This document shows positions 1 to 64,000 of a stretch of DNA of 64,000 bases, in pieces. The position numbers were made by a program, and so were the translations under genes. The stretch spans positions 32,001 through 96,000 of the IMG/VR virus record IMGVR_UViG_2920693923_000001. The stretch is one strand, 5' to 3'. The DNA comes from a virus. Taxonomy: Duplodnaviria; Caudoviricetes. The number at the start of each line of letters is the position of its first letter. The first letter of the stretch is position 1. The notes under the pieces were generated by a model. It was given only the letters and a program-made list of their open reading frames with translations, was not told the origin of the DNA and did not search any database.

Positions 1-530
1 AAATTAGATGTTTTCTTAGCTAATTCAGAAATAGAAGAATCTACTCTGTTGATCATAGTTAAAAGAGGTGAGAACTCATCACCATCTCCAACATCAGATA
101 TAACTTTCCGCATTGAACTAAGATGAGATTCCATTTTCTCGAATAAATTAATAACTGTCTTGAGTTGTTTTTCGTCAACTATTGAATTACCAATACCTTT
201 TCCATTACCTAAACCAGTTCCAAACGCCTTACCAGAAGCAAGAGATTTAACAACCTCTACCAACTTATCCAAACTTTTAACAGTCTCATCTATTCCTTGA
301 TCTTTTATCTGCACAACAAATTCTTGTGAAGATAATTGCTTTCTATATTTTTGAATCACCTTTTCGAATTCTGCTTGATTCTTTGAATTAGAAAAGTCAA
401 AATACATTTCAAGTTTATTATTTTGTAACTCTTTTTGTCCTTCGGATAACCCTTTTAATATCTGAGCAAGCAAATCAGATTTATCCAGCACAATACTGGC
501 GGTCATCGAAGCAGCTACATTATCTGGCAT
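1..530 (-). CDS. N-terminus of a long tail gene, probably tape measure protein (runs off window)
   Basis: ATG at 530 after GGAGG; open frame MPDNVAASMTASIVLDKSDLL... continues to base 1; helical composition; lies downstream of tail genes. Confidence 0.5.
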   Translation of the reverse strand, partial: MPDNVAASMTASIVLDKSDLLAQILKGLSEGQKELQNNKLEMYFDFSNSKNQAEFEKVIQKYRKQLSSQEFVVQIKDQGIDETVKSLDKLVEVVKSLASGKAFGTGLGNGKGIGNSIVDEKQLKTVINLFEKMESHLSSMRKVISDVGDGDEFSPLLTMINRVDSSISELAKKTSN

Positions 531-542
531 ATTAAATACCTC

Positions 543-1091
543 CTATCTTTTAACATATTTATTTACAGTGGATTCCCAATCTTTCTTGAAACGATCTCTC
601 GTATAAGATTCAAGACTTTCGCCCTGATTGAAATATGGATTAGTCCACGAATTCTCACTTCTAATATTTCTATTTCCAAACAAAGGGTTAGGTCTTGACC
701 AAGTCAAAGGTAATCCATGTATTCCCTGATTCCATTGTAGATCCAGTAAGAATGAGGCTGGATCAATTGAAGCACTATATTTGTTTTTCCATCTATATAT
801 AGAACTATCATTTTGTGTAGATAATCTTTCAAATTGGTTCATATCGACATATGAAGTAAAATATATGATAGCTTTACCATTTTTCTGTACAAGCTTATGT
901 GTGTAATCTAATGAGTTTACCATTGTACCTTGACTATCAATAAACCATTCCAAAGTAGACTTTTCTCGAATTTCTCTTTGTGCTTTATTGCCAGCAGAGA
1001 TATATCTATCCACGTATTTTTCTGTTAATCTATCTGCGAACTTTTTCAATTCTCTATCATTTATCTTTATGCCCGTAGCTCGAACAGCCAT
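543..1091 (-). CDS. hypothetical tail-region protein
   Basis: 182 aa ORF with GGAGGTG RBS. Confidence 0.6.
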   Translation of the reverse strand: MAVRATGIKINDRELKKFADRLTEKYVDRYISAGNKAQREIREKSTLEWFIDSQGTMVNSLDYTHKLVQKNGKAIIYFTSYVDMNQFERLSTQNDSSIYRWKNKYSASIDPASFLLDLQWNQGIHGLPLTWSRPNPLFGNRNIRSENSWTNPYFNQGESLESYTRDRFKKDWESTVNKYVKR

Positions 1092-1120
1092 TTTGTATCA
1101 CCTCCGTTTTGGAACATTAA

Positions 1121-1147
1121 AATAGGAGAGTAGCAATATTACTCTCC
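1121..1147 (-). terminator. intrinsic terminator, GGAGAG/CTCTCC hairpin family
   Basis: minus strand GGAGAGTAATATTGCTACTCTCC followed by TATTTT; related hairpins at 3239, 12662 and 29049. Confidence 0.65.
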
Positions 1148-1259
1148 GTAAGAAAAGCCCTATACGCTGTGACACGAATAGAGCCTGTTTATTTTATTTA
1201 TTATATATGATATAATTATTACACCTGTGGTAAATATAGGTAGATAAGGAATTACTGTA

Positions 1260-1346
1260 ATGGAAACCGCTTGTTCAGTCGTTTCTGCTTGTGTTGCAGT
1301 CTTAGGGCTTGTATATACAGTATACAGAGACAATAAAAAGAAATAA
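1260..1346 (+). CDS. 28-aa hydrophobic peptide, type I toxin-like (METACSVVSACVAVLGLVYTVYRDNKKK)
   Basis: TGATATAAT extended -10 at 1208-1216; AAGGA RBS; one hydrophobic segment plus basic tail; 5' leader 1230-1241 complementary to 1458-1469. Confidence 0.55.
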   Translation: METACSVVSACVAVLGLVYTVYRDNKKK

Positions 1347-1513
1347 TATAACCTATTATTTTAAGTAACACAGATGCGAGTATCTACTTGATAAGGTTGA
1401 TGTGATAGAACGGTAGAAGACCAGTCACCTTCTGCTACACAAAACTATAATAACAAAACCTATATTTACATAGTTCTTGAGGGACAACCTAACCAAGTAG
1501 AGAAAGTATTTGC

Positions 1514-1695
1514 TTGACAAGATGATTATAAATGTTATAATCAACAATAGAACAAGCAAATAATAAAATCCATTACATGTACTAATCCATATCTTCATTG
1601 CAATCTGACTAATTGTAGCCGAAGACTAAGAAGTACACTAGGAGGCAGGAGATAGCATCATATTATTCGTAATGTGGTGCTATCTCTCGTTTTAA
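1514..1695 (+). ncRNA. putative ~145-nt small RNA with own promoter and terminator
   Basis: TTGACA 1514-1519, 16 bp, TATAAT 1536-1541; no ORF; long hairpin with TTCG loop at 1649-1686 followed by T-run. Confidence 0.5.
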
Positions 1696-1712
1696 TAAGA
1701 AATTTGAATTTC

Positions 1713-2105
1713 CTATACACCTTTCAGGATGTAAATATATTCATTGTTGTGATAATCTTCGTTTGCTGAGTAATTTTCAAATTCAAAATTATGATATATT
1801 GATTCACATTCGATTTCATTTTGTGTATTTCTTGGATCAATTCTAAGTTCATGTGTTCTAACAGTCTTTATTTTATTGCCTGAAATCATACAGTCATATA
1901 ATAGAGGACTAAATGACAGTAAATGGATTACCATATTACTATTGGAAGTGTAAGAGACAGACTGAATTAAAGCTCCGTCAAGTTTGATCGTAACATCGTT
2001 ATCTAAGATGAAATCTACAGAAGTGTATTTATCAAAAATTAAGGAATCATATTTTTTATCATTTCCAATAATTTTAAATTCTCCAAGATGATTTAAATTA
2101 TTCAT
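1713..2105 (-). CDS. hypothetical protein (start refined to MNNLNHLG)
   Basis: AAGAGGT RBS before ATG at 2105. Confidence 0.6.
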   Translation of the reverse strand: MNNLNHLGEFKIIGNDKKYDSLIFDKYTSVDFILDNDVTIKLDGALIQSVSYTSNSNMVIHLLSFSPLLYDCMISGNKIKTVRTHELRIDPRNTQNEIECESIYHNFEFENYSANEDYHNNEYIYILKGV

Positions 2106-2109
2106 ATTC

Positions 2110-2742
2110 TTATACCTCTTTAAAATTTGCGGTACTACTAAGTTTATAATCATCAAGAATCTTTCTCAACTCATCATTGGATAAACTATCAATTTTCTTA
2201 TTCACAACTTCGACAAGCGGTGTGAGAGTAGCATTCGTCAAATCGGAAATCCTTCCAATCTGTTTGCTAATAAACGCCTGAGCTGTTGTCTCATTGAACT
2301 GAGTGTCTGACTGCTTCATTGTTAAAATGGTCTTAAATTCACTCAGTTCGCTCATAGGAATAAGTGGATCAGCTTTATCAGAACCAACCATTAAAATATC
2401 AAGTAAGCCAGATGATTTAAGTGCATCATATCCCTTGATAAATCCTCTATCGTCCTCGTCAATCTCAAGATCTGTATATAATTCAATTACGGCACGACAA
2501 AACTGTACATACTGAGCAACAGAATTTACTCTAATCTTATCTGTTTTACGATACTTTGCTACTCCGTTATCATCATAAGCTTCCTGCTCAAATGTTGTCT
2601 TATTTACAATTAACTGTGCGTAAGCATCTTTCTTAATGATTGAAACATATGGGGTGATTTTAACCTTTTCCTTAATAAATCTGTCTTTTAACTGCTGATT
2701 TGCCATGTTATTGTATCTCTCTACAAATTCTAAAATTTTCAT
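2110..2742 (-). CDS. hypothetical protein, possible tail assembly chaperone
   Basis: 210 aa ORF with AAGGAG RBS; function inferred from position only. Confidence 0.45.
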   Translation of the reverse strand: MKILEFVERYNNMANQQLKDRFIKEKVKITPYVSIIKKDAYAQLIVNKTTFEQEAYDDNGVAKYRKTDKIRVNSVAQYVQFCRAVIELYTDLEIDEDDRGFIKGYDALKSSGLLDILMVGSDKADPLIPMSELSEFKTILTMKQSDTQFNETTAQAFISKQIGRISDLTNATLTPLVEVVNKKIDSLSNDELRKILDDYKLSSTANFKEV

Positions 2743-2757
2743 ATTCTTTTTTCTCCT

Positions 2758-3219
2758 TTAGTTCTTATTTTTCTTTGCTTCTCTACGAAGTTTTTTCAAC
2801 TGATCGTATTCAATCCAGCCACCATATTTAAGATTTCTACATATGAATGTAAGATTTAGTTCTGGATATCTCAACCAAAATAATTTTCTTTTCAATAAGC
2901 TAAGATTATCTGGATTACCTTTTACATCAAAAACTTGTACAGTCCCATCAGACCATGTTATATTGAAATCACTTCTATATTTTATTGGTAAAATTGTTTT
3001 ATCTTTGTACTTAAATTTATCTTGAAGAACATATTCTACTTGTCGTTCATATGATAAAATTTCACCTGATTCTAGTTTCGGCTCTATAAACTCTTGAAGA
3101 AATTTAAGTTCTGTTAAACTATCATAGGTTGTTCCTTTATATGTTCTCTTTTTCTTTCCTTCTTCTGTAATATCTACATGATATTTAGAAGTTTTTCGTT
3201 TATTTGCTATAAAATTCAT
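2758..3219 (-). CDS. DUF1064-like PD-(D/E)XK nuclease
   Basis: YDSxxE, YxSDF and FDVKG motifs typical of DUF1064 phage proteins. Confidence 0.75.
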   Translation of the reverse strand: MNFIANKRKTSKYHVDITEEGKKKRTYKGTTYDSLTELKFLQEFIEPKLESGEILSYERQVEYVLQDKFKYKDKTILPIKYRSDFNITWSDGTVQVFDVKGNPDNLSLLKRKLFWLRYPELNLTFICRNLKYGGWIEYDQLKKLRREAKKNKN

Positions 3220-3371
3220 TCCTTTCTGTTTAAGAGCAGGAGAGGTCTAGTCATCCTCTCCAAATATAAAAATGCCCTTACCACATGACTAGCGAGTGGT
3301 AAAGACACTTGCATAACAAAAGAGCAGCTTCCGAAGAAACCGCTCTTTCTAAAACATATTTGTTTAATTTT

Positions 3372-3548
3372 TTACATCGCTAATTGCATAGGATATAATT
3401 CCCACTTACCATTAGGATATTTAGTTACATTATCCATGACAACCTTATGTACTTCTTCTAAACTTCCCACATTTTCATCAACATGAATCACTTTACCACC
3501 CAAAATTGAAATCTCCTCACAGATTACATTAAAGTAACATCTTTCCAT
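3372..3548 (-). CDS. 58-aa hypothetical protein (MERCYFNVICEE...)
   Basis: GGAGG RBS directly after the HTH gene; not in ORF track. Confidence 0.55.
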   Translation of the reverse strand: MERCYFNVICEEISILGGKVIHVDENVGSLEEVHKVVMDNVTKYPNGKWELYPMQLAM

Positions 3549-3560
3549 ACTTATTCCTCC

Positions 3561-3758
3561 TCATTTAGATATACAAAATAACTCGTATATATCAACTTTA
3601 AGAACACGAGATAATGTGATTGCATTAGTAAGAAGTATATCACTTGTATTATCATTTTCTATTTTGTTAATAGCTGCAACCGATAAACCGGTAAGTCTTG
3701 ATAGCTCTTGTAATGTGAATCCTCTTTGATTCCTGTAATACCACACTTTGTTCTTCAT
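3561..3758 (-). CDS. XRE-family helix-turn-helix regulator
   Basis: TLQELSRLTGLSVAAINKIEN HTH_3 pattern. Confidence 0.85.
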   Translation of the reverse strand: MKNKVWYYRNQRGFTLQELSRLTGLSVAAINKIENDNTSDILLTNAITLSRVLKVDIYELFCISK

Positions 3759-3834
3759 AATGTTAATATGTACAAATGTATTTTATTTATGTACTATATT
3801 ATAATATGAGTAATTTTTACTGTGGCAGAAATAT

Positions 3835-4308
3835 TTAATCATCCTTAATTGGCAAACTTAATACTTCTGGTTTCAATTTTTCGTGGTAAATATCATCGCC
3901 CCCAGCGGCTTCGTAAATTTTCCCTAACTCCGTAAAAGTTTTTAATCCAGAATTGTCAACATAACCTTTTTCAGAAAATTTAGCATGTAATCCATATAAC
4001 TGATTTCTTAATGTCGCAACTGTACGCTCTTTATCAGCTCTTTCTTTTTCAGTTAATTGACATTTTATATCATCTATACCCTTTGACATTTTAGATATTT
4101 CTTTGTATTGCCAATTGTCATGTTTCTCCAAAGTCATAAGTCGGTTCTTAATATTTTCTTTGTCCTGATCAGAGCCAGTTTTAATTCGTCCCTTTTCCTT
4201 AAAGTAGGAGATTAGATCAATTATTTCTTTGGTAGCAAATAAAAGTAAGAAAACTGCTAGGATAACACTTATATAATTTTGATTAAATACTGCTTCTATA
4301 TATTTCAT
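3835..4308 (-). CDS. membrane protein of the lysis module (holin/antiholin-like)
   Basis: N-terminal hydrophobic helix plus coiled coil; directly after endolysin. Confidence 0.5.
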   Translation of the reverse strand: MKYIEAVFNQNYISVILAVFLLLFATKEIIDLISYFKEKGRIKTGSDQDKENIKNRLMTLEKHDNWQYKEISKMSKGIDDIKCQLTEKERADKERTVATLRNQLYGLHAKFSEKGYVDNSGLKTFTELGKIYEAAGGDDIYHEKLKPEVLSLPIKDD

Positions 4309-4321
4309 TCAAGCCACCTTT

Positions 4322-5302
4322 CTAAGAACATAAGTCCTTGAAAGTTTTCTTAACAGCTTTCGATGTTCCACAAGCTTTCTTTAATCCTTGACCAAACACA
4401 CCAGGATATTCGATACCCTTGGGGTCTTTTCCTTTGAGTGCACATAATATCTCAAGTGCGGTTACTAACCACTGCCTTTCACCTACTTTAACATAGTGTG
4501 ATCCAAAAGCTTTGTCTGTAGCAGAACCCCAAATTCCGTCAACTGACAGTTTTGCTCCATAATCCTTATTTAAAGCGGTCTGAACAACTTTAATGGCAGC
4601 TTTCTTTGTTTTATTTCCCCAGATACCATCAGCAACAATGTTACAACCTACAAACTTATTAGCTGCTTTTTGCCCATTTGCCACGATCTTCTTTTTTGCA
4701 TGATTAGATGTAGAAGTAGAAGATGGGGTTGTCGTAGATGCCGATGGTGTTTTTGAAGTAGTATTGGAAGATAATTTATTATAAAACTCTGTTTTCCATA
4801 AATTATTTTTTGTTTCATTTCCACACCAATATGCCGGACACGCTTTGCCTGTACGGTCGAAATGTCTCAGAACATGGTCTTGTGGGATATGATACTTTTT
4901 CATTAATTTTTTCGTAAGTTCAATAGCATTGTTGATAGTAGCTTTTGATGGATAAATAGTTCCATCTCTTTTTGTATCACACAATTCAATACTAATACTA
5001 TTGCTGTTAGTACAAAGAGTATAATATTTTCCTCCACCAGTTATATTACAGTTGCTATATCTTGTACCACCAACAGACCATGCAACATAATTATCTGGGA
5101 CTGATTGTGTTACAGAATCATCATCAACAAAATAATGTGCAGATGCCTCCACATAATTATTAGAAAAATATCTGGAATTCGATTCATCAGAATCTCCATC
5201 ATTACCTGTGTAATGTATGAAAATATATTTAATTGCAGATGTACTTCTTTTTGCTCCGTAATTTCTTTTATTAGCTAAATTCTTTTTCATTTTGTAGGAC
5301 AT
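4322..5302 (-). CDS. endolysin, N-acetylmuramoyl-L-alanine amidase (Amidase_2) with peptidoglycan-binding repeats
   Basis: IFIHYTGN, ASAHYFVD, SISIELC, RHFD..GKACP; S/T linker; DGIWG repeats. Confidence 0.92.
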   Translation of the reverse strand: MSYKMKKNLANKRNYGAKRSTSAIKYIFIHYTGNDGDSDESNSRYFSNNYVEASAHYFVDDDSVTQSVPDNYVAWSVGGTRYSNCNITGGGKYYTLCTNSNSISIELCDTKRDGTIYPSKATINNAIELTKKLMKKYHIPQDHVLRHFDRTGKACPAYWCGNETKNNLWKTEFYNKLSSNTTSKTPSASTTTPSSTSTSNHAKKKIVANGQKAANKFVGCNIVADGIWGNKTKKAAIKVVQTALNKDYGAKLSVDGIWGSATDKAFGSHYVKVGERQWLVTALEILCALKGKDPKGIEYPGVFGQGLKKACGTSKAVKKTFKDLCS

Positions 5303-5313
5303 TAAATCACCTC

Positions 5314-5697
5314 CTACTTGTTCTTTAAGTCAAATAAACTGGATTCAATTAAAGAATCTAAATATTCGTCAAAATCTGCATTTGCCGCTTTAAGGCATTC
5401 AAAAGCAGAAGTCGATAACGCAAAAATAATCTTACTCTTTGCAATCTGACGAACTTCTTCTTTTTTATCCTCCGTCCATGCATCAGTACCCTTAACTCCC
5501 TTAACTTCTGTTTCATATACATCTTTAACTACAGATAAAACATTTTTCTGTAGAATTTCGGTATATTTATCAATCTTTTTTGCCTCTGTATACTTCTTAA
5601 TTTCGTTTCCAATATAAGTCAGTACAGGAAGTAATATAACTGTCCAAATTGTCACAATTACCTCGTCCCAATTTAATGAATTTAATAATTCTTTCAT
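5314..5697 (-). CDS. holin
   Basis: start refined to MKELL after GGAAAGGAG; single N-terminal TM segment; directly upstream of endolysin. Confidence 0.7.
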   Translation of the reverse strand: MKELLNSLNWDEVIVTIWTVILLPVLTYIGNEIKKYTEAKKIDKYTEILQKNVLSVVKDVYETEVKGVKGTDAWTEDKKEEVRQIAKSKIIFALSTSAFECLKAANADFDEYLDSLIESSLFDLKNK

Positions 5698-5750
5698 AAT
5701 TCTTTCTCCTTTCCAAACAAAAAAGAACGGGTTTACCGTTCTCGTCATAG

Positions 5751-6857
5751 TTACTTATTTAATTGTCTTAATATCTCAACACATCGTTGTAGATTACTGC
5801 ATAAATAATCTAATTCGTCATTTGTTTCGTATCCACTAAATGTCATACGAATACCGTTATGTATTAATTTTTCATCCACTCCAATTGCTGTAAGGGTAGA
5901 AGATGGAGTTAAATCACCTGATGTACATGCAGAGCCAGTTGATACTTGTATATCTGCCATGTCTAATAATATCATTAATGACTCACCCTCAATGCCTTCG
6001 AAACAGACATATAAATTGTGTGGTAAACGATCTTTAATATTTGTACCAATAATATGTGAGTCTTCTATATTATTAATAATAAAATCATAAACATAATCTC
6101 TACTATCAGATGTAACAGAAGAGTAGTTATAATTCTCAACTGCTTTCCCCAGTGCGGCAATACCTATTAAATTTTCAGTTCCACTAAATAATCCATGTTC
6201 TTGTGAGCCATATATAAGCGGTTCTAATTCAATTGATGATTTCTTGTATAGAACACCAGTACCTTTTAATGCTCCAAGTTTATGTGCAGAGAATCCTAAA
6301 CCATCAACATTCAGTTTCTTTACGTCAACAGGAATTTGACTGATAGATCCTGTACAATCAACATAAACAATAGCATTGTAAAAGTGGCATATATTAATAA
6401 CCTGTTGTATATCCTGAATTGTCCCTATCTCAGAATTGGCGTATTCTATAACAACAAGTTTTTTCATAGGGTTCATAGACAAACACTCTTTGAGATCTTG
6501 AAAATCAATTTTTCCTGTGTAGTCAACTTTAAGTGGGCATTTATATTTCAATGATTCCACACATTTCAGGACTGACTTATGAGATGTAGGCGAGTATAAA
6601 ACCATGCAATGATGTTTATTTGTATAACCTTTAATAAATAACGTGTTATTGGCTGAACCGCCTGATGTAAATATAATATCTTTAGAATCTGCATTGATGA
6701 ATTTTGCAACATTATTTCTTGCAGTAGTAATAATTTTCTTTGCTTCAACACCCGATTGGTACATTGACGATGGATTCTGATATGTATCCAAAAGAGATAC
6801 CATATAATCTTTAACTTGTGGTAACAATGGGGTAGTAGCTGCGTAGTCAAGATACAT
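5751..6857 (-). CDS. iscS: cysteine desulfurase (IscS/NifS, PLP-dependent)
   Basis: YLDYAATTP, FTSGG, NSEIGTIQ, FSAHK (PLP lysine), STGSACTS (catalytic Cys). Confidence 0.93.
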   Translation of the reverse strand: MYLDYAATTPLLPQVKDYMVSLLDTYQNPSSMYQSGVEAKKIITTARNNVAKFINADSKDIIFTSGGSANNTLFIKGYTNKHHCMVLYSPTSHKSVLKCVESLKYKCPLKVDYTGKIDFQDLKECLSMNPMKKLVVIEYANSEIGTIQDIQQVINICHFYNAIVYVDCTGSISQIPVDVKKLNVDGLGFSAHKLGALKGTGVLYKKSSIELEPLIYGSQEHGLFSGTENLIGIAALGKAVENYNYSSVTSDSRDYVYDFIINNIEDSHIIGTNIKDRLPHNLYVCFEGIEGESLMILLDMADIQVSTGSACTSGDLTPSSTLTAIGVDEKLIHNGIRMTFSGYETNDELDYLCSNLQRCVEILRQLNK

Positions 6858-6869
6858 ACAATCACCTAC

Positions 6870-7091
6870 CTAATCTAACTCATAATTACACCACTTTTTA
6901 TACACTTCAGTCGTGTCTGCTTTAAGAAATACCATTGCCAAAATTACATTATTTGTTTTATCATCTATACTCGTATACATATCAACTGGATATACATTAT
7001 TTTTAATATATAGTAGATACTGTTTAGGGTTGACAATCCTAACTGCTTCATGTGGAGAATAATCTCTTGTTTTTAAATTCGTTTCTATCAT
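6870..7091 (-). CDS. small hypothetical protein
   Basis: 73 aa ORF, co-oriented in operon. Confidence 0.55.
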   Translation of the reverse strand: MIETNLKTRDYSPHEAVRIVNPKQYLLYIKNNVYPVDMYTSIDDKTNNVILAMVFLKADTTEVYKKWCNYELD

Positions 7092-7200
7092 TTCCCTTTC
7101 ATTCCTTTATCTGTATTACCGTAAAAAAATGGGAATACAACATTTGAATAGTAATGTTATATTCCCATCAGAATTTTCTAAAATCACTATTCAAATTGCA

Positions 7201-7590
7201 TCACCCTTTCTTCTTAGGCGAATACTTAATCTTTTCATACTTATTTATATTTTCCTTGGTTAAATTATTAGTTGTATCTGTTGGAATAGAATCCTGTATA
7301 GTGTCATTTTCAATTTTGTCTGATATTGAGTTTGCTCTTATATCAGCGATAACGTTCTGATAACTTCCACCAAAATTATTTAGTCCAGATAAATCAAGTT
7401 TATCTAATCTATTTTTTGCTTTATTTGCTGTAAGTTTGTGATTTGCATAAGAAGACGTTATAAGATAAATATCATGACAATTTTCACTACAGAATGTGAA
7501 CATCCAAGTAGGCTTATCCTTATCTTTTCCACAGACGGGACAATACTCATATGACTTATAACAAACAGCACATATCTTTTCCTTACTCAA
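7201..7590 (-). CDS. zinc-finger protein
   Basis: CxxC-x6-CxxC...CSxxC; GGAGG RBS with TTG start. Confidence 0.65.
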   Translation of the reverse strand: MSKEKICAVCYKSYEYCPVCGKDKDKPTWMFTFCSENCHDIYLITSSYANHKLTANKAKNRLDKLDLSGLNNFGGSYQNVIADIRANSISDKIENDTIQDSIPTDTTNNLTKENINKYEKIKYSPKKKG

Positions 7591-7664
7591 GGTAATCCTC
7601 CTTTAAAAAGAAGAGTGATAGTATAAGGACTACCACTCTTATAATTGATTAGGTTGATATCAGA

Positions 7665-8459
7665 TTAGGCTTCCTCTGGCTCATCAATGAAGTAGATTTC
7701 TACCATCATCTGCTCAGTTGTACATGTATCAGTAAGGATTGAACCCTTATAATCCATAGTCTGTGAGTCGCCACCCTCAAGTGCAATTGTTACCTCTGGA
7801 CTTGGAATGAATGAAGCGATGTGGATAACAACGGCTCTAAAGCTTTCCTTATCACATGGATCAACTGCAAGTGCCTTAACAAACAATTCGTGAGCTTTAG
7901 GGAACTTGTTACCAGTAATAGATACTTTTGCACCACTCTTAACCTTTTTCTTGTATTTGATGAAGAACTCTGTTTCATCATCTGCCTTTGGTGGAGTAAG
8001 TACATGTGTTGCAATACCAAACTCAGTCTTTGTAGCGGTTTCAGGGGTAGCAGCAAGCTTATATTCCTTACCAAGAGCACCATTTGCAAGACCAGATACA
8101 ACTGCTGAACCATCAACATAATCTTCTGAAAGATCAAGTGTTTCGCCAGCTTTAAGAGTTGTAAGAATCGGCATCTCAATAGCATTATCACTTGTTGCGA
8201 TTTCTGCATCTGTTGCAGCAATAGTTGAAACGACAGCAAGGTTAAGAAATGCGTTTGTTGCAGTAACATCGCCCTTCTTACCTGTATACTTTCTATATAC
8301 AAGATTACCTCTTGCGTCATTAACGTCTGTTGAATCAGCAGTAATGTCAATATTAAAATTATTAAGCTGAGTAAGAGCATACAGTGGGACACCAGCTTTA
8401 GTAGCACCATAACCAAACTGCGCTCTATCAATAATTACGTCACCAATCTTAAATGCCAT
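7665..8459 (-). CDS. major tail (tube) protein, probable
   Basis: 264 aa, strong RBS, beta-rich, flanked by terminators, downstream of neck genes. Confidence 0.6.
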   Translation of the reverse strand: MAFKIGDVIIDRAQFGYGATKAGVPLYALTQLNNFNIDITADSTDVNDARGNLVYRKYTGKKGDVTATNAFLNLAVVSTIAATDAEIATSDNAIEMPILTTLKAGETLDLSEDYVDGSAVVSGLANGALGKEYKLAATPETATKTEFGIATHVLTPPKADDETEFFIKYKKKVKSGAKVSITGNKFPKAHELFVKALAVDPCDKESFRAVVIHIASFIPSPEVTIALEGGDSQTMDYKGSILTDTCTTEQMMVEIYFIDEPEEA

Positions 8460-8529
8460 AATTTTATTTCCTCCTTAAATTATTAAAAATTTGTATAAAA
8501 AAGAACATCCAAATAGATGTTCAAATTAA

Positions 8530-9363
8530 CTATATTTCTCTCATAAAATTAAATTGTTCTTTATCAATTTTACTTGTGTCACAGAACCCAGAATAACTTC
8601 CACCCATCAATGCATGGGTTTGCTCATATATTTGAAGTCTTTGAACTGCATCGTAAAATTGATATATTTTTACTTGTTTTAATTCTTCAAGCTTGTATTT
8701 AAATCCAGGGTGATTTGTCAATGCTGAAATAATAGGTAAAAGATTAGACTCAGAATTATCATCTGGTTTTTTCATAGATAAGTTCATTTGATCTTCTTGT
8801 CTCATCCAATCTCTAGTAGTTCTTCCTTTTGCCTTTTCAACTTTAGGATGAATATTCATAATGGTTCTGATATACTCAGCAATTTCCATATATTCATTTT
8901 CTGACAATAGAATATTAGACTCTGGATTATATAACCCAAATTGTTCTTCTGAATTTTCATCAGTATAAGGAACAATTTTATAGTCTAGGAAATTTACATC
9001 ATGAAATATCAAATGAAGTGGAGAATAATCTTGTTCTGGAATTTGAGATAATAGATTATATACCTCTATATCTTTTACCTTGCACCAATTTTCTACACCG
9101 AGATTAAATAGCATAAGACGAATCGAAGTGGAATTATTAATAAATGGGGAGATAGCAGTGTAAAATTTTGCTTCACCAATATCTAAAATATCACCTATAG
9201 TTGGTTGGGATATTTTAATTCCGTGAACATAATAATCTTCACCAAAGAAAAGTTTTAATTTATCAAAATGATATTTATCATTAGATGATTTTTGTTTCTT
9301 TTGGTTGTCTTCAATAGTAGCGGTTTGAATTGCATCCAATGCACCAGACGATATATTAGCCAT
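8530..9363 (-). CDS. tail/neck-region protein
   Basis: 277 aa; position in morphogenesis operon. Confidence 0.5.
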   Translation of the reverse strand: MANISSGALDAIQTATIEDNQKKQKSSNDKYHFDKLKLFFGEDYYVHGIKISQPTIGDILDIGEAKFYTAISPFINNSTSIRLMLFNLGVENWCKVKDIEVYNLLSQIPEQDYSPLHLIFHDVNFLDYKIVPYTDENSEEQFGLYNPESNILLSENEYMEIAEYIRTIMNIHPKVEKAKGRTTRDWMRQEDQMNLSMKKPDDNSESNLLPIISALTNHPGFKYKLEELKQVKIYQFYDAVQRLQIYEQTHALMGGSYSGFCDTSKIDKEQFNFMREI

Positions 9364-9367
9364 AATA

Positions 9368-10018
9368 TCACCGCCTTAACTGATAATTACTCAAACTTGT
9401 TTTCCCATTGGTTGTATTTACGATTCCATTAGTGTCAATAACTTGGAATACAAGAGTGCGAACAAGATAATTATTATCTGTAGTAGATTCCTTTGATGAT
9501 ACAAGATGTGTCTGCATCCCAAATATATTTGACCAATTAAATCGCTCTCTTATAATAGAGGCAATAAGATCATGTCTTGGAATCCTTGTTAATTTATCCA
9601 TTCTATCGTTTCCATGAACAAATATTGTAAATGTGATAGTTGTATATTTTAATGTGTCTTGATATCTCGGTGTTTCATCAAAAGACACTTGATAACAAAT
9701 ATAATGTTTTACCTCTGTTTGAGTATCTGGAATAAATAAAAAAGGACGGATATTTGAATTACTTCCAAAATATCTATCCCATTCTCCAAGAGGTTCATAT
9801 TCCTTGGTATCTTCATCCCATTCCCAGTTAATATTACCATCTTCATCGAAAAGTTCAGATTCTAATGATTTCTCGTTAAGTGCATATAAAAGACATGGAT
9901 TAAGCATAAGTGCTTTCTCAATCTTTTTCTTATACTGAATATTTTCATCATCAGGAGTTGTCTTATACGCACGAAGTTTGTTTAACAAATCATTCTTTGT
10001 AACCAATTTTTCTGCCAT
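9368..10018 (-). CDS. neck/tail-terminator-like protein
   Basis: 216 aa; synteny between head closure and tail tube genes. Confidence 0.45.
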   Translation of the reverse strand: MAEKLVTKNDLLNKLRAYKTTPDDENIQYKKKIEKALMLNPCLLYALNEKSLESELFDEDGNINWEWDEDTKEYEPLGEWDRYFGSNSNIRPFLFIPDTQTEVKHYICYQVSFDETPRYQDTLKYTTITFTIFVHGNDRMDKLTRIPRHDLIASIIRERFNWSNIFGMQTHLVSSKESTTDNNYLVRTLVFQVIDTNGIVNTTNGKTSLSNYQLRR

Positions 10019-10028
10019 ACAATACCTC

Positions 10029-11279
10029 CTATTCAGTTAATTCTAACGGCAAAATTTCAGATTCAATCGGCAAATTATCCTTAACAATTTCACACTTAAC
10101 AGACAGTATTTTGCCGATAACAGAAGTGTCATTTGAAAATTTTACTTTCTTTTGGTTGTACTCTGTACCAACTCTCCATGTTACTTTGTCAGTCCAATCT
10201 TCATTATCAATAGAGCAAGCCCATGTAAAGGTTGCATCAGCATATTCAGTTGTAATATCTTCATTGGAATCATTAAATAGATTTACCATAAGATTTTTAT
10301 AAGAGCCACCAACTTTGATTGTAGAAGTGGATGCTGAAATTCTTGCTGTAATAGAAGATGGGGGAGTAGTTGGAGTAGATGGATTTGTTGGAGCGATTTC
10401 TGAATCGAAATATGAAGCCCACATACCAATAATATTACCATCAGAATCTTTCTCGATATAATCTCGATGTTGGTCAAAGAAATCTTGATATAGAGTTAAT
10501 TTCTGAACCCCAAGTGGTTGAGCATTTTCGACCTTACTGATCTGCCATGCTATTGCATTGTCAGTAAAAGAACTAACAAGTACACGCATATTCTTGGACG
10601 ACTCGTTTGTATACCAAATCTTCTCAGTAATTGGATTTAATGGTAGCCATACTTTATCTTGATTTTCTTGCGAAGTAAATCGTAAATCAGTCCAAAGTCC
10701 GCTGTTATAGCTGCTTTGTATTTTTAAAACAGACCACATTCTACGTTTGATTTTTTCTGTTCCATTATTTTCAATCCACATCAATTCATAATTACATTTA
10801 AGAATTAGATACTTTGGAAATTGATTTGCTGGTTCGGTACGAAGAATCATCCATTTCTCATATATGTTTTCATCATTTGGAATATCAATGAATAAGCCGA
10901 TAAAATTATCATTATGATATTTTTTACGATAATCAGTTTCAAAATAGTAGAGTTCGTCACCTTCAGAAAAATGTGTTTTCTGTGTTGGTTTAAACTGGAT
11001 GTAATATTCCACTTGGTCTTTATCCATAGACTGATATGACTTAACAATAAACTTTGCATCTATGCGTGTTTTAGTTGTATTCTCATATGTCATACCTTCA
11101 GCTAATCGTGGCTGATCGTCATGGTAGAAATCATAAATATAACAGATTTTACTCTGGATATCATTATCCCAAGTCTGTTCCATCGCCCAATCAGACTGTT
11201 CTTTATAAATCTGACCTAAAGTTTTCGCATTATTTGTTTTGGCGTTAGCGATTCGCCGTGCTGTCTGTAAGCTTGGCAT
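10029..11279 (-). CDS. head-closure/neck protein with C-terminal Ig-like domain
   Basis: start refined to MPSLQTARR; P/T linker then beta-sandwich-like C-terminus (SASTSTIKVGG). Confidence 0.5.
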   Translation of the reverse strand: MPSLQTARRIANAKTNNAKTLGQIYKEQSDWAMEQTWDNDIQSKICYIYDFYHDDQPRLAEGMTYENTTKTRIDAKFIVKSYQSMDKDQVEYYIQFKPTQKTHFSEGDELYYFETDYRKKYHNDNFIGLFIDIPNDENIYEKWMILRTEPANQFPKYLILKCNYELMWIENNGTEKIKRRMWSVLKIQSSYNSGLWTDLRFTSQENQDKVWLPLNPITEKIWYTNESSKNMRVLVSSFTDNAIAWQISKVENAQPLGVQKLTLYQDFFDQHRDYIEKDSDGNIIGMWASYFDSEIAPTNPSTPTTPPSSITARISASTSTIKVGGSYKNLMVNLFNDSNEDITTEYADATFTWACSIDNEDWTDKVTWRVGTEYNQKKVKFSNDTSVIGKILSVKCEIVKDNLPIESEILPLELTE

Positions 11280-11622
11280 CACCAACACCTCCCTCAAACA
11301 TCTGCTTAATATATCCGTGAGAATCTAAGATTGCTCTACGAAATTTTTTGTAACTGAAATGGTCGCTCTTGAAATTATCCATAGCACCTTGTAAGGTTGC
11401 CATAAGAGTTACCATAAGTCCATTATCATTAAATAAGGTCTTTATACCGCCTAATTTAAACATAACATTCTCAAAGAAGACGAGAAATGCTTCGTCATCT
11501 TCAAATATTTTCTCTTCAATTGTTTTGTCTTTATAGAGCAGTAGTTTGTGAATATCACCATGCATTGCACGAACTGCTTCATTGATTTGCTTGTCTGTAA
11601 AGTCACCATATATGTATTGCAT
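11245..11622 (-). CDS. hypothetical protein
   Basis: ORF between adaptor and closure genes; likely start MQYIYG. Confidence 0.5.
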   Translation of the reverse strand: MQYIYGDFTDKQINEAVRAMHGDIHKLLLYKDKTIEEKIFEDDEAFLVFFENVMFKLGGIKTLFNDNGLMVTLMATLQGAMDNFKSDHFSYKKFRRAILDSHGYIKQMFEGGVGDAKLTDSTANR

Positions 11623-11623
11623 A

Positions 11624-12079
11624 TTAGGACTCCGTGTTAATATAGGAATTGTACATATATCCGTAATCACGAATACGTTTATTCAATTCAGTTTTCATGG
11701 AATCCAGACGATCAATCATATTTTTATGATTGTCAAGTAACTTCTTTTCTTCCTTGCCACCTATCATTACTGATGTGTGCATAATAGAATCAACCTGTGG
11801 CTGTAACCACTCAATCGTCATTCCAAGTACAAGAATTCCTATAACAAAATTCATATCAGCCGTTTCATCTACTGAATTATTCAGCGTAAAATCCAACTGT
11901 TGAATTTCATCATCTAGTGTGAGAGAAGAGAATAATCTACGCACTCTTGGATTAGCAATTACATTGTTTAATCGCTCTGTATAAATTTCAAGCAAATCAT
12001 TTTCATCAAGAGAGAGTTCTTTCGGATCTGAAATTCGTCCTCTTGTTTGTGAAAAAATTGTTTCATATGGAAGCGTCAT
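11624..12079 (-). CDS. head-tail adaptor, probable
   Basis: 151 aa helical protein two genes after major capsid. Confidence 0.5.
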   Translation of the reverse strand: MTLPYETIFSQTRGRISDPKELSLDENDLLEIYTERLNNVIANPRVRRLFSSLTLDDEIQQLDFTLNNSVDETADMNFVIGILVLGMTIEWLQPQVDSIMHTSVMIGGKEEKKLLDNHKNMIDRLDSMKTELNKRIRDYGYMYNSYINTES

Positions 12080-12094
12080 TGTGAGCCTCCTTTA

Positions 12095-12637
12095 CTATTC
12101 CTGAACTAATGTAAGTAACATTTTTGTACCAAAAATTTCATCAAGAGCCTTAATTCTGTGAACTGAATCAAGTGCATGAGATTCAATCATTGTAGAAGCA
12201 ATACCTTTAATGGCTTCCTTTGCTCCCTTTGGAAGCTTTTTAATTGTTTCTGACATCTGCGGAACAGGAAGATTTAAAATCTCATTTAAGTCACTTGTTT
12301 CATACATGGACTCATATAAATCTTTTACAGACTTATTCTGTTCAACAAAATCTTCATCCTCAATAATAATTCTTGGTGAATAAATGTTTACATCTTCACG
12401 AGTTCTAACGAGATAAATTAAATCTCTATATTCAACATCAACTACATCTCCACAGTCAGCCCAACTATAAAGAATATGTGAACGTGCTCCCTCAATATAA
12501 AGCCCACCACTTACTAATGAGCGACATGGAACAGTATCTTCAGGTGAAAATGTTTTTACATCTTCTTTAACCTCTGTAGTTTTTGTTACCTTTTCTGTAC
12601 TACCAGTAGTAGCAGTAGTTTTCTTTGTATATGCCAT
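12095..12637 (-). CDS. head-region hypothetical protein
   Basis: 180 aa directly after capsid gene terminator. Confidence 0.55.
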   Translation of the reverse strand: MAYTKKTTATTGSTEKVTKTTEVKEDVKTFSPEDTVPCRSLVSGGLYIEGARSHILYSWADCGDVVDVEYRDLIYLVRTREDVNIYSPRIIIEDEDFVEQNKSVKDLYESMYETSDLNEILNLPVPQMSETIKKLPKGAKEAIKGIASTMIESHALDSVHRIKALDEIFGTKMLLTLVQE

Positions 12638-12707
12638 TTCCTTTTAATTCCTTTCAAAATAGGAGAGTGGCAATCCACTCTCCGTATAATCAATCTATAA
12701 GTAAATC

Positions 12708-13766
12708 TTACAGATCCCACTCACCATGATAACGAGTCATAAGAGTTGCAACACCCATACGTCTCTGTACTTCATAAGACTGCATATCATCCTTAGTAGC
12801 ACCCTTTTCGTTTACTTCAAGTTCAGTCTCTCCATAGTCAACAAACTTGATAAATCTATCATCAACTGCTGGCATGATATAAAGCTTCTTGTTATCAACG
12901 ATAGGAGTAGCAAGAGACTTATCAGTAAACTTCTGTGGAATTTCCATAAGAGGTGTTCCTTCGTAGCTACCGATAATACCTGTGTTTGCTACAGACTCCT
13001 TGATTGAATTAGCAGGATCAGCCCAATCAACCTTTGTAAGAGCATTAAGAGACTTTAATGCTGTCTTAGTCCCCATGATTACAACACCGCTTTCGTTGGC
13101 AGCACCAACCTTTTCGATAATTGCATCAAACTGAGCCTTTGTAGAAGCAGCTAAAGCACCAGTACCCTTGAGAGTAGCAGGAACAGGAATAAGGTTTACA
13201 CCATTTGCAAACTGAGAAGAAATGAGTGTCTGAACCTTCTGGATATAAGCCTTAACAACCGCATCCACGAAAGCACCCCAATCCTTACGACCAGTTAAAA
13301 AGAGACGAATATCTCCACCAACCTTGATACCATATACTGCTGTATCAACATGATAAGACTGACCAGAACCTAAACGCTGAATGGATAAGTCATGTGCGTC
13401 ACCGCTGACCTTGCTTACAGTAAGTAATACTTCATCATCAGCCCAGAATTCATTTACGTCTCCATCTTTCATATTCTTTGACTCAACATAATTGTTGAAA
13501 AACTCATTCTCAGAAAGACCATGAGCAATCTGAGTATCAATAATTTCCTCAATTACCTCGAAGAACTGTGTTCCTCTCTCAGAATTTAATGCTCTCTTAA
13601 TCTGCTTATTAGAAGAATCCTTAGTAAGTCCAAGGTATTCAAAACAAGCCTTTCTAATTGTGTCACTAGCTTCTGCCTTAGAAATTACACGATTAGAATC
13701 GGCATCATAAATTTCACGACCTGCACCGAGGTCAAACATAAGATTTTTTACACTTGTATCTAACAT
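12708..13766 (-). CDS. major capsid protein
   Basis: 352 aa; position after protease/scaffold and decoration genes; HK97-like G..G.Y.G.P motif; terminator follows. Confidence 0.78.
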   Translation of the reverse strand: MLDTSVKNLMFDLGAGREIYDADSNRVISKAEASDTIRKACFEYLGLTKDSSNKQIKRALNSERGTQFFEVIEEIIDTQIAHGLSENEFFNNYVESKNMKDGDVNEFWADDEVLLTVSKVSGDAHDLSIQRLGSGQSYHVDTAVYGIKVGGDIRLFLTGRKDWGAFVDAVVKAYIQKVQTLISSQFANGVNLIPVPATLKGTGALAASTKAQFDAIIEKVGAANESGVVIMGTKTALKSLNALTKVDWADPANSIKESVANTGIIGSYEGTPLMEIPQKFTDKSLATPIVDNKKLYIMPAVDDRFIKFVDYGETELEVNEKGATKDDMQSYEVQRRMGVATLMTRYHGEWDL

Positions 13767-13791
13767 TTATTTATTTCTCCTTTCTCAAAAA

Positions 13792-14286
13792 TTAGGCTTT
13801 CTTTGTAAGCTGCATAGCGGCAGTTACGCCAGAAATGGCTTTGAGTTCAACACCGTCTTTAACAGCGATGTCACCAGAAAATCCATCTGCTGAAATCTCA
13901 ACTACATCACCAACTGCCAGTTCATAAGCTCTAACTACCTGAGTAGGAGCATTTGTATAGTTGCTTTCTTTCTTAAATGTGTTGCTATATGTCTCCTCGA
14001 TCATTGGCACCTGGTATACAAACAGGGCATCTCCAGGAGTTACTACTTCTACATAGAAATTTCCATTATTTGCCTTACCAACGACCTTTCCTTCAAATGA
14101 AGTAGGAGCAACAGCTTTATAAAGGTCTAACTCAATAAAATCGCCCTTACCAACGAACCATCCATTGTCTACATAAGCACTTGCTGCTTCTGCTAACTGA
14201 ATGTTATAAATATGCTTTCCACCATCTCTTGCGAGAACTTTAGAAGGGAAAGCCACTGCATGTTTTGCAATAGTCATCTGAATCAT
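13792..14286 (-). CDS. capsid decoration/cement protein, probable
   Basis: 164 aa between scaffold and capsid genes. Confidence 0.55.
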   Translation of the reverse strand: MIQMTIAKHAVAFPSKVLARDGGKHIYNIQLAEAASAYVDNGWFVGKGDFIELDLYKAVAPTSFEGKVVGKANNGNFYVEVVTPGDALFVYQVPMIEETYSNTFKKESNYTNAPTQVVRAYELAVGDVVEISADGFSGDIAVKDGVELKAISGVTAAMQLTKKA

Positions 14287-14364
14287 TTATTTTTCCTCCT
14301 TAAATTTTTGCATTAAAAAAGACACTCAATTTGAGTGCCATTACATTGATTTATATTTCTTGTT

Positions 14365-16032
14365 TTATTTGCTAAAAAGATTTCCGTAACGGTTATCCTT
14401 CTTAGACTTGTTTACATTAGCAAATACTTTTACGGTTGACTTTTTCTGAGTTTTATCAGTGGTAGCTGCAAAAGTTTTCATATTAGAATCCGCATAGATA
14501 AGTTTTGCTTCCTTCTCTAAATCTTCGAGAGAGTAGTTATCCATATTTGTATACAGTTTCTCAAAATCCTTATTAATGAATTTTCCTTCTTCATCTTTTT
14601 CAGAAATAGAAGCAAAGTTTTCATTTGCAAGAATTTCCTCACGTTTTGCATGAAGTTCATTCTTTTCTGCTGTCTCCTTAAACTCTTTGAGTGCAGCGTA
14701 GTTTGAACGCATAGACTGTAACTCTGCAAATTCACTATCTGTTAAAAGTTCACGATGTAAATTGTATCTTTCTCCATCAAAAGCTACATTATCACCGTCT
14801 TTTGTATAATTCTGACCGAAGATTTTATCACCATTCCAGTTCTCATATGTAAAATGATCATCGTAAACAGCGTTGATAAAGTACCACTCATTATCAGCGT
14901 CTTCATATTCAGATAAAAGCTGGTAAAGTGCATATCTTGTATCTTCATGACTGATTTCATATGTACGAACAATCTTTTCAAAAGTCTGACTTCCTCCTTC
15001 ATCACCATCTGGATCAGAAGTTCCTTCGCCATCACCTTCTCCATCATTGGAAGGTTCACCAGATTCTCCGTTATCTGAAATGTCTCCTTCTGAATTGTCA
15101 TCATCGAACATCTCAGCAAATTTTGCTTCAAGTTCCTCATCTGACATTTCTGTATAGTCGAATGTTACATCTTCAGCAGTCTTGCCATATTTGGCAAGTA
15201 ACTCTTCAAATTTTGTCATTTTGTTATTTGTTCCTCCTTCCTTTGATTTTTGATTTATATCAAAACTCTCAAGAATATTAGTTAATTTCTCTAAAGTTTC
15301 AACCAATTTATTGTCTGTATTAAATGTTACTGTTTCCGCATTTACAGCGAAATCTTCAATTTTAAAATTACTTCCTGCCATACCAGGGGATACATCCTTT
15401 GACAGAAGAGTAAGACCTGATACATAAAAATCATCTAACTGCAATGTTTTATTAGCAGTATTAAATGATAACTCCCTAATACATAATTCCACCGAACAAT
15501 CTACAGTTCCACGTCTATTAAGAATCTCAATAGCGTCCTGACAATACTCATCGTATAAATAACCATGCAAAACTGCACGATTTACGCCAGCGTCTTCATC
15601 ATATTCAATAGTAGTCTTTGTGCCATCAATAACGCCGATAGGCTGTTCTTCGTATACAACTTTGTCGTTACCATCTTTGTCAGTAGTTACATAATAATCA
15701 TGGCTACCGAAATCTAATTCATTATCTGAGTTGGTAGTGATATGTGCTAAAATTGGGCGAAAGTTTGCCGATGGGACATTTTCATTAAAAGATTCTTCGG
15801 AGATTTCCGACTTATTGAGATTGACATGATCGTGAAATGCACGACTAACGAATGGAGTAAGAGATTCTTTATGTTTATCTTCATCCTTGGAAGTTTTTTC
15901 AAAATTACCATTCATACGAACCATAAGTTCTTTACCGAATTCATTACTATTAAAATGAGCAAAATTGTTCTTTAAACAGAACTCATATAACTCATCAATA
16001 GACATAATTCGTCTTTTCTTCTTTTTTGGCAT
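14365..16032 (-). CDS. prohead protease / scaffold fusion
   Basis: N-terminal protease-like region (H, CSVEL, PGMAGS) followed by acidic linker and coiled coil. Confidence 0.7.
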   Translation of the reverse strand: MPKKKKRRIMSIDELYEFCLKNNFAHFNSNEFGKELMVRMNGNFEKTSKDEDKHKESLTPFVSRAFHDHVNLNKSEISEESFNENVPSANFRPILAHITTNSDNELDFGSHDYYVTTDKDGNDKVVYEEQPIGVIDGTKTTIEYDEDAGVNRAVLHGYLYDEYCQDAIEILNRRGTVDCSVELCIRELSFNTANKTLQLDDFYVSGLTLLSKDVSPGMAGSNFKIEDFAVNAETVTFNTDNKLVETLEKLTNILESFDINQKSKEGGTNNKMTKFEELLAKYGKTAEDVTFDYTEMSDEELEAKFAEMFDDDNSEGDISDNGESGEPSNDGEGDGEGTSDPDGDEGGSQTFEKIVRTYEISHEDTRYALYQLLSEYEDADNEWYFINAVYDDHFTYENWNGDKIFGQNYTKDGDNVAFDGERYNLHRELLTDSEFAELQSMRSNYAALKEFKETAEKNELHAKREEILANENFASISEKDEEGKFINKDFEKLYTNMDNYSLEDLEKEAKLIYADSNMKTFAATTDKTQKKSTVKVFANVNKSKKDNRYGNLFSK

Positions 16033-16087
16033 TATTTAACCTATTCCTCCTTTCTTTGTTGATATACCACTCAAAGCAGGAGAGTGG

Positions 16088-16267
16088 TTAGAATGTAAGC
16101 ATGTTGCTATACTGAATTTTTTTCATATCTATATCATTTGAAAACTGCATCTTATCAGTATTCAAAAATACATAAATACCATTAGAGTTTTGTACCTGTT
16201 GATATCCTTGCTGAGATAAGAGAATAGCAGTAGGAATATCTTGGGTTGTTATAAATTTCTGTTTCAT
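16088..16267 (-). CDS. 59-aa hypothetical protein (MKQKFITTQD...)
   Basis: AAGGAG RBS after portal stop; not in ORF track. Confidence 0.55.
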   Translation of the reverse strand: MKQKFITTQDIPTAILLSQQGYQQVQNSNGIYVFLNTDKMQFSNDIDMKKIQYSNMLTF

Positions 16268-16281
16268 AATCCATCTACTCC

Positions 16282-17859
16282 TTATTTATTGTTCTTATCT
16301 TGGTCTTTTGTCTTGAGTCCTTCATCACTTAAATCTGATTGGTCTTTTTCCTGACCACCACCTTGATTATCACCAGATTGTGTGTATGACGTGCTAAACG
16401 GTTTAAGCTTCTCACCAAGATTCAGACAATCTTCCTCTAAGAAATTCATAGCAAGAGTATCTTTTTCAGATACACCGTTTAATGTGTTGTATAAAATCTT
16501 GTTTGGAAGTCCATTTTGACAAGACTCAAGGATTGATTTCTTAAAATCATCCTTCTGATAAATAGAGATATCAAAGAATTTAACTTTACAAGGTTCAGAT
16601 ATCCAACTAGATAAAAGTCGATTTACAATCGCTTGAATCTGTGGAATAAGAGTTGAAATAGAAAATGTAGAATCTGCAAGTACGCCATATTTAAAGGCAG
16701 TAGAGTTCGATGCAGAGTTTAAATTCAATATCTGAGCACCACCAGCCGTATTAAGAATTTCCTTTGTAGCTTTTTCAACCTTTGTTACATCACCACTTGC
16801 ATCATCTGGAAAACTAATTTCGTGTAATTCACCAGGAACAATAGCAGCAGAGATATAGGGTGGTAATGCTTCTTCAAGCATACGATTGAAATATTGAATC
16901 ATTATATCCGGATTTACAGCCCAATCATCTACATCATTACCCATAGTTTTCATTTCAAGCCACACCAATTTATAAATATTGGCTGCTTGTTGAACTGCCT
17001 GATAATCAGAAGCATCCATAAGGTCAATCAATGATAAGAATATAGGAGTAAGTACAGGAACGATTGTTTCCCAATCCTCAGACCTGAATTTAATACATAC
17101 ATTGTATTCTTCAGGAATTAGCTGATATTTTTCATTTGTACTCTGATATGTATTCCACATGCTATTGAACGGCTCTCCCCAATATTCCAATAGTTCGGAA
17201 TTTCGCTTAAAATAACTCATATCCATTGCACATGCAAATGAACCATCGGGAAATACACCTGCAATTCTCATATATGATGGATCTAGCGGAAGTATAAACA
17301 TTCCTTGTCCTTCAGTATAATAAGCACATCCATAAAATGCGTCTTCTCGAAGTGTTATAGATGCAGCTTTACGAAACTCATAATTTAATCCGAGAGTATC
17401 TACAACATCAACTGTTTCCTGATACTTTTGCAATGTGGATTTTATGTCATTATTATCTGAAATTATAAATGGGGGAACTATGTTACGAATAGATAAATCA
17501 ATTTGATTTGCATAATATTTGCAAAGACGATAGTAGATTTCTGAACGATAATAAAGATAACGAGATAAACTTCTAAGATTTGCTTCACTAGAAGAAATGT
17601 TTTTAATATAATCTTTTACATCTTCCTTAGAATAATTACTGATTGTTGTATATGTCTTGGATTTTTGAATATCTCGCAGACTTGTAATAGCACTTGTTGC
17701 ATCTTCGTAGCGTTCAAGTCTACTTTTATTTTTCTCATACCATTCACGCATTTCATTTGCGGTTGGCTGTTTTGGAGTAGAAGAAGTGGTTTTCTTCTGC
17801 GAATTATTTATTTTAGCAGGTGCATTAGAATTTGCATCTACTTTCTTAGGTCTAGGCAT
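16282..17859 (-). CDS. portal protein
   Basis: 525 aa directly after terminase large subunit; SRYLY..S.IY motif. Confidence 0.8.
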   Translation of the reverse strand: MPRPKKVDANSNAPAKINNSQKKTTSSTPKQPTANEMREWYEKNKSRLERYEDATSAITSLRDIQKSKTYTTISNYSKEDVKDYIKNISSSEANLRSLSRYLYYRSEIYYRLCKYYANQIDLSIRNIVPPFIISDNNDIKSTLQKYQETVDVVDTLGLNYEFRKAASITLREDAFYGCAYYTEGQGMFILPLDPSYMRIAGVFPDGSFACAMDMSYFKRNSELLEYWGEPFNSMWNTYQSTNEKYQLIPEEYNVCIKFRSEDWETIVPVLTPIFLSLIDLMDASDYQAVQQAANIYKLVWLEMKTMGNDVDDWAVNPDIMIQYFNRMLEEALPPYISAAIVPGELHEISFPDDASGDVTKVEKATKEILNTAGGAQILNLNSASNSTAFKYGVLADSTFSISTLIPQIQAIVNRLLSSWISEPCKVKFFDISIYQKDDFKKSILESCQNGLPNKILYNTLNGVSEKDTLAMNFLEEDCLNLGEKLKPFSTSYTQSGDNQGGGQEKDQSDLSDEGLKTKDQDKNNK

Positions 17860-17877
17860 ATTTAATAATGCACCTCC

Positions 17878-19620
17878 TTAATTGTATTTTGCTTTACGAA
17901 TTGTAAGCTTTGAAACTAATGATTGTGTATCTTGTGTCTTAGGTTTTAATTTTAATTCCAATTGGCAAGCACACCAATAAGAATAGGCAATAGAAGAATA
18001 TCTATCTTTCCTCATACCTTCAACTTCTTTAACCTTGATATTTCCGTTTTTAACTTCATGATCCAATTTAATCAATTCGTAAACGGCAAATGTTGTTTGT
18101 ACATAAGACATTTTCAATTTTGCTTGCTCTGTTGGAGACATTTTGAAATATCCCTTATATGTTTCTTTTAATGAGCTATCCGCATCCTGTTCAGAAATAA
18201 GAAAATTAATTTTTCCATTCTGTATACCATTTCTAAGTAATACGCATATCTCATTATTAAAATTAGCATTAGCTTTTACAGACCAAACAACTTTATTAGC
18301 ATCACGAACTTTGCATCGTTCAGCCATATCTTTATCATTTATACAAGTCATTGCCTGATATCTTTTACCGTTTTCTTGGCACACTTGATCCTTGGTAATA
18401 AAATCATATACTCCCAAGCCGATTCCGTTTGTATCTAAAACTAAATCTGTACATTGATACTCATAAAAATATTTCATAACAATCATTCCTAATTCATCTG
18501 TTTTCAAACCTTCAAAAGTTTCACCATATACAAAATTTGATTGATATGCAGTATCGTTTACTTGAATTAAGTCGTTAATAAAAATAGCAGAGGCATCATT
18601 CTTTTTCTTTTTCGTAGATTGCATAAGAGCAACGTCAATAGATAGTATTCTTTTACCAGTAGCTGTTAATTTCGGAATTGTTATTTTGTCATTGCAGAAA
18701 CTCAATGGTGGAAATGCTTTACGAAGTCTTCTACGAGCAGTTAATTCATCAAATTTAAACAAACTACCATCTGTATCCCCAAACCACAAACATTCCATTT
18801 CCATCTGCTGAACAAGTTCGTTGTAATCAGCTTCACTCATTTCATCTTCAAGCTGAGAACGAGAGAGTAATCCTTCACGCACCGATACCTGATAAGGTAA
18901 TCCACATATGAAATATTTTTTTGTGTCATCAAAGAAATTAAGAGTGTAACTTTGCGCTTTTTTATAAGCCCATGAACTTTTAAAATATGCACTGGACATA
19001 TATATTTCTTTGTTTCTTTCCTGCATATGAGCATATTCTGGTTTTTGTAAATATTTTGGCTGTCTTGGACTTGTTAAGAATTTACGCAATACAGTATTGA
19101 TAACTGTTTCATCGACCATACGAAATTCATCCACAACTATGCAATTTGCTCTGGCTGATCTTGAATTTTCTGAACTGGTTCTTGTTTTTATCCACGAACC
19201 ATTTTTGAAATAAATAGAAGCGTCATTTTGACCAATATTACATTTTTCTATTTCAGAACGTAATATGGAAGATTGTTTCATGAAATCGTCTTGTATTTTC
19301 AGCAAGACTTCGTTAGCCTGTTTTAGAGTTCCAGAACTAACAACTATTTTTGTACCAGGAAATAAAATACACCTTACACAACAGAAGAGAGCAGTAAGAT
19401 AGGTTTTTCCTTGACCTCTTGCTGCGAGATACATAACAAAGTTATAGTGCATCATGCACCACAAGAGAATTTGCTGAAACCACTTAAGAGATAGTCCCAA
19501 GACCTCAGATACATACCTATGTGGATTGGCACGATAATATCCCGCCTTCCATGCAATCGTCTCCATTATCTTTTGTTGCTTGTCTTTCTCTATTTCCGTC
19601 TGAGTTTTTAATTGAGGCAT
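17878..19620 (-). CDS. terL: terminase large subunit
   Basis: Walker A ARGQGKT, Walker B IVVDE, YMSSA coupling motif, RNase H-like SIDVA, DTNGIG and KDRYS. Confidence 0.92.
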   Translation of the reverse strand: MPQLKTQTEIEKDKQQKIMETIAWKAGYYRANPHRYVSEVLGLSLKWFQQILLWCMMHYNFVMYLAARGQGKTYLTALFCCVRCILFPGTKIVVSSGTLKQANEVLLKIQDDFMKQSSILRSEIEKCNIGQNDASIYFKNGSWIKTRTSSENSRSARANCIVVDEFRMVDETVINTVLRKFLTSPRQPKYLQKPEYAHMQERNKEIYMSSAYFKSSWAYKKAQSYTLNFFDDTKKYFICGLPYQVSVREGLLSRSQLEDEMSEADYNELVQQMEMECLWFGDTDGSLFKFDELTARRRLRKAFPPLSFCNDKITIPKLTATGKRILSIDVALMQSTKKKKNDASAIFINDLIQVNDTAYQSNFVYGETFEGLKTDELGMIVMKYFYEYQCTDLVLDTNGIGLGVYDFITKDQVCQENGKRYQAMTCINDKDMAERCKVRDANKVVWSVKANANFNNEICVLLRNGIQNGKINFLISEQDADSSLKETYKGYFKMSPTEQAKLKMSYVQTTFAVYELIKLDHEVKNGNIKVKEVEGMRKDRYSSIAYSYWCACQLELKLKPKTQDTQSLVSKLTIRKAKYN

Positions 19621-19623
19621 AAA

Positions 19624-20703
19624 CTATACCTCCTCTTCAGCTTTTTGACCAAATATCTTATCAAATAATGCTTCCGAATCAGTATCCTCATCATACTCAG
19701 GTTTCTTAACTGTATATTTTGAAATGAATTTTTCATATGTAGATGAAAAAGCATTTTTCAATCCCATCATTTTAGATAAATGTCCCTTAAAGAAAACATC
19801 AATTAAAAGTCCAATTTTATCAGGATCTTTGAATTCACCTTCTGGTTCTGGAATCGGTTTTCCACCGTCCCATTCACCTTCCCATTTATCAATAAGCTGC
19901 CCAAATGTAAGATTATCAGTTAATTCAGACGCAGTTTTCTGATTAGGTTTGATATTTAAGCTTCCTAGCAGATTCTGTAAAGTAGCATCTAAATCTTTTG
20001 TATCTTTTCCGTTTTTCTGAGCATTATCTATTTCAAGTTCCTTACAACATACTCGTTTAAATAAAAGTTCCTGAGATTTATTTTCACAGGGGTAACGTGT
20101 CGTCCAATCTTGGTATTCCGTTTCAAGATACATAAGTTCTTCATTGTTATAATTATTTCCAAATCGCTTTTTTGCAGATTTGAGAGTTTTTTGAACAATT
20201 TTCGTATTTGTTTCAGGCATTGAATCTTCATCATCTACCGAGAATATCGAATCTTTATAAGTTTTTTGACTATAATCATTTAGGCTTCTACAAATTACAA
20301 TCCACTGTTGAACAGCAGTGCTTCTTATTTTTTCTCCTGTTTGTTCAGAGAGTTTTTGTAACTGCTCATTATAAACATTTTCATCAAAATACCAATTAAG
20401 TCTTCTAAATGTTTCTATGGTTTTCTCACGATTGTCAGTTCGTGTATTATTTTTTTTGTCGTAATCAGTACATTCATTTAATACACATTCCTTACAAGCA
20501 TAATGTTCAATACCATCAGGACTTGCCTTAGAAGAGTAGAATGTTGCTACACTTTTCCATTGTCCACAATGGCTACAATATATTAGCTCATTGTTCATAA
20601 TGCGCTGATAGAAATTTGCAAGCTTTTTGTATTCATTACGCAAATTCACAACTGTAATTTTCTTCAATTCAGCATCTGAAATTGGCTCTAAAACTTTAGC
20701 CAT
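19624..20703 (-). CDS. Zn-finger protein upstream of terL, probable terminase small subunit
   Basis: CxxC...CKxC N-terminus; immediately precedes terL. Confidence 0.5.
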   Translation of the reverse strand: MAKVLEPISDAELKKITVVNLRNEYKKLANFYQRIMNNELIYCSHCGQWKSVATFYSSKASPDGIEHYACKECVLNECTDYDKKNNTRTDNREKTIETFRRLNWYFDENVYNEQLQKLSEQTGEKIRSTAVQQWIVICRSLNDYSQKTYKDSIFSVDDEDSMPETNTKIVQKTLKSAKKRFGNNYNNEELMYLETEYQDWTTRYPCENKSQELLFKRVCCKELEIDNAQKNGKDTKDLDATLQNLLGSLNIKPNQKTASELTDNLTFGQLIDKWEGEWDGGKPIPEPEGEFKDPDKIGLLIDVFFKGHLSKMMGLKNAFSSTYEKFISKYTVKKPEYDEDTDSEALFDKIFGQKAEEEV

Positions 20704-20823
20704 TGTTTCACCTTCTTTCCTTTTATTTCAACACAAAAAGAAGCCACTTCATACGAAATGACTTCTCATAATTTCCAATATTAAATTTCCAATGAAAGTG
20801 CAATTTACACACTTTTTAAATAA

Positions 20824-20961
20824 TTGAACATAAGGACTTGCACCTTACTCACACCAAGTATAGGAATCGAACCTATATAGTATCCCGTATGCCTTTTCTA
20901 GCCTTATCCATACTATTAACCATTTATCGGAATCGAACCGACCTCACACTATGCTGTTCAA
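20824..20961 (-). ncRNA. structured RNA with three tRNA T-loop hairpins
   Basis: closing stem TTGAACA/TGTTCAA; hairpins TCGG-TTCGATT-CCGA, TATAGG-TTCGATT-CCTATA and TAAGG-TGCAAGT-CCTTA. Confidence 0.6.
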
Positions 20962-20989
20962 CTTTTACTTGTATATACTTTCAAATAAG

Positions 20990-21062
20990 CACACCTTCTA
21001 CGATTTGAACATAGACCTGACGATTTTGGAGATCGTTGCTCTACCAATTAAGCTAAAGGTGT
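20990..21062 (-). tRNA. trnW: tRNA-Trp(CCA)
   Basis: cloverleaf; anticodon arm ACGAT-CTCCAAA-ATCGT; T-loop TTCAAAT; CCA end not encoded. Confidence 0.9.
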
Positions 21063-21141
21063 ATATTTATGTTGAATTATTTATTAATATGTTATATACT
21101 TAATAAGTAACCGATAGTTTGTTTTTAAAAGGAGGTATAAT

Positions 21142-21348
21142 ATGAACAGAGAAGGAACTGGGAAATTTAATACCGATTCAAGTGGACATACTCATAGGTA
21201 CGACAAAGGCGGCGGATCTGATATTGATACATCAGATAAAACACAAAAAACTTGTGATGGAGGACATATTCCTGGAAGATATCAGTGGGAAGAAACTGTT
21301 GATGTTTCGGCAGATGATGAAGATAATGACGATACAGAAGATGATTAA
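21142..21348 (+). CDS. small acidic protein, self-contained moron-like unit
   Basis: TTGAAT-17-TATACT promoter (21072-21100), AAGGAGGT RBS, hairpin terminator near 21370-21405. Confidence 0.7.
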   Translation: MNREGTGKFNTDSSGHTHRYDKGGGSDIDTSDKTQKTCDGGHIPGRYQWEETVDVSADDEDNDDTEDD

Positions 21349-21445
21349 AAATTAATATTATTAAACATCATATAAGGGGTTATCATATTTGATAATCTCT
21401 TATATTTTATTTGTTTTTCATTGAATTCATCAATAAAAATCAATA

Positions 21446-21521
21446 ACTTGAACCTATGCACCGAATAAACGATGACCTCTGATTAGCAATCAGGTGCAAT
21501 ACCAACTCTGCCAATACTACA
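21446..21521 (-). pseudogene. 3'-truncated tRNA-Ser(GCT)
   Basis: D arm, anticodon loop TTGCTAA, long variable arm and GGTTCAAG present; T-stem 3' strand and acceptor 3' strand missing. Confidence 0.7.
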
Positions 21522-21609
21522 TAATAAAAAGAGCCACCTCCAAATGACTCTTTCTTTAAAGCTTTTACCAATCAGTCGCCAAACCGGTTATAACTGTATA
21601 GAGCAGTAG

Positions 21610-21683
21610 TCTGGATAGCAGGACTCGAACCTACAACGTCTAGTTCCCAAAACTAGCGGACTACCAAATTGTCCTATATCCAG
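21610..21683 (-). tRNA. trnP: tRNA-Pro(TGG)
   Basis: acceptor CTGGATA/TATCCAG; anticodon arm CTAGT-TTTGGGA-ACTAG; GGTTCGAGTCC. Confidence 0.9.
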
Positions 21684-21741
21684 ATAATATTTTTCAAATT
21701 TCTCCATATACTAAACCAAAAGTATCTAAGGAGAAACTATC

Positions 21742-22410
21742 ATGAACGCTTCATATAAAACTGCAATTCAATTCAAAGATTTATATATTCCCGTAAAAAT
21801 GTTAAAAACATCACACAATAGTTCTATAGAACTTAATCAACTCTGCAAAGACTCCAAAGAAAGAGTGCGTTATATCAAATTTTGTCCATCTTGTAATAAA
21901 GAAATCCACAATGAAGATATTGTAAAAGGATATAAATATGCAGAAGATAAGTATGTTATTTTGGAACAATATGATATAGAATCAATTACATCAAACAAAG
22001 ATAGAACACTTTCAATAAAATATTTCTGTAAATCAAAGGAAATATCAGACCTACTCATAGATAAATCATATTATTTAATTCCTGAAATGGAGTCAGAAAT
22101 CGAATATGAACTTCTTCGTAAAGCTATGACTACGAATAGAGTAGTAGGTATGGCTGAAATTGTATTGGGTACAAAACAAGAATTAGTTGCGTTGTTTGCC
22201 AATAAGAATTGTATTATTGCAACCATTTTATTTTATGAGAACGAGATTAACGAATTACCGATTATCATGAAGCATAAAACAGATAAACAGCAACTCGAAA
22301 ATCTCAAACAAGATATCTTAGATAATACAAAAGAATTTGATTGGGAATCTCATTATGATAAATATCAACTCAAGTTAAGAAAATTGATATTTGATAAAAT
22401 TCCAAAATGA
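21742..22410 (+). CDS. ku: Ku DNA end-binding protein (prokaryotic NHEJ / Mu Gam-like role)
   Basis: IPVKM, LNQLC..RVRY...CPSC..EI..EDIVKGY.Y, YYLIPE, DKYQ..L.KLI..K. Confidence 0.9.
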   Translation: MNASYKTAIQFKDLYIPVKMLKTSHNSSIELNQLCKDSKERVRYIKFCPSCNKEIHNEDIVKGYKYAEDKYVILEQYDIESITSNKDRTLSIKYFCKSKEISDLLIDKSYYLIPEMESEIEYELLRKAMTTNRVVGMAEIVLGTKQELVALFANKNCIIATILFYENEINELPIIMKHKTDKQQLENLKQDILDNTKEFDWESHYDKYQLKLRKLIFDKIPK

Positions 22411-22606
22411 TATTGCCTTTCTCATTCCATCCTCGAATGGCGAGCTTTCATCTAAACTGCATAGGACGCATCCTATTGTTACAACAGTACCAGTCCGAAG
22501 ACCGCAAAGGGCATAGGGAGGTAGTAAGTGTTGAACTTACACACCTAAGTTTCGTATGCATCCAAAAAATAGGTTTTGGCATCAGACTTACCGCACGAAA
22601 CTTATA

Positions 22607-22852
22607 TTATGGTTCGGATGGATCGGTAATCTCATCCACAGTAACTCCAACATTGTATGTCACATCCTTAATGACACGAATATTTTTATATCCATATTCT
22701 CGATCAAGCTCTTTAATTGTACTTTTCAACTCATCCAAGTCATCCGTTGAGTATTCGATTAGTTCCGATAAAGAACCTTCAGTCTGAATCTGATACATTT
22801 GATAAAATTCTCTTCCAAGCACAGAGTTATATTTAATTAATATTTTATACAT
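22607..22852 (-). CDS. hypothetical protein
   Basis: 81 aa with GGAGGT RBS. Confidence 0.6.
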   Translation of the reverse strand: MYKILIKYNSVLGREFYQMYQIQTEGSLSELIEYSTDDLDELKSTIKELDREYGYKNIRVIKDVTYNVGVTVDEITDPSEP

Positions 22853-22886
22853 ATATAAATTACCTCCAAAATGATAGAATTAGAAA

Positions 22887-22960
22887 AGCTGCCGATAGGG
22901 TTTGAACCTACAACCTTGGCTTTAGAAGAACCATGCTCTATCCATTTGAGCTAAGACAGC
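22887..22960 (-). tRNA. trnR: tRNA-Arg(TCT)
   Basis: anticodon arm TGGTT-CTTCTAA-AGCCA; D arm GCTCAAATGGATAGAGC; one acceptor mismatch. Confidence 0.85.
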
Positions 22961-23172
22961 AAGTTTCTGGTCTGCATGAAGCACTAACTAGCAGATCTTG
23001 GACTGTACACATCCAGTTATTTAGAATATGGTCGCTTATCCGCAACCTAATTCATGCTTCCATGCACTTGTTTTTCTTGCTAACCAACGCACAAGAAGAG
23101 TAAGTGACAACTCGTATCAACCAAACTACATTGTGCTTATGTATTGATACTCCATTAATTTATCCAGTTGCA

Positions 23173-23243
23173 ACGCCACAACGGACTCGAACCGAAATCT
23201 TCTCTCTATAGGAGAGACGCATGATCCTTTCATGCTGGTGACC
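23173..23243 (-). tRNA. atypical tRNA-like element (anticodon loop CCTATAG, nominally TAT)
   Basis: GGTTCGAGTCC T-arm, D-like GCATG/CATGC stem, TCTCT/AGAGA stem; lacks U33 and has a weak acceptor stem. Confidence 0.4.
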
Positions 23244-23259
23244 TGAATAATATATTATT

Positions 23260-23781
23260 TGATCATTCCTAACTCGTACTTATAGTACGTCAAATGCATG
23301 ATATGTGTATGAACAACCGTTTACTTTATCATTCTCCGCATATTTTCAGTCTTCGGAACAAAGACCACTCGATAAGGTTTAATGACTCTTATCCGTCAAA
23401 ATTCCAATTGTAAAAATCAGAAAAGACAATTTGCCATTTCTTACAAAACTCTGTGGACAGTTTTAATCATAATAATGGTTCTCATTAACGCAGAGAAGCA
23501 CGAACATCTTCTCATTTCTGAAGGTTGAGAAATACCGATAATCCTAGATGTTGGTAGGAAAGAAGTAGGACTTACAATACTACATGAATAGCAAATGCCA
23601 AGATGTGATAGTCGTCTACTAAGGCAAGACTTCTCCATAACACCGCCAATGAGCAGTAGCAGTGGGAAGTTTTAGACCATTCCAAAGGTCAATAATTTCG
23701 CAAACCGACCTTTATATTTATGTCACATATCGGTCAGTGACAGCTCACTTGTAAAAGTCCGTCAACGGATTGACAGATCAC
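23260..23781 (-). ncRNA. large ornate structured RNA (ROOL/GOLLD-class candidate)
   Basis: ~520 nt without credible ORF next to tRNAs; terminal TGATC/GATCA pairing, many hairpins, two loop-mediated long-range complements. Confidence 0.6.
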
Positions 23782-24074
23782 CCTCACTTCTTTTTGGATG
23801 TGAGCAGCTTGTTATATTTATTTATTCTCTACATTGTCGTCACCTTTTTATATATGCCTTTCATGCCTGTTTATAAGGGCTTTATTTGGATAATACAGTG
23901 CTATCGGTCTGTTAGTCCGTCTGATTTTCACAGAGCCTTGTTGAGTTCTTATGGTTTCAGAGCATTCGGCTGTAGGTATATGAGTTTGTTACCCTTAATA
24001 TTATTCAATCACTTTGACATAAATCATCTTAACATGCTATGATGTAAAAAAGAAAATTTTATAAGGAGTATATA

Positions 24075-24710
24075 TTGGACACAATATTTGAAATATTTAA
24101 GACCATTTTTCCTGCTATTATTACTGGAATTTTTACATTCCTAGCCACTAAATATACGTATAATAAAAATATACCTTTAGACAAAATGGAGATAGCATAT
24201 GATAAAATATACAATCCTATATATCATATACTATTACAAAATAATTCTAATAATATATGTACAAATCAAATCAGCTTAGATATATTTGTCATTTTAAATA
24301 AATATAATGATTATGCAGATCGATCGACACTTCACGCATTTGATTTATATCATAAAAATAGAGATAAAGATAGTTTTATAAATTTTAAAAATAACATCAA
24401 TAATAAATACATATATCTTCGCAAAAGACTTGGATATTTAGAACCTAATTTGATACAAGCGTATACATATTCTTCAAAAAATGAAAAATCTGTTTTACGA
24501 TTAGTGTTAGAGTGTACTGTCGCATACATAACAATGCTCGCATATGCATTGTTGAGTGCATCAGTTCACACAGTTATAACATGGATAGCTTTTAGTTTAA
24601 TATGTATCATTATAATTGAGTTATTAACTTTATTTTTTAGGAATATTTTAATTTATATCAGGAAAATTATAAAACATATAAAATCCAATAATAAATGTCG
24701 TAAAAATTGA
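24075..24710 (+). CDS. membrane protein (3 hydrophobic segments), moron-like
   Basis: very low GC; TTGACA/TATGAT promoter near 24014-24043; TAAGGAG RBS. Confidence 0.65.
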   Translation: MDTIFEIFKTIFPAIITGIFTFLATKYTYNKNIPLDKMEIAYDKIYNPIYHILLQNNSNNICTNQISLDIFVILNKYNDYADRSTLHAFDLYHKNRDKDSFINFKNNINNKYIYLRKRLGYLEPNLIQAYTYSSKNEKSVLRLVLECTVAYITMLAYALLSASVHTVITWIAFSLICIIIIELLTLFFRNILIYIRKIIKHIKSNNKCRKN

Positions 24711-24716
24711 CATATT

Positions 24717-24745
24717 TTGACAAGAAGTGTCATATAATATATAAT
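24717..24745 (+). promoter_or_regulatory. consensus sigma-A promoter of type I toxin mRNA
   Basis: TTGACA-17-TATAAT. Confidence 0.85.
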
Positions 24746-24891
24746 AGAAAGGACAAGCAGTTATTCAAACATCTTTGTTTTGGCTAGATAGAGATGGTTA
24801 GGCGGTTAAGTCACGTCAGAGTAGTGATACTCTGTTTATATAGATATCCTCATGACACAATGTAGGAAATACTTACAAAGGAGGATAATAC

Positions 24892-25008
24892 GTGACATTT
24901 TGTGAATTACTAATTTTTACATTAGTGACTGGCATAGTAAGTGGTGTAATTGCTACATACTTAGTCAGATTGTTCGATAAACACAAAAATGACCGCCACG
25001 GCAAATAG
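24892..25008 (+). CDS. type I toxin peptide, 38 aa (MTFCELLIFTLVTGIVSGVIATYLVRLFDKHKNDRHGK)
   Basis: AAGGAGG RBS, GTG start, TM helix plus charged tail, structured 140-nt leader. Confidence 0.8.
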   Translation: MTFCELLIFTLVTGIVSGVIATYLVRLFDKHKNDRHGK

Positions 25009-25135
25009 CGATCATTTCCTTTGTGTTGATATTGTTATATTAGCCAAATAGTGTTCAATATTGGCTTAACCGTCTAACGGATAATTGCTTGTTTCTTTTG
25101 ACTTGTATTGTAACACATAAAATTGTGTGGTGCAA
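24984..25135 (-). ncRNA. antisense antitoxin RNA (~115 nt) with its promoter
   Basis: minus-strand TTGCAC-17-TACAAT (25135-25107); terminator hairpin AAATGATCGC/GCGGTCATTT plus T-run overlapping toxin 3' end. Confidence 0.72.
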
Positions 25136-25180
25136 GAGGGAATTAGACAAAGTGTTAGACAAAAGCCTCATCGGGATTGC

Positions 25181-26218
25181 TTATAAATCAGAAAGTGATT
25201 TTTGTTCTACCTGTTTTATTTCTCCATCAGCAAAATATTTTGCAAATTGTTCATCTGCGTCAATATCTTTGTACACTGATACCATATCTAGCGAACTCCA
25301 ACCGACTAGCATTTGAATTACATCATCAGGAAGACCGCTTCGAGAACAAGAAGTTGTAAAGAAATGACGAAGACTATGAAAATAAAAGTCTTCTCCTAAA
25401 TGTTTGCTGAATGTATCAGCCCAACTGTCAAGAGTGCTTGAATCCATAGGTTCATCTATATATTCTCCATTTGCTTTCTTTGGAAATAACCATTCTGATT
25501 CAATTCCGTGTTCTTTTCTATAATTCATCCACAAATCAAAATATGGCTTAAACGGTTTTGCCAGTGTATATGCTACTAACATTTTTCCGCGAGATCCTCT
25601 TCCTTTTGTTTGGATCTTTTCAGGTGTCTTATATAAAGAACCATATATGATGTTTTCATCATCGAAATAAGATACTTTAAATCGTGGTAACTCACTCTTA
25701 CGTCTGCCACTAAATGCAGCTAATGCTAAAACACAAGCCTTGTCATATTTACCTTTTTCAACCCAATAATCAAGCATACCCTGTACTTGTTCATCGGATA
25801 GTACAGTTTTAGTAAATACTTTCTCATTTGCAGGATTTTCAATTTTGCGTATAATCGGTTTAAAGTTCTCGTACTCATCATCTAATATAGCTTCGACATA
25901 ATTTGAAAGAGAAGAGAGAGTAGATTTTACTCTACGCATTCTAGCTGGTGACCATTTATATTCAGTAAGACAAAAACTCTGATAACGAGCAATATCCCTC
26001 TTAGATAAATCAATAAAGAATTTGTTGTCGCAATGCTGAAGTAAATACACCCAGAAAATATAAAGGTCACGCCTATATGCATTAATTGTATTTGGGGATC
26101 TATCAACTGAATGAAGATAATCCAAAAAGTCATTTCCTAACTCTATATTCTCTTTATTGCACTGAGACAATAACTCATTAGTAACAATATTATTATGCTG
26201 TATTTTTCTACCCATCAA
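25181..26218 (-). CDS. tyrosine recombinase (XerC/D-like, with N-terminal SAM-like domain)
   Basis: SGRRKSEL, KGRG, FHSLRHFF, LVGWSS..MVSVY. Confidence 0.9.
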   Translation of the reverse strand: MMGRKIQHNNIVTNELLSQCNKENIELGNDFLDYLHSVDRSPNTINAYRRDLYIFWVYLLQHCDNKFFIDLSKRDIARYQSFCLTEYKWSPARMRRVKSTLSSLSNYVEAILDDEYENFKPIIRKIENPANEKVFTKTVLSDEQVQGMLDYWVEKGKYDKACVLALAAFSGRRKSELPRFKVSYFDDENIIYGSLYKTPEKIQTKGRGSRGKMLVAYTLAKPFKPYFDLWMNYRKEHGIESEWLFPKKANGEYIDEPMDSSTLDSWADTFSKHLGEDFYFHSLRHFFTTSCSRSGLPDDVIQMLVGWSSLDMVSVYKDIDADEQFAKYFADGEIKQVEQKSLSDL

Positions 26219-26406
26219 ATCTCACTTCCTTTCAAATATAATATTCTCCATAATAAATGCTCACTTGCTCATGACTAAAGCCACGAGTGGACATTCGTAC
26301 CTTTATCAAAAGTGGACGACTGAGGTTACGATCCTCACATAGACCAATCTCGCCCATACAAAAAGAGTGTGCAGCGTACACCACACACCCCCATATTTCT
26401 TATTAG

Positions 26407-27048
26407 TTAATACCAAAATGATTCATCTAATTTATCCAGATAACATGCATAGTTCATTAACCGCTTGTAAATCTCTGAAAATGCGTCTGCTATATCAAGC
26501 CCATCATTTAATGAATCATAAGTCTTCTGAATTTCTTTCGTCTTCTTCTCGAACTCTGCCTGAGACACCTGCTTGCCATTGATAGAATAGTAATCTTTAT
26601 CAATTTCCTTGCAATCACAGTGGTCACAATCACCATCACAATTATCATCACCAATACTGACTTCATATACTACCTTAGACTGGATACGTGAAATAATTTT
26701 TGAATTACAATTATCCATTACATAACAAACTACTCCTGTAGCATATAAGTATCCATTTTCACGTTTAGCAGGTTCACACCAAATACCTTCATGATCTAAA
26801 GCAATAAGATACTCATCATTGTAATTATCATGATCTGGTCGAGCGAAATCTGAAATATGAGCCAGATCGTGACCATTCTCTACTAACTCAGCAATGATAT
26901 TCTTTGCATCTTCATACTTTGCAATAATTTCTACACAATCCAATGTTTTGTCCATATTAGAGTCAAAATATGTATTTTCAATATCTACAACTAATTCCGT
27001 ATAGTCTGTAAAGTTTCTTTCAACAATATCTGCTTTTATGTTAATCAC
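26407..27048 (-). CDS. acidic hypothetical protein with CDGDCDHC motif
   Basis: 213 aa ORF. Confidence 0.6.
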   Translation of the reverse strand: MINIKADIVERNFTDYTELVVDIENTYFDSNMDKTLDCVEIIAKYEDAKNIIAELVENGHDLAHISDFARPDHDNYNDEYLIALDHEGIWCEPAKRENGYLYATGVVCYVMDNCNSKIISRIQSKVVYEVSIGDDNCDGDCDHCDCKEIDKDYYSINGKQVSQAEFEKKTKEIQKTYDSLNDGLDIADAFSEIYKRLMNYACYLDKLDESFWY

Positions 27049-27059
27049 ATCCCCTCAAA

Positions 27060-27341
27060 CTAAGCATTCTTGACTGCATTTTTAAAACCTGTTAATGCAT
27101 GAAATTTTGGACTCTTAGAAGCTGCAATCTCAAGTGCCTCGCCTGTTTTTGGGTTTCTGCCCATACGTGCAGCTCTCTCAACAACCTCGAAATTACCGAA
27201 ACCTGCAAGAGATACCTTCTCACCTGATGCTACTGTATTAACAATTGTCTCAAGGACTATATCTACAAGAACTGCAACATCCTTCTGTGTTGCTCCATCA
27301 ATCTGTCCTGCTACATTTTTTACTAACTCTGTCTTATTCAT
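27060..27341 (-). CDS. hup: HU DNA-binding protein
   Basis: MNKTELV, GFGNF, RAARMGRNPKTGE, PKF. Confidence 0.95.
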   Translation of the reverse strand: MNKTELVKNVAGQIDGATQKDVAVLVDIVLETIVNTVASGEKVSLAGFGNFEVVERAARMGRNPKTGEALEIAASKSPKFHALTGFKNAVKNA

Positions 27342-27638
27342 ATTCTTTTAATTCCTTTCATTCACAATTATTTTTTTATTTTTCAATTAAAAAGAGGGTA
27401 GCGTCCATATAAGGTACACTCCCTCAAAGTGGCTTCGTCAGCCAAAAACCGAAGTTATTCCCATTTATTAATCGCCTGTTGGGTTCAGGTCTGTTTGCAT
27501 CATAGCAGTGACTCTATAATGCCCATACGAGTCGGACTACCCAAAAGTAGAAGAGTAGTCCTGTTCTCACAGTCACTTGTCTTAATATTAAAAACTATGC
27601 ATCTCCGTACATAGCCTACTTTGTCGTAAAATAATTAA

Positions 27639-28808
27639 TCAATTTAATTGAATATCATACAAGCAAATCAATCCATTTTCTCCAATAACAGAAACTGTTT
27701 GCTCTGGCTTATTTACTTTACGAATTGATACCGCATAATTGTCTGAACCTGAACAACATCCTGACTCAATAACTTTTGTATCATAAACAGTAGTCAATCC
27801 ATTAGTGTGTCTATGTCCTAGTAACACAATGTTTGGCTTTATATTGAACATCATCGTGAAATTCTGTACAACATTACTTGGTGAATCCTTGTGTCCATGA
27901 GCAGCAAACACATTATTTCCACGGATATTAAACATTGCTATTTCAGGTTCAACTGTATTATCACAAATTGTAATATTTTCAACATTCTGCATTCTTGCCT
28001 TTAAATAGAAAGGTAAGAGTACATCCATATTTTCACCATCTAAAGCTTCTTCTTTTTTAGGAGAGATCCTAGAGTGATTACCAGGCGTTGTATATACATA
28101 GATATGACTGAAGTGATTCGCCATTCTTGATAGCATAGCAGAAATCAATTCTGAAACATATTTAAACTGTTCCATTAAGTCCATATTATTCTGCAAGCGA
28201 AGGTTATTATGAATAATTCCACTAAGAATTTCTCCAATTACAAGATAACAATTTTCTGAATCATGTTGTCCACGAATATCTAAGATGTCAGAAGTGAACT
28301 TTTCGATTCTTTGTCTCAAAATGTCTGCATTAAAATCATTTTTCCAATTATGTATTTCAATACCTGTATGAATATCAGTTAAATGAACCAAAAGATCCGT
28401 TGAACTATTGAATAAAGTATAATGCACTGGAATATTCATTGGTTCAACATTTTCGCAAATTATTCGTTTTACCATATCTACATATGATTCTTTACGAGCT
28501 TCTTGTCTAATAAGTCGATTGTACTCAACCCTTGCATCGGAAAGCTTAATCTTTTCCTTACGCATTTTAATTAACTCAGAATTATCTGAATTATTTTCTG
28601 TTTCTACTGGTTCATTAACCCATCCAGCATCAATATATTCATAAAGTAATTTACTACCTTTACGTACTGTATCTCTGTGCTCTAAATCACCATTAAATTC
28701 AGAACGAAAGTCAGCAACATCTTGCCACTCTAAATTTTCGTCTGTTCTTTTTCTCTTGAGTAAGTCTAATTGTTCTCTAAGAAATTCATTCTTCTCGATG
28801 TCGTCCAC
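27639..28808 (-). CDS. calcineurin-like metallophosphoesterase
   Basis: TDIH, GEILSG, PGNH, AHGH, GHRH. Confidence 0.85.
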   Translation of the reverse strand: MDDIEKNEFLREQLDLLKRKRTDENLEWQDVADFRSEFNGDLEHRDTVRKGSKLLYEYIDAGWVNEPVETENNSDNSELIKMRKEKIKLSDARVEYNRLIRQEARKESYVDMVKRIICENVEPMNIPVHYTLFNSSTDLLVHLTDIHTGIEIHNWKNDFNADILRQRIEKFTSDILDIRGQHDSENCYLVIGEILSGIIHNNLRLQNNMDLMEQFKYVSELISAMLSRMANHFSHIYVYTTPGNHSRISPKKEEALDGENMDVLLPFYLKARMQNVENITICDNTVEPEIAMFNIRGNNVFAAHGHKDSPSNVVQNFTMMFNIKPNIVLLGHRHTNGLTTVYDTKVIESGCCSGSDNYAVSIRKVNKPEQTVSVIGENGLICLYDIQLN

Positions 28809-28812
28809 CGCC

Positions 28813-29019
28813 TTACTCTTCAGAACCTTCCTCTACAGGAAGTTCAAATGTGATCTTGAAACCAATTGACTCAAATGGAATTGCATCAATTACCTGCTGA
28901 GATAAATCTTCACCAGTTTTCACATCTACAAATCTTAAATCCTTTACAGAAATATTGTCTAATTTAATTGTTTTCTTAGGAGCAGTAATTTTCTCCTCTG
29001 ATTCAGTAATCTTAACCAT
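28813..29019 (-). CDS. small protein (SPbeta YonK-like position)
   Basis: 68 aa directly upstream of phosphoesterase. Confidence 0.5.
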   Translation of the reverse strand: MVKITESEEKITAPKKTIKLDNISVKDLRFVDVKTGEDLSQQVIDAIPFESIGFKITFELPVEEGSEE

Positions 29020-29068
29020 TATTCCTTTTTCTCCTTATCAACTAAAATAGGAGAGCAGTGTGCTCTCC

Positions 29069-29332
29069 TTAAAATCCTATTTTATTTTTATGATCTTCTT
29101 CATTTTCGTCATCTAAATATTCTTTATTTGATGGTGCTTCAAAACCAATGCAGTGTGTGTCTATTGGTTCTAATGCGAATTGAAGATCCTGTATTTCATT
29201 ATTCAATTTTAAGACCTTTTTACTTAATTCTCCTTTGGGAATTTTCAAAGCAGTTTGTATTAATTCAGTAATCGAATCTATAATTGGTAATAAACATATA
29301 CCAGTAAGAAAACCAAAAATATATTTCTTCAT
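29069..29332 (-). CDS. small protein with N-terminal hydrophobic segment
   Basis: 87 aa; AAGGTG RBS. Confidence 0.55.
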   Translation of the reverse strand: MKKYIFGFLTGICLLPIIDSITELIQTALKIPKGELSKKVLKLNNEIQDLQFALEPIDTHCIGFEAPSNKEYLDDENEEDHKNKIGF

Positions 29333-29374
29333 AGGCGATCACCTTACATTTCGTTAAATTTTATTTATCACTAT

Positions 29375-30826
29375 CTATAACGCTATAATCATGTCCTTTT
29401 CAGAACACTTCACTTTATAACTCTTATCATTTTTAGATATTTCTTCTCGTAAATGTTCTTTTAAACAATTTTTTGCTTCTGTAGATCCATGTACTAAAAC
29501 AAGCTGATTTGTATTCAAATTACTACCGAATTTTAATAAATCGTCAAAATTGGCATGGGAGCTAAACGTGTTCATCGTTATACAATCTGCCCTATTAGGT
29601 ACAGGAACTTTGTTTATATTGATTGTTTTATGGGTTTTGCCATTTTTTATTCTATATGACAAATAAGAATCATCTGTTCCTACAAATCCAGAGAAACAAA
29701 TCATAGAATTGATATCACGTAAATATTTATCAAGATAAGATAATATCCTCCCATTTGTGCAAAAACCACTACTTGAGATTACAATTTTAGGTATCGGATC
29801 ATTTACCCATGCTTTCGATTCTACTTTTTCACGCACATATTTTACATTTTTCCAATTATAAACTTTTGTCCATAATTCACAAAAATCTGAGTCAAGAACA
29901 TCTTCGTAAGCTTGACATATATCACAGGTTAGCATTGAGTCAACAACTATATCTGTTTTAAAATCTTCATTTTCTCCAAATAGGAGATATAGTGTTGTTA
30001 ATAATTCCTGAGATCGTGAAAATGAGAACGCAGGAAGAATAATAGAACCTTGCCTTTCCAATACTGTTTCTATAGCAACACGTAGATGTTCAACATCGAA
30101 TTCACGAGTTTTCTTTGTAGCCCTAGTATTTAAACCGTAAGTTGATTCCATTATTGACACATCAGAAAAGGTAATTGGGATTTCTGTATTTTCTACATAA
30201 TGATTTTTAGTATCTAACGCTCCAATATCAGAAGTATATAGAATTTTCTTTGTTTTTATTCCATCATTTAAAATAAGCTGTAACTGTGCAGCTCCTACAC
30301 AATGAGAATTTTTAAACCATTGAAAACTAATCACATCATCTAATTTGTAAACATGATTATACTCATTATATACATAAATATAGTCCAGTGTTTTATACAC
30401 ATCTTCTTCAGTATATAATGGTTCGTATTCTCTATTATATCTTTTTGATAAAACTCGTGCCTCATCATTTACAATAAAAGCACAATTAAGTAATAAATAT
30501 TTCGACATAACCGAAGATGGGTATGTCATAATTATTTTTCCATGAAATCCTTCTTTAATAAGACGGGGTAATAATCCGATATGATCAATGTGCGAATGTC
30601 CAACAAACACGTAATCCAATTCATCAGGCTTAAATTTAAATTTTTCTGAATTTGCTTTATAAGCTGCCAAATATGAATTATCCTGTAATAAGCCACATTC
30701 AAGTAAAATTTGTTTATTTGCAAATCTTATATAAATCATTGATCCAGTAACATCTTTTGCATTATTACCACAAAATAAGATTCCATCATCTTTTAGTTTC
30801 GCTTTTCTTGCGATTGTAAAAACCAC
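29375..30826 (-). CDS. metallo-beta-lactamase beta-CASP ribonuclease (CPSF73/YSH1-like)
   Basis: VTGS, HSHIDH, SHCVGA, TSDIG, MESTYG, PAFSFSRSQE, FSSHA, LVHG. Confidence 0.9.
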   Translation of the reverse strand: MVFTIARKAKLKDDGILFCGNNAKDVTGSMIYIRFANKQILLECGLLQDNSYLAAYKANSEKFKFKPDELDYVFVGHSHIDHIGLLPRLIKEGFHGKIIMTYPSSVMSKYLLLNCAFIVNDEARVLSKRYNREYEPLYTEEDVYKTLDYIYVYNEYNHVYKLDDVISFQWFKNSHCVGAAQLQLILNDGIKTKKILYTSDIGALDTKNHYVENTEIPITFSDVSIMESTYGLNTRATKKTREFDVEHLRVAIETVLERQGSIILPAFSFSRSQELLTTLYLLFGENEDFKTDIVVDSMLTCDICQAYEDVLDSDFCELWTKVYNWKNVKYVREKVESKAWVNDPIPKIVISSSGFCTNGRILSYLDKYLRDINSMICFSGFVGTDDSYLSYRIKNGKTHKTININKVPVPNRADCITMNTFSSHANFDDLLKFGSNLNTNQLVLVHGSTEAKNCLKEHLREEISKNDKSYKVKCSEKDMIIAL

Positions 30827-30870
30827 CTTTCTGTTTTAGTTTCATCCACAAGTGAAGAAAAGTGGAAGAG

Positions 30871-30939
30871 TAGCGTGACTCTGACTCGAACAGACCCTCT
30901 AGTTTATGAGACTAGTGTGCACCTTTACACCTTACCGCA
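30871..30939 (-). tRNA. tRNA-Met/Ile2(CAT), degenerate
   Basis: CTAGT-CTCATAA-ACTAG arm; TTCGAGT loop; mismatched acceptor and short T stem. Confidence 0.55.
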
Positions 30940-30941
30940 AA

Positions 30942-31015
30942 TTGGAAATGTAAGACTTGAACTTACGACCTCATGATCCCAAATCATGTGTTCTACCAAA
31001 CTGAACTAATTCCCA
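30942..31015 (-). tRNA. trnP: tRNA-Pro(TGG), second copy
   Basis: CATGA-TTTGGGA-TCATG; full cloverleaf. Confidence 0.9.
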
Positions 31016-31605
31016 AAAAGAGTGCAGTAGTTATACCTTCAGAACGAAAATACAACTACTGCTAAAAGAAGAGTTGTTTTTATGAAATGTATTATCTGTT
31101 TGAAAACGCCTTGATTTGCTACCCGTAGGCATGAATCCATATATCTTCCACAGAATGTATATGGTACAGGCTCGCTTGCTGCACTTACCTGGTTTGGCGC
31201 ACACATATACAAGTTTTTCACATAGCGTCACAGCAATGATTTATAGCTATATGTTAGACGAAATATTATAATGTCTCTCGACAATTATATATTCTCTGTT
31301 TTATCAGCTAGGAAAAGCTGATTTCATTGTTTTTAGCCTTACGGCATAGCCCTCAATTAAGAGGGCTTTTCTTTTGTAATAAAAACGATCGTTGCATATT
31401 TTTATTCCGCATTTGCATTTAAGCGGAGAGGATAGTTGTGTTGGTATTGTACTAAGTACACGCAAATTTACGCTATTATACATAGATAAAGTTTCATTGC
31501 CCACTTTCTCCTCATAAGTTCACTTAACTACAACTGCTACAACCGTTGATTTTACTAGCTTTTTGATATAGTAAAATAATTAAGTCTGTACAAAAAATGT
31601 GCATT

Positions 31606-34215
31606 TTAACAATTTTTTGAAAAACATTTTAGCAAATTTGCTGAATTTACATTATATAATACTTTTAGCAACAATGATTTATTTTTATTAAGAACAGAAG
31701 ATATTGTTTTTTGATTACGAATTGAACCAGGAAGAATTTTGAACGAACGATCAATCATCCAAGAAAATAACCCAAGATAATTCTTCGATATTTTAATTGA
31801 TTGTATTTCGCAAATTATATCATCAAAATCTTTTCTAAGTAATAAATAATCCTCATTTTCTGCATCATCGTTTATTTCGTATAATTTCAATGAATATTTT
31901 GCTATAATTTCTTCAACTTTTCTACAAGTACGAATATTACTTTTCATTTCATATTTAACAAAAAAATGACACATTGGTAAAGTGGTATCTACATTGCGAA
32001 ACTTCATTAAATCCAAATCATATAAGTAATTCATAGGACATTTTAAATCTTTATTTATGTTTTTATCATTAAATCTATGTTTGATTATTTTCCAAAAAGA
32101 AGGATAAAGATTTGTCTTAATATCCATGTCATCTTTTATTCTTTTAATCTCACCAGTTAAGTCAATATCAAATCTTCTTTTTGCATTATCAATAGCAACT
32201 TGCGCTAAAACACTCAATATGCATACATAGTCAATGTATTTTTTATCATCAAAATTGCAAGCATATGTTTGAGCAATTTGAGCCAAATTACTTGATTCCC
32301 CAATATCCAATTGTGATTTTGCTAAATTGTTGTCAATGCCAGCATAATCATCCATTGATTTACCATATATATTTTTTTCCTTTGGAATATTGTTTTTAAT
32401 TGTAGGATAATTCTGATAACAGTTTCTTGCATGTTCAACAATATCAGACTGATTTGTTGTATATCCGCTATCAGAATCTTGATCGCTTCCATTATTTCTA
32501 TCCTGAAAATCTGTTCCATTCATATTTACTGCAATGCACTGTTTTCCAAGATTAAAATATTTTTCAAGATTTTTATGGTATACATTGTGAAGATATGTAA
32601 GATTATTTTTGCTATTGAAAGGACTTCTAAAGAAAGCTAGATATTCGCCACTATTAAATCTTTCAGTGTAACATTGGATTGTATTGTTTTCTGTAAAGAA
32701 TGTATTATCATTATCCACATCAGATTCGTTTCCAGTAGCGGCATATAAAAGCATTGCATATGGAGATCCAACTATTACTAGATTTTCTGCATTTTGAATG
32801 ATACGTCCACTTTTCATATTTAACACGTATCCTTTAATAATAGCTTTTTTTCTGTCACGAAAGTATGAACTTCTTACAAAATCTGGATTTTGATTACACA
32901 AAGCAATTAAAACTTCATAATCATTTGAAAAATTTTTATTCTTTTCAAGATATTTCAGAAACTCAGAATTGTCCTGTTTGAGTTTATTAATATACTCAAC
33001 ACTTTCTTTTACAACATTTGGCATTATTTCTTCATCAAGAGAGTTCACCATTTGATAACTCATTCTCTGAACTTCACCAAGCTTACTTTCATGTGCTGTC
33101 TTCACAATGCCAAACATGCAACCATTTTCATAAACTCTGTCACACCAATATTCATACGACTTATCAAATTTCAACCATTTCATAGCATTGTCAGTTGTGA
33201 TCAACTCAATATCCTTGACAAAATGCTCAACTCCAAACATATCTTTTACAATGGCAGAGTAATAGTTTTCTCCAAAATAATCTCTGAAAAACTGTTGAAT
33301 ATTTGTACTGAACGCTGCCATTTTACAAAAATGATGTCTTAATAGGATATATCCATTCCCCCAAGTTGGAAAAATACTAGAATCAATTAGAGCTTGTCCA
33401 TCAAACATTGTATTCTTCAATTCATAATTATCAATATGTTTTGCGTAACAATGTTTATTTTCATCAGTCTCAATACTGACAACTTTAGTAAAAAACGACC
33501 TGTCAACATCTTTTAATATTAAAATATTCTTGGGATTAATTTTGACTTTACCAACAATGGCACTTGATATAAGTGGGGCATATGCACTGATTTCGACTGT
33601 AGGAGAATTCCTTTTCGGAAGCCGAATGCCCATATATAAGAATTTAATTGCTTTTTTATAAAGACGATCACATATAAACATACATGATCCTTTTTTCGCT
33701 TTTCCTGTACTTCTATAAAGCATTTTATAATGAATAATTTCTCGTTTTATAATATCACCATTTTTCTTTCTGGTGATATATTCAACATTCACACCATCAT
33801 TGTAAAATAACTTTCTGATTTCTTCCTTGGTATGTTTATGGTAACGATCTTTATTTTTATTTGCTTCTTGAAATAATTGTGAAAGTTTTTTGCGCTTATT
33901 TCTTTGCTTTTGAATTTGGCTTTTGTAACCATATGATTTTGCTAATTTGTATTCAGTTCTAGCATTTTTGGCAACTTTTTGTAAATGTGCAATTTCTTCT
34001 TCATATGAACGAGAACCAAAGTTAAATTCTAAACAAATTATATCTCGTGTAGATTCTTCCTTCCATACTTTTAATCCGTTTTCTTTTAGAAAGTCACTAA
34101 AAAGGCTATTTGTAAACATTGCATCTTTATACTCATAATGATCTCTGACACCATTGTTATACTCATAAAGAGTGCTTGCTTCAATGTTTTTAATTTTGAT
34201 TCCAAATTCACTCAT
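31606..34215 (-). CDS. yonO: YonO-like single-subunit two-barrel DNA-dependent RNA polymerase (eukaryotic RdRP-related)
   Basis: 869 aa; MFDGQALID, LLRHHFCK, FRSPF, NNGSDQDSD catalytic Asp loop, VAIDNAKR; SPbeta-like synteny upstream of HU, phosphoesterase and terminase. Confidence 0.85.
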   Translation of the reverse strand: MSEFGIKIKNIEASTLYEYNNGVRDHYEYKDAMFTNSLFSDFLKENGLKVWKEESTRDIICLEFNFGSRSYEEEIAHLQKVAKNARTEYKLAKSYGYKSQIQKQRNKRKKLSQLFQEANKNKDRYHKHTKEEIRKLFYNDGVNVEYITRKKNGDIIKREIIHYKMLYRSTGKAKKGSCMFICDRLYKKAIKFLYMGIRLPKRNSPTVEISAYAPLISSAIVGKVKINPKNILILKDVDRSFFTKVVSIETDENKHCYAKHIDNYELKNTMFDGQALIDSSIFPTWGNGYILLRHHFCKMAAFSTNIQQFFRDYFGENYYSAIVKDMFGVEHFVKDIELITTDNAMKWLKFDKSYEYWCDRVYENGCMFGIVKTAHESKLGEVQRMSYQMVNSLDEEIMPNVVKESVEYINKLKQDNSEFLKYLEKNKNFSNDYEVLIALCNQNPDFVRSSYFRDRKKAIIKGYVLNMKSGRIIQNAENLVIVGSPYAMLLYAATGNESDVDNDNTFFTENNTIQCYTERFNSGEYLAFFRSPFNSKNNLTYLHNVYHKNLEKYFNLGKQCIAVNMNGTDFQDRNNGSDQDSDSGYTTNQSDIVEHARNCYQNYPTIKNNIPKEKNIYGKSMDDYAGIDNNLAKSQLDIGESSNLAQIAQTYACNFDDKKYIDYVCILSVLAQVAIDNAKRRFDIDLTGEIKRIKDDMDIKTNLYPSFWKIIKHRFNDKNINKDLKCPMNYLYDLDLMKFRNVDTTLPMCHFFVKYEMKSNIRTCRKVEEIIAKYSLKLYEINDDAENEDYLLLRKDFDDIICEIQSIKISKNYLGLFSWMIDRSFKILPGSIRNQKTISSVLNKNKSLLLKVLYNVNSANLLKCFSKNC

Positions 34216-34398
34216 GTATATTATATCACCACCTGTTTATTCATTTAAAATTCCTCCTTGCATTCATCATTTATCGGATTATTCTCTTCATAACACACAT
34301 GCAAAGATTCACAACCAGTACAATCAACCATATTACTCATCGGACACTCTGATAGAGGAAGAGTCGCTGCCATATTATACAAATCTTCGCTATTATAT

Positions 34399-34650
34399 TT
34401 ATTCTCCATAATCGTCCTCCGTCATTTCATAAATCCTATAGCCTAGAAAAATAGCCATATCTTTAGTTCTATCAAAACAATCTACATGAGCATATTGTCC
34501 AACATCATTTCGCACATATTTGTCTCCAATGCAAATTTCTTCGCCACATTCGGCACATATAACATTGCTTTTATATTCTTTATAATTAGGGCATCCTGGA
34601 ATATGATGAAGTTGTCCGCAATACTCACATGTACAGTTCATAATATTCAT
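34399..34650 (-). CDS. zinc-finger protein
   Basis: CEYC..HH..CP, CAEC...HVDC. Confidence 0.65.
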   Translation of the reverse strand: MNIMNCTCEYCGQLHHIPGCPNYKEYKSNVICAECGEEICIGDKYVRNDVGQYAHVDCFDRTKDMAIFLGYRIYEMTEDDYGE

Positions 34651-34988
34651 TTATTTAATTCCTCTCTAGTAACAATTTCCAAGCCTCTATCGAAACATTT
34701 TTGTTCAAGATCGTAGCGATCCATGTAATATTTGAATGAATCGTGATCATTTAATTTCGATACTTCCTGTAATATATCATTACGGATAGAAGAGGAGTCT
34801 GAAGCAAATTCGACATCTTTATATTTTTCCATGAGATCAAGCAGCTCTACACTATTTTCTTTTAAATATAATGTAGTCATATATTTTTCTGTCTCTTTAT
34901 TCCATTTAGCAATAGCAATTACTGAATAATTCCTATTATGTAAGTCAATTTTTATACAAACTGTTCCAATATTTTCGTATCTAAGCAT
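34647..34988 (-). CDS. hypothetical protein
   Basis: start refined to MLRYENIG after AGAGAGGT. Confidence 0.55.
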   Translation of the reverse strand: MLRYENIGTVCIKIDLHNRNYSVIAIAKWNKETEKYMTTLYLKENSVELLDLMEKYKDVEFASDSSSIRNDILQEVSKLNDHDSFKYYMDRYDLEQKCFDRGLEIVTREELNK

Positions 34989-35181
34989 TTTTAATACCTC
35001 TCTTATATGTATATTGATCATAGACTTTCCCTAACCGACATGCTCGATTGAACCGCATATCTGATTCAATTCTCGCCGCAATATTGTGGGAAGTAGCGTT
35101 AGTAGTGTCAAAATCTGATTCGTAGATCAGCCCTCTATATTCTGATGGATCTACATAAATTTTTGGTGTAGTATAATTCAT
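34981..35181 (-). CDS. hypothetical protein
   Basis: 66 aa with GAAAGGA RBS. Confidence 0.5.
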   Translation of the reverse strand: MNYTTPKIYVDPSEYRGLIYESDFDTTNATSHNIAARIESDMRFNRACRLGKVYDQYTYKRGIKNA

Positions 35182-35278
35182 ATAATTTTTTGTTTCCTTT
35201 CTCTGTTAAATATTTTTCCATGTATGTCGCTCCTTTTATAGTGTTGCGTTAATTTGTGTCATATGTTTATTCTCTTAT

Positions 35279-35506
35279 TTACAATTCGTTTTCTAATAAC
35301 TTAATAATCTTAGTTTTTACGTTATCAGAAAATAAACAATTTTTATCAGACTCTAATAAATCTAATACTGTTTGATATGAAATATTGGATGATTTTAATG
35401 TGTTAATATAATGTTCTTTGTTCTTGAACCATTTTGTGCCAATTTTATATAATTGATTTGAATCACCTATTTCATTTGTTCCTGTAATTTTTACCATTCT
35501 TCCCAT
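35279..35506 (-). CDS. hypothetical protein
   Basis: 75 aa with AAGGAG RBS. Confidence 0.55.
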   Translation of the reverse strand: MGRMVKITGTNEIGDSNQLYKIGTKWFKNKEHYINTLKSSNISYQTVLDLLESDKNCLFSDNVKTKIIKLLENEL

Positions 35507-35510
35507 ACTT

Positions 35511-36320
35511 TTATTCTCCTTTCATTTTTGTTAAATATCTTATTTCACCAGGCACGTCATCCTTGTTATATATTCTCTTTCCATAAATTCTTTCTAATTC
35601 GATTAAAACAGAATCACCTTCTAATTCCATTGGATCAAGAGCATATACATTTCTTGTAGGAACAAACACACCTTCTTCTTTTTTATTCTCCACAAACATA
35701 TCTCTTCTTATATAAATTAGTTTATAGGATTCTAAAACAGATAATCCGTTTTCAACTGTTGAGATAGAGGTATCTAATCCTTTGGCAATTTGAGATTTAG
35801 ATGGAAAAGAAATCTTAGCAGGTGCAATATCTCCTGGATAATTCATGATAAATTGCTTTATATAGAGATAAATGCCCAATAGAATAGATTTATTAATTTT
35901 AGATGAGAGAGAACAGATTTTTTCATATTCAGAAATAGTAATCTGTACAAAACTGTCCTCTGTAAAAAAAACATTACGTTCATAAGATAATTGAAGATAA
36001 AATAAATCATTTGGTTTAACAACAAAAATGTCTGTATTACAGCTTGCATAACCTTTGTTTATTAGTTCTGTTTTAATAATTTCTCGAAAATCAGAGTATA
36101 TGGATTTATTATTTGTTTTTGTAGAATATCCAATTTCTTGTAGCAAATCATTAAGTGTGAGAGTAACTTGTCCAAATGTTTGTACATGTTTCCTTAGATA
36201 TAATATGATGAGATAGTATTTTAAACCTGAAATACCTTTGTGATTTTTGATTTCTTTTTTTGAAAATCCAACTGATGTTATTTTTTTATCTTTTTCGGAT
36301 AGATAAATATAGTTGTCGAT
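35511..36320 (-). CDS. winged-helix replication initiator-like protein (ATC start)
   Basis: frame stays open 58 codons upstream of listed TTG to an ATC 8 nt after AAAGGAG; FPSKSQIAKGLDTSISTVENGLSVL HTH; iterons upstream. Confidence 0.65.
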   Translation of the reverse strand: MDNYIYLSEKDKKITSVGFSKKEIKNHKGISGLKYYLIILYLRKHVQTFGQVTLTLNDLLQEIGYSTKTNNKSIYSDFREIIKTELINKGYASCNTDIFVVKPNDLFYLQLSYERNVFFTEDSFVQITISEYEKICSLSSKINKSILLGIYLYIKQFIMNYPGDIAPAKISFPSKSQIAKGLDTSISTVENGLSVLESYKLIYIRRDMFVENKKEEGVFVPTRNVYALDPMELEGDSVLIELERIYGKRIYNKDDVPGEIRYLTKMKGE

Positions 36321-36343
36321 TTTAATCGCTCCTTTCGTTAAAA

Positions 36344-36515
36344 AATTCTGTGTGAAAATTTTCCCAAAGATTTAACACTACCTATTAAGTTTGTGTGAAA
36401 ATTTTCCCAAAGGGGTACTTAATTCTGTGTGAAAATTTTCCCAAAAAGTAGGTATATAGTATAAAAGCATAAAGAGTTATATAAAAAAAGCATAAATATA
36501 TAAAAAAGTATAATA
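36344..36515. repeat. three iterons plus AT-rich tract: putative replication origin
   Basis: TGTGTGAAAATTTTCCCAAA x3 (36349, 36392, 36426), followed by TATAAAA(A)G(C/T)ATAA repeats. Confidence 0.7.
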
Positions 36516-36626
36516 ACTTCGTAAATGGTCTAACGCCCATTTACTCCGTAAAAATTTGATTGCTTGTTATTGGTTGATAATTTTCATTTGGGTGCATATG
36601 AGATGTACCTATATGATTATTTTTCA

Positions 36627-37004
36627 TTAATTTTCTCTCTGATTAAGATCTATATATTTATCACTAAACTCAGCATTGAATACAGGTAATATGTCATGAT
36701 ATTGTTCATATATTTCTTTACCAGACATATGAGTTAGGTATTTCATTCCATTAGGTAACTGCTTATGAATAGTTTTTTCTTCTACAATACTTTTCTCTTT
36801 GCTAAATCTATCACCTATTTTTCCACAGATAGTACAATAGCTACTTAATTCTGTATGAAGATTATTCTTTCCCATAAAAGAAAACTTATATCTTATAATA
36901 CATTCCTCATATTGATGCTTGTGTTTTGATTTCTTCTCAATCTTAGAAATATTACTTCCTGTATTCTTCCTGTACTTTGATATTTCTTGATCAAAATTGT
37001 TCAT
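36627..37004 (-). CDS. hypothetical protein with HxH..C / CxxC motif
   Basis: KHKHQYEEC, YCTICGKI. Confidence 0.6.
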   Translation of the reverse strand: MNNFDQEISKYRKNTGSNISKIEKKSKHKHQYEECIIRYKFSFMGKNNLHTELSSYCTICGKIGDRFSKEKSIVEEKTIHKQLPNGMKYLTHMSGKEIYEQYHDILPVFNAEFSDKYIDLNQREN

Positions 37005-37104
37005 AATTATTCCTTTCGATGATAAATTGGTTGTATAATAGATTTTTTATTTGGTATTAAAATCTTGTTGTGAATTCAGTAATTTCCTATGGATAGGATA
37101 GTGA

Positions 37105-37491
37105 TTAGATTATAATAATTGGATTATCTTCATCTGGTAATGATAAATTAAATGTACTAGGTTTTATCATTTGTATTAGAGTGATACATCTGTAGTACAT
37201 TACTTCTGTTGCTGATTTTAATTTACGGCTATTCCATTTGTAAGATTCTAACACTGTTGGTTGAAAGAGATACATTGCTAATGATGAATCTCTTTTGATT
37301 GCTTCTAATACTGTTGGTTTTATGTATACCTTAAATATAAATTCTATTGGAAGTAACGAAACTTGAATATTTCCTCTTCTGTAACATGAATTGTAATATG
37401 AACTAAGTGCGTCTAATTTTGTTTCATGTTTAGATTTATCATAGTGTCCTTTGCAAATCAGAATTATATCTGTCATTGTTTTATTATCCAT
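37105..37491 (-). CDS. hypothetical protein
   Basis: 128 aa with AAGGAGG RBS. Confidence 0.6.
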   Translation of the reverse strand: MDNKTMTDIILICKGHYDKSKHETKLDALSSYYNSCYRRGNIQVSLLPIEFIFKVYIKPTVLEAIKRDSSLAMYLFQPTVLESYKWNSRKLKSATEVMYYRCITLIQMIKPSTFNLSLPDEDNPIIII

Positions 37492-37518
37492 TTTTATGTC
37501 CTCCTTGATAATTGATAG

Positions 37519-38094
37519 TTATTTATTCTCTATTTCTACACATCTATTAATATAATTATTGTAACCTGCCTGAAGAATTGCTTCGGTTTCTTCTATGATT
37601 TGATAAAAGAAACTTGGCTTCTCGTAATAAATTCCTTTTTCTTTATCTATAGGAACATGATCTATTTTAGTCTTTGAGTTTTCTTTTATTAAATGATAAA
37701 TTGTCATATCTTCATCAGTAACTACACCTTCAATATATCTTCTAGTAAGCCTGTTTATAATATGATCACTGTGAGTTTCAACTATTGTTATCTGTGATCG
37801 GTTCATTAATTCAATTATTTTGTCGGCTATCTCTAATTGTAGAATAGGATGTAATGCGCATTCTGGCTGCTCTAATATAACTACACTATTGATCATAATA
37901 TTATGTTCTATATCTGCCAAAGCAATAGAGCATTCTTTCCATTTAAAATATTGTGCTGAAGAGTATTGTGATCGACATTGTTGTAGAATTGTTGTTTTAC
38001 CAGTATTGTTATAACCAGTTAATACTGTTAATGGTGTTAAATTTAATGTTTGTGTTTCAAAATATGTAGGTAACTGTATTTTAAATGTTGACAT
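37519..38094 (-). CDS. minimal ABC/AAA_21-type ATPase with DUF3696-like C-terminus
   Basis: LTGYNNTGKT Walker A, ILEQPECALHP Walker B/D-loop, VETHSDHII H-loop. Confidence 0.8.
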   Translation of the reverse strand: MSTFKIQLPTYFETQTLNLTPLTVLTGYNNTGKTTILQQCRSQYSSAQYFKWKECSIALADIEHNIMINSVVILEQPECALHPILQLEIADKIIELMNRSQITIVETHSDHIINRLTRRYIEGVVTDEDMTIYHLIKENSKTKIDHVPIDKEKGIYYEKPSFFYQIIEETEAILQAGYNNYINRCVEIENK

Positions 38095-38845
38095 AGTATT
38101 ATGTTCCTTTCTGTTGATTAATCTTTCTTATTTTTATTCTCTGTTTGTGTTGACATATATTTAGTAATTGATATGGTCTATCCCAAAATTATTTTCTTGC
38201 TACGCTGCGAAACTACCATCCCTTATCAAAGGGACTATTTTTATACTGGCGTATGTCATTACATTCTTTATATGAAGTTATGGGAACTAAATCGATCGTT
38301 TTGAGGGTAAATTTCTATTTTTATATCTTTGTTGATAGATTGGTAGGGTAGAAGATAAAGTCGATTTTAGAGTCGATTTGATACGAATTAGTCAAGTAAT
38401 TATGTTTTAAATAAAAATAAGACAGTGCAATTACTGTCTTAATAGTTTTGTGTATAGTTTTATGGTAGCCCCTATATGGGGATTATATGATTTGGAATTT
38501 TTACTGGGAAATCGTTATCGATGAAAGTGCTTATAAATAAGGAAGATTTTGAATTTGTGGGTGGATTTTTGGTGAGATGGGAGTTTGATTTTGGGTTGTG
38601 AAGTGGCTGAAATGCTTGATTTTAATAGGGTTTTACGATATGGGGTACGATAAAGGGTTTTGATGAGTGAAATTTAGGATTTTGCTTGATTTTGTTGGGA
38701 TTTTGATGATATCAGTAAGATGAAATTTTGAAGAAAGTCTGTGGATAAATCAGCTTATTGTAATTCCAGGAAATATAAGGCTTCTTTTAGTTTTTGCTAC
38801 CCCCTATACCCTTAAAGCTACGGTATTTCTATATTTTTCCGTGAT

Positions 38846-38909
38846 AGAACAAACGTTTTATAAAATCATCCTGGACTCTCAGAGCAGAACATACTCGAAC
38901 AAGTGTTTG
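38846..38909. promoter_or_regulatory. two Gram-positive LexA (SOS)-like boxes
   Basis: AGAAC-AAAC-GTTTT (38846) and CGAAC-AAGT-GTTTG (38896) versus consensus CGAAC-N4-GTTCG. Confidence 0.55.
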
Positions 38910-38943
38910 AATTATAATTTTATCGTATTTTTAAAATTTATTA

Positions 38944-39173
38944 TTGACAATCACATTGTCATGTGATAATATAGATAATGTCAAAAGGACATAGAACAAC
39001 ACGAACACAACTTTAAAATTTTTCTCAAAAAGTCCTTGACAAACACACAAACGTGTGATAACATAATCTCAACAAAACAAAGAACGATACAACAAAGTGT
39101 TAAGGCTCGGCAAACTCACATAGTTGATAATTCAAAAGTTTTTGTTGACAATCACATGAAAGTGTGATACACT
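38944..39173 (+). promoter_or_regulatory. three tandem sigma-A early promoters, each with (T/A)CACA-N6-TGTGA in the spacer
   Basis: TTGACA-17-TAATAT (38944), TTGACA-17-TAACAT (39036), TTGACA-17-TACACT (39145). Confidence 0.8.
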
Positions 39174-39329
39174 TTAAACAAGTCAAGCAACAACGACTTG
39201 AAAAAATAGGGTGCAAAGTCTAGCACACCTTACACCCTTACATAGTGGAACGCATGAAACGCTACACCATAGCATTACATATTCTAGCATATTTCATGCA
39301 AAAATTCCACACATTTTTACATCTACATA

Positions 39330-39690
39330 ACGATTGTTTGATGGTTCGCCTGATGACATAGTGGGTTATTGTAACCTACGCACCTTGTAGATTGTTCCTT
39401 GAAAAATACAAAATAAATCGGCGGTTGTGAGCTATACAAGGATCTGAGTAGATAATGACTTATAACAAAGTCGCTCCATCCAAGGATACAACTAGACAAG
39501 TGCGTGAGAACCGTACAATCAGGGAATAAACCGACTGCTAGTTAGGAATCGTAACAACTTGAGCCGTATAACTGGACTTAGAAGTAATGCTACCAGATCA
39601 CACAATAAGTCTGTCCGTTCCAAGTCGGATTAAAGCAGAGGACTTCACACAAAAACAATTTTGCACCTATGCGTAAAATAGGAGAAGGAG
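39330..39690 (+). ncRNA. structured leader / ncRNA preceding first early gene
   Basis: nested stems ACGATT/AATCGT, CCTGAT/ATCAGG, CCTTGTA/TACAAGG, GTGGGTTA/TAACCTAC; no ORF. Confidence 0.45.
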
Positions 39691-39696
39691 TACATT

Positions 39697-40287
39697 ATGT
39701 CAAAGAATCAGATTAATTTTTCAAAAATGAGCAAAGAAGCAACTACACAGTTAAACACTTTTAAAGAATCCGCACATGCGATTGCTGTAGAAGATTTACG
39801 GTTCAAAGCTGAGATTAAACCACTTAAAGCACAGTTAGAATCTATTCTTGCAAACCGTCAAAATGACATTGATAATGGCATGAATGTTGATGATGTTATT
39901 GCAAAATTTCCGCGGATTGAAGTGGATAATGCTATTCGCAAGGCTGAGACAGCACACAAAGCTATTGTTGAGCCACTCTCAAAATCTATGAAAGATACTT
40001 ATACATTCATTCCAGACGGTATGCATGACGCTTACACTAAAAAAATCACTGAGCATAAACGTGGTGACTTTCTTACAGCCATTAAAACATTCCTTGAAAA
40101 CTTAGGTATTGAAGGATGTTCTCAGGCTCAGATCAGCAAACTGGCAGAAAATATGTCTGATATGTTTGGAGCAAGATACGCTCAGAGTAAGAAGATTGTC
40201 AATGATAATATACTTGTAACAGCTATTAGCAAAGCACAGTTTAACAAACTTTTCATGGCTGTATTCTGTGAAATGTATATCAAATAA
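39697..40287 (+). CDS. first early-region protein, unknown function
   Basis: 196 aa; strong GAAGGAG RBS. Confidence 0.75.
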   Translation: MSKNQINFSKMSKEATTQLNTFKESAHAIAVEDLRFKAEIKPLKAQLESILANRQNDIDNGMNVDDVIAKFPRIEVDNAIRKAETAHKAIVEPLSKSMKDTYTFIPDGMHDAYTKKITEHKRGDFLTAIKTFLENLGIEGCSQAQISKLAENMSDMFGARYAQSKKIVNDNILVTAISKAQFNKLFMAVFCEMYIK

Positions 40288-40344
40288 GTAGCTTGTAAAC
40301 ATGCAATAAATCCGCTATACTGTAAGTAGGAAGGCGGTGAAAGG

Positions 40345-40485
40345 ATGGAAGAAATGAGTAGTCGTGAAATGTATAACTTAATAATCAAACTTGAAAAAGA
40401 GGGAATGAGTGCCGAAAAAATCATTGAAATCATCAAATTTATTGAAGAGAATAAACTAACCGAAAGTCAACTAAATGATAAATAG
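40345..40485 (+). CDS. 46-aa protein (MEEMSSREMYNL...) with own promoter and terminator
   Basis: TTGTAA-17-TATACT upstream; GAGCAGAT/GTCTGCTC hairpin plus T-run downstream. Confidence 0.55.
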   Translation: MEEMSSREMYNLIIKLEKEGMSAEKIIEIIKFIEENKLTESQLNDK

Positions 40486-40611
40486 CACATAGTTAGAGGA
40501 GCAGATCAACACAAAAGGTCTGCTCTTTTATAGTGCACATTATCACAAATTACTTGTGAATCACACAGTTATGTGATAGAATGGAGGTGTATCTAATGGA
40601 GGTAAAATAAT

Positions 40612-40899
40612 ATGATTGTATATAAAAAATTAGAAAAAATATTGCAAGATAGAAATATGCAATGGAAATCATTGTGCGATGCTGGAATTTCTGTAAATAT
40701 GCCAGCTAAATTTTCAAAAAACAAACCAATGAATACGGACATTATAAATAAAGTCTGCGAATATTTGCAAGTCCAACCATCTGAAATTATGGAATGGATA
40801 CCAGATGCAGAATATAACAAGGCAAACGAAGAAATTGCATCAATCGAGCAGCAAATAGCAGAACTAGAGGCAAAGAAAAAGCAATTACAAGGCAAATAA
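40612..40899 (+). CDS. Cro/C1-type HTH regulator (HTH_26-like) with C-terminal coiled coil
   Basis: IVYKKLEKILQDRNM...INKVCEYLQVQPSEIMEW; TCACA-N6-TGTGA site in its own promoter. Confidence 0.85.
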   Translation: MIVYKKLEKILQDRNMQWKSLCDAGISVNMPAKFSKNKPMNTDIINKVCEYLQVQPSEIMEWIPDAEYNKANEEIASIEQQIAELEAKKKQLQGK

Positions 40900-41393
40900 T
40901 AATGCGTCATAAACGCACCACAAGCACCCATTATCAAATAGGGTGCTATTTTTATACAAAAAAAATAAATAGTATCCAGTCAAAAAGGCAGAGTAAAAAA
41001 TACTCTGTCTTTTTTAGTGCATACTATTAGCACAAAATAAAACAAAAAGGAGAGTTGATTAAAATGGCAAAGGTAAACGTAGTATGGAAAGGAATGTATG
41101 TAGGCACAGAAAAGATGTCTACCGATCAGATCCGCAAGGCAGAATATGCAGGTTTTACAATTACATACGCAGAATAAATCTGTGTACGGATAGTGAGTTC
41201 GATTATAACTCACACAACTACGGATGCAGATTTAAAGGCAAATGTAGTTATTACATAGTAAAAGGCAGACTATTTCGGTCTGCCTCAATCCCAAGAACAC
41301 AAAATGAATTGAATAAAACATATTTGCGTTGCACACAAATTATAAACGATTCAAACGCAAATTACAAGAGTGAATAATAAGGAGGAAGCAATC

Positions 41394-41573
41394 ATGGCAA
41401 ACTGGGCAAGAGAAATCATGGTGTTAGCAAATGATTTTTGTTTAAACACATCAAAGGCAAAAGAAATTATTAAACAGGTAGACAGTTTATCTGTTCCAAG
41501 TGGAAAGATAGAAGATTCATGGAAATATGACAGAGCATATTCACGGCTTAAACCAATGATTATGTCTGCATAA
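41394..41573 (+). CDS. hypothetical protein
   Basis: AAGGAGG RBS before MANWAREI. Confidence 0.55.
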   Translation: MANWAREIMVLANDFCLNTSKAKEIIKQVDSLSVPSGKIEDSWKYDRAYSRLKPMIMSA

Positions 41574-41672
41574 AAGAATGTAAATGTCGAGAAAGTGAAA
41601 ACTAAAGGCAAAATTATTTTAAGCGACTGCAATTAAGTAGTCGCTATTTTAATTAAAAGAAAGGTTAAAAAG

Positions 41673-42608
41673 GTGAATATTATGTGTAAGAGAGTTTATT
41701 TAACAGCAAAAGAGGCAGAAATGGAAATGCAGGAATTACGGAATAAAGAAGGTTTTACTGGAAAAATGGAAACCGATTATATTTCACGAATGATTAAGGA
41801 TGCAAAGCGAAACTCCATGATCGGAGACAAGCTTCAGCTTGTAGTAGATCCAATGTATATCCACATTCCTGAATGGCAGAGAAGATTAAAGCTTGCTAGA
41901 GCATACACAATCGGAAACACATATAACAAGTATAAATGGGATGTTCCGAAGGTACTATTCCACAAAGGCAGACTGTATGTTATTGATGGTCAGCACAGAA
42001 TATATGGCGCATTTAAAGCAAAAATGGATGCTGTTGTCGTAGAAATCATGGAATGTTCACTTGAAGAAGCGATTGATTTGTTTATTAATCAGTCCCAAGA
42101 TAGAGCAAAAATGCAGCCAATGGACATTTATAAAGCAGCTATTGCAGGCGGCAAAATAGATTATGTTAAATTACAGGAAATTTGTCACAGAAATAATGTT
42201 GCAATAAAGGGAGATGATGATAATGAAAACACAGTAGGGACGCTTACATCTATCTCAGATGGTGTTAAATTATCAAAGACAAATCCTGAATTATTGAATG
42301 CAATGCTTGTATTACTTGGAAAACTCGGTTGGAATGGATATGCAGATAGTTATAATGGAAAGGCATATACAGCGAAGATAATTCGTGCATTAAAGGCATT
42401 ATATGCTTATTGCGAAGGTAGAACAGATGAAATGGAACAGGCGTTAATTGAAAGATGTAAAGGAACAGAGTTCTTCGTGGATAATATTATGGATAAAACA
42501 CAAGCGCAGATATTTGATTATTTATCAGACATTGTGAGATATGAGATGGAGAACCCATTTAAACAGGAAAAACCAAAGCGTAAAACAAGAAAAATACAGG
42601 CAATGTAA
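41673..42608 (+). CDS. ParB/Srx-fold protein with DGQHR motif (DUF6551-like)
   Basis: WQR, LYVIDGQHRI, LFINQ motifs. Confidence 0.75.
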   Translation: MNIMCKRVYLTAKEAEMEMQELRNKEGFTGKMETDYISRMIKDAKRNSMIGDKLQLVVDPMYIHIPEWQRRLKLARAYTIGNTYNKYKWDVPKVLFHKGRLYVIDGQHRIYGAFKAKMDAVVVEIMECSLEEAIDLFINQSQDRAKMQPMDIYKAAIAGGKIDYVKLQEICHRNNVAIKGDDDNENTVGTLTSISDGVKLSKTNPELLNAMLVLLGKLGWNGYADSYNGKAYTAKIIRALKALYAYCEGRTDEMEQALIERCKGTEFFVDNIMDKTQAQIFDYLSDIVRYEMENPFKQEKPKRKTRKIQAM

Positions 42609-42631
42609 AAGAGAATAAACAACAGAAGGGA

Positions 42632-42838
42632 GTGATATTTATGGGATCTATGTATAGAAAGACAAAACAGATGCGTGATTTTGAACCTATTCTTAAACGG
42701 AATGGGTTCAGATATTTGCGAAGTCACGGAAGCCATTTTACATACATAAATACAGAAACGCATAAGAGAATTACAATTAACAAAGATCTCAATCGGATGG
42801 TGGCAGAACGATTGATGAAGGAATACGACTTAATATAG
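42632..42838 (+). CDS. hicA: HicA-family mRNA interferase (no adjacent HicB)
   Basis: ILKRNGF..RSHGSHFTY dsRBD-like HicA signature. Confidence 0.8.
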   Translation: MIFMGSMYRKTKQMRDFEPILKRNGFRYLRSHGSHFTYINTETHKRITINKDLNRMVAERLMKEYDLI

Positions 42839-42851
42839 GAGGAAAACAGAA

Positions 42852-43118
42852 ATGGAAAATACAGTACGGTTATATACATATCAGGAAGCAGTACATATAT
42901 ATAAGAAGAAACAGGCTCGTAAAAAGGCAAAAAGGAAGGCAATCATCAAACGGAAATTAATCTGGTTATTACGTGCAAATTGGACATTGCTTACCATCGT
43001 GCCAATGATATTTATATCAAAATGGTGTTTTGATGGTTCACCAGATTACATATTATACATGATTGTATATAGTTTCTTATGTATATTATGTTGCTACGGA
43101 CATGTAAAGGGATATTAA
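42852..43118 (+). CDS. small two-TM membrane protein
   Basis: basic N-terminus, two hydrophobic helices. Confidence 0.6.
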   Translation: MENTVRLYTYQEAVHIYKKKQARKKAKRKAIIKRKLIWLLRANWTLLTIVPMIFISKWCFDGSPDYILYMIVYSFLCILCCYGHVKGY

Positions 43119-43322
43119 AGCAGAAAGAAAGGATGGTTATTTTATGAATCCAGATTATGAACAAATTAAACATATAGCGTTAGAGAATGTAATGCAGAAA
43201 AAGAACAGAAAGGCAGTATATGATTTTCAGTGCCTCCACGCAGGAAAACATTGCAATAGAAAACGGAACAGAAAATAAAAGAGAATAAATGGATATTTCA
43301 TAGTGAAAGGCAGGTAAAAGTT

Positions 43323-45133
43323 ATGTATAAATGGATGTATGACAGAGTTGTAACGGAACATAGTAAAAAGTCAAAAGAAGAACTTGCACAGGAGATTATG
43401 GCATTAGAAAAAATTGAGTGCTCTGATAGATGCTTTGCAAATGAATGCCAGGCAGGGGCGACTATCTATAATATCAATGAGTTATTTTCAGCATTGAAAG
43501 AACTGAAAGCGGGATTTACATATGAAAAAGCTGCTAAAGTTTATGAGTTGATGGAATCAGCGGAGAGTAGTTGGAATTATATTAAAAGAGAAATTTCTGC
43601 AATGAATGATAATTCAAGATGTAATAAGGTATTAGAAGATTTTAAAAACAAAGTTGCCAACGCAACTGATAGTAATGATAGTATCTGAAATGCGTGTTTC
43701 ATATGGAAAGGAGAAAATAAAATGAATGAATCATTATTAGCATTATTGAAAAAAGAGGATGGTCTTGTAAGAGATGTACGGTTAAATAAGGAAACTTATG
43801 AGATGTTGAGAGATAAAAATAAGCATCTTGCATCTGAATATATGGGAAAACTAGAAGAGTCTAAAGAGGTGCTTTTGGAGTGTCGAAAAGAAATCTCGCA
43901 GTATTTGGATTTTTTGGAGGTTTTAAAAGAGAGCTAAATTCGCATTTCAAAGGAAAGGAGCAAATTATGAATAGATACTTAGTTGTGTGGTTAAGAGAAG
44001 GCAGAGAGAATGTTGATGTCATTGATAATGCTATCACTCCGCATGAAGCAGCTAATAAGGTAAGAGAAGTGCATGTAAATGCTAACGTAGTAGCAGTAGG
44101 CATTATGTTAGACAACGAACAGTGGAATTACTTGTAGTAGTTGAAACTAAGATTTACAGGGAAAAGGAGTGATAATATGTGGAATACACCACATTCAAAA
44201 ACAGGATGGAATTTAGGAACAGAAGATGAATCTATAGAATATTTTACATTAAATGGTGTAACTTGTTATCATGATTTATTAATAGATAAATATTATGCTT
44301 TTCTTGGAATAGCAGGTGATAGAAAAGTAGAATTTGAAACTATAAAAGATTTACAAAATGGAGTGAATTGGCATCCAATGAGTGTGAATTATAAGAAGGA
44401 GTGAAGGCATATGAATATTAAAGAACAAAAGGCAGAAGCGCGAGACAGAAACGATTTAATAGATCACTTAATCAAGCTCATTGAATCAGATGATAAGCGG
44501 TATTCGTTTGAGTGGTCATGTGGTAATGCAATGGAAATTTTTGATAAAGAAAAGGAAGTCGGATATGTGTTACACATTGATAAGATTGAATATGATGTAG
44601 ATGGAAATGCAACTAATTTATAACGATTGGAGTGATTAAGATAAATAATAAACCATGTGCAATTGCAGTACGAATTTATGATGAAAATGGAATTACAAAG
44701 GCAGATGTAAAAACTTCTCCATGTGATGGTTTGAGAACAGAAACAATTATCTGGACTAAACTAGATGAGCGAGAGCGGTTTTATTATAATGGGTATACGT
44801 TGTATTATGATGAACGAATCAAAAATACAAAACCTTTTGCAGAAATTAAATAATAACGCAAATCAAAGGCAGTTAGGAGAATAAATACCTAGCTGCCTAT
44901 TTTATTACAAGAAAGCAAGGTTGATTATGATGAAAAAATTTAGAAGTGCAGAAATGCAAACCGCATATAAAAATGGTGGATATAGAGAACAGTTTGCAAT
45001 GGTGAACGGAAATAAAGCAGAAATATATGTAAATGGACATAAATGTTTTAAGTTTACATATTCATCACGGAAAGAGTATCAGGATGCAAATGGAGCTACA
45101 TATGACACAGTAACAAAAAGTTGGATTGATTAG
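43323..45133 (+). other. cluster of about seven small hypothetical early genes
   Basis: ORFs 43323-43688, 43722-43937, ~43967-44137, ~44177-44404, 44411-44623, 44632-44853 and 44921-45133, each with an SD. Confidence 0.65.
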
Positions 45134-45142
45134 AAAGGCAGG

Positions 45143-46867
45143 TTGATATATATGGGTAATTTGAAAAAATTCGTAGGAGATTATGCGTATTCTTATATTA
45201 AAAACATTGCAGTAGATCAAGAGAAACTTCGTAAAGCATTAGTAACACCACAGAATGCCAGGAATGTGTTTTCTGAATTGGACGAGTTCCAGATAAAGTC
45301 CATCTGTGCTGAAATAAGTGCAAATGATACCTTTGGAACAATAAGGGAAACTACGCAGGAAGAAATCATTGAAGATTTTAAGAAGGTTGGATATGACACT
45401 GTAATTTTTGATGATGAAGAGAAAATAGCAGAATGCAAAAAGTATTATGCAGCAGGAGAAGTAATTTGCACTTATAATAATCTTTCTGGTCGTATGAGTC
45501 AGTATCATATGTTGGTTGCAATTAAGAAAGATATTGACAAAATACAGAGAAGTAAAACTCCACAAAGGGAAGATGAATATGGTACATCTATTCTTAATAT
45601 TCAGATAGCAAAAAACGGAAGTCATATGTCTATTAAAAATCGCTATAATCACACTGTAAATGAATGCGATAGTACACTTAATAATAATCTGGATTTGTTA
45701 GTTCCTGGATTACAGGCAAAGGTACTTGGATATTATAACATAGCTTCTCTTAATAAGAATAAAACCTATTATAGAAACATTGCTAAAATAAACGGAGTTT
45801 ATCTAAAATGTGTCGCAGAAGTTGAAAATGTGTATTTTGGCAACTTTGTTCTTGATAGTAAAAACGGAGTAAGATTTGCAGACAACGGAAGATATTATGT
45901 GAATACTGATCGTGATAATCTTTGCGTTCTTGATTTTCATGATAAAAAAGTAATCAAACTTTTCAATGAAAGAAATCAAATTAGTAAAGGAACTTTGTTG
46001 ACAAGAGCAATGAAAGAGAATTTGTTACATAGTGGCAATAAAGAATGTATAGATGAACTCAATATTGTTTTTGACAATGCTTTGAAAGAGTTATTACAGT
46101 GTAGAAGAAAGGCATTACAATTCCTTGCTTGTTGTTATGGTTACGATTTTCAAAAGCCATTCAAGGTAACTGGTTTACTTGGAAAATTTACAGCTAATAG
46201 TATTAAAAAAATAACAGGAAGCAATAACGGAATATTATTAGTCTGTAAGGGAACGGAGGTTCGTTGTGTTGAATTAAACACAGGGAAGTTTAAAGTAGAA
46301 GTGCCAAGAGACAAATATAAATATTCAATTGATGATTATTATGCAAAATATAACTTTGAAGAAGATAGAAAAAGCGGAAAACTTGGAGTGTTTATCATTC
46401 AGCAAGATGCAAAATATAAAAGGAAAATAAAAAGAACTTCTAGTTCTTACTATTGTTATAACAATCGCAGCTCAGATGAATTTGATAAAAGTGGTTGTAA
46501 TATCACAGAAGCAAGACAAGCGTTAAAATATCGTCTCAATACTTATAAGGCAGATAAGCGAAAAAGAGAGGTTGATTCGATTAGTTACGAAGCAGATCTG
46601 AAAGAGATTAAGGAAATGTTTCAGACATTAAAAGAAAAGCTTCTTGTTAAGTTAAGCGAGGCAAAAACTAGCAAAGACTATAAAAATATTGAGAACATAT
46701 TTGATTATAGTTTTGCATGGATGGTAAGTGATATAGAGAAATTCGAGAAGAAAGTCACGCAAAATAATTTCCGTACTATAGAAGAAGCAACTGATAGTAT
46801 TAAAAGTTTAAAGGAACAAATTGAAGTGAAAATAAGAAAGATAAACGGGAAAGAGGAGGAATATTGA
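45143..46867 (+). CDS. large hypothetical protein (574 aa) with C-terminal coiled coil
   Basis: long ORF; no motif recognised. Confidence 0.75.
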   Translation: MIYMGNLKKFVGDYAYSYIKNIAVDQEKLRKALVTPQNARNVFSELDEFQIKSICAEISANDTFGTIRETTQEEIIEDFKKVGYDTVIFDDEEKIAECKKYYAAGEVICTYNNLSGRMSQYHMLVAIKKDIDKIQRSKTPQREDEYGTSILNIQIAKNGSHMSIKNRYNHTVNECDSTLNNNLDLLVPGLQAKVLGYYNIASLNKNKTYYRNIAKINGVYLKCVAEVENVYFGNFVLDSKNGVRFADNGRYYVNTDRDNLCVLDFHDKKVIKLFNERNQISKGTLLTRAMKENLLHSGNKECIDELNIVFDNALKELLQCRRKALQFLACCYGYDFQKPFKVTGLLGKFTANSIKKITGSNNGILLVCKGTEVRCVELNTGKFKVEVPRDKYKYSIDDYYAKYNFEEDRKSGKLGVFIIQQDAKYKRKIKRTSSSYYCYNNRSSDEFDKSGCNITEARQALKYRLNTYKADKRKREVDSISYEADLKEIKEMFQTLKEKLLVKLSEAKTSKDYKNIENIFDYSFAWMVSDIEKFEKKVTQNNFRTIEEATDSIKSLKEQIEVKIRKINGKEEEY

Positions 46868-46868
46868 T

Positions 46869-49341
46869 ATGCTGAAAATTGAAATTAAAACAGGTGGTGC
46901 AGCTTATAGAAATGAAGATGGCGAACTTGACAGAAGTGCATATGAGTTAAGGCGAAATTTAAAAGAAATTGAAGAAAAACTTGAATACGGATATCAAGCT
47001 GGTTACATAATGGATATCAACGGAAATAAAGTTGGTAATTGGACACTTGAAGATTAGCAGGAAATTGTAATTTCAGGAGGTAATAAACATGGCAGAAAGA
47101 TACATAAAAGAGTATGCAAATGATTGTAAGAGAAAAATTGAAGAAAATAATCTAATTAGGAGTAATTTAAAAAATAAGATAATTGCAAAAATCAATAAGG
47201 CTGTAAAGCTAAGGGATAAAGAGCTGATTACAGCAGATGAAGCGATTAAAATAATATTGGAACGATTTGAGGCTTAATACAGAGAATAATAAGGCAGACG
47301 CAAACAAATGTGTCTGTCTTATTTTATTGGAAAGGAGAATGTGAAATGAAACAGAATCAGGTTTGCTATTACATTGAAGATAGTCAGTTTGCAATGTATG
47401 TATCATATGGAATATATGAGTATAAAACAATGTGTACTCACAAAGTATCACGGTTGAAAGCACCAGAAATCAGATTAATAAATGGAGTCCCATTTGATGA
47501 TTTCCAGTCAGAAACGGAATTTAAGAAAGTTCCTAAAGGATGGACTTATAGCACAGATTTATATACAGTCACAGAGGATCTGGAAAAGAAAAAGAAAATT
47601 AATGTTGCAATGAAAGGCAGATACATCAAAAATCCTTCAGATATTCAGTGGTTATTTGATAATGGTTATCTTGTAAAAATGGAAGATGTAGAACCTATTA
47701 TTGAACCTGAGTTTGATCATAATACATATAGACTTGTAAAAAAATATCCTGCATGGACACAGTGTTATGGAAGTCATAATGATGCATATCCAAATGAAGT
47801 GTTCGAGACTTATGAGGCTGCTGAAAAGCGAATGGATGAAATTAAGGAAAATAGGCATAGAAAAGCGGTTGAATGTGCATTATTAGACTTTTATGAGAAT
47901 TTAGAATGGGCATTAGAAAAATATGAAGCTGAACATGGTGGAAGAGAAATTGAAAAAATAAGGCAGAAAATTTTAGCAAGACCACATTTAGATGACATTA
48001 TGTTTAGATACTACAAGGGAGAAATTCTTGTCGTATCAAGGGAAGCACATAGAAAAGACACACATATTGAATGGGAAAAGATAGCATAGAAAGTGAGGTT
48101 GATTGATATGTTGGAAAGTTATGTTATGGAAAGTGCAGATTATGCAAAGATTAAGAAATTAATGACACTACACAATATGGAAACATTTTGGGATGACGTT
48201 AGAAAATTCACAAAGAATGTGAGATCGGATCATAGTTTAGGTAGATGGCAGATATTATCAGAAGCGAGATATGGTGAATTAATGCAAGCGAAACGTAGTT
48301 TTTATGAAGATTAAAATGAGGTGATTGATAATGATATGTGAAATAAGCAAGAAAATATTAAATGAAGTATATGGTGGAGATACAAAAGAATCAAGAGAAA
48401 AAGCGATTAAAGATGGATATTTTATGGAATGGACAAAAGAAAGAATTAAAAATGCATTTAAAGCAGGAAATGGAACAGAAAAGGATTTAAAAAGATATAT
48501 GAATGATAATAAACAATATTGTGTATTTGTAGAAATTTAAACCCAGTTGATAGAACTGTTTCTTGAAAAGAAAGTGAGGTACAAAATATGAAAACAATAA
48601 TTAATAGAAGCGAATGTAAACCATTAAGTGACAACATTGAAGGTAAGTTGGTAGTAATTAAACCAGATTTTTTCAAACCAGAATTTAGAGAAGCAAAATA
48701 TCAGATTGTACTTGCAACTGGAGGTTTTGGTTGTGATGCAAATAAGATGGGAAATGCGGTATATATAGAAGAAGTTCATACTGATAATCCAGAGCATTAC
48801 AGACAGGAAAGATACAACCTTATTGGTGAACCAACAGAAGAGATTATTAAGGAATGGAAATCAATGTATGGTGAATTTAATGAAAAAGTACAGAAAGCAT
48901 TGGAGGTGTAGGAATTATGATGACAAGAGAAAGATTTGCGGAGACAAACTGGAAAATGAGTTATGAGGAATATCAGAAATGCTATTGTCCTGAATGTAAA
49001 AAAGAAGAATGTCCACACAGAGGAGCAATAAGAAGAGTACCTGAAATTGATGGTGGACTTGGTTTATGTCCTAATCTGAAGGGAGAGTGATTAAAATGGT
49101 AGTAGAACGTAGATGTATTAATCTTTATTCTGATATGAATCCGTGGATGAATTTAGTTTTATTGGTAAATGATGAAGATTTTGATAAGGCAAAAGAAGTA
49201 ACAGAAAAAGCCTTTGATGATTTTTGGAATGATCCAAAAGTTGAAGAAGAATGTTGGTCTTATGGAGATTGGATTGGATGGAAACTGAAAGAAGTAGGTA
49301 TCGAATATGATATGTATTTTAGAGATGGAAAGGATGATTAA
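46869..49341 (+). other. cluster of small hypothetical early genes, including a ~250-aa ORF (47346-48089)
   Basis: co-oriented ORFs with SD sequences. Confidence 0.65.
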
Positions 49342-49537
49342 AATGTGCAAACATAAACCGAAGAATCTAAGAGAATTTGAACCGATTCTTAAGGCAAATG
49401 GCTATCACGAAATTAGAAGTCGTGGTAGTCATTTTATTTATGGAAATGGAAAGAATCAGATTACAGTGAACAAGGATTTGAATAAGATGGTTCAGTTACG
49501 GTTGATTAAAGAGAATAACTTAATGGAGGTGAAATAA
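49342..49537 (+). CDS. hicA: second HicA-family protein (no adjacent HicB)
   Basis: REFEPILKANGY..RSRGSHFIY...ITVNKDLNKMV; clear paralog of 42632-42838. Confidence 0.8.
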
Positions 49538-52500
49538 ATGGAACTACGTGGCGTAATTGTGGATGAATGTGGAACTATTAAAAGATATTTCAGTGATTAT
49601 TCTGAAACCGAAAATGAAAAATATTTAGAAGATCATCCTGAGTATCATGTATCTGTTATAGAAAGCGAGGAATAGGTATGACAAGCACAATAACGAGAGA
49701 TTTTGTAGTTAAAAACGGAATCGCAAGCTTCCCGATGAAAGAATATCCAAACTATTGCGGGATTGAAGATATTGGATATATTTCACACGGAGAATGGGCA
49801 GACGCAGAACTTGAATACAAGGGAAGATTGTTCAACGAAAATGTGGTGTCAGATGTAATGTGGGAAAGATTTATTGAAGAATTTCCTGATAAAGATGGAG
49901 ATTACGAAGTCTTTAATCAGTATATATATGACAATAAGGACGAAGTGTATGAGTTATTAGAAGATTGGAGTGATGAAAATGAAGAATAATGATTATCCAA
50001 TATATTTTAAAAGTAAAGGTAATGATATATATGCAAGCTATGATGGTGTGCGATGGTTTTGGTATGGAAATATGGAATGTTGTTAGTAAGAAATAGCAAT
50101 TTCAAATGGAAAGGATGGTTGATTTATTATGGCAAAATTTAATGTTAGATATTATGAATGTTATGAAAGATATTATGAAGTAGAGGCAAACAGTAAAGAA
50201 GAAGCAGAAGAAAAGTTAATTGATGCTATTAAGGAAGGTAGAGAAAATGCACCAGATCAGTGTTATGACAGTGACGCAGAAGCTACGGAAATGGAGGAAT
50301 AGATATGGAAAATATTACAGTAAGAGAATGGGTAAATAAATTTAATAATAAAGAATTTGAGTCTAAAAACAGAGCAGTTCAGTGTAATGCAGGTTGGTAT
50401 GATTGGTTTTGTTCAGATGATGCGTTGGCTGGAAGATTAAAGAAAATGGGAAACATTATAAAGGATATTAAGAATGATTACATTCTTGATAATTTCAGAG
50501 TGTGGTTTAAAAATAATTGTCCTTGTTCTTATCCGCTATATGATGATTTTAGATTTGAGCCAATAATGGAAAACGGAGAAGATTCGGACGATACAATTCG
50601 TGACCAACTATATTTTGGAGTGCAATGCGGACATCCATTTGGAAGTGACTATATGTATGAAGTTTTTACAGCAAGAAATGGATATAGAACTGAGTTTAAA
50701 TGCAAAAATAAAAGAGAAGTTCTAAATGTAATTGAACAACTTGCAGAAGATTTTCAGAAAGAAATAGAGGTGTGAGTTGCGATAAAGAGTTAGAAATGGA
50801 GTGATGATATATGGATTTTACAGAATATATTGAAAAACAAAAGAAAAATTCACATAAAGATATTTTATCAGATATTTGTTTACTGTTACATAATTGTGCA
50901 GAATGTAAAGAATGCAATCCATCAGACATTTTGTATAGAGATGTTCAAAAAGCGACACAGAGTTGTTTTTATTTAGAACCATATGATAGCAAAACTAATA
51001 TTAAACTATTAGATATTGCAAAGAAACATAATTATCATGCAGGTTTTGTTAATTGGAAAGATGGAATGATGATTAAATTTTGGAGATGAATCAAGAGTTT
51101 CATTGAAAGAATGGAGGAAATGATATGACCTATTTAGAATTAGCAAGAAAAATAAAGAGTGCATATAAGGAATTAAAGCAAGATGAAGTATATAAATTTT
51201 TCAATGTCATATGGAATAATGACCTTGGAGAGTCAGAAATTACAGTTGAAAATGATGCTGGATTTAGAGCAATTATTATTGGTAATACAAGTAGTGTAAA
51301 AAAATCAAGAGGTTACATGTATTTGTTTTATACCAATGATGACACAGGATCATTTCCGACTATTAAAGAAATAGAACACAGATTAAAAGTAGTTGCAAAT
51401 CAAGAAATTTTAACAGATAAAAATGCGGATTATTTTGATTGGAAACAGTATGGTTCTTTAGAAGAACAGAGAAAATATTTTTCAGAAATAATTTTAAATA
51501 CAATGAAACGATGATTTACTGTGAAATTGGAGGGAATATTATGTTGAATATAGTTGTTATTAATTGTGATAGGAAATATGTGGAATATGAATGGGATTCA
51601 AAGAAAGCATTTGTACAGGATATGCAAAGTGATAATGAAAATATTCCAATGCTCGATGATCCTTTGGCAGAAGTCAACACACAAGACAATAATTTACAGT
51701 TATGGTGGAGAAATACAGATGGAATGACTGTAGACGATTTGTTAGAAGAATGTAAACAGGAATTAAATTAGATAGGAGTGATAAAATGGAATGTCCGATA
51801 TGCAAAAATAAACTAGGCTTTAATTGTGGAACATGTATTGAGTGTGGATATAATTATCTGAATGGAAAGTTTGAACATATAAGAGTTTATGTTGATGATT
51901 TAACAAATATTGTTCCGTTGGATATTTTAGAAGAATTGATAGAAGAACATAAAAAATTTAAGAAAAGATGAAACGGAAATTTATTTGGAGGTGATGCAAT
52001 GAAAATGAATATCCATATATCAGAAACGAAGAATGAATCACTCGCATATAAGCTAATCAGAAGAAAGGCAAGAAACATGTTAGAACCTTGTACGGATCAG
52101 GAACTTGGACAATATGTGCGAGGTATAGTTGACATGCAAAGCGAAATCTATGGAGAAGGAATTAGTCAGCAATCAATGAAATAATGTAGTTAATAACCTG
52201 TAGGCAACAATTGCTCGCAGGTTTTATTATTAAGGAGGAATTTATATGTTAGATATTACAGTCTTAAATAATATGGAATACGCAGATGCGGAAAATTTTG
52301 TACATGACAACGGCTATATTAATACTATCGGAGCGGATGAAGTTGCAGCTAGTAAATCCGATAGGGTAGCAGATACATACTATGAGTTATATGATAACGA
52401 TGGAAACATGGTTGATATGATAAGTTTCTATCAGTATTATAACGGCGAAAACATAAATAACCCTGATCTGAACGCAGAAATTGTAGAACAGGGATGGGAA

Positions 52501-54538
52501 AGAGTCGCCTAGTATGGTATAATAGTTACATATATAAGAGAAAGGAGGGAGACAAATGGAAGTTGATGCAATGACAAAATACAAAGGTTGGTATACGAAA
52601 GCATTAAATGCTTCAGAAAGACATGATGTGAATGATTTCTTGAATTATACATTAACGATTTATAATGGGACATCATTAAATGCACCAGACGACTTGTTAA
52701 AGTTGACTGAAGATGATGCAGATGTAAGCAAAGATGAAAAGCATAAAATCATGGTCAAGACATTATTAACATTACAGAATCAGCTAAAGACAAGAAAATA
52801 TTTATAATTTTTTAACTAATAGTTTAATAGGCACATATTGGAATGTAAATATTAATCTTTTATTGAAAAATGTTTTTAATTAATAGATACATTTTGGAAC
52901 GTATAATTTAAAGCTGTATATAAAGAAAAAGGAGATGATGATATGGACAGTCTAGCATTGATTATTACAATCGCTCTTATTTGTATAGGACGCAAGATAT
53001 ACATTGAAGCAAAAGTAAATAGCTATGATCTTGATAAGGTGTCAATCGGAAAAATGGCTATGGATGCTGGTAAAAGCCCATCACAGATAAAAAGTAAGAT
53101 GGTATCTGGTGGTTACAACAAAGATAGTAAATGGAAAATATAGGAGAACAAATGGAGATTATTAATCCTTATGAGGTATATGGATGTGATGGAACGGAAA
53201 TGGTGGTTGTATCTAAGGTAGAACGTAATATAACAGATGATATTGTATTATTGATGCAGCTCGAAAATCTTGATCGGATCTATCATAAACAGAAAACGGA
53301 AATCGGTCGATACTTACGGTATTGTACAACGGCAGAAATAATGAAAATTAATAAAGCAGTAAACAGAATATTGGGATGAAAGGGTGGTAGATATTATGAA
53401 TAATACTATTATATTATTAGAGAGTAAAGCAAATTTAACACGGAGGGAATATCAAAAATTTGCAAAGAGAGATACAATTAGGAGGTAAAGACTTATGAAT
53501 GATTTTACAATATATAGGAATTATGGAGTACTTGGGGCTGAAAAAAGAAATATATATACATATGGAGCACCGCATCTTAGAGGAGTCTGTAATGATGAGT
53601 TAAAAGTTAAGTTACCTGATGATTGCAATTGGAAGTTATGTGAGAATAATTTTGGTCAGACTATGATAGAAGCCCCTTGGGGTTGGACATATAATCTCAA
53701 TGAAGTGTTACAGGGAAATGAAAATCCATGTTTGTATGCTTTGGATAAAGATCAGAAGGCACATAGAGTTGAATTAGTAATTATTGAAGAGAAATAGAGA
53801 ATATAAAAGTAGAGCAAGCCATCGGAAATTAATCTGATGGCTTTTATCAAAAAAGGAAGGTAATTATTATGGAAGAACTTATATGTGGAGTAATATGGTT
53901 TGCATTATGTTTTTTTGCTATATGGATTACAAGAGATAAGGACACAATAGAGGAAAATAGAAAAAGACAATTCCAAGAACAGGTTCACGAGTTGTATAAA
54001 ATTGGTGATGTGGAAGATGTTATTTTAAAAGAAAAGAGGTAATCATTATGGCGCAGTTAATCGGATGTTTAGTAGCAATGTATTTATGTATTTATCTTCC
54101 TTGGAAAGCGAACCAAAGGGAAGAATCTCGTAAGAGACAAGATATGTATAATAACTTAAACAAGAAGTCTGTAGATGAAATGGGAAAGTGGAGAAAATAA
54201 GAAGGGTGGTGTATTATATGAAAAGAGAAGATTTTAAGAAGATTATTAAACTGCGTAGTTTCTGGAAAATTGATAAACGAAAAGGCAATTATGAATTACC
54301 TAACGGAAAGCATTTGTCAGATTATGTATCAGATCTTATTGAGTCTCAAATGAAACTCGACACTTTAGGCATTAGAAAAAATGGGGATTTATGTTTTGTT
54401 TCTGGTGGCACATGGAACGTTGAAACAAAAGAATTTGAAGACTATACTCTTATGCCATCATTTAAAAATAATGAGATGTGTTCATATGATGAAATGCAAA
54501 AAAGGATTAATTGTTTAATTCGTGAATTATTATATTAA
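49538..54538 (+). other. cluster of about 18 small hypothetical early genes
   Basis: co-oriented short ORFs with SD sequences. Confidence 0.65.
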
Positions 54539-54938
54539 TTCTATTGTCAATAGCATTGATAACCTTATCAGATAATCCATTCCATTGTGGTTTCATTGAA
54601 AAATATTCAACCATTATAATAGAAGCGAAAGCGTTTGCATCAACTTCTGCAATTTGAAGGTTATATTCTTCGATAGATGAACATTTGTTAGATGGTTTAT
54701 ATCCTGATAAATAGAATTCATCATCAGTTTGGTATTGATAAATATGACGAAGTTCATGAGCAATGGAAAATATATAATCTGTATTTGGTTTGTCTATTTT
54801 AGTTAAATAAATTATATTAACAGTTGGTTCACATTGAGCCAATGTAGTTTTAGTATGGAAATGAGAAGTATCATATGAAATTTTTGGTACTTCTATTTTA
54901 AGTAACTCACAAATATCTGTTATAAATTCTTCTATCAT
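54507..54938 (-). CDS. Zn metallopeptidase, ImmA/IrrE-like (HExxH)
   Basis: IAHELRH and EVDANAFA motifs; own RBS and TATACT -10; counter-oriented. Confidence 0.75.
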   Translation of the reverse strand: MIEEFITDICELLKIEVPKISYDTSHFHTKTTLAQCEPTVNIIYLTKIDKPNTDYIFSIAHELRHIYQYQTDDEFYLSGYKPSNKCSSIEEYNLQIAEVDANAFASIIMVEYFSMKPQWNGLSDKVINAIDNRINIIIHELNN

Positions 54939-54995
54939 GGTTAATTCCTCCGATAGAGGATAGTATAACAGAATATTAAAAGAAAGAAAAGGTGG

Positions 54996-57381
54996 TTGAT
55001 GAATATGTTCGGTGGACTGTTAGCGTTCTTAGGTATTTATGGAGCAAGTGCTGCAAAGGCAGCTAAAGATAACTATGATATGAAGAAAACTACTCGTACA
55101 GTTGATGAAAACGGAAATGTTCATTATATGGATAGACTTTGCAATGATTACATCAATGGAGAGCAAGTAAAGAGAGTTGAAACAACAGACAGGAACGGAG
55201 TTAAATTATATTCTACAGTTGGTGTTAATAGCAGTAAGGTGTACGACACTTCTTATGGAAGAGGTACACAGCAGTTATTTGCAATGAGTGAACATGATAA
55301 ACAGGAAAATCTAAAATACGGAAAAAATGTATATAGTCAATACAATCCATATTTCGGAAAAACTGTTACAACTGAAATTAGTTCAGGCAGAACAATTACT
55401 TGTTTGTTTAGTGGGAAGAATCAAAAGACTGGCAAAGAGTTCTATAGAGTATGGTATTTCCGTCCAGAATGTCAAGGAAAGCTTGATTATAATACGACTG
55501 TTGATGGCGATATGGGAATTGAAATTACAAAAGAAGAATTTAATAAGTTAAATTTTGGAGCTTTGACATGTACATGTATGCCAAGTGATTATGATGTAGT
55601 CCATGCATTATGGGGTGATAGGTAATGAATAAACAGAGAAGAGAAAAGATAAGGCAACTCAAAACTCAAATTGATTTGATTAAAACTGATTTGAAGAAAG
55701 TTTCAAGCGAGTTGTCTTCTATATTAAGTGAAGAACAGGATACATTCGATAACATGCCGGAAGGATTACAAAGTAGTTATAGAGGAATGTGTTCTGAAGA
55801 TGCTATTGATAATATGGAAGGAGCGAACGAGAAACTTGATGAAGTGATTGAGTTGTTGAATGATATTGTGTAGAATGGAAACAAGTAAATAATAGTTTCA
55901 TTTGAAGATTGGAGGTAAAAAATATATGAAATATGGAGATATAGTTGTATATAAAAATCAGATTGGAACAGTAGTAAAAAGCGAAAATGATTTTAAGTTC
56001 CATCCGTGTAATTATGGAAGTTGCTATTTTAGCGAGTTAAATACAATTACAGACGAGGATGTAAGAGAAGCAACACATGATGAAAAGTTGGAACTGATAG
56101 AAAAAGAATTTACATGGGGCAATGTGATTAAAATACATTACATTGGAGAATATCAGATTGTAGAGTATATTGATAAAAGAGATAAGAAAACATTTTATCA
56201 CGGATACATTAACTACAGCGATATAAATCGTTCGTACTCATCTCTTGATTCTGCATTGATTGGATGTATTGGATACAAACGTGAGGGTGGAAATGGTAAA
56301 GCTGCAATGTATTTTGATAAAATGATTGGTTTGGAATAAATTTATTAGAAGATTGGAGAATAAAAATATGATTTGTTTAGATTGCGGAAATATGGATATT
56401 CGATATGATGAAAAAGAGAAATCATATCATTGTAATAATTGTGGTTCGAGAAATATTGGTACAAGAAAAGAAGGGTGTAAATATATGCTAGGAAATGGAT
56501 TGTGTGGTAAAAATCCTGCATGTACGTCATCTGGAAAATGTGAAGCACCATGTAGCTATTATGAAAAATAGTAGGAAACCAGAAATGCAAATTAGCCAGG
56601 ATGAGTTTTTAGAGTTGTGTAAGGAAGCTGGAATTAAATAGATTGGAGAGTGAATGACATGTTATATACAATAGTACATACAGTAATTAATAATAGAGGA
56701 GAACACCCAGAAGCAAACGCAAGAGTGCTTGGAATATTTTCTGATAGAGAAACCGCAATCCAAGAAGCTGAGAAATGGATTGACAACACAAAAACATCTG
56801 ATGTAAATATTAAGAGAGTAACGGAAACTGAATGGTATTTCTGGTATGAAGAAAACGGAAATACTTATGGTGGATATGTTAATGTGTATGGAAATGAATT
56901 AGATAAGAAAGTAGTGTAGAAAGGAGCATGATTGTATGAATAGCAATTTTAGGGAATATAAAGGATATGTAATAAAAAAGATAACTATTCACACAGTAAA
57001 TGGTGCTTGTCTTGCATCATATGAAGTATATGCAAATAAATATAAAGATAGATTATGGATCGGAGATAAATTGAAAGATGCAAAAGCATGGATTGACAAT
57101 AACGGAAATAAATTAGATGAATTTTAACAAACAAGTCTTATTAGAAAGGAGAAAATATTATGACGAATTATGAATTGATTAAGAACATGAGTATTGAAGA
57201 TATGGCAAAGATGAATGTAAGAGCTTTTCATTATATGGGTGGATATAGAGCACAGACTGATTTTTATACAACGGATCAGCACATATTTGATACAAGAGAA
57301 GAAGCAGAGAATTATGAGTTGGAATGGTTGAAGTCGAATGAAGATATTGATACATTCAATACAATTACTTTAAAAAAATAA
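54996..57381 (+). other. cluster of hypothetical genes (209, 82, ~137, ~67, 89, 63 and 73 aa)
   Basis: co-oriented ORFs with SD sequences. Confidence 0.65.
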
Positions 57382-57480
57382 CGATGTAATTAAATTTAAC
57401 TTTTATGTGCAATGTTAATACATTGTATTGACAAAGGCAAAAATGGAGAATATAATAATATTAAGAAAGGAGTGATATAT

Positions 57481-57798
57481 ATGGCAAATACAAATGTAAC
57501 AATGAGAATTGATGAAGCACTGAAAGTACAATTACAGGAACTGATGTCTAATCTTGGAATGGATATGACTACTTTCTTTACAATGGCTGCTAAACAAGCC
57601 GTAAGAGAACAGGCTTTACCATTTCATCCTGATATGAATACGGGAATATATGGTTTGAAATCATATCAGTTAGCAATGAAAAATACAAATTACAATAAAG
57701 AAGGGAAAGCAACAATATCTTCTGTTGACGATTGGGCAACCGAATCAGAATGGGATGATATGTTTGAGCAAATGAAAAAAGAAAGAGGTATCGAATAA
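57481..57798 (+). CDS. RelB/DinJ-family antitoxin
   Basis: NVTMRIDEALK...LGMDMTTFF.MAAKQAVREQALPF; promoter TTGACA/TATAAT at 57428-57456. Confidence 0.85.
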   Translation: MANTNVTMRIDEALKVQLQELMSNLGMDMTTFFTMAAKQAVREQALPFHPDMNTGIYGLKSYQLAMKNTNYNKEGKATISSVDDWATESEWDDMFEQMKKERGIE

Positions 57799-58133
57799 TG
57801 AACAAAGGAGAAGTGTGGTTTGTTGAATTTCCGTTAGAAGAAGATCCAAGTAGAATACTGAATAGACCTGTTGTTGTGCTTGATGAAAATTTACTTGGTG
57901 TATTATCTGTCAAGATAACAAAGCATAAGGCAAGAAAAGAAGATCCTTATGATACTCCTATTATCTATTGGGAAGAAGCGAGTTTGAGATTGGCTTCAAC
58001 TGCGAGAGTATCAAAAGTAACGCTACTTACAAAAGATAGCTTTATATTCAAAATCGGTGATTTACACAAAGATGATTTGAATAGAATTGAAAACATGTAT
58101 AGAAAATTTTTAGAAGATAATGGTGCTGTATAA
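57798..58133 (+). CDS. mazF: PemK/MazF-family endoribonuclease toxin
   Basis: GEVWFVEFP, RPVVV, KIT, IGDL...D; TAATG coupling to antitoxin. Confidence 0.85.
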   Translation: MNKGEVWFVEFPLEEDPSRILNRPVVVLDENLLGVLSVKITKHKARKEDPYDTPIIYWEEASLRLASTARVSKVTLLTKDSFIFKIGDLHKDDLNRIENMYRKFLEDNGAV

Positions 58134-58216
58134 ATTATAGCACCATTACTTATTAAAACAGAGAATATTAAAGTAACAAGAAACCAAGTTTTCTTGTGAC
58201 ATGGAGGTGTTTATAA

Positions 58217-59246
58217 TTGATATATCGTTTACCCAGAACGGAAATATTTAATAATTCAAACAAAATTATTTTTGAAAGTATAAATTTTGGAGAAATTATA
58301 ATAGATAAGACAAAGAAGATAATAATTAATAATGATGTGGATATTACTGACAAAATAGATAAACTATTTTGCGGAAACACATTAGATTATAATCTTGCGA
58401 CAGTTTTACATAAAATATTACATAACAAAATTGATGAAAAATGCCGAGATTATTTACGGAAATTTGATAAAGTAACAGTAAAATAAAAAAGAAATCTAAG
58501 TTTACTATGGAAGGAGAATATCATGATGAATAATTTTTTATTAACGTATTCTGTTCCAGATCTAAATGGAATGGGTAGAATAAACATGTACAAATGGTTT
58601 GAGAATGAAGACGAACTTCATAGTTTTGTAGTCAAAGAGAAAAATTTGTATCAAAATGGTTTTATAGTTAATGAAGCAATGGAGATTTTGAATGACCGTC
58701 AAATTTTTACTGGCGGTGATTTGCCAAAAAGAAATTGAAATTTAACTTTCCTTGGAGGTGATATGTCATAAAAGAACACAAAAAGCAATGGATACTCAAT
58801 TATATGTCACAACATAAAGATGAGTTTATTGATATTGTATCAGAGAATTTTGTAAACGCATATATAAATGAGTTTAATCCGAAAATAGTAGAATGGTATC
58901 TATATGGAGCGCCGAAAGTTCCTGAAATTGGTAGGCTGCTCGCAGAATTATACAAAGAGAATAAAGTAAGTAGATATAGGCATTATTGCGAATTTTGGCA
59001 AGACGGATATCCAAAATGGTTTTATATTTACTTTTTACAAGGATAAAAAGAAAGAATGATTTACTTGGAAGATTGGAAGAGGTGATATAGATGGATAGAA
59101 AACGAAATAATCCTACATGGTGTTGCGATCAAATTGAAGAGAAGATTAATGATTATAAAAGTTCACTTGCAGAAATTAAAGAAGAAGAAGTAAAAAGACA
59201 GTTGGAAATTGTAATTGATGATTTGGAAACAATTTTATATGGGTAG
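58217..59246 (+). other. four small hypothetical genes, each preceded by a boundary palindrome
   Basis: ORFs 58217-58486, 58523-58738, 58768-59046 and 59091-59246. Confidence 0.6.
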
Positions 59247-59265
59247 ATTGGAAGAGGTGATATGA

Positions 59266-59931
59266 ATGAACAAAAAAGAAGAATTAAAAAGATTAATTGA
59301 CAATCCTTTAAAACCAAATGCAGTTGAATGGGCAATGGATTCTGAAGATGTTTTGTCAAACATGAATTTACTTTCACCAGAAACTAAAAATTGCATTAAC
59401 ACGATAAAAGATCATGGAGGTGCATTTAAGCAATATAATGATGCTCTTGTTGCTATTTTAAAACGGGCGTATAAATCTATTGCAAATGTAATAACTCCTC
59501 CACCAATTAAGTCAAGACATCAAGTGTTTGTTGCAATGTGCTTTGATGATGAAAGAGAACGTCTGTATAAAGATGTTCTTACACCAATCGTACAAGCTGC
59601 TAATTATTCTATCGTCAAGGTGAACGACCAAGAATACGAAGGTTCTATTATTGGAAAAATTGTGGATGATATAACTGACTCAACTATTTTAATTGCCGAT
59701 CTTACAGGGAATCGTGGTGGAGTTTATTATGAGCTTGGTATTGCCAAAGGATTGCAGCTTTGTAATCATCCAATAAGAACTATACTTACTTGTGATAAAG
59801 CATTTTTTGATGATGAAAAGGTTCATTTTGATGTACAAGGTGATAATATTATTCTTTATACATCTGACGAGGATTACAAAGAAAAATTATCTCGCAGAAT
59901 TCAATCATATAAAAATGAAATGAATGGTTAA
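59266..59931 (+). CDS. nucleoside 2-deoxyribosyltransferase / TIR-like domain protein
   Basis: VFVAMCF, IADLTGNRGGVYYELGIA, HFDV motifs. Confidence 0.78.
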   Translation: MNKKEELKRLIDNPLKPNAVEWAMDSEDVLSNMNLLSPETKNCINTIKDHGGAFKQYNDALVAILKRAYKSIANVITPPPIKSRHQVFVAMCFDDERERLYKDVLTPIVQAANYSIVKVNDQEYEGSIIGKIVDDITDSTILIADLTGNRGGVYYELGIAKGLQLCNHPIRTILTCDKAFFDDEKVHFDVQGDNIILYTSDEDYKEKLSRRIQSYKNEMNG

Positions 59932-60601
59932 AATGACGATATCTTTGAAAAAGAGGGATATTATGTTTGATAATAAACAAGATAATAAAATTGAACTTAT
60001 AAGGAATTTATTCATTGCAGGTTCAAGTGCAATTCCTGTAGTTGGTGGTACTCTTTCTGTTTTACTAGATAAATATTTACCTAGTGCAATAGAGAAAAGA
60101 AGGACTGATTTCTTAAAACAATTAGAAATAGATTTTAATAAACTACCGTATGAAATAATTAATAGTTTGGAGTCAAATGAGTGTTTTTATTCTATTTTCT
60201 TAAAAGTTTTAAGTCAGGTAACATATGAACATAAAACAGAAAAAATAAATGCATTTAGAAATATCCTTATAAATTCAACGCTAATAACAGATATCGAATT
60301 CAATGAAGTGGAGTATTTTATTAAACTAATAAATTCTTTGTCGATAGATCAAATAAAAATATTACATCTATTTTATTTAAGAGATTATAAAAAGGAAATA
60401 GAATTTACTGATATTAACAAATTTATCGACAAGCATTGGAAAGTAGATCCATCATATCGTTGGAGTCTAGTAACAGAACTTATTAGAGATGGGCTTATTT
60501 CTTCTTCAATAGAACGGCAACATAAAAAAGGAAAGGGCATTCAATTATCAAAAATGGGAGAAGATTTTATAAATTACATATTTAACCCGGTTTCAATTTA
60601 A
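59924..60601 (+). CDS. hypothetical protein, Abi-alpha-like with C-terminal winged helix
   Basis: AIPVVGG N-terminal motif; L.RDGLI...LSKMGEDFI wHTH-like end; coupled to NDT gene. Confidence 0.5.
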   Translation: MVKMTISLKKRDIMFDNKQDNKIELIRNLFIAGSSAIPVVGGTLSVLLDKYLPSAIEKRRTDFLKQLEIDFNKLPYEIINSLESNECFYSIFLKVLSQVTYEHKTEKINAFRNILINSTLITDIEFNEVEYFIKLINSLSIDQIKILHLFYLRDYKKEIEFTDINKFIDKHWKVDPSYRWSLVTELIRDGLISSSIERQHKKGKGIQLSKMGEDFINYIFNPVSI

Positions 60602-60717
60602 TAAATATTTAGAAATGAAAAATTGCTTTCTTGTTGAAGGCGAATCAAATATAGAAATAAGCATTAGAAGCAGAAACAACTGCTTCTTTTTTATTGCAAA
60701 AAAATGAGGTGATAAAC

Positions 60718-60993
60718 ATGAAATGCAAAAATGGAAATCCAAAGCGAAGCAGTAGATTTATATGTTTGAAATGTATGCAACTTAATCCATGCGGATCAGG
60801 TATACAACGAGGTGGACATCAACGTGAAAAATATCATATTAAAGATTTGATGTGCTTATATTGTAAAGATGAGAAAGCAACTAAAAATATAGAAATCCGT
60901 TGGTGCGATAATTATGATGAAATTTATGCAAAAGCAATGGAAATCAGAGAAAAATATTATAAAGAAGATAATAATGATAGAAGGGTAGGTTGA
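60718..60993 (+). CDS. zinc-ribbon protein, ribosomal bL33-like
   Basis: FICLKC...KDLMCLYCK...NIEIR spacing resembles Zn-binding bL33. Confidence 0.4.
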   Translation: MKCKNGNPKRSSRFICLKCMQLNPCGSGIQRGGHQREKYHIKDLMCLYCKDEKATKNIEIRWCDNYDEIYAKAMEIREKYYKEDNNDRRVG

Positions 60994-62030
60994 TAAATAT
61001 GACACAGAGTAGAAATTATGCAAATAAGAAGGCAGGTTATGACACTGAGGGAGATCCATTGTGGAATATGGATGATATTAAGCGTTTAGTTGAATGGTTC
61101 GAGAAGCATAATGATTGGGATGGCTATTTAATAACGTTATTTGAGCTTTTGCTCGGTAGACGAATAGGTGATATCGTATGCTTGAGATGGTCTGACTTCT
61201 ACAAAAAAGATGGAAGAAAAGAAAATGAATTAAATCATTTTGTTGAGCAGAAAACAGGCAAAAATAATAAAATGCCGATCAGTAAAATGGTATTTGAGTC
61301 TATAGAAAATTATCTGGAGCATACCAAAATTGATCCTATGCAGCATTATGATGAGGAGATTTTCAAACATTCCGCTAAAGAAAAATGGAACAATATTGAA
61401 CATCAGTATTTTGCGAATGGGAAAAACACTATTACAAACGTTGATCATACAGTTGAAAATTGGATAAATATGTTCAATAGAGACTGGGGAGACAGAAGGA
61501 TTAAGAAAATTCAAGAAGGATTTAATGAACAATTAGGCAAACAATCGAGAAAATATGGTTGTTACGATGATATATTTGATTACATCCATTATGTAGTGGA
61601 ATTAAAGGACGCTATTAAATGGCATACGGATTCATATAGGAAGAGATTTAACCATGCAATTAGAGACATGAACCTGGATTATCGTGTAACAACACATGGC
61701 TTGCGTAAGAGCTTTGCATATTGGATTTATACAATGCACCAGTTTGATCCCAATTGTGTATATTCTATTCAGAAGATGTTTGGACATGTTAACGTATTAC
61801 AGACATATGACTATATGGGTGTTACCAAAATGAGAAACAGAAAATACATTGAAGATCATGGAGATTTTGTGCGGAATGTATTGGCAGGTAAGGGTGACGA
61901 AATTGTAAAGAATATGCCAGTCATTTCTTTAAAATCAGATGATTTTGGAAAGATTATTAGAATGCTTACTGATGATGTTGACAAATATCAAAAAGCAATT
62001 AATATGGCAAATGAAATGAGAGTTGTGTAA
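60990..62030 (+). CDS. tyrosine recombinase with intact catalytic residues
   Basis: LLGRRIGD (R), EQKTGK (K), THGLRKSF (HxxR), MFGH, TYDY (Y). Confidence 0.88.
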   Translation: MINMTQSRNYANKKAGYDTEGDPLWNMDDIKRLVEWFEKHNDWDGYLITLFELLLGRRIGDIVCLRWSDFYKKDGRKENELNHFVEQKTGKNNKMPISKMVFESIENYLEHTKIDPMQHYDEEIFKHSAKEKWNNIEHQYFANGKNTITNVDHTVENWINMFNRDWGDRRIKKIQEGFNEQLGKQSRKYGCYDDIFDYIHYVVELKDAIKWHTDSYRKRFNHAIRDMNLDYRVTTHGLRKSFAYWIYTMHQFDPNCVYSIQKMFGHVNVLQTYDYMGVTKMRNRKYIEDHGDFVRNVLAGKGDEIVKNMPVISLKSDDFGKIIRMLTDDVDKYQKAINMANEMRVV

Positions 62031-62098
62031 AATAAATTTCCATAAATTACCATGATACAAACTGAGAAAAAAGATGTAAAATTATGTAAAGACGATAC

Positions 62099-62272
62099 TT
62101 ACTGGGTATCGTCTTCATAATGTTTTTTTACTTCATTTGTTATGAGATTGCGTACCCAACCAGAAAGTGATCTACCATCTGAATTAGCTATTATATCAGC
62201 TTTTGTTTTTATCTCTTTTGGAAGTACAATCACAATTCTTGTATTGGTATCGCTAATTTGTCCTTGTGCCAT
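62099..62272 (-). CDS. 57-aa ribbon-helix-helix (Arc/CopG-like) regulator
   Basis: TRIVIVLPKEIK.KA..IA..DGRSLSGWVRNLI; AAAGGAG RBS; not in ORF track. Confidence 0.75.
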   Translation of the reverse strand: MAQGQISDTNTRIVIVLPKEIKTKADIIANSDGRSLSGWVRNLITNEVKKHYEDDTQ

Positions 62273-62298
62273 TTTTTCTCCTTTCTATTCGAATTAAT

Positions 62299-62395
62299 TG
62301 GTATAAGTTGATTATAAGTTGCTATAAGTCTTGTGTCAATTATTTAAAAAAACTGATACAAACCTGTTGACAAGTTGATAGCAACTTGCTATAAT
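62299..62395. promoter_or_regulatory. divergent promoter region with TATAAGT repeats
   Basis: TTGACA-17-TATAAT (62367-62395) with AAGTTG/CAACTT palindrome in spacer; TATAAGT x3 at 62302-62329. Confidence 0.7.
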
Positions 62396-62427
62396 AAGAA
62401 CAATCAAAGGAAAGGAGGATGTGAGTC

Positions 62428-62778
62428 ATGAATATTAATACATTTGATATTCTATTAATCAATTTTGGCAAAGTAGAATTTGATGGAGAGCAAGCTGGCA
62501 TAAGACCTGCAATAGTTATACAAAATACACTTGGAAACAGATTTAGTGATACAACTATAGTAATACCATTTACTACTAAAATAAAGAATATTGATCAATC
62601 TACACATTCTCTTTTTATGAGAGGAACTGGCGGTTTAACACAAAGTTCAATGTTATTAGGGGAATGTGTTAGACAAGTTTCCAAACAGAGAATAATAAAG
62701 AAGATTGGTTCAATTAGTGATAGGGCGACTAAATTGGAAGTTAAAAGAGTGTATGAATCAAACTTCGGGGAGGTGTAA
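62428..62778 (+). CDS. mazF: PemK/MazF-family protein
   Basis: DI.LINFG...GEQAGIRPAIVIQN..GN.FS.TTIVIPFTT. Confidence 0.88.
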   Translation: MNINTFDILLINFGKVEFDGEQAGIRPAIVIQNTLGNRFSDTTIVIPFTTKIKNIDQSTHSLFMRGTGGLTQSSMLLGECVRQVSKQRIIKKIGSISDRATKLEVKRVYESNFGEV

Positions 62779-62781
62779 TGT

Positions 62782-63084
62782 ATGGCATACATAATGATGA
62801 CTGTTGAAGAGGCAAAAAAATATGCGAAAAAAGATGCAATCGTCCTTGTTGCAACACAGGATTTAGCATCGCAAGATTGTAATGTTGATTTCGTAAAAAA
62901 GAAATTTGGAGAATGTACTGATATAATTGGATCTGCAAAAACTATTGCAAATATATGTGATGAATTTGTGAATCAACTCAGAGTATTTTCAGATATTCAA
63001 ACAGATCCAATCAACTATGAGTCAACTGGATATCTTAATACGATATTGTTTCGTTCGATGTCCAGAAAAACGGACACTCCATAA
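62782..63084 (+). CDS. hypothetical protein
   Basis: 100 aa with GGAGGTG RBS. Confidence 0.6.
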   Translation: MAYIMMTVEEAKKYAKKDAIVLVATQDLASQDCNVDFVKKKFGECTDIIGSAKTIANICDEFVNQLRVFSDIQTDPINYESTGYLNTILFRSMSRKTDTP

Positions 63085-63098
63085 GGTATAAATAATAC

Positions 63099-63149
63099 AG
63101 AACATATTTTCGATGCAATGTTGACATGTTCGAACAAGTGTTCTATAAT
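63099..63149 (+). promoter_or_regulatory. LexA-repressed sigma-A promoter
   Basis: TTGACA-17-TATAAT (63121-63149) with CGAAC-AAGT-GTTCT in the spacer; second weak box at 63099. Confidence 0.8.
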
Positions 63150-63358
63150 AAGACAAGAAAACAGCCTAACCGATTGATATAAGGTATTGCGAGTACCTTA
63201 AACGGATAGGCTGCCGTACATAACGTGTATACGCTACAACTGTATTGTTACATATTTTCAAATAAATGTCAAATGACATTATCTTTATTTATTTTTATCA
63301 TTGTTGCGTATCGCACATAAATTCATTTACACATAATTCATTCATGGAGAATTAATAA

Positions 63359-63431
63359 TGGGCTGTGGTGAAGCGGTTAACACCCCAGATTTTGACTCTG
63401 GTATTCGTGGGTTCAATCCCCACCAGCCTAG
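63359..63431 (+). tRNA. trnQ: tRNA-Gln(TTG)
   Basis: TGGGCTG/CAGCCTA acceptor; CCAGA-TTTTGAC-TCTGG; GGGTTCAATCCC. Confidence 0.9.
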
Positions 63432-63463
63432 CTAAAATTAAATATAAGGGAGGTTGTATATGG

Positions 63464-64000
63464 TTGGATTATATTATCAAAAATAGCAAAAAGGTGTATA
63501 TCCGGCTGACTAATAATGGGAAAACAGAAACATGTAATGAAACCAATATGGGTAGGTTTACAGAGCAAAAAGCGAAGAATATTCTAAAGGCTTTACCCAA
63601 AACTCTGAAAAATCTGAATTTCTATGTTGAGTGCATACCAGATATTAAAGTTGAGACACCTGTACAGAAAATTGTCAGAGAAGAGTCTAAGCATGTGATT
63701 GAAAATACTGACTATCATCCATCGGATAATGTGACACAATGGATTGAAAAATTTGGCACATGTTATGACATATTTAAAGAAGCTAGAGACAGATATGAAT
63801 ACTTAGAGAAAGAATTAAGGATGTCTGATTCTAGTTTGATGGATATTTTACATAGTATTGAGCTTGAAACTTCAAAGGATTTGTATTCTGCTTGGCTTCT
63901 ATATAAGAAGATCAGGGAGAATAGAAGGAATAGACGACAGCTCAAGGATGAAATGATGATTATACATAATATTCTGCGAGAAATCGATGAAACCAAGATC
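63464..64000 (+). CDS. hypothetical coiled-coil protein, runs off window
   Basis: GGGAGG RBS, TTG start, open to end of window (MDYIIKNSKKVYIRL...DILHSIEL...RRNRRQLKDE). Confidence 0.7.
   Translation, partial: MDYIIKNSKKVYIRLTNNGKTETCNETNMGRFTEQKAKNILKALPKTLKNLNFYVECIPDIKVETPVQKIVREESKHVIENTDYHPSDNVTQWIEKFGTCYDIFKEARDRYEYLEKELRMSDSSLMDILHSIELETSKDLYSAWLLYKKIRENRRNRRQLKDEMMIIHNILREIDETKI

Follow-up and report, generated by a model that had tools for sequence, protein, structure and literature searches.

The locus considered here raises a simple question: does a long non-coding gap beside the tRNA genes of a phage encode one large, ornate RNA, or several smaller elements? The window, that is, the whole stretch of 64,000 nucleotides analysed, covers bases 32001–96000 of a 159.9-kb IMG/VR virus record with approximately 32% G+C. 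The interval in question (23260–23781), together with the features found in it, is read from the minus strand. A tyrosine recombinase with a SAM-like N-domain (25181–26218) stands upstream of it and immediately upstream of the cassette array described below, while an SbcD-like exonuclease, a beta-CASP/RMMBL nuclease and an 869-aa ORF are located further upstream. Downstream follow the genes for tRNA-Arg, tRNA-Pro and tRNA-Trp on the same strand (one tRNA gene lies at 22887–22960), a Ku-like gene on the opposite strand, a Zn-ribbon protein of the family phrog_3314 (19624–20703) and the large terminase (17878–19620). The nearest GenBank relatives of the 869-aa ORF come from human faecal phage contigs, Enterocloster phages and Clostridium phage c-st, and related prophage genes are present in MAGs of Candidatus Colivicinus and Faecalimonas, which makes the host a member of Bacillota. 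A blastn search of 23100–24100 against 50,697 GenBank phage records gave no match.

A non-coding stretch in a tRNA island of a Bacillota phage is the typical context of the large RNAs ROOL and GOLLD (PMC5737381), and our interval shares this location, having tRNAs downstream and phage genes on both sides. An earlier note had accordingly taken all of 23781–23260 for a single ornate RNA, some 520 nt long and either ROOL-like or of a new large class, closed by a terminal stem TGATC/GATCA (23780–23776 with 23264–23260) and by a pseudoknot spanning 190 nt. Every complementary string quoted in its favour does exist at its minus-strand position, as a string check showed, and the ORFs of the interval, small ones included, are without a PHROGs family match, in line with the claim that nothing credible is encoded there. 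The model searches gave a different picture. At the gathering score, Rfam 15 returned nothing but tRNAs from the whole window, and none of its 4227 models matched within the interval at E ≤ 10. ROOL (RF03087) was found neither in the window at the gathering score nor in 20500–25000 or 23150–24050 at E ≤ 10, and in the latter range OLE, raiA and GOLLD, which the earlier note had also named, were equally without a match at that threshold. The only match there was a weak chance one on the plus strand, to psRNA6 upstream of the interval (9.3 bits against a gathering score of 60). GOLLD (RF02032) had no match anywhere in the window; since the same model detects GOLLD in a relative, L065, the test works in this phage group. 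Nor did drum (RF02958) match in the window at E ≤ 10. Neither ARAGORN nor Rfam placed a tRNA (RF00005) inside 23260–23781; a tRNA-like element reported by ARAGORN only (23244–23172) lies just beyond it and is entered from the last module of the interval. Folding added little to the one-RNA reading: the 522-nt interval had a minimum free energy (MFE) of −128.8 kcal/mol, whereas dinucleotide shuffles gave −121.2 ± 5.8 (z −1.30), and 8 of 100 shuffles folded as well.

The comparison with relatives was decisive. Through the neighbouring phrog_3314 protein, we fetched 65 related loci (44–99% amino-acid identity) and mapped the leader by blastn of 20701–25200 against them. A whole-leader MAFFT E-INS-i alignment misplaced homologous cassettes, and per-module alignments were used instead. 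The blastn matches resolved into recurring modules (23971–23817, 23845/23825–23566, 23610–23561, 23563–23471, 23399–23325, 23259–23160 and 23062–22971), which are present, absent or replaced independently of each other among the approximately 65 related contigs. In the closest relatives (L002, L003, L009 and L015), the flanks of which are 97–99% identical, about 40 nt stand in place of 23816–23611, while two other phages (L045 and L014) carry a different cassette of about 210 nt, type V, in the same slot. In the smallest leaders (L055 and L064), the recombinase stop is followed by 23534–23471, 23399–23325, 23018–22971 and then the tRNA. Breakpoints between cassettes are sharply defined, and each promoter-like element concerned has one a short way downstream. 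With modules that end abruptly and are combined differently from phage to phage, the interval cannot be regarded as a unit of inheritance. It is well supported that we are dealing with the upstream leader of a phage tRNA-gene island, composed of at least seven independently exchangeable cassettes, and not with one RNA.

Being a mosaic whose pieces are not co-inherited, the interval loses the terminal stem and both long-range pairings on which the single RNA was built. In all other copies of the first cassette, CGGTC replaces the TGATC of the proposed closing stem, and the cassette bearing GATCA was found by blastn in only some carriers of cassette W, as the type in our window is called. The loop ACCGATA (23734–23728), which had been paired with TATCGGT 190 nt away (23540–23534), is kept in many loci where the cassette of that partner is missing; its conserved partner is the nearer UCGGU at 23708–23704. 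Similarly, the stem GGCATTTGC/GCAAATTGTC falls apart, as the cassette 23470–23400 is absent in many relatives retaining 23610–23561. For the pair AAAGGTC/GACCTTT, the strings exist, but they overlap two conserved helices of the unit described below and have no counterpart in the other types, so that they represent at best an alternative fold specific to W. Two promoter-like elements inside the interval speak against continuity as well. Overall, in spite of the context and of the complementary strings, we regard a single ornate RNA of 520 nt as extremely improbable, and the likeness to ROOL is dropped. What stands of the earlier reading is, among other things, the expectation of ornate RNAs beside phage tRNAs: it fits this phage group, where GOLLD and drum occur in relatives.

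What survives of the structure is a compact unit of about 110 nt (23641–23754), herein called R1, which was defined by aligning types W and V with the distant copy from locus L141. Its consensus order is a 5' UGAKC, hairpin A, an A-rich linker with a pseudoknot strand, hairpin B, UAAAA(C) and hairpin C, giving three hairpins and two pseudoknots. In the window, the 5' UGAGC lies at 23747–23743 and is followed by hairpin A (23742–23721), formed by TGTCAC (23742–23737) and GTGACA (23726–23721). The first pseudoknot, PK1, is of the H-type and joins ACCGA of loop A (23734–23730) to UCGGU (23708–23704). Hairpin B pairs GACC (23690–23687) with GGUC (23678–23675) around an 8-nt loop; across the types, it keeps 4 bp and a loop of 8–9 nt. 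Hairpin C (23664–23641), preceded by the linker UAAAAC, consists of CACTGCTA (23664–23657) and TGGCGGTG (23648–23641). Its 8-nt consensus loop, CUGMUCAU, is complementary to the 5' pentamer, and in our copy GCUCA (23654–23650) pairs with the 5' UGAGC to form the second pseudoknot, PK2. Invariant U·G pairs in hairpin C assign the RNA to the minus strand, and in all types conservation begins at AAGUGA and ends directly after hairpin C. The window copy carries all of these elements, hairpins A–C standing in order. The covariance model, which contains hairpins A–C only, gives it 116 bits, a match by construction, since the copy is part of the model alignment. Hairpins B and C are not tRNA-like: their spacing is wrong, and there is no tRNA model match.

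The pairings themselves covary. As RNAalifold, run on the alignment named A1, ignored the one hairpin with clear compensation, we counted the pairs of the named structures. In the MAFFT alignment, 95.7% of pairs could form, 8 pairs were changed on both sides and the covariation was 0.371 against at most 0.098 for slid partners; in the model-based alignment with PK2 included, the values were 95.6%, 10 of 19 pairs, and 0.391 against at most 0.068, all of these to be read with the proviso that the covariation lies largely between cassette types and that related sequences can beat shuffle controls without structure. Within the type, the 22 aligned copies of cassette W showed compensatory changes in two helices, TCTGTCAA/TTGACGGA of the preceding element W1 and TGTCAC/GTGACA of hairpin A, the latter with A-U replaced by G-C in six sequences. 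Hairpins A and B have a wholly different, yet complementary, sequence in each type; for hairpin B, the solutions are GACC/GGUC, GAGU/ACUC, GUCC/GGAC and CGGG/CCCG. For PK1, type W has ACCGA/UCGGU, type V has CUCGU/ACGAG and type X has AUACCGG/CCGGGUAU, and its changes in L085 and L154 are wobble-compatible. PK2 is UGAGC/GCUCA in type W and UGAGU/ACUCA in type U. In type V, it is either UGAUC/GAUCA or UGAGC/GCUCA, matching in 12 of 13 variants of otherwise near-identical sequence, with one mismatched variant (L100), while in types X and X2 only 4 of 5 pairs form. Not being part of the model, PK2 covaries independently of the alignment method. The W copy has an MFE z of −2.73, while those of the V, U and X copies are unremarkable at −0.57, −0.07 and −0.18, in a folding model that leaves the pseudoknots out. 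The two hairpins TGTCAC/GTGACA and CACTGCTA/TGGCGGTG and the GCTCA–TGAGC pseudoknot, all three proposed before, are thus the covariation-supported heart of R1. The alternative string pair AAAGGTC/GACCTTT, in turn, overlaps PK1 and hairpin B and finds no counterpart in V, U or X.

R1 is not confined to one group of phages. Its model picked out 22 of 67 loci, each with a single copy, the strand and the slot being the same throughout, and recovered type U in two more loci (L012 and L037). Altogether, no fewer than five sequence types (W, V, U, X and X2) are known from two phage lineages. A scan for the invariant sequence of hairpin C gave 76 viral loci; in a metagenome scan with the same motif, 11 of the 80 loci fetched carried R1, including the new type X2, while the 69 loci without an R1 match look like chance matches of the motif. 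The second lineage comprises L141 and its relative L158, the latter from the metagenome scan: locally about 50% G+C, without nearby tRNAs and with a terminase and an exonuclease only about 25% identical to those of the window. Even there, R1 of L141 keeps its place by synteny, with the exonuclease block on one side and the packaging genes on the other. No convincing match to the R1 model was obtained in 151 Lachnospiraceae genomes or in the two MAGs with related prophage genes, and in the 8-kb SPbeta stretch from yonO to yonF there was none, the best score being 10.5 bits. As the R1 core also lacks an Rfam match at E ≤ 10, its recurring, covarying consensus identifies it, at the level of predicted structure, as a new RNA family. 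The earlier suggestion of a new class therefore holds for the covariation-supported unit of about 110 nt (23754–23641), but not for the whole 520 nt.

The compact double-pseudoknot fold with its invariant loop nucleotides (CUGCUCAU and UAAAAC) also brings to mind a small self-cleaving ribozyme that would process the island transcript. Phages and tRNAs are a typical context of small ribozymes, and the 5' boundary of R1 coincides with a pseudoknot strand. However, no Rfam ribozyme model matched at E ≤ 10 and we identified no conserved cleavage-site signature, while three orphan motifs of similar properties, DUF3800-I, FuFi-1 as well as skipping-rope, did not self-cleave in vitro (PMC5737381). 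We consider such a ribozyme very unlikely.

Types W and V share the central architecture and recombine within it: the hybrid L079 joins the 5' half of W to the 3' half of V, with the crossover inside at least 17 identical nucleotides. This case bears on another idea, namely that the elements act as DNA, being folded single-strand recombination sites (similar to integron attC) or attP arms for the tyrosine recombinase at 25181–26218. R1 or the AGAGAATA motif would be the candidate integrase sites, and the exchange of cassettes would then be explained. The recombinase does stand immediately upstream of the array, and the sharp breakpoints recur at the same motifs. Against this, a crossover in identical sequence such as that of L079 is what homologous recombination produces, and the conserved blocks flanking the cassettes can serve as homology arms; many arrays without R1 still vary. 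Moreover, invariant and variable G·U pairs and two tertiary loop pairings fit RNA and not duplex DNA. A role as DNA sites thus seems to us even a little less credible than the ribozyme.

How, then, would R1 be expressed? The window has 15 copies of the motif RGAGAATRWWWA (phage motif AGAGAATAWWWA), where 1.25 would be expected; every copy is co-oriented with local transcription, and several precede an SD-ATG by 20–40 nt or stand shortly ahead of a 5' hairpin. Breakpoints lie downstream of its GAGAAT by about 7 nt, at the place where transcription would be expected to start, and we take RGAGAATRWWWA, by inference, for a phage promoter. One such copy, AGAGAATAAATA (23819–23830), contains the GAGAATA (23829–23823) noticed earlier upstream of the interval, and the cassette breakpoint 23817/23816 follows about 7 nt after its GAGAAT. 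Next comes W1 (23751–23816), about 60 nt that precede R1, with a hairpin CTCAC/GTGAG (23804–23800 with 23787–23783), the 8-bp hairpin TCTGTCAA/TTGACGGA (23777–23770 with 23765–23758) and then CUUUUAC. Throughout 22 sequences, pairing of the 8-bp helix is complete (100%), with four pairs varying (G·U/G-C/A-U, and A-U to G-C); the MFE z of W1 is −2.11. In the window, its 3' hairpin is followed by 4 U only and is not listed by the terminator scan, while most relatives carry AUUUUUAC there. One locus (L103) has W1 ahead of a V cassette and without the W core of R1. W1 looks like a small RNA or a leader with a terminator-like end.

Past hairpin C, the 3' tail of cassette W (23611–23640), with a small hairpin GUCU/AGAC, is type-specific, being replaced by other sequence in type V and in L070, L096 and L103. 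It is followed by module M2 (23566–23610), which resembles a sigma-A-type promoter: TTGGCA (23601–23596), 16 nt and TATTGT (23579–23574) match the consensus at 9 of 12 positions in a promoter scan. The hexamers are kept in relatives that have three different spacers, and a breakpoint follows at about 23566–23561. At the level of consensus, both TTGGCA-N16-TATTGT and AGAGAATAWWWA would be promoters. M3 (23471–23565) is a variable leader in which a long hairpin CAUCU...AGAUG holds TATCGGT; many relatives have something unrelated in place of its 5' part, but the 3' block around GUGCUUCUCUGCGUUAAUGAGAACC (23502–23476) is kept in 85 matches. M4 (23400–23470), with hairpins AAAACU/AGUUUU and AAUUGU/ACAAUU, is optional: it is absent in L010, L047, L055 and others, and in relatives its slot is empty or filled by drum. 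M5 (23325–23399), the core leader module, has hairpins GAUAAG/CUUAUC and GUCUU/AAGAC, ends with a second promoter-like motif, GGAGAATGATAA (23337–23326), and occurs in nearly all relatives (62 matches, 29 unique variants), with stems almost invariant apart from one-sided G·U changes. M6 (23260–23324), found in the closest relatives only, carries the hairpin CGUACU/AGUACG and the 3' GATCA. From M3 to M6, the putative local hairpins have stems that hardly vary.

Taken together, these data make it fairly probable, in our opinion, that the leader is an array of swappable small ncRNA genes and promoter pieces, within which R1 is a new family. The individual cassettes would be small ncRNA genes, or else pieces of promoters or leaders, and would be transcribed in the direction of the tRNAs. 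R1 might be released as a discrete small RNA, resistant to nucleases and with its 5' end tucked into a pseudoknot, and would then probably bind a protein and thereby act in trans, in an accessory role. That this role would not be essential is suggested by the closest relatives, which do without R1. Being optional in near-identical genomes, compact and with a buried 5' end, R1 is tentatively best described as a discrete, nuclease-resistant, trans-acting accessory RNA, a description which we would put somewhat below even chances. In the window, no separate promoter motif belongs to R1, which comes after the terminator-like hairpin of W1, and R1 may therefore be made only by read-through.

The same position also leaves room for a role in cis. 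R1 and W1 might belong, as leader elements, to the operon of the tRNAs and late (packaging) genes and not be free RNAs. In one form, they would be a 5' stabiliser in which the 5' end, buried in PK2, blocks decay by a 5'-exonuclease of the RNase J type; in another, an attenuator or antitermination element governing read-through into the tRNAs and terminase genes. R1 always lies upstream of, and co-oriented with, tRNAs and terminase genes, and in L141, which has no tRNAs nearby, the packaging genes come directly downstream of it. Type V has its promoter-like motif right against the 5' pentamer, which places the predicted 5' end in PK2. It also fits that W1 ends in a hairpin and a U-run and that the phage encodes a beta-CASP/RMMBL nuclease. 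On the other hand, the closest relatives keep the same operon entirely without R1, M2 puts a further promoter-like element between R1 and the tRNAs, and nothing like a conserved expression platform is present 3' of hairpin C. A cis-acting role is thus unlikely in our view; it ranks next after the predicted action in trans, with the ribozyme and DNA-site readings behind it.

A 5' end held in a pseudoknot invites comparison with the flaviviral xrRNAs and the 5' stabilisers of Bacillus, which are compactly folded around a pseudoknot that holds the 5' end and in this way can block 5'–3' exonucleases. The resemblance would be one of working and not of membership: there is no homology, the topology is different, and R1 does not show the ring around a three-way junction found in xrRNAs. 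By description, R1 also recalls the "species 1 and 2" of phage T4, small stable non-tRNA RNAs that are encoded and co-transcribed within the T4 tRNA cluster, although T4 is unrelated and infects Gram-negative hosts. ROOL (about 581 nt) and GOLLD are closer in setting, being non-coding, pseudoknotted and located beside tRNAs in Bacillota phages, but R1 is approximately one fifth of their size, lacks their multistem junctions and matches neither model.

Finally, we would like to comment on the other structured RNAs of these phages, among which R1 is a new structure beside already known orphan ones of phage tRNA islands. Between near-identical genomes of about 155 kb, the fixed slots of the leader differ in whether they hold a small structured RNA and in which type it is, and the tRNA set downstream of the leader also varies from phage to phage. 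Above the gathering score, drum, an RNA described by Weinberg et al. 2017 (PMC5737381), occurs at L091:2281–2388 (51.9 bits) and L056:3598–3703 (54.3 bits), in both cases exactly between the conserved end of M3 and M5, which is the slot of 23470–23400 in the window. Like R1, it is a structured orphan, about 110 nt long, and an optional cassette in the same leader of sister phages; unlike R1, it uses the slot of 23470–23400, and the two have no sequence or model similarity. GOLLD is found at L065:501–975 (170.7 bits), adjoining another tRNA. This natural isogenic series ties the new pseudoknotted RNA to drum and GOLLD by position.

It is tempting to go one step further and suppose that R1, a new compact double-pseudoknot class in a phage ncRNA cassette array, is with its types W, V, U and X interchangeable with drum, the DUF3800-VIII RNA and GOLLD (the last at a neighbouring tRNA) as accessory modules. 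We offer this as speculation, with rather low odds. To our knowledge, GOLLD, ROOL, drum and the DUF3800-associated motifs have been without an assigned function for years. If the supposition were true, these orphan RNAs would do analogous jobs in infection (decoys for proteins or factors of counter-defence, acting beside the phage tRNAs, are examples), and near-isogenic phages would offer a natural swap series in which to test them. Provided that the cassettes are functionally analogous, phage comparison or cassette swaps would make the function of several orphan RNA classes testable. The locus also carries a warning for annotation, as a "large ornate RNA" read from a single sequence can be a chain of small independent units.

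In the tRNA-less L141, the DUF3800-VIII RNA (47.8 bits) and a drum-like match lie directly upstream of type X R1. Both the DUF3800-VIII RNA and R1 are small structured RNAs; the former heads the late and packaging block of a YonO-type phage (L268:4120–4185, 47.5 bits), and the two are unrelated in sequence and structure. R1 does not track DUF3800 genes: a link between them was rejected, since R1-positive genomes are mostly without such a gene (five lack it) and that of the window is 31 kb away. Likewise, a YonO-like polymerase was not found in the L141 record, leaving an obligatory link of R1 with YonO unsupported. In SPbeta, the DUF3800-VIII RNA (RF03075) occupies the gap between yonN and yonK.

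A relative of the window's phage, IMGVR_UViG_3300029815_000028 (locus L065), carries a bona fide GOLLD RNA (RF02032) at L065:501-975, which scored 170.7 bits against a gathering score of 150. This RNA lies directly 5' of a tRNA (1022-1096) and approximately 5.5 kb upstream of the relative's own leader, the non-coding cassette array that heads the tRNA island. Its slot is probably equivalent to window positions 31020-31300, 5' of tRNA-Pro, a non-coding stretch of ~280 nt without an assigned feature, in which no GOLLD match was found.

Other known RNAs were found at further loci. Within homologous leaders, drum RNA (RF02958) scored above its gathering score at L091:2281-2388 and L056:3598-3703, in both cases occupying the slot that is filled in the window by 23470-23400. 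DUF3800-VIII RNA was found at L141:1539-1606, adjoining R1-X (a type of the ~110-nt leader RNA R1), and in Bacillus phage SPBc2 (NC_001884), at L268:4120-4185, with 47.5 bits against a gathering score of 40.2. The SPBc2 copy is housed in the yonN-yonK gap, 1.7 kb of unannotated sequence 5' of yonK. The late operon that depends on YonO has been described as beginning with an "unannotated non-coding RNA" (PMC5467207), and the DUF3800-VIII RNA of SPBc2 is likely to be that RNA. It is also worth recording that the L091 genome encodes a DUF3800 protein, and that a DUF3800-domain protein gene is present in the genome of the window's phage (G000:C1:23749-24342, 44.3 bits), ~8 kb before the start of the window and 31 kb from the RNA region at 23260-23781 (minus strand).

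A weak R1-like match (19.9 bits) was obtained at L013:1702-1828. It belongs to a second leader, being placed 3' of another AGAGAATATATA motif and 5' of a tRNA. Its stem CGCUA/UGGCG resembles hairpin C of R1, and no partner for PK2, the pairing of the R1 5' pentamer with the hairpin-C loop, was evident at this site.

Two further elements flank the 23260-23781 region. Just 5' of it, ~140 nt of non-coding sequence (module A, 23832-23975, minus strand) are conserved at 86-99% across 27 loci; most relatives have here a short variable hairpin, GAGU-loop-ACUC, while the window copy has unpaired sequence instead. Module A may represent a further small RNA or the upstream portion of a promoter region. 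On the other side, at 23172-23244 (minus strand), ARAGORN alone called a tRNA-Tyr with the anticodon AUA, an element not reported by the Rfam tRNA model. Its anticodon arm and T-loop are good and its acceptor stem is poor. The element is kept in the closest relatives, the copies in L018 and L046 being called with a 4-nt anticodon. It may represent either a pseudogene or a tRNA-like RNA of an unusual kind.

The motif AAAYAGAGAATAWWWA occurs at 15 sites in the window, a 12-fold enrichment. In both arms its orientation strictly follows the local direction of transcription, as exemplified by sites at 31297-31286, 37531-37520 and 38142-38131 on the minus strand and at 47281-47292, 53796-53807, 58160-58171 and 62687-62698 on the plus strand, and a hairpin or SD-ATG often lies within 10-20 nt 3' of the copies. 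AAAYAGAGAATAWWWA is probably a phage-specific promoter; a search of the SPbeta yonO-yonF region for it found none.

Finally, we would like to comment on the form of these genomes. Since the L055 record (G156, 155.5 kb) is bounded by direct terminal repeats and carries a completeness rating of 100%, relatives of this type are free phage genomes of ~155 kb, even though the record from which the window was taken bears the label provirus. Within the tRNA island, the opposite strand carries a gene for a Ku-like protein (PF02735, E 4.6e-36) together with a 126-aa ORF (21742-22787, plus strand), the presence of which varies between relatives, as with the other cassettes.

Follow-up and report, generated by a model that had tools for sequence, protein, structure and literature searches.

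Many of the small early genes of this SPbeta-like gut phage (genome of 159,903 bp, ~160 kb) are separated by a short palindrome, GAAA-N6-TTTC, which on comparative sequence evidence marks the points where neighbouring genes were swapped in related phages, including SPbeta. The motif is restricted to early gene junctions, exchange breakpoints lie at its edges, and its six-base centres are conserved by position between otherwise unrelated neighbours; the same is true of cultured phages of the SPbeta group. We favour, with a probability of about 55%, the view that these palindromes are position-specific linkers acting as recombination joints between the accessory early genes of SPbeta-like phages, exchange taking place through short homology at arm-bound sites. 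No published description of such a palindromic linker was found in the literature, and a megablast search of the region against GenBank phages gave zero matches. Unless the genome is named, coordinates are those of the window, the whole stretch of 64,000 nucleotides that was analysed.

The statistical support for the motif depends on how the pattern is worded. In the loose form KAAA-N6-TTTH, it occurs 109 times in the whole window against 87 +/- 12 expected, a count reached by 4 of 100 shuffles, and is not enriched. The strict form is enriched and specific for a spacing of 6, with 22 occurrences of GAAA-N6-TTTC in the whole phage genome against 2-14 (mean ~8) for other spacer lengths, and 106 in 27 related loci against 14-42 (~28). 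GAAA-N6-TTT[AC] is present 14 times between 39.0 and 62.1 kb of the window, where other spacings give 1-9. Allowing at most one mismatch and requiring a translation start after the site, the plus-strand block holds 35 sites at N6 against 6-13 at other spacings (N7, at 23, is raised by overlaps with T-runs), while in the late block on the minus strand N6 (6 sites) does not exceed the other spacings (3-11). The motif occurs only at junctions of the early block on the plus strand; between 43 and 62 kb, about 60% of the junctions of 25-55 nt contain a site and the shorter ones none. A fuller consensus reads A-W-GAAA-Y-N4-R-TTTC-W-T, approximately TGAAA-N6-TTTCA, beyond which the flank is unconserved; the element measures 14-18 bp with only ~6 bp conserved in each arm. 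The flanks of the motif are symmetric and do not covary, as expected of a duplex site bound by a dimer.

All 18 strings listed by the first-pass annotation lie where it had placed them and 16 are good copies; its remark that the left arm supplies the upstream stop codon in five cases is true of at least five of them (43687, 43935, 51088, 51970 and 58737). The comparison covered 28 loci (this phage and 27 relatives), which are not independent samples. The first linker, TAAA-TGGATA-TTTC (43286..43299), joins the ORFs 43144-43278 and 43323-43688, and its centre recurs in 7 related loci at the syntenic place, ~1.7-2.3 kb upstream of a gene for a 574-aa protein, with differing neighbours. GAAA-TGCGTG-TTTC (43687..43700) overlaps the TGA stop of the upstream ORF with its left arm; its centre is found at 9 sites in the 28 loci, in several unrelated contexts, and a homology block with relative L004 spans exactly 43687 to 43953. 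In TAAA-TTCGCA-TTTC (43935..43948), the TAA is the stop of the upstream ORF, the centre occurs at 11 sites in the 28 loci, and the flanking genes have 1 and 0 homologs in the 27 related loci. The centre of GAAA-CTAAGA-TTTA (44143..44156) is found at 14 sites in the 28 loci with at least 10 different left and at least 9 different right contexts, while both genes flanking it here have 0 homologs in the 27 loci. GAAA-TTGTAA-TTTC (47061..47074) shares its centre with sites lying 1.9-2.9 kb past the start of the 574-aa gene in every case (11 sites); its downstream gene has 0 homologs and an L003 homology block stops at 47073.

Two copies with one arm mismatch are counted as good, the same centres being found with canonical arms in relatives. 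GATA-GAACTG-TTTC (48549..48562) has its centre in 7 relatives, there with GAAA arms, and homology to L003 and L005 runs from 48569; the left arm of GAAT-CAAGAG-TTTC (51088..51101) overlaps a TGA stop, both flanking genes have 0 homologs, and its centre occurs at 12 sites in the 28 loci. The centre of GAAA-TAGCAA-TTTC (50090..50103) is present at 13 sites in the 28 loci; its flanking genes have 1 and 0 homologs and L017 homology stops at 50108. At GAAA-CGATGA-TTTA (51505..51518), the stop of the upstream ORF falls inside the centre, which recurs at 9 sites in the 28 loci, between two genes with 0 homologs. L023 homology begins at 51968, at GAAA-CGGAAA-TTTA (51970..51983; centre at 5 sites), with a different upstream gene in that relative. 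An end of L023 homology lies at 55916, past TAAA-TAATAG-TTTC (55886..55899) at the junction of ORFs 55625-55873 and 55926-56339. GAAA-CCAAGT-TTTC (58180..58193) has arms extended to 8 bp (ACAAGAAA / TTTCTTGT), a form also seen outside the window at genome positions 101991, 109012 and 126957. GAAA-TCTAAG-TTTA (58491..58504) has an identical 14-mer in L025 with unrelated flanks on either side. At GAAA-TTTAAC-TTTC (58737..58750), which is overlapped by a second match at 58731, L023 homology runs from 58738, and the site and downstream sequence are shared but not the upstream gene. The next linker, GAAA-GAATGA-TTTA (59050..59063), is replaced in L023 by one with the centre AAATGA, again with the downstream gene in common and not the upstream one. 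GAAA-AATTGC-TTTC (60617..60630) precedes a terminator-like hairpin (60666-60687), not a ribosome-binding site, and lies past the end of the related loci used for comparison. Two copies are doubtful: GAAA-CGTAGT-TTTT (48290..48303), with a TTTT arm, sits within the 3' end of ORF 48108-48314 and its centre had no match among the relatives; TAAA-TTTAAC-TTTT (57391..57404), upstream of the RelB/MazF sigma-A promoter, has two arm mismatches and shares its centre with 58737, which by itself is not beyond chance.

That the sites bound swappable gene units and coincide with exchange breakpoints, as first proposed, was borne out by the comparison with relatives, in which homology blocks begin and end there. 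An all-against-all BLAST of the 28 loci placed 62-80 block ends at the edges of sites, whereas decoy spacings gave 2-10; the ends peak at offsets -4..+1 and 12-14 relative to the site. The first-pass annotation had asked whether breakpoints fall inside the 6-bp core and whether cores travel with the adjacent gene; breakpoints fall at the outer edges, identity dropping at -3..0 or 13..16 in junction pairs with one side in common. In such pairs, the whole 14-mer, core included, is kept whether only the downstream or only the upstream gene is shared, and the site thus stays with whichever neighbour is retained, without fixed polarity. It counts against the linker model that only ~8% of all homology-block ends fall at the motif, most others lying in different parts of the junctions, close to the start codon and the ribosome-binding site. 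An unbiased 12-mer search for other isolated joints, noisy in that diverged homologous genes passed its flank filter, recovered ribosome-binding/start words and terminator modules common to unrelated contexts, which fits exchange at short conserved junction signals.

The spacer had been described as 6 bp long and variable. The length stands; the variation is not free, as each genomic position keeps its own centre. Among 44,616 pairs of sites with both flanks unrelated, the centre is identical in 317, against 8 with a reversed-centre control, and in these same-centre pairs identity is ~1.0 at positions 1-12 only. The order of 12 centres across relatives gave 313 concordant and 4 discordant pairs, although the genes in between are unrelated. 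Of 48 genes of the window, only a single one is present in every one of the 27 loci, and for most the number of homologs is 0-3, yet adjacent linkers are found in 5-14 loci. We give no weight to the absence of duplicate centres within a genome (0 of 2316 pairs), since ~1-2 would be expected for random centres.

SPbeta and its cultured relatives possess an equivalent system with TAAAA-N6-TTTTA. In this group, 17 copies of TRAAA-N6-TTTYA compare with 0-4 for any other spacing, site edges coincide with block ends in 49 of 185 and 34 of 199 cases (decoys with spacings 3, 4, 8 and 9 give 0-7), and 87 pairs with unrelated flanks share the same centre against 0 in the control. Junctions between SPbeta and phi3Ts were observed in a published evolution experiment, and we re-read its Suppl. 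Table 1 (bioRxiv 10.1101/2020.05.06.055103), with coordinates calibrated on junction 6. Its "30 bp" junction 7 corresponds exactly to the linker TAAAA-TGCATA-TTTTA, present in both parents within otherwise unrelated sequence, and the sole non-homologous junction has both ends within linkers or linker-like palindromes. In all, one or two of the 16 laboratory junctions map to linkers; for one, a simple crossover does not reproduce the published coordinates base for base.

We propose that each junction carries common arms (~TGAAA/TTTCA here, TAAAA/TTTTA in SPbeta) around a six-base centre unique to its position, in a series that keeps its order among relatives. In a cell that holds two related genomes, crossovers within the 12 shared bases (AAA-centre-TTT) of same-centre linkers would exchange, in register, whatever lies between a pair of linkers, whether one gene or several, so that gene content may change while order, stop codon and ribosome-binding leader would be preserved. 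Exchange would need identity of the centre and would probably be carried out by short-homology recombination through phage or host functions, a putative dimeric factor on the symmetric arms of the double-stranded DNA making the site recombinogenic; the tyrosine recombinases of the window are presumably not the agents. RecT and ERF genes were not found in the phage, and one ORF only, an AAA_24 protein, is possibly Sak4-like. Two considerations count against short-homology exchange: an identity of 12-21 bp is far under the normal needs of RecA-type recombination, and if identity alone were sufficient, common palindromic arms would be needless.

Mosaicism at gene boundaries of phages is mostly ascribed to random illegitimate recombination followed by selection, and the modular theory of Botstein had it arise via "linker" sequences. 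Explicit linkers of this kind would here belong to a whole phage family, which includes abundant human-gut phages and the genetically tractable SPbeta; they are very short, palindromic, position-specific and ordered, and outlast their flanking genes. The variable slots of the SPbeta group lie within the block carrying the anti-defence genes Gad1 and Gad2, which suggests that linkers may let these phages reshuffle counter-defence and other accessory genes. As junctions of the published evolution experiment fall at linkers, the mechanism is directly testable in B. subtilis. Linkers are also of practical use, as landmarks when the cassette boundaries of metagenomic phages are annotated.

Tyrosine recombinases require inverted arms around a short centre and identity of that centre, and the palindromes have inverted arms, a 6-bp centre and an identical centre in all exchanged pairs. 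One may thus imagine a dedicated site-specific system, in which a recombinase, or a nuclease with a ligase, would bind the inverted arms, cut at the edges of the six-base centre and exchange only matching centres; we consider it possible, though on balance rather unlikely. The same centre on both partners of all comparative joints is also predicted by short-homology recombination. In favour of a dedicated system are arms that stay constant over all centre types while being lineage-specific, and joints that are very short and yet account for one or two of the laboratory junctions. Its enzyme would be some conserved phage or host protein, and every genome examined encodes at least two tyrosine recombinases, usually one within the early array. 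The first-pass annotation had named as builder the recombinase of either 60990-62030 or 25181-26218, and the comparison speaks against both. The former (346 aa) is present in 1 of 5 near-complete relatives and absent from the other 4, a distribution that marks it as itself an accessory gene, and is probably not what drives gene swapping; the latter (345 aa) is missing from close relatives or replaced by versions 27-28% identical, being swapped even between genomes with a 95% identical 574-aa gene. The motif has no co-varying recombinase: each relative encodes 2-5 tyrosine recombinases, mutually diverse, while the arms stay unchanged, and the recombinases of the array share only 20-40% identity between types. 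A serine recombinase was not found in the phage. The 574-aa conserved array gene was rejected as a candidate enzyme, with no Pfam, PHROG or GenBank-phage match and an AlphaFold model (pLDDT 47) too poor for structure search. Against a dedicated system also stand conserved arms of ~6 bp, compared with 11-13 bp in known core sites, and the non-palindromic junction words that serve as joints too.

If such a system were nevertheless real, a putative protein of SPbeta-like phages would read the common arms and exchange only same-centre linkers; a conserved, ordered series of heterospecific sites, distinct from integrons, would then allow co-infecting phages to swap any accessory slot in register, anti-defence genes included, as a natural counterpart of recombinase-mediated cassette exchange. 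The engineered form of this exchange employs Cre or Flp on heterospecific lox or FRT sites with 13-bp arms; there too, common arms surround a centre that must match and a cassette between two different sites is replaced in register, whereas the need for matching centres at linkers is drawn from comparative data only. The pdif sites bordering the dif modules of Acinetobacter plasmids, acted upon by XerC/XerD, also combine inverted arms with a 6-bp centre that differs between copies and flank swappable modules, a likeness reinforced here by the enrichment at spacing 6. Dif-type sites have 11-bp arms with inner bases ATAA/TTAT and are served by conserved XerC/XerD; linker arms, in contrast, are ~6 bp with other bases, centres are tied to position and the phage encodes no XerC/XerD equivalog (its recombinases score 29-84 bits against cut-offs of 330-335).

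The region had been called an integron-like cassette array. The likeness lies in same-strand arrays of small, mostly single-gene, swappable units with palindromic sites between them and a tyrosine recombinase gene nearby. However, attC sites are imperfect palindromes of ~57-141 bp with paired R/L boxes and a GTTRRRY core, and nothing comparable exists in linkers of 14-18 bp. There is no integron-integrase signature, three recombinases scoring 16.6, 16.5 and 57.5 bits with NCBIfam TIGR02249 (cut-off 265); the site sometimes accompanies the upstream and sometimes the downstream gene; and the array has internal promoters and terminators with no recombinase conserved beside it. The promoter-early stem-loop (PeSL) cassettes of T4-type phages (Arbiol et al. 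2010, PMC2839356; Comeau et al. 2014, PMC4122927) are similarly short elements repeated at junctions in hyperplastic regions of small genes of unknown function. Close relatives differ, as here, by insertions, deletions and replacements that the elements delimit, and modules are shuffled by recombination from one element to another. PeSLs nonetheless consist of a strong sigma-70 promoter and a terminator stem-loop and recombine via their own longer homology, while the linker is a 14-16-bp palindrome, neither promoter nor terminator, with a position-specific six-base centre in an ordered series.

Within SPbeta itself, the SPBRE, operator of the master repressor MrpR/YopR, is another repeated intergenic element of the early region, and its binder has a tyrosine-recombinase fold (PMC10516654). 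In ChAP-seq, MrpR peaks only at the ten SPBRE promoters (PMC10516654), which is a further point against a dedicated system. The palindromic linkers are a separate and more numerous element: SPBRE as derived here from seven SPbeta promoters (~ATACAAAAAATATGTAT, at ten promoters) is unlike the motif, and the 346-aa protein showed no similarity to YopR, by BLASTP or by PDB-sequence comparison, or to YopP, so that an MrpR-type operator was rejected.

Binding by a dimeric repressor or nucleoid protein, also among the alternatives first raised, may be a second role of the motif or conceivably its primary one, but a purely regulatory duplex site appears improbable. The motif would then be the operator of a dimeric phage protein (repressor, silencing/ParB-like or nucleoid protein) acting on the early block, with no causal role in recombination, and its match with breakpoints would arise only from its location, in the short gaps to which viable breakpoints are limited. 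Helix-turn-helix dimer operators have symmetric half-sites one helical turn apart, and the 4-6-4 symmetry of the motif, without covariation, is typical of them, as its confinement to the early block would also suggest. Yet such a site leaves unexplained why the centre, which is no part of the consensus, keeps its sequence at a given position while the genes on both sides change, and why identity ends to the base at site edges instead of anywhere in the gap; some 30 internal operon junctions, just upstream of the ribosome-binding site, are moreover an odd place for operators. The block does encode a ParB-like protein (41673-42608), rejected as binder with its gene in just 8 of 27 loci, and no other candidate for an arm-binding protein was identified in the phage.

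An RNA-level signal in the polycistronic early mRNA, that is, a small hairpin or protein site for processing, stability or translation of the next gene, was among the first alternatives raised and is very unlikely: in its favour, the sites always follow a stop codon and precede the next ribosome-binding site, on the block's coding strand, and 59 of 70 minimum-energy folds allow pairing of the arms, but the hairpin is weak (mean -2.6 kcal/mol against -1.15 for shuffles), centre and flanks lack compensatory change (C-A at positions 4/9 is as frequent as T-A), a single-stranded element would not need symmetric flanks, and position-specific centres would go unexplained.

Other identities were considered for the motif. 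Upstream regions aligned on the ribosome-binding site contained no fixed signal at a set distance from it, and a home-made EM motif search mostly recovered the ribosome-binding site itself. A sigma-A promoter or terminator was rejected, promoter-like sites being unassociated with the motif and its hairpin lacking a T-run. Transcription of the array also differs from the promoterless arrangement, read from 38.9-39.2 kb, that had been envisaged: the array itself includes terminators, an extended -10 element and, at 57428-57456, a perfect sigma-A promoter.

The palindromic linker that occupies many early-gene junctions of this phage, a 14-bp GAAA-N6-TTTC element with two arms and a six-base centre, is, judging from comparison with relatives, a recombination joint. 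The window covers bases 32001-96000 of a single IMG/VR provirus record of 159,903 bp and 33% G+C. The provirus has a terminase that shares 46% identity with SPbeta YonF, and it also encodes a YonO-like protein of 869 aa, a portal protein, an endolysin and six tRNAs. As in SPbeta, minus-strand late genes (window 1-38 kb) precede a long plus-strand early block of small genes, where the linkers are located. The 869-aa protein (window 31606-34215, minus strand; phrog_8308 match, E 1e-88) takes the position of SPbeta yonO, a single-subunit RNA polymerase that transcribes late genes.

All 18 copies listed by the first-pass annotation were found in place (18/18); those at 48290 and 57391 are doubtful and the other 16 stand. 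In the loose form given there, the motif shows no enrichment across the window (109 copies vs 87 +/- 12 expected), whereas the strict pattern is specific to a spacing of six, with 14 copies in the early region against 1-9 at other spacings, 22 against about 8 in the whole genome and 106 against 14-42 in the 27 related loci fetched around a conserved 574-aa gene. If up to one mismatch is allowed and a translation start must come after the site, the plus block holds 35 sites at N6 vs 6-13 elsewhere; in the late block, no excess at spacing 6 was seen for such sites with a following start. The sequence logo is symmetric (A-W-GAAA-Y-N4-R-TTTC-W-T). Between 43 and 62 kb of the window, the site is present in about 60% of 25-55-nt junctions; tighter junctions are too small for it, and longer ones carry terminators, some with promoters.

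The early region is extremely mosaic. The window has 48 genes from 39.7 to 56.3 kb; most have 0-3 homologs in the 27 loci, and only the 574-aa gene occurs in 27/27. The earlier proposal that gene cassettes are exchanged at the sites is supported: homology blocks start and stop there and neighbours are swapped. A block in common with locus L004 (43687-43953) starts at a site, homology to L003 ends at a site at 47073, and homology to L023 starts at sites at 51968 and 58738. When all sites were anchored and pairs with one neighbour in common were taken, both classes had the full 14-mer in common, centre included, and identity fell at most three bases from the left or right site edge. An all-against-all BLAST placed 62-80 block ends at site edges, where decoy spacings gave 2-10; the ends peak at offsets -4 to +1 and 12-14.

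Identity of the centre despite unrelated flanks is the strongest result for a recombination joint. Among 44,616 pairs of sites from different loci without a common 9-mer over 146 nt either side, the six-base centre is identical in 317, against 8 in a reversed-centre control. Such same-centre pairs show an identity of about 1.0 at positions 1-12 only, with an A at -2 and a weak excess up to +22 outside this stretch. About a dozen centres are also collinear among the relatives (313 concordant vs 4 discordant pairs), in the order TGGATA, TGCGTG, TTCGCA, CTAAGA, the 574-aa gene, TTGTAA, GAACTG, TAGCAA, AATTAG, CAAGAG, TGAGGA, CGATGA and CGGAAA, with kilobase-scale variation in their spacing. This order analysis covers the window before 55.9 kb; further sites of the genome lie at 100-127 and 141-143 kb. 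The three-linker block TGCGTG-TTCGCA-CTAAGA, otherwise 1-2 kb upstream of the 574-aa gene, is found 5-7 kb downstream of it in L008, L009 and L016, and because its internal order is kept it moved as a unit. CAAGAG is found at 12 sites and CGATGA at 9, though their neighbours in the window have no homologs in any locus. Position-specific centres keep their order while the flanking genes change; the linkers are thus more durable than the genes beside them. The 574-aa protein in the middle of the array (window 45143-46867) has more than 444 clusters in metagenomes; its AlphaFold model is poor, and no match was found in Pfam, PHROG or GenBank phages.

The SPbeta early block contains 17 copies of TRAAA-N6-TTTYA vs 0-4 at other spacings. 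Across nine SPbeta-group loci (SPbeta, phi3T, Goe13, SPbetaL2/4/6/8, BUCT083 and SPR), 49/185 and 34/199 block ends fall at site edges vs 0-7 for decoys, and 87 unrelated-flank pairs have the same centre vs 0 in the control. Dragos et al. list 16 SPbeta/phi3Ts junctions from experimental evolution in their Supplementary Table 1, junction 7 being given as "30 bp" (bioRxiv 10.1101/2020.05.06.055103). Chromosome coordinates were converted to record coordinates by calibration on their junction 6, which reproduced the phi3Ts end 84628 and the length. Junction 7, with its SPbeta start at record base 69421 and its phi3Ts end at 62446, then coincides exactly with the linker TAAAA-TGCATA-TTTTA, where 21 bp match perfectly within otherwise unrelated sequence. 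In their sole "non-homologous" junction, the SPbeta end falls within the linker TAAAA-TATTCC-TTTTA, and the phi3Ts end falls within a linker-like palindrome, in its left arm, with a copy of TAAAA-TATTCC-TTTTA following after 15 nt; this second mapping is only suggestive because the published coordinates misfit a simple crossover at base resolution. The searchable SPbeta literature yielded no account of the element. The same variable early block of the SPbeta group carries the annotated anti-Gabija genes Gad1/Gad2 (L043:13132-14019, L044:12184-13386 and L045:15610-16503) as well as TAAAA-N6-TTTTA linkers.

Other words recur at junctions. One module consists of the word (AC)AGAGAATAATAA right after a stop codon and then a terminator hairpin (window 47277-47346, 42608-42641 and 53797-53869; also L003-L014), and in many relatives it recurs behind upstream genes that are unrelated. 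A word like it, AGAGAATAT, stands ahead of some palindromic linkers (58180; position 126957 of the whole record). At tight junctions without the palindrome, the ribosome-binding/stop/start word GAGGTTGATTGATATG is common to a single upstream gene and to several downstream genes that are unrelated (L002-L022, e.g. L005:14156 and L007:14042), with the breakpoint at the start codon.

The data show crossing-over inside the 12 shared bases of same-centre linkers. We favour, at a probability of about 0.55, short-homology recombination at conserved junction signals, which would involve a putative arm-binding factor. This reading is supported by the recurrence in unrelated contexts of the ribosome-binding/start word and of the terminator module preceded by ACAGAGAATAATAA, by the majority of block ends, which fall in junctions without the linker motif, and by one possible Sak4-like ATPase (330-aa ORF, genome 128895-129503; AAA_24 match, 49.5 bits). 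The AAA_24 family includes Sak4-type phage annealing proteins; RecT and ERF genes were not found in this phage.

A less likely alternative is a dedicated enzyme that would read the arms and check the centre. In its favour, the palindromic arms are common to all centre types and vary between lineages (TGAAA here, TAAAA in SPbeta), and joints so short still surface in a laboratory experiment. The enzymes named for this role in the first-pass annotation, the 346-aa (window 60990-62030) and 345-aa (window 25181-26218) tyrosine recombinases, were not supported, neither being conserved with the arms. The 346-aa gene is present in 1/5 near-complete relatives, versions of 27-28% identity take the place of the 345-aa gene, and the 2-5 recombinases of relatives are 20-40% identical between types, while the arms are unchanged. 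SPbeta MrpR, of recombinase fold, binds SPBRE operator promoters only (PMC10516654), which also counts against them. A third tyrosine recombinase lies at genome 154061-155404. No recombinase scored as an IntI, XerC or XerD equivalog, and a search for a serine recombinase found none. The integron analogy was not supported either. The RelB/MazF-like pair (window 57481-58133) is not a promoterless unit because it has its own perfect TTGACA-17-TATAAT promoter (window 57428-57456). Several of the tyrosine recombinases of this phage and its relatives (G001-G006) sit within the early array, and some of this diverse set may be lysogeny regulators and not recombinases, in the manner of SPbeta YopP and YopR; no sequence relationship was found between the 346-aa protein and YopR/MrpR or YopP.

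That the linker is purely a regulatory site is improbable. A sigma-A promoter or terminator was rejected as the identity of the motif, as was SPBRE, which, derived from seven MrpR-bound SPbeta promoters, reads about ATACAAAAAATATGTAT and is unlike the linker. In the aimR promoter region of SPbeta, a linker TAAAA-TTGGAA-TTTTA (L001:20172-20187) lies directly upstream of an SPBRE. An RNA signal is very improbable: centre and flank pairs show no covariation beyond column composition, which rejects a hairpin with selected pairing, C-A equals T-A in frequency at positions 4/9, and the mean folding energy of the sites is -2.6 kcal/mol.

The nearest published parallel is the PeSL (promoter-early stem-loop) system of T4-type phages (PMC2839356, PMC4122927), from which the linker differs as a tiny palindrome that is neither promoter nor terminator, and whose centres are position-specific and in conserved order.

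Two further features of the phage were observed. The six tRNAs include two tRNA-Pro(TGG) and a tRNA-Tyr with the unusual anticodon ATA (window 23172-23244, minus strand; ARAGORN). At the point where late and early genes diverge, window 38509-38930 lacks a long ORF and is conserved (72-84% of nucleotides identical) in at least six relatives with differing neighbour genes; a role as promoter/operator region or small RNA is possible.
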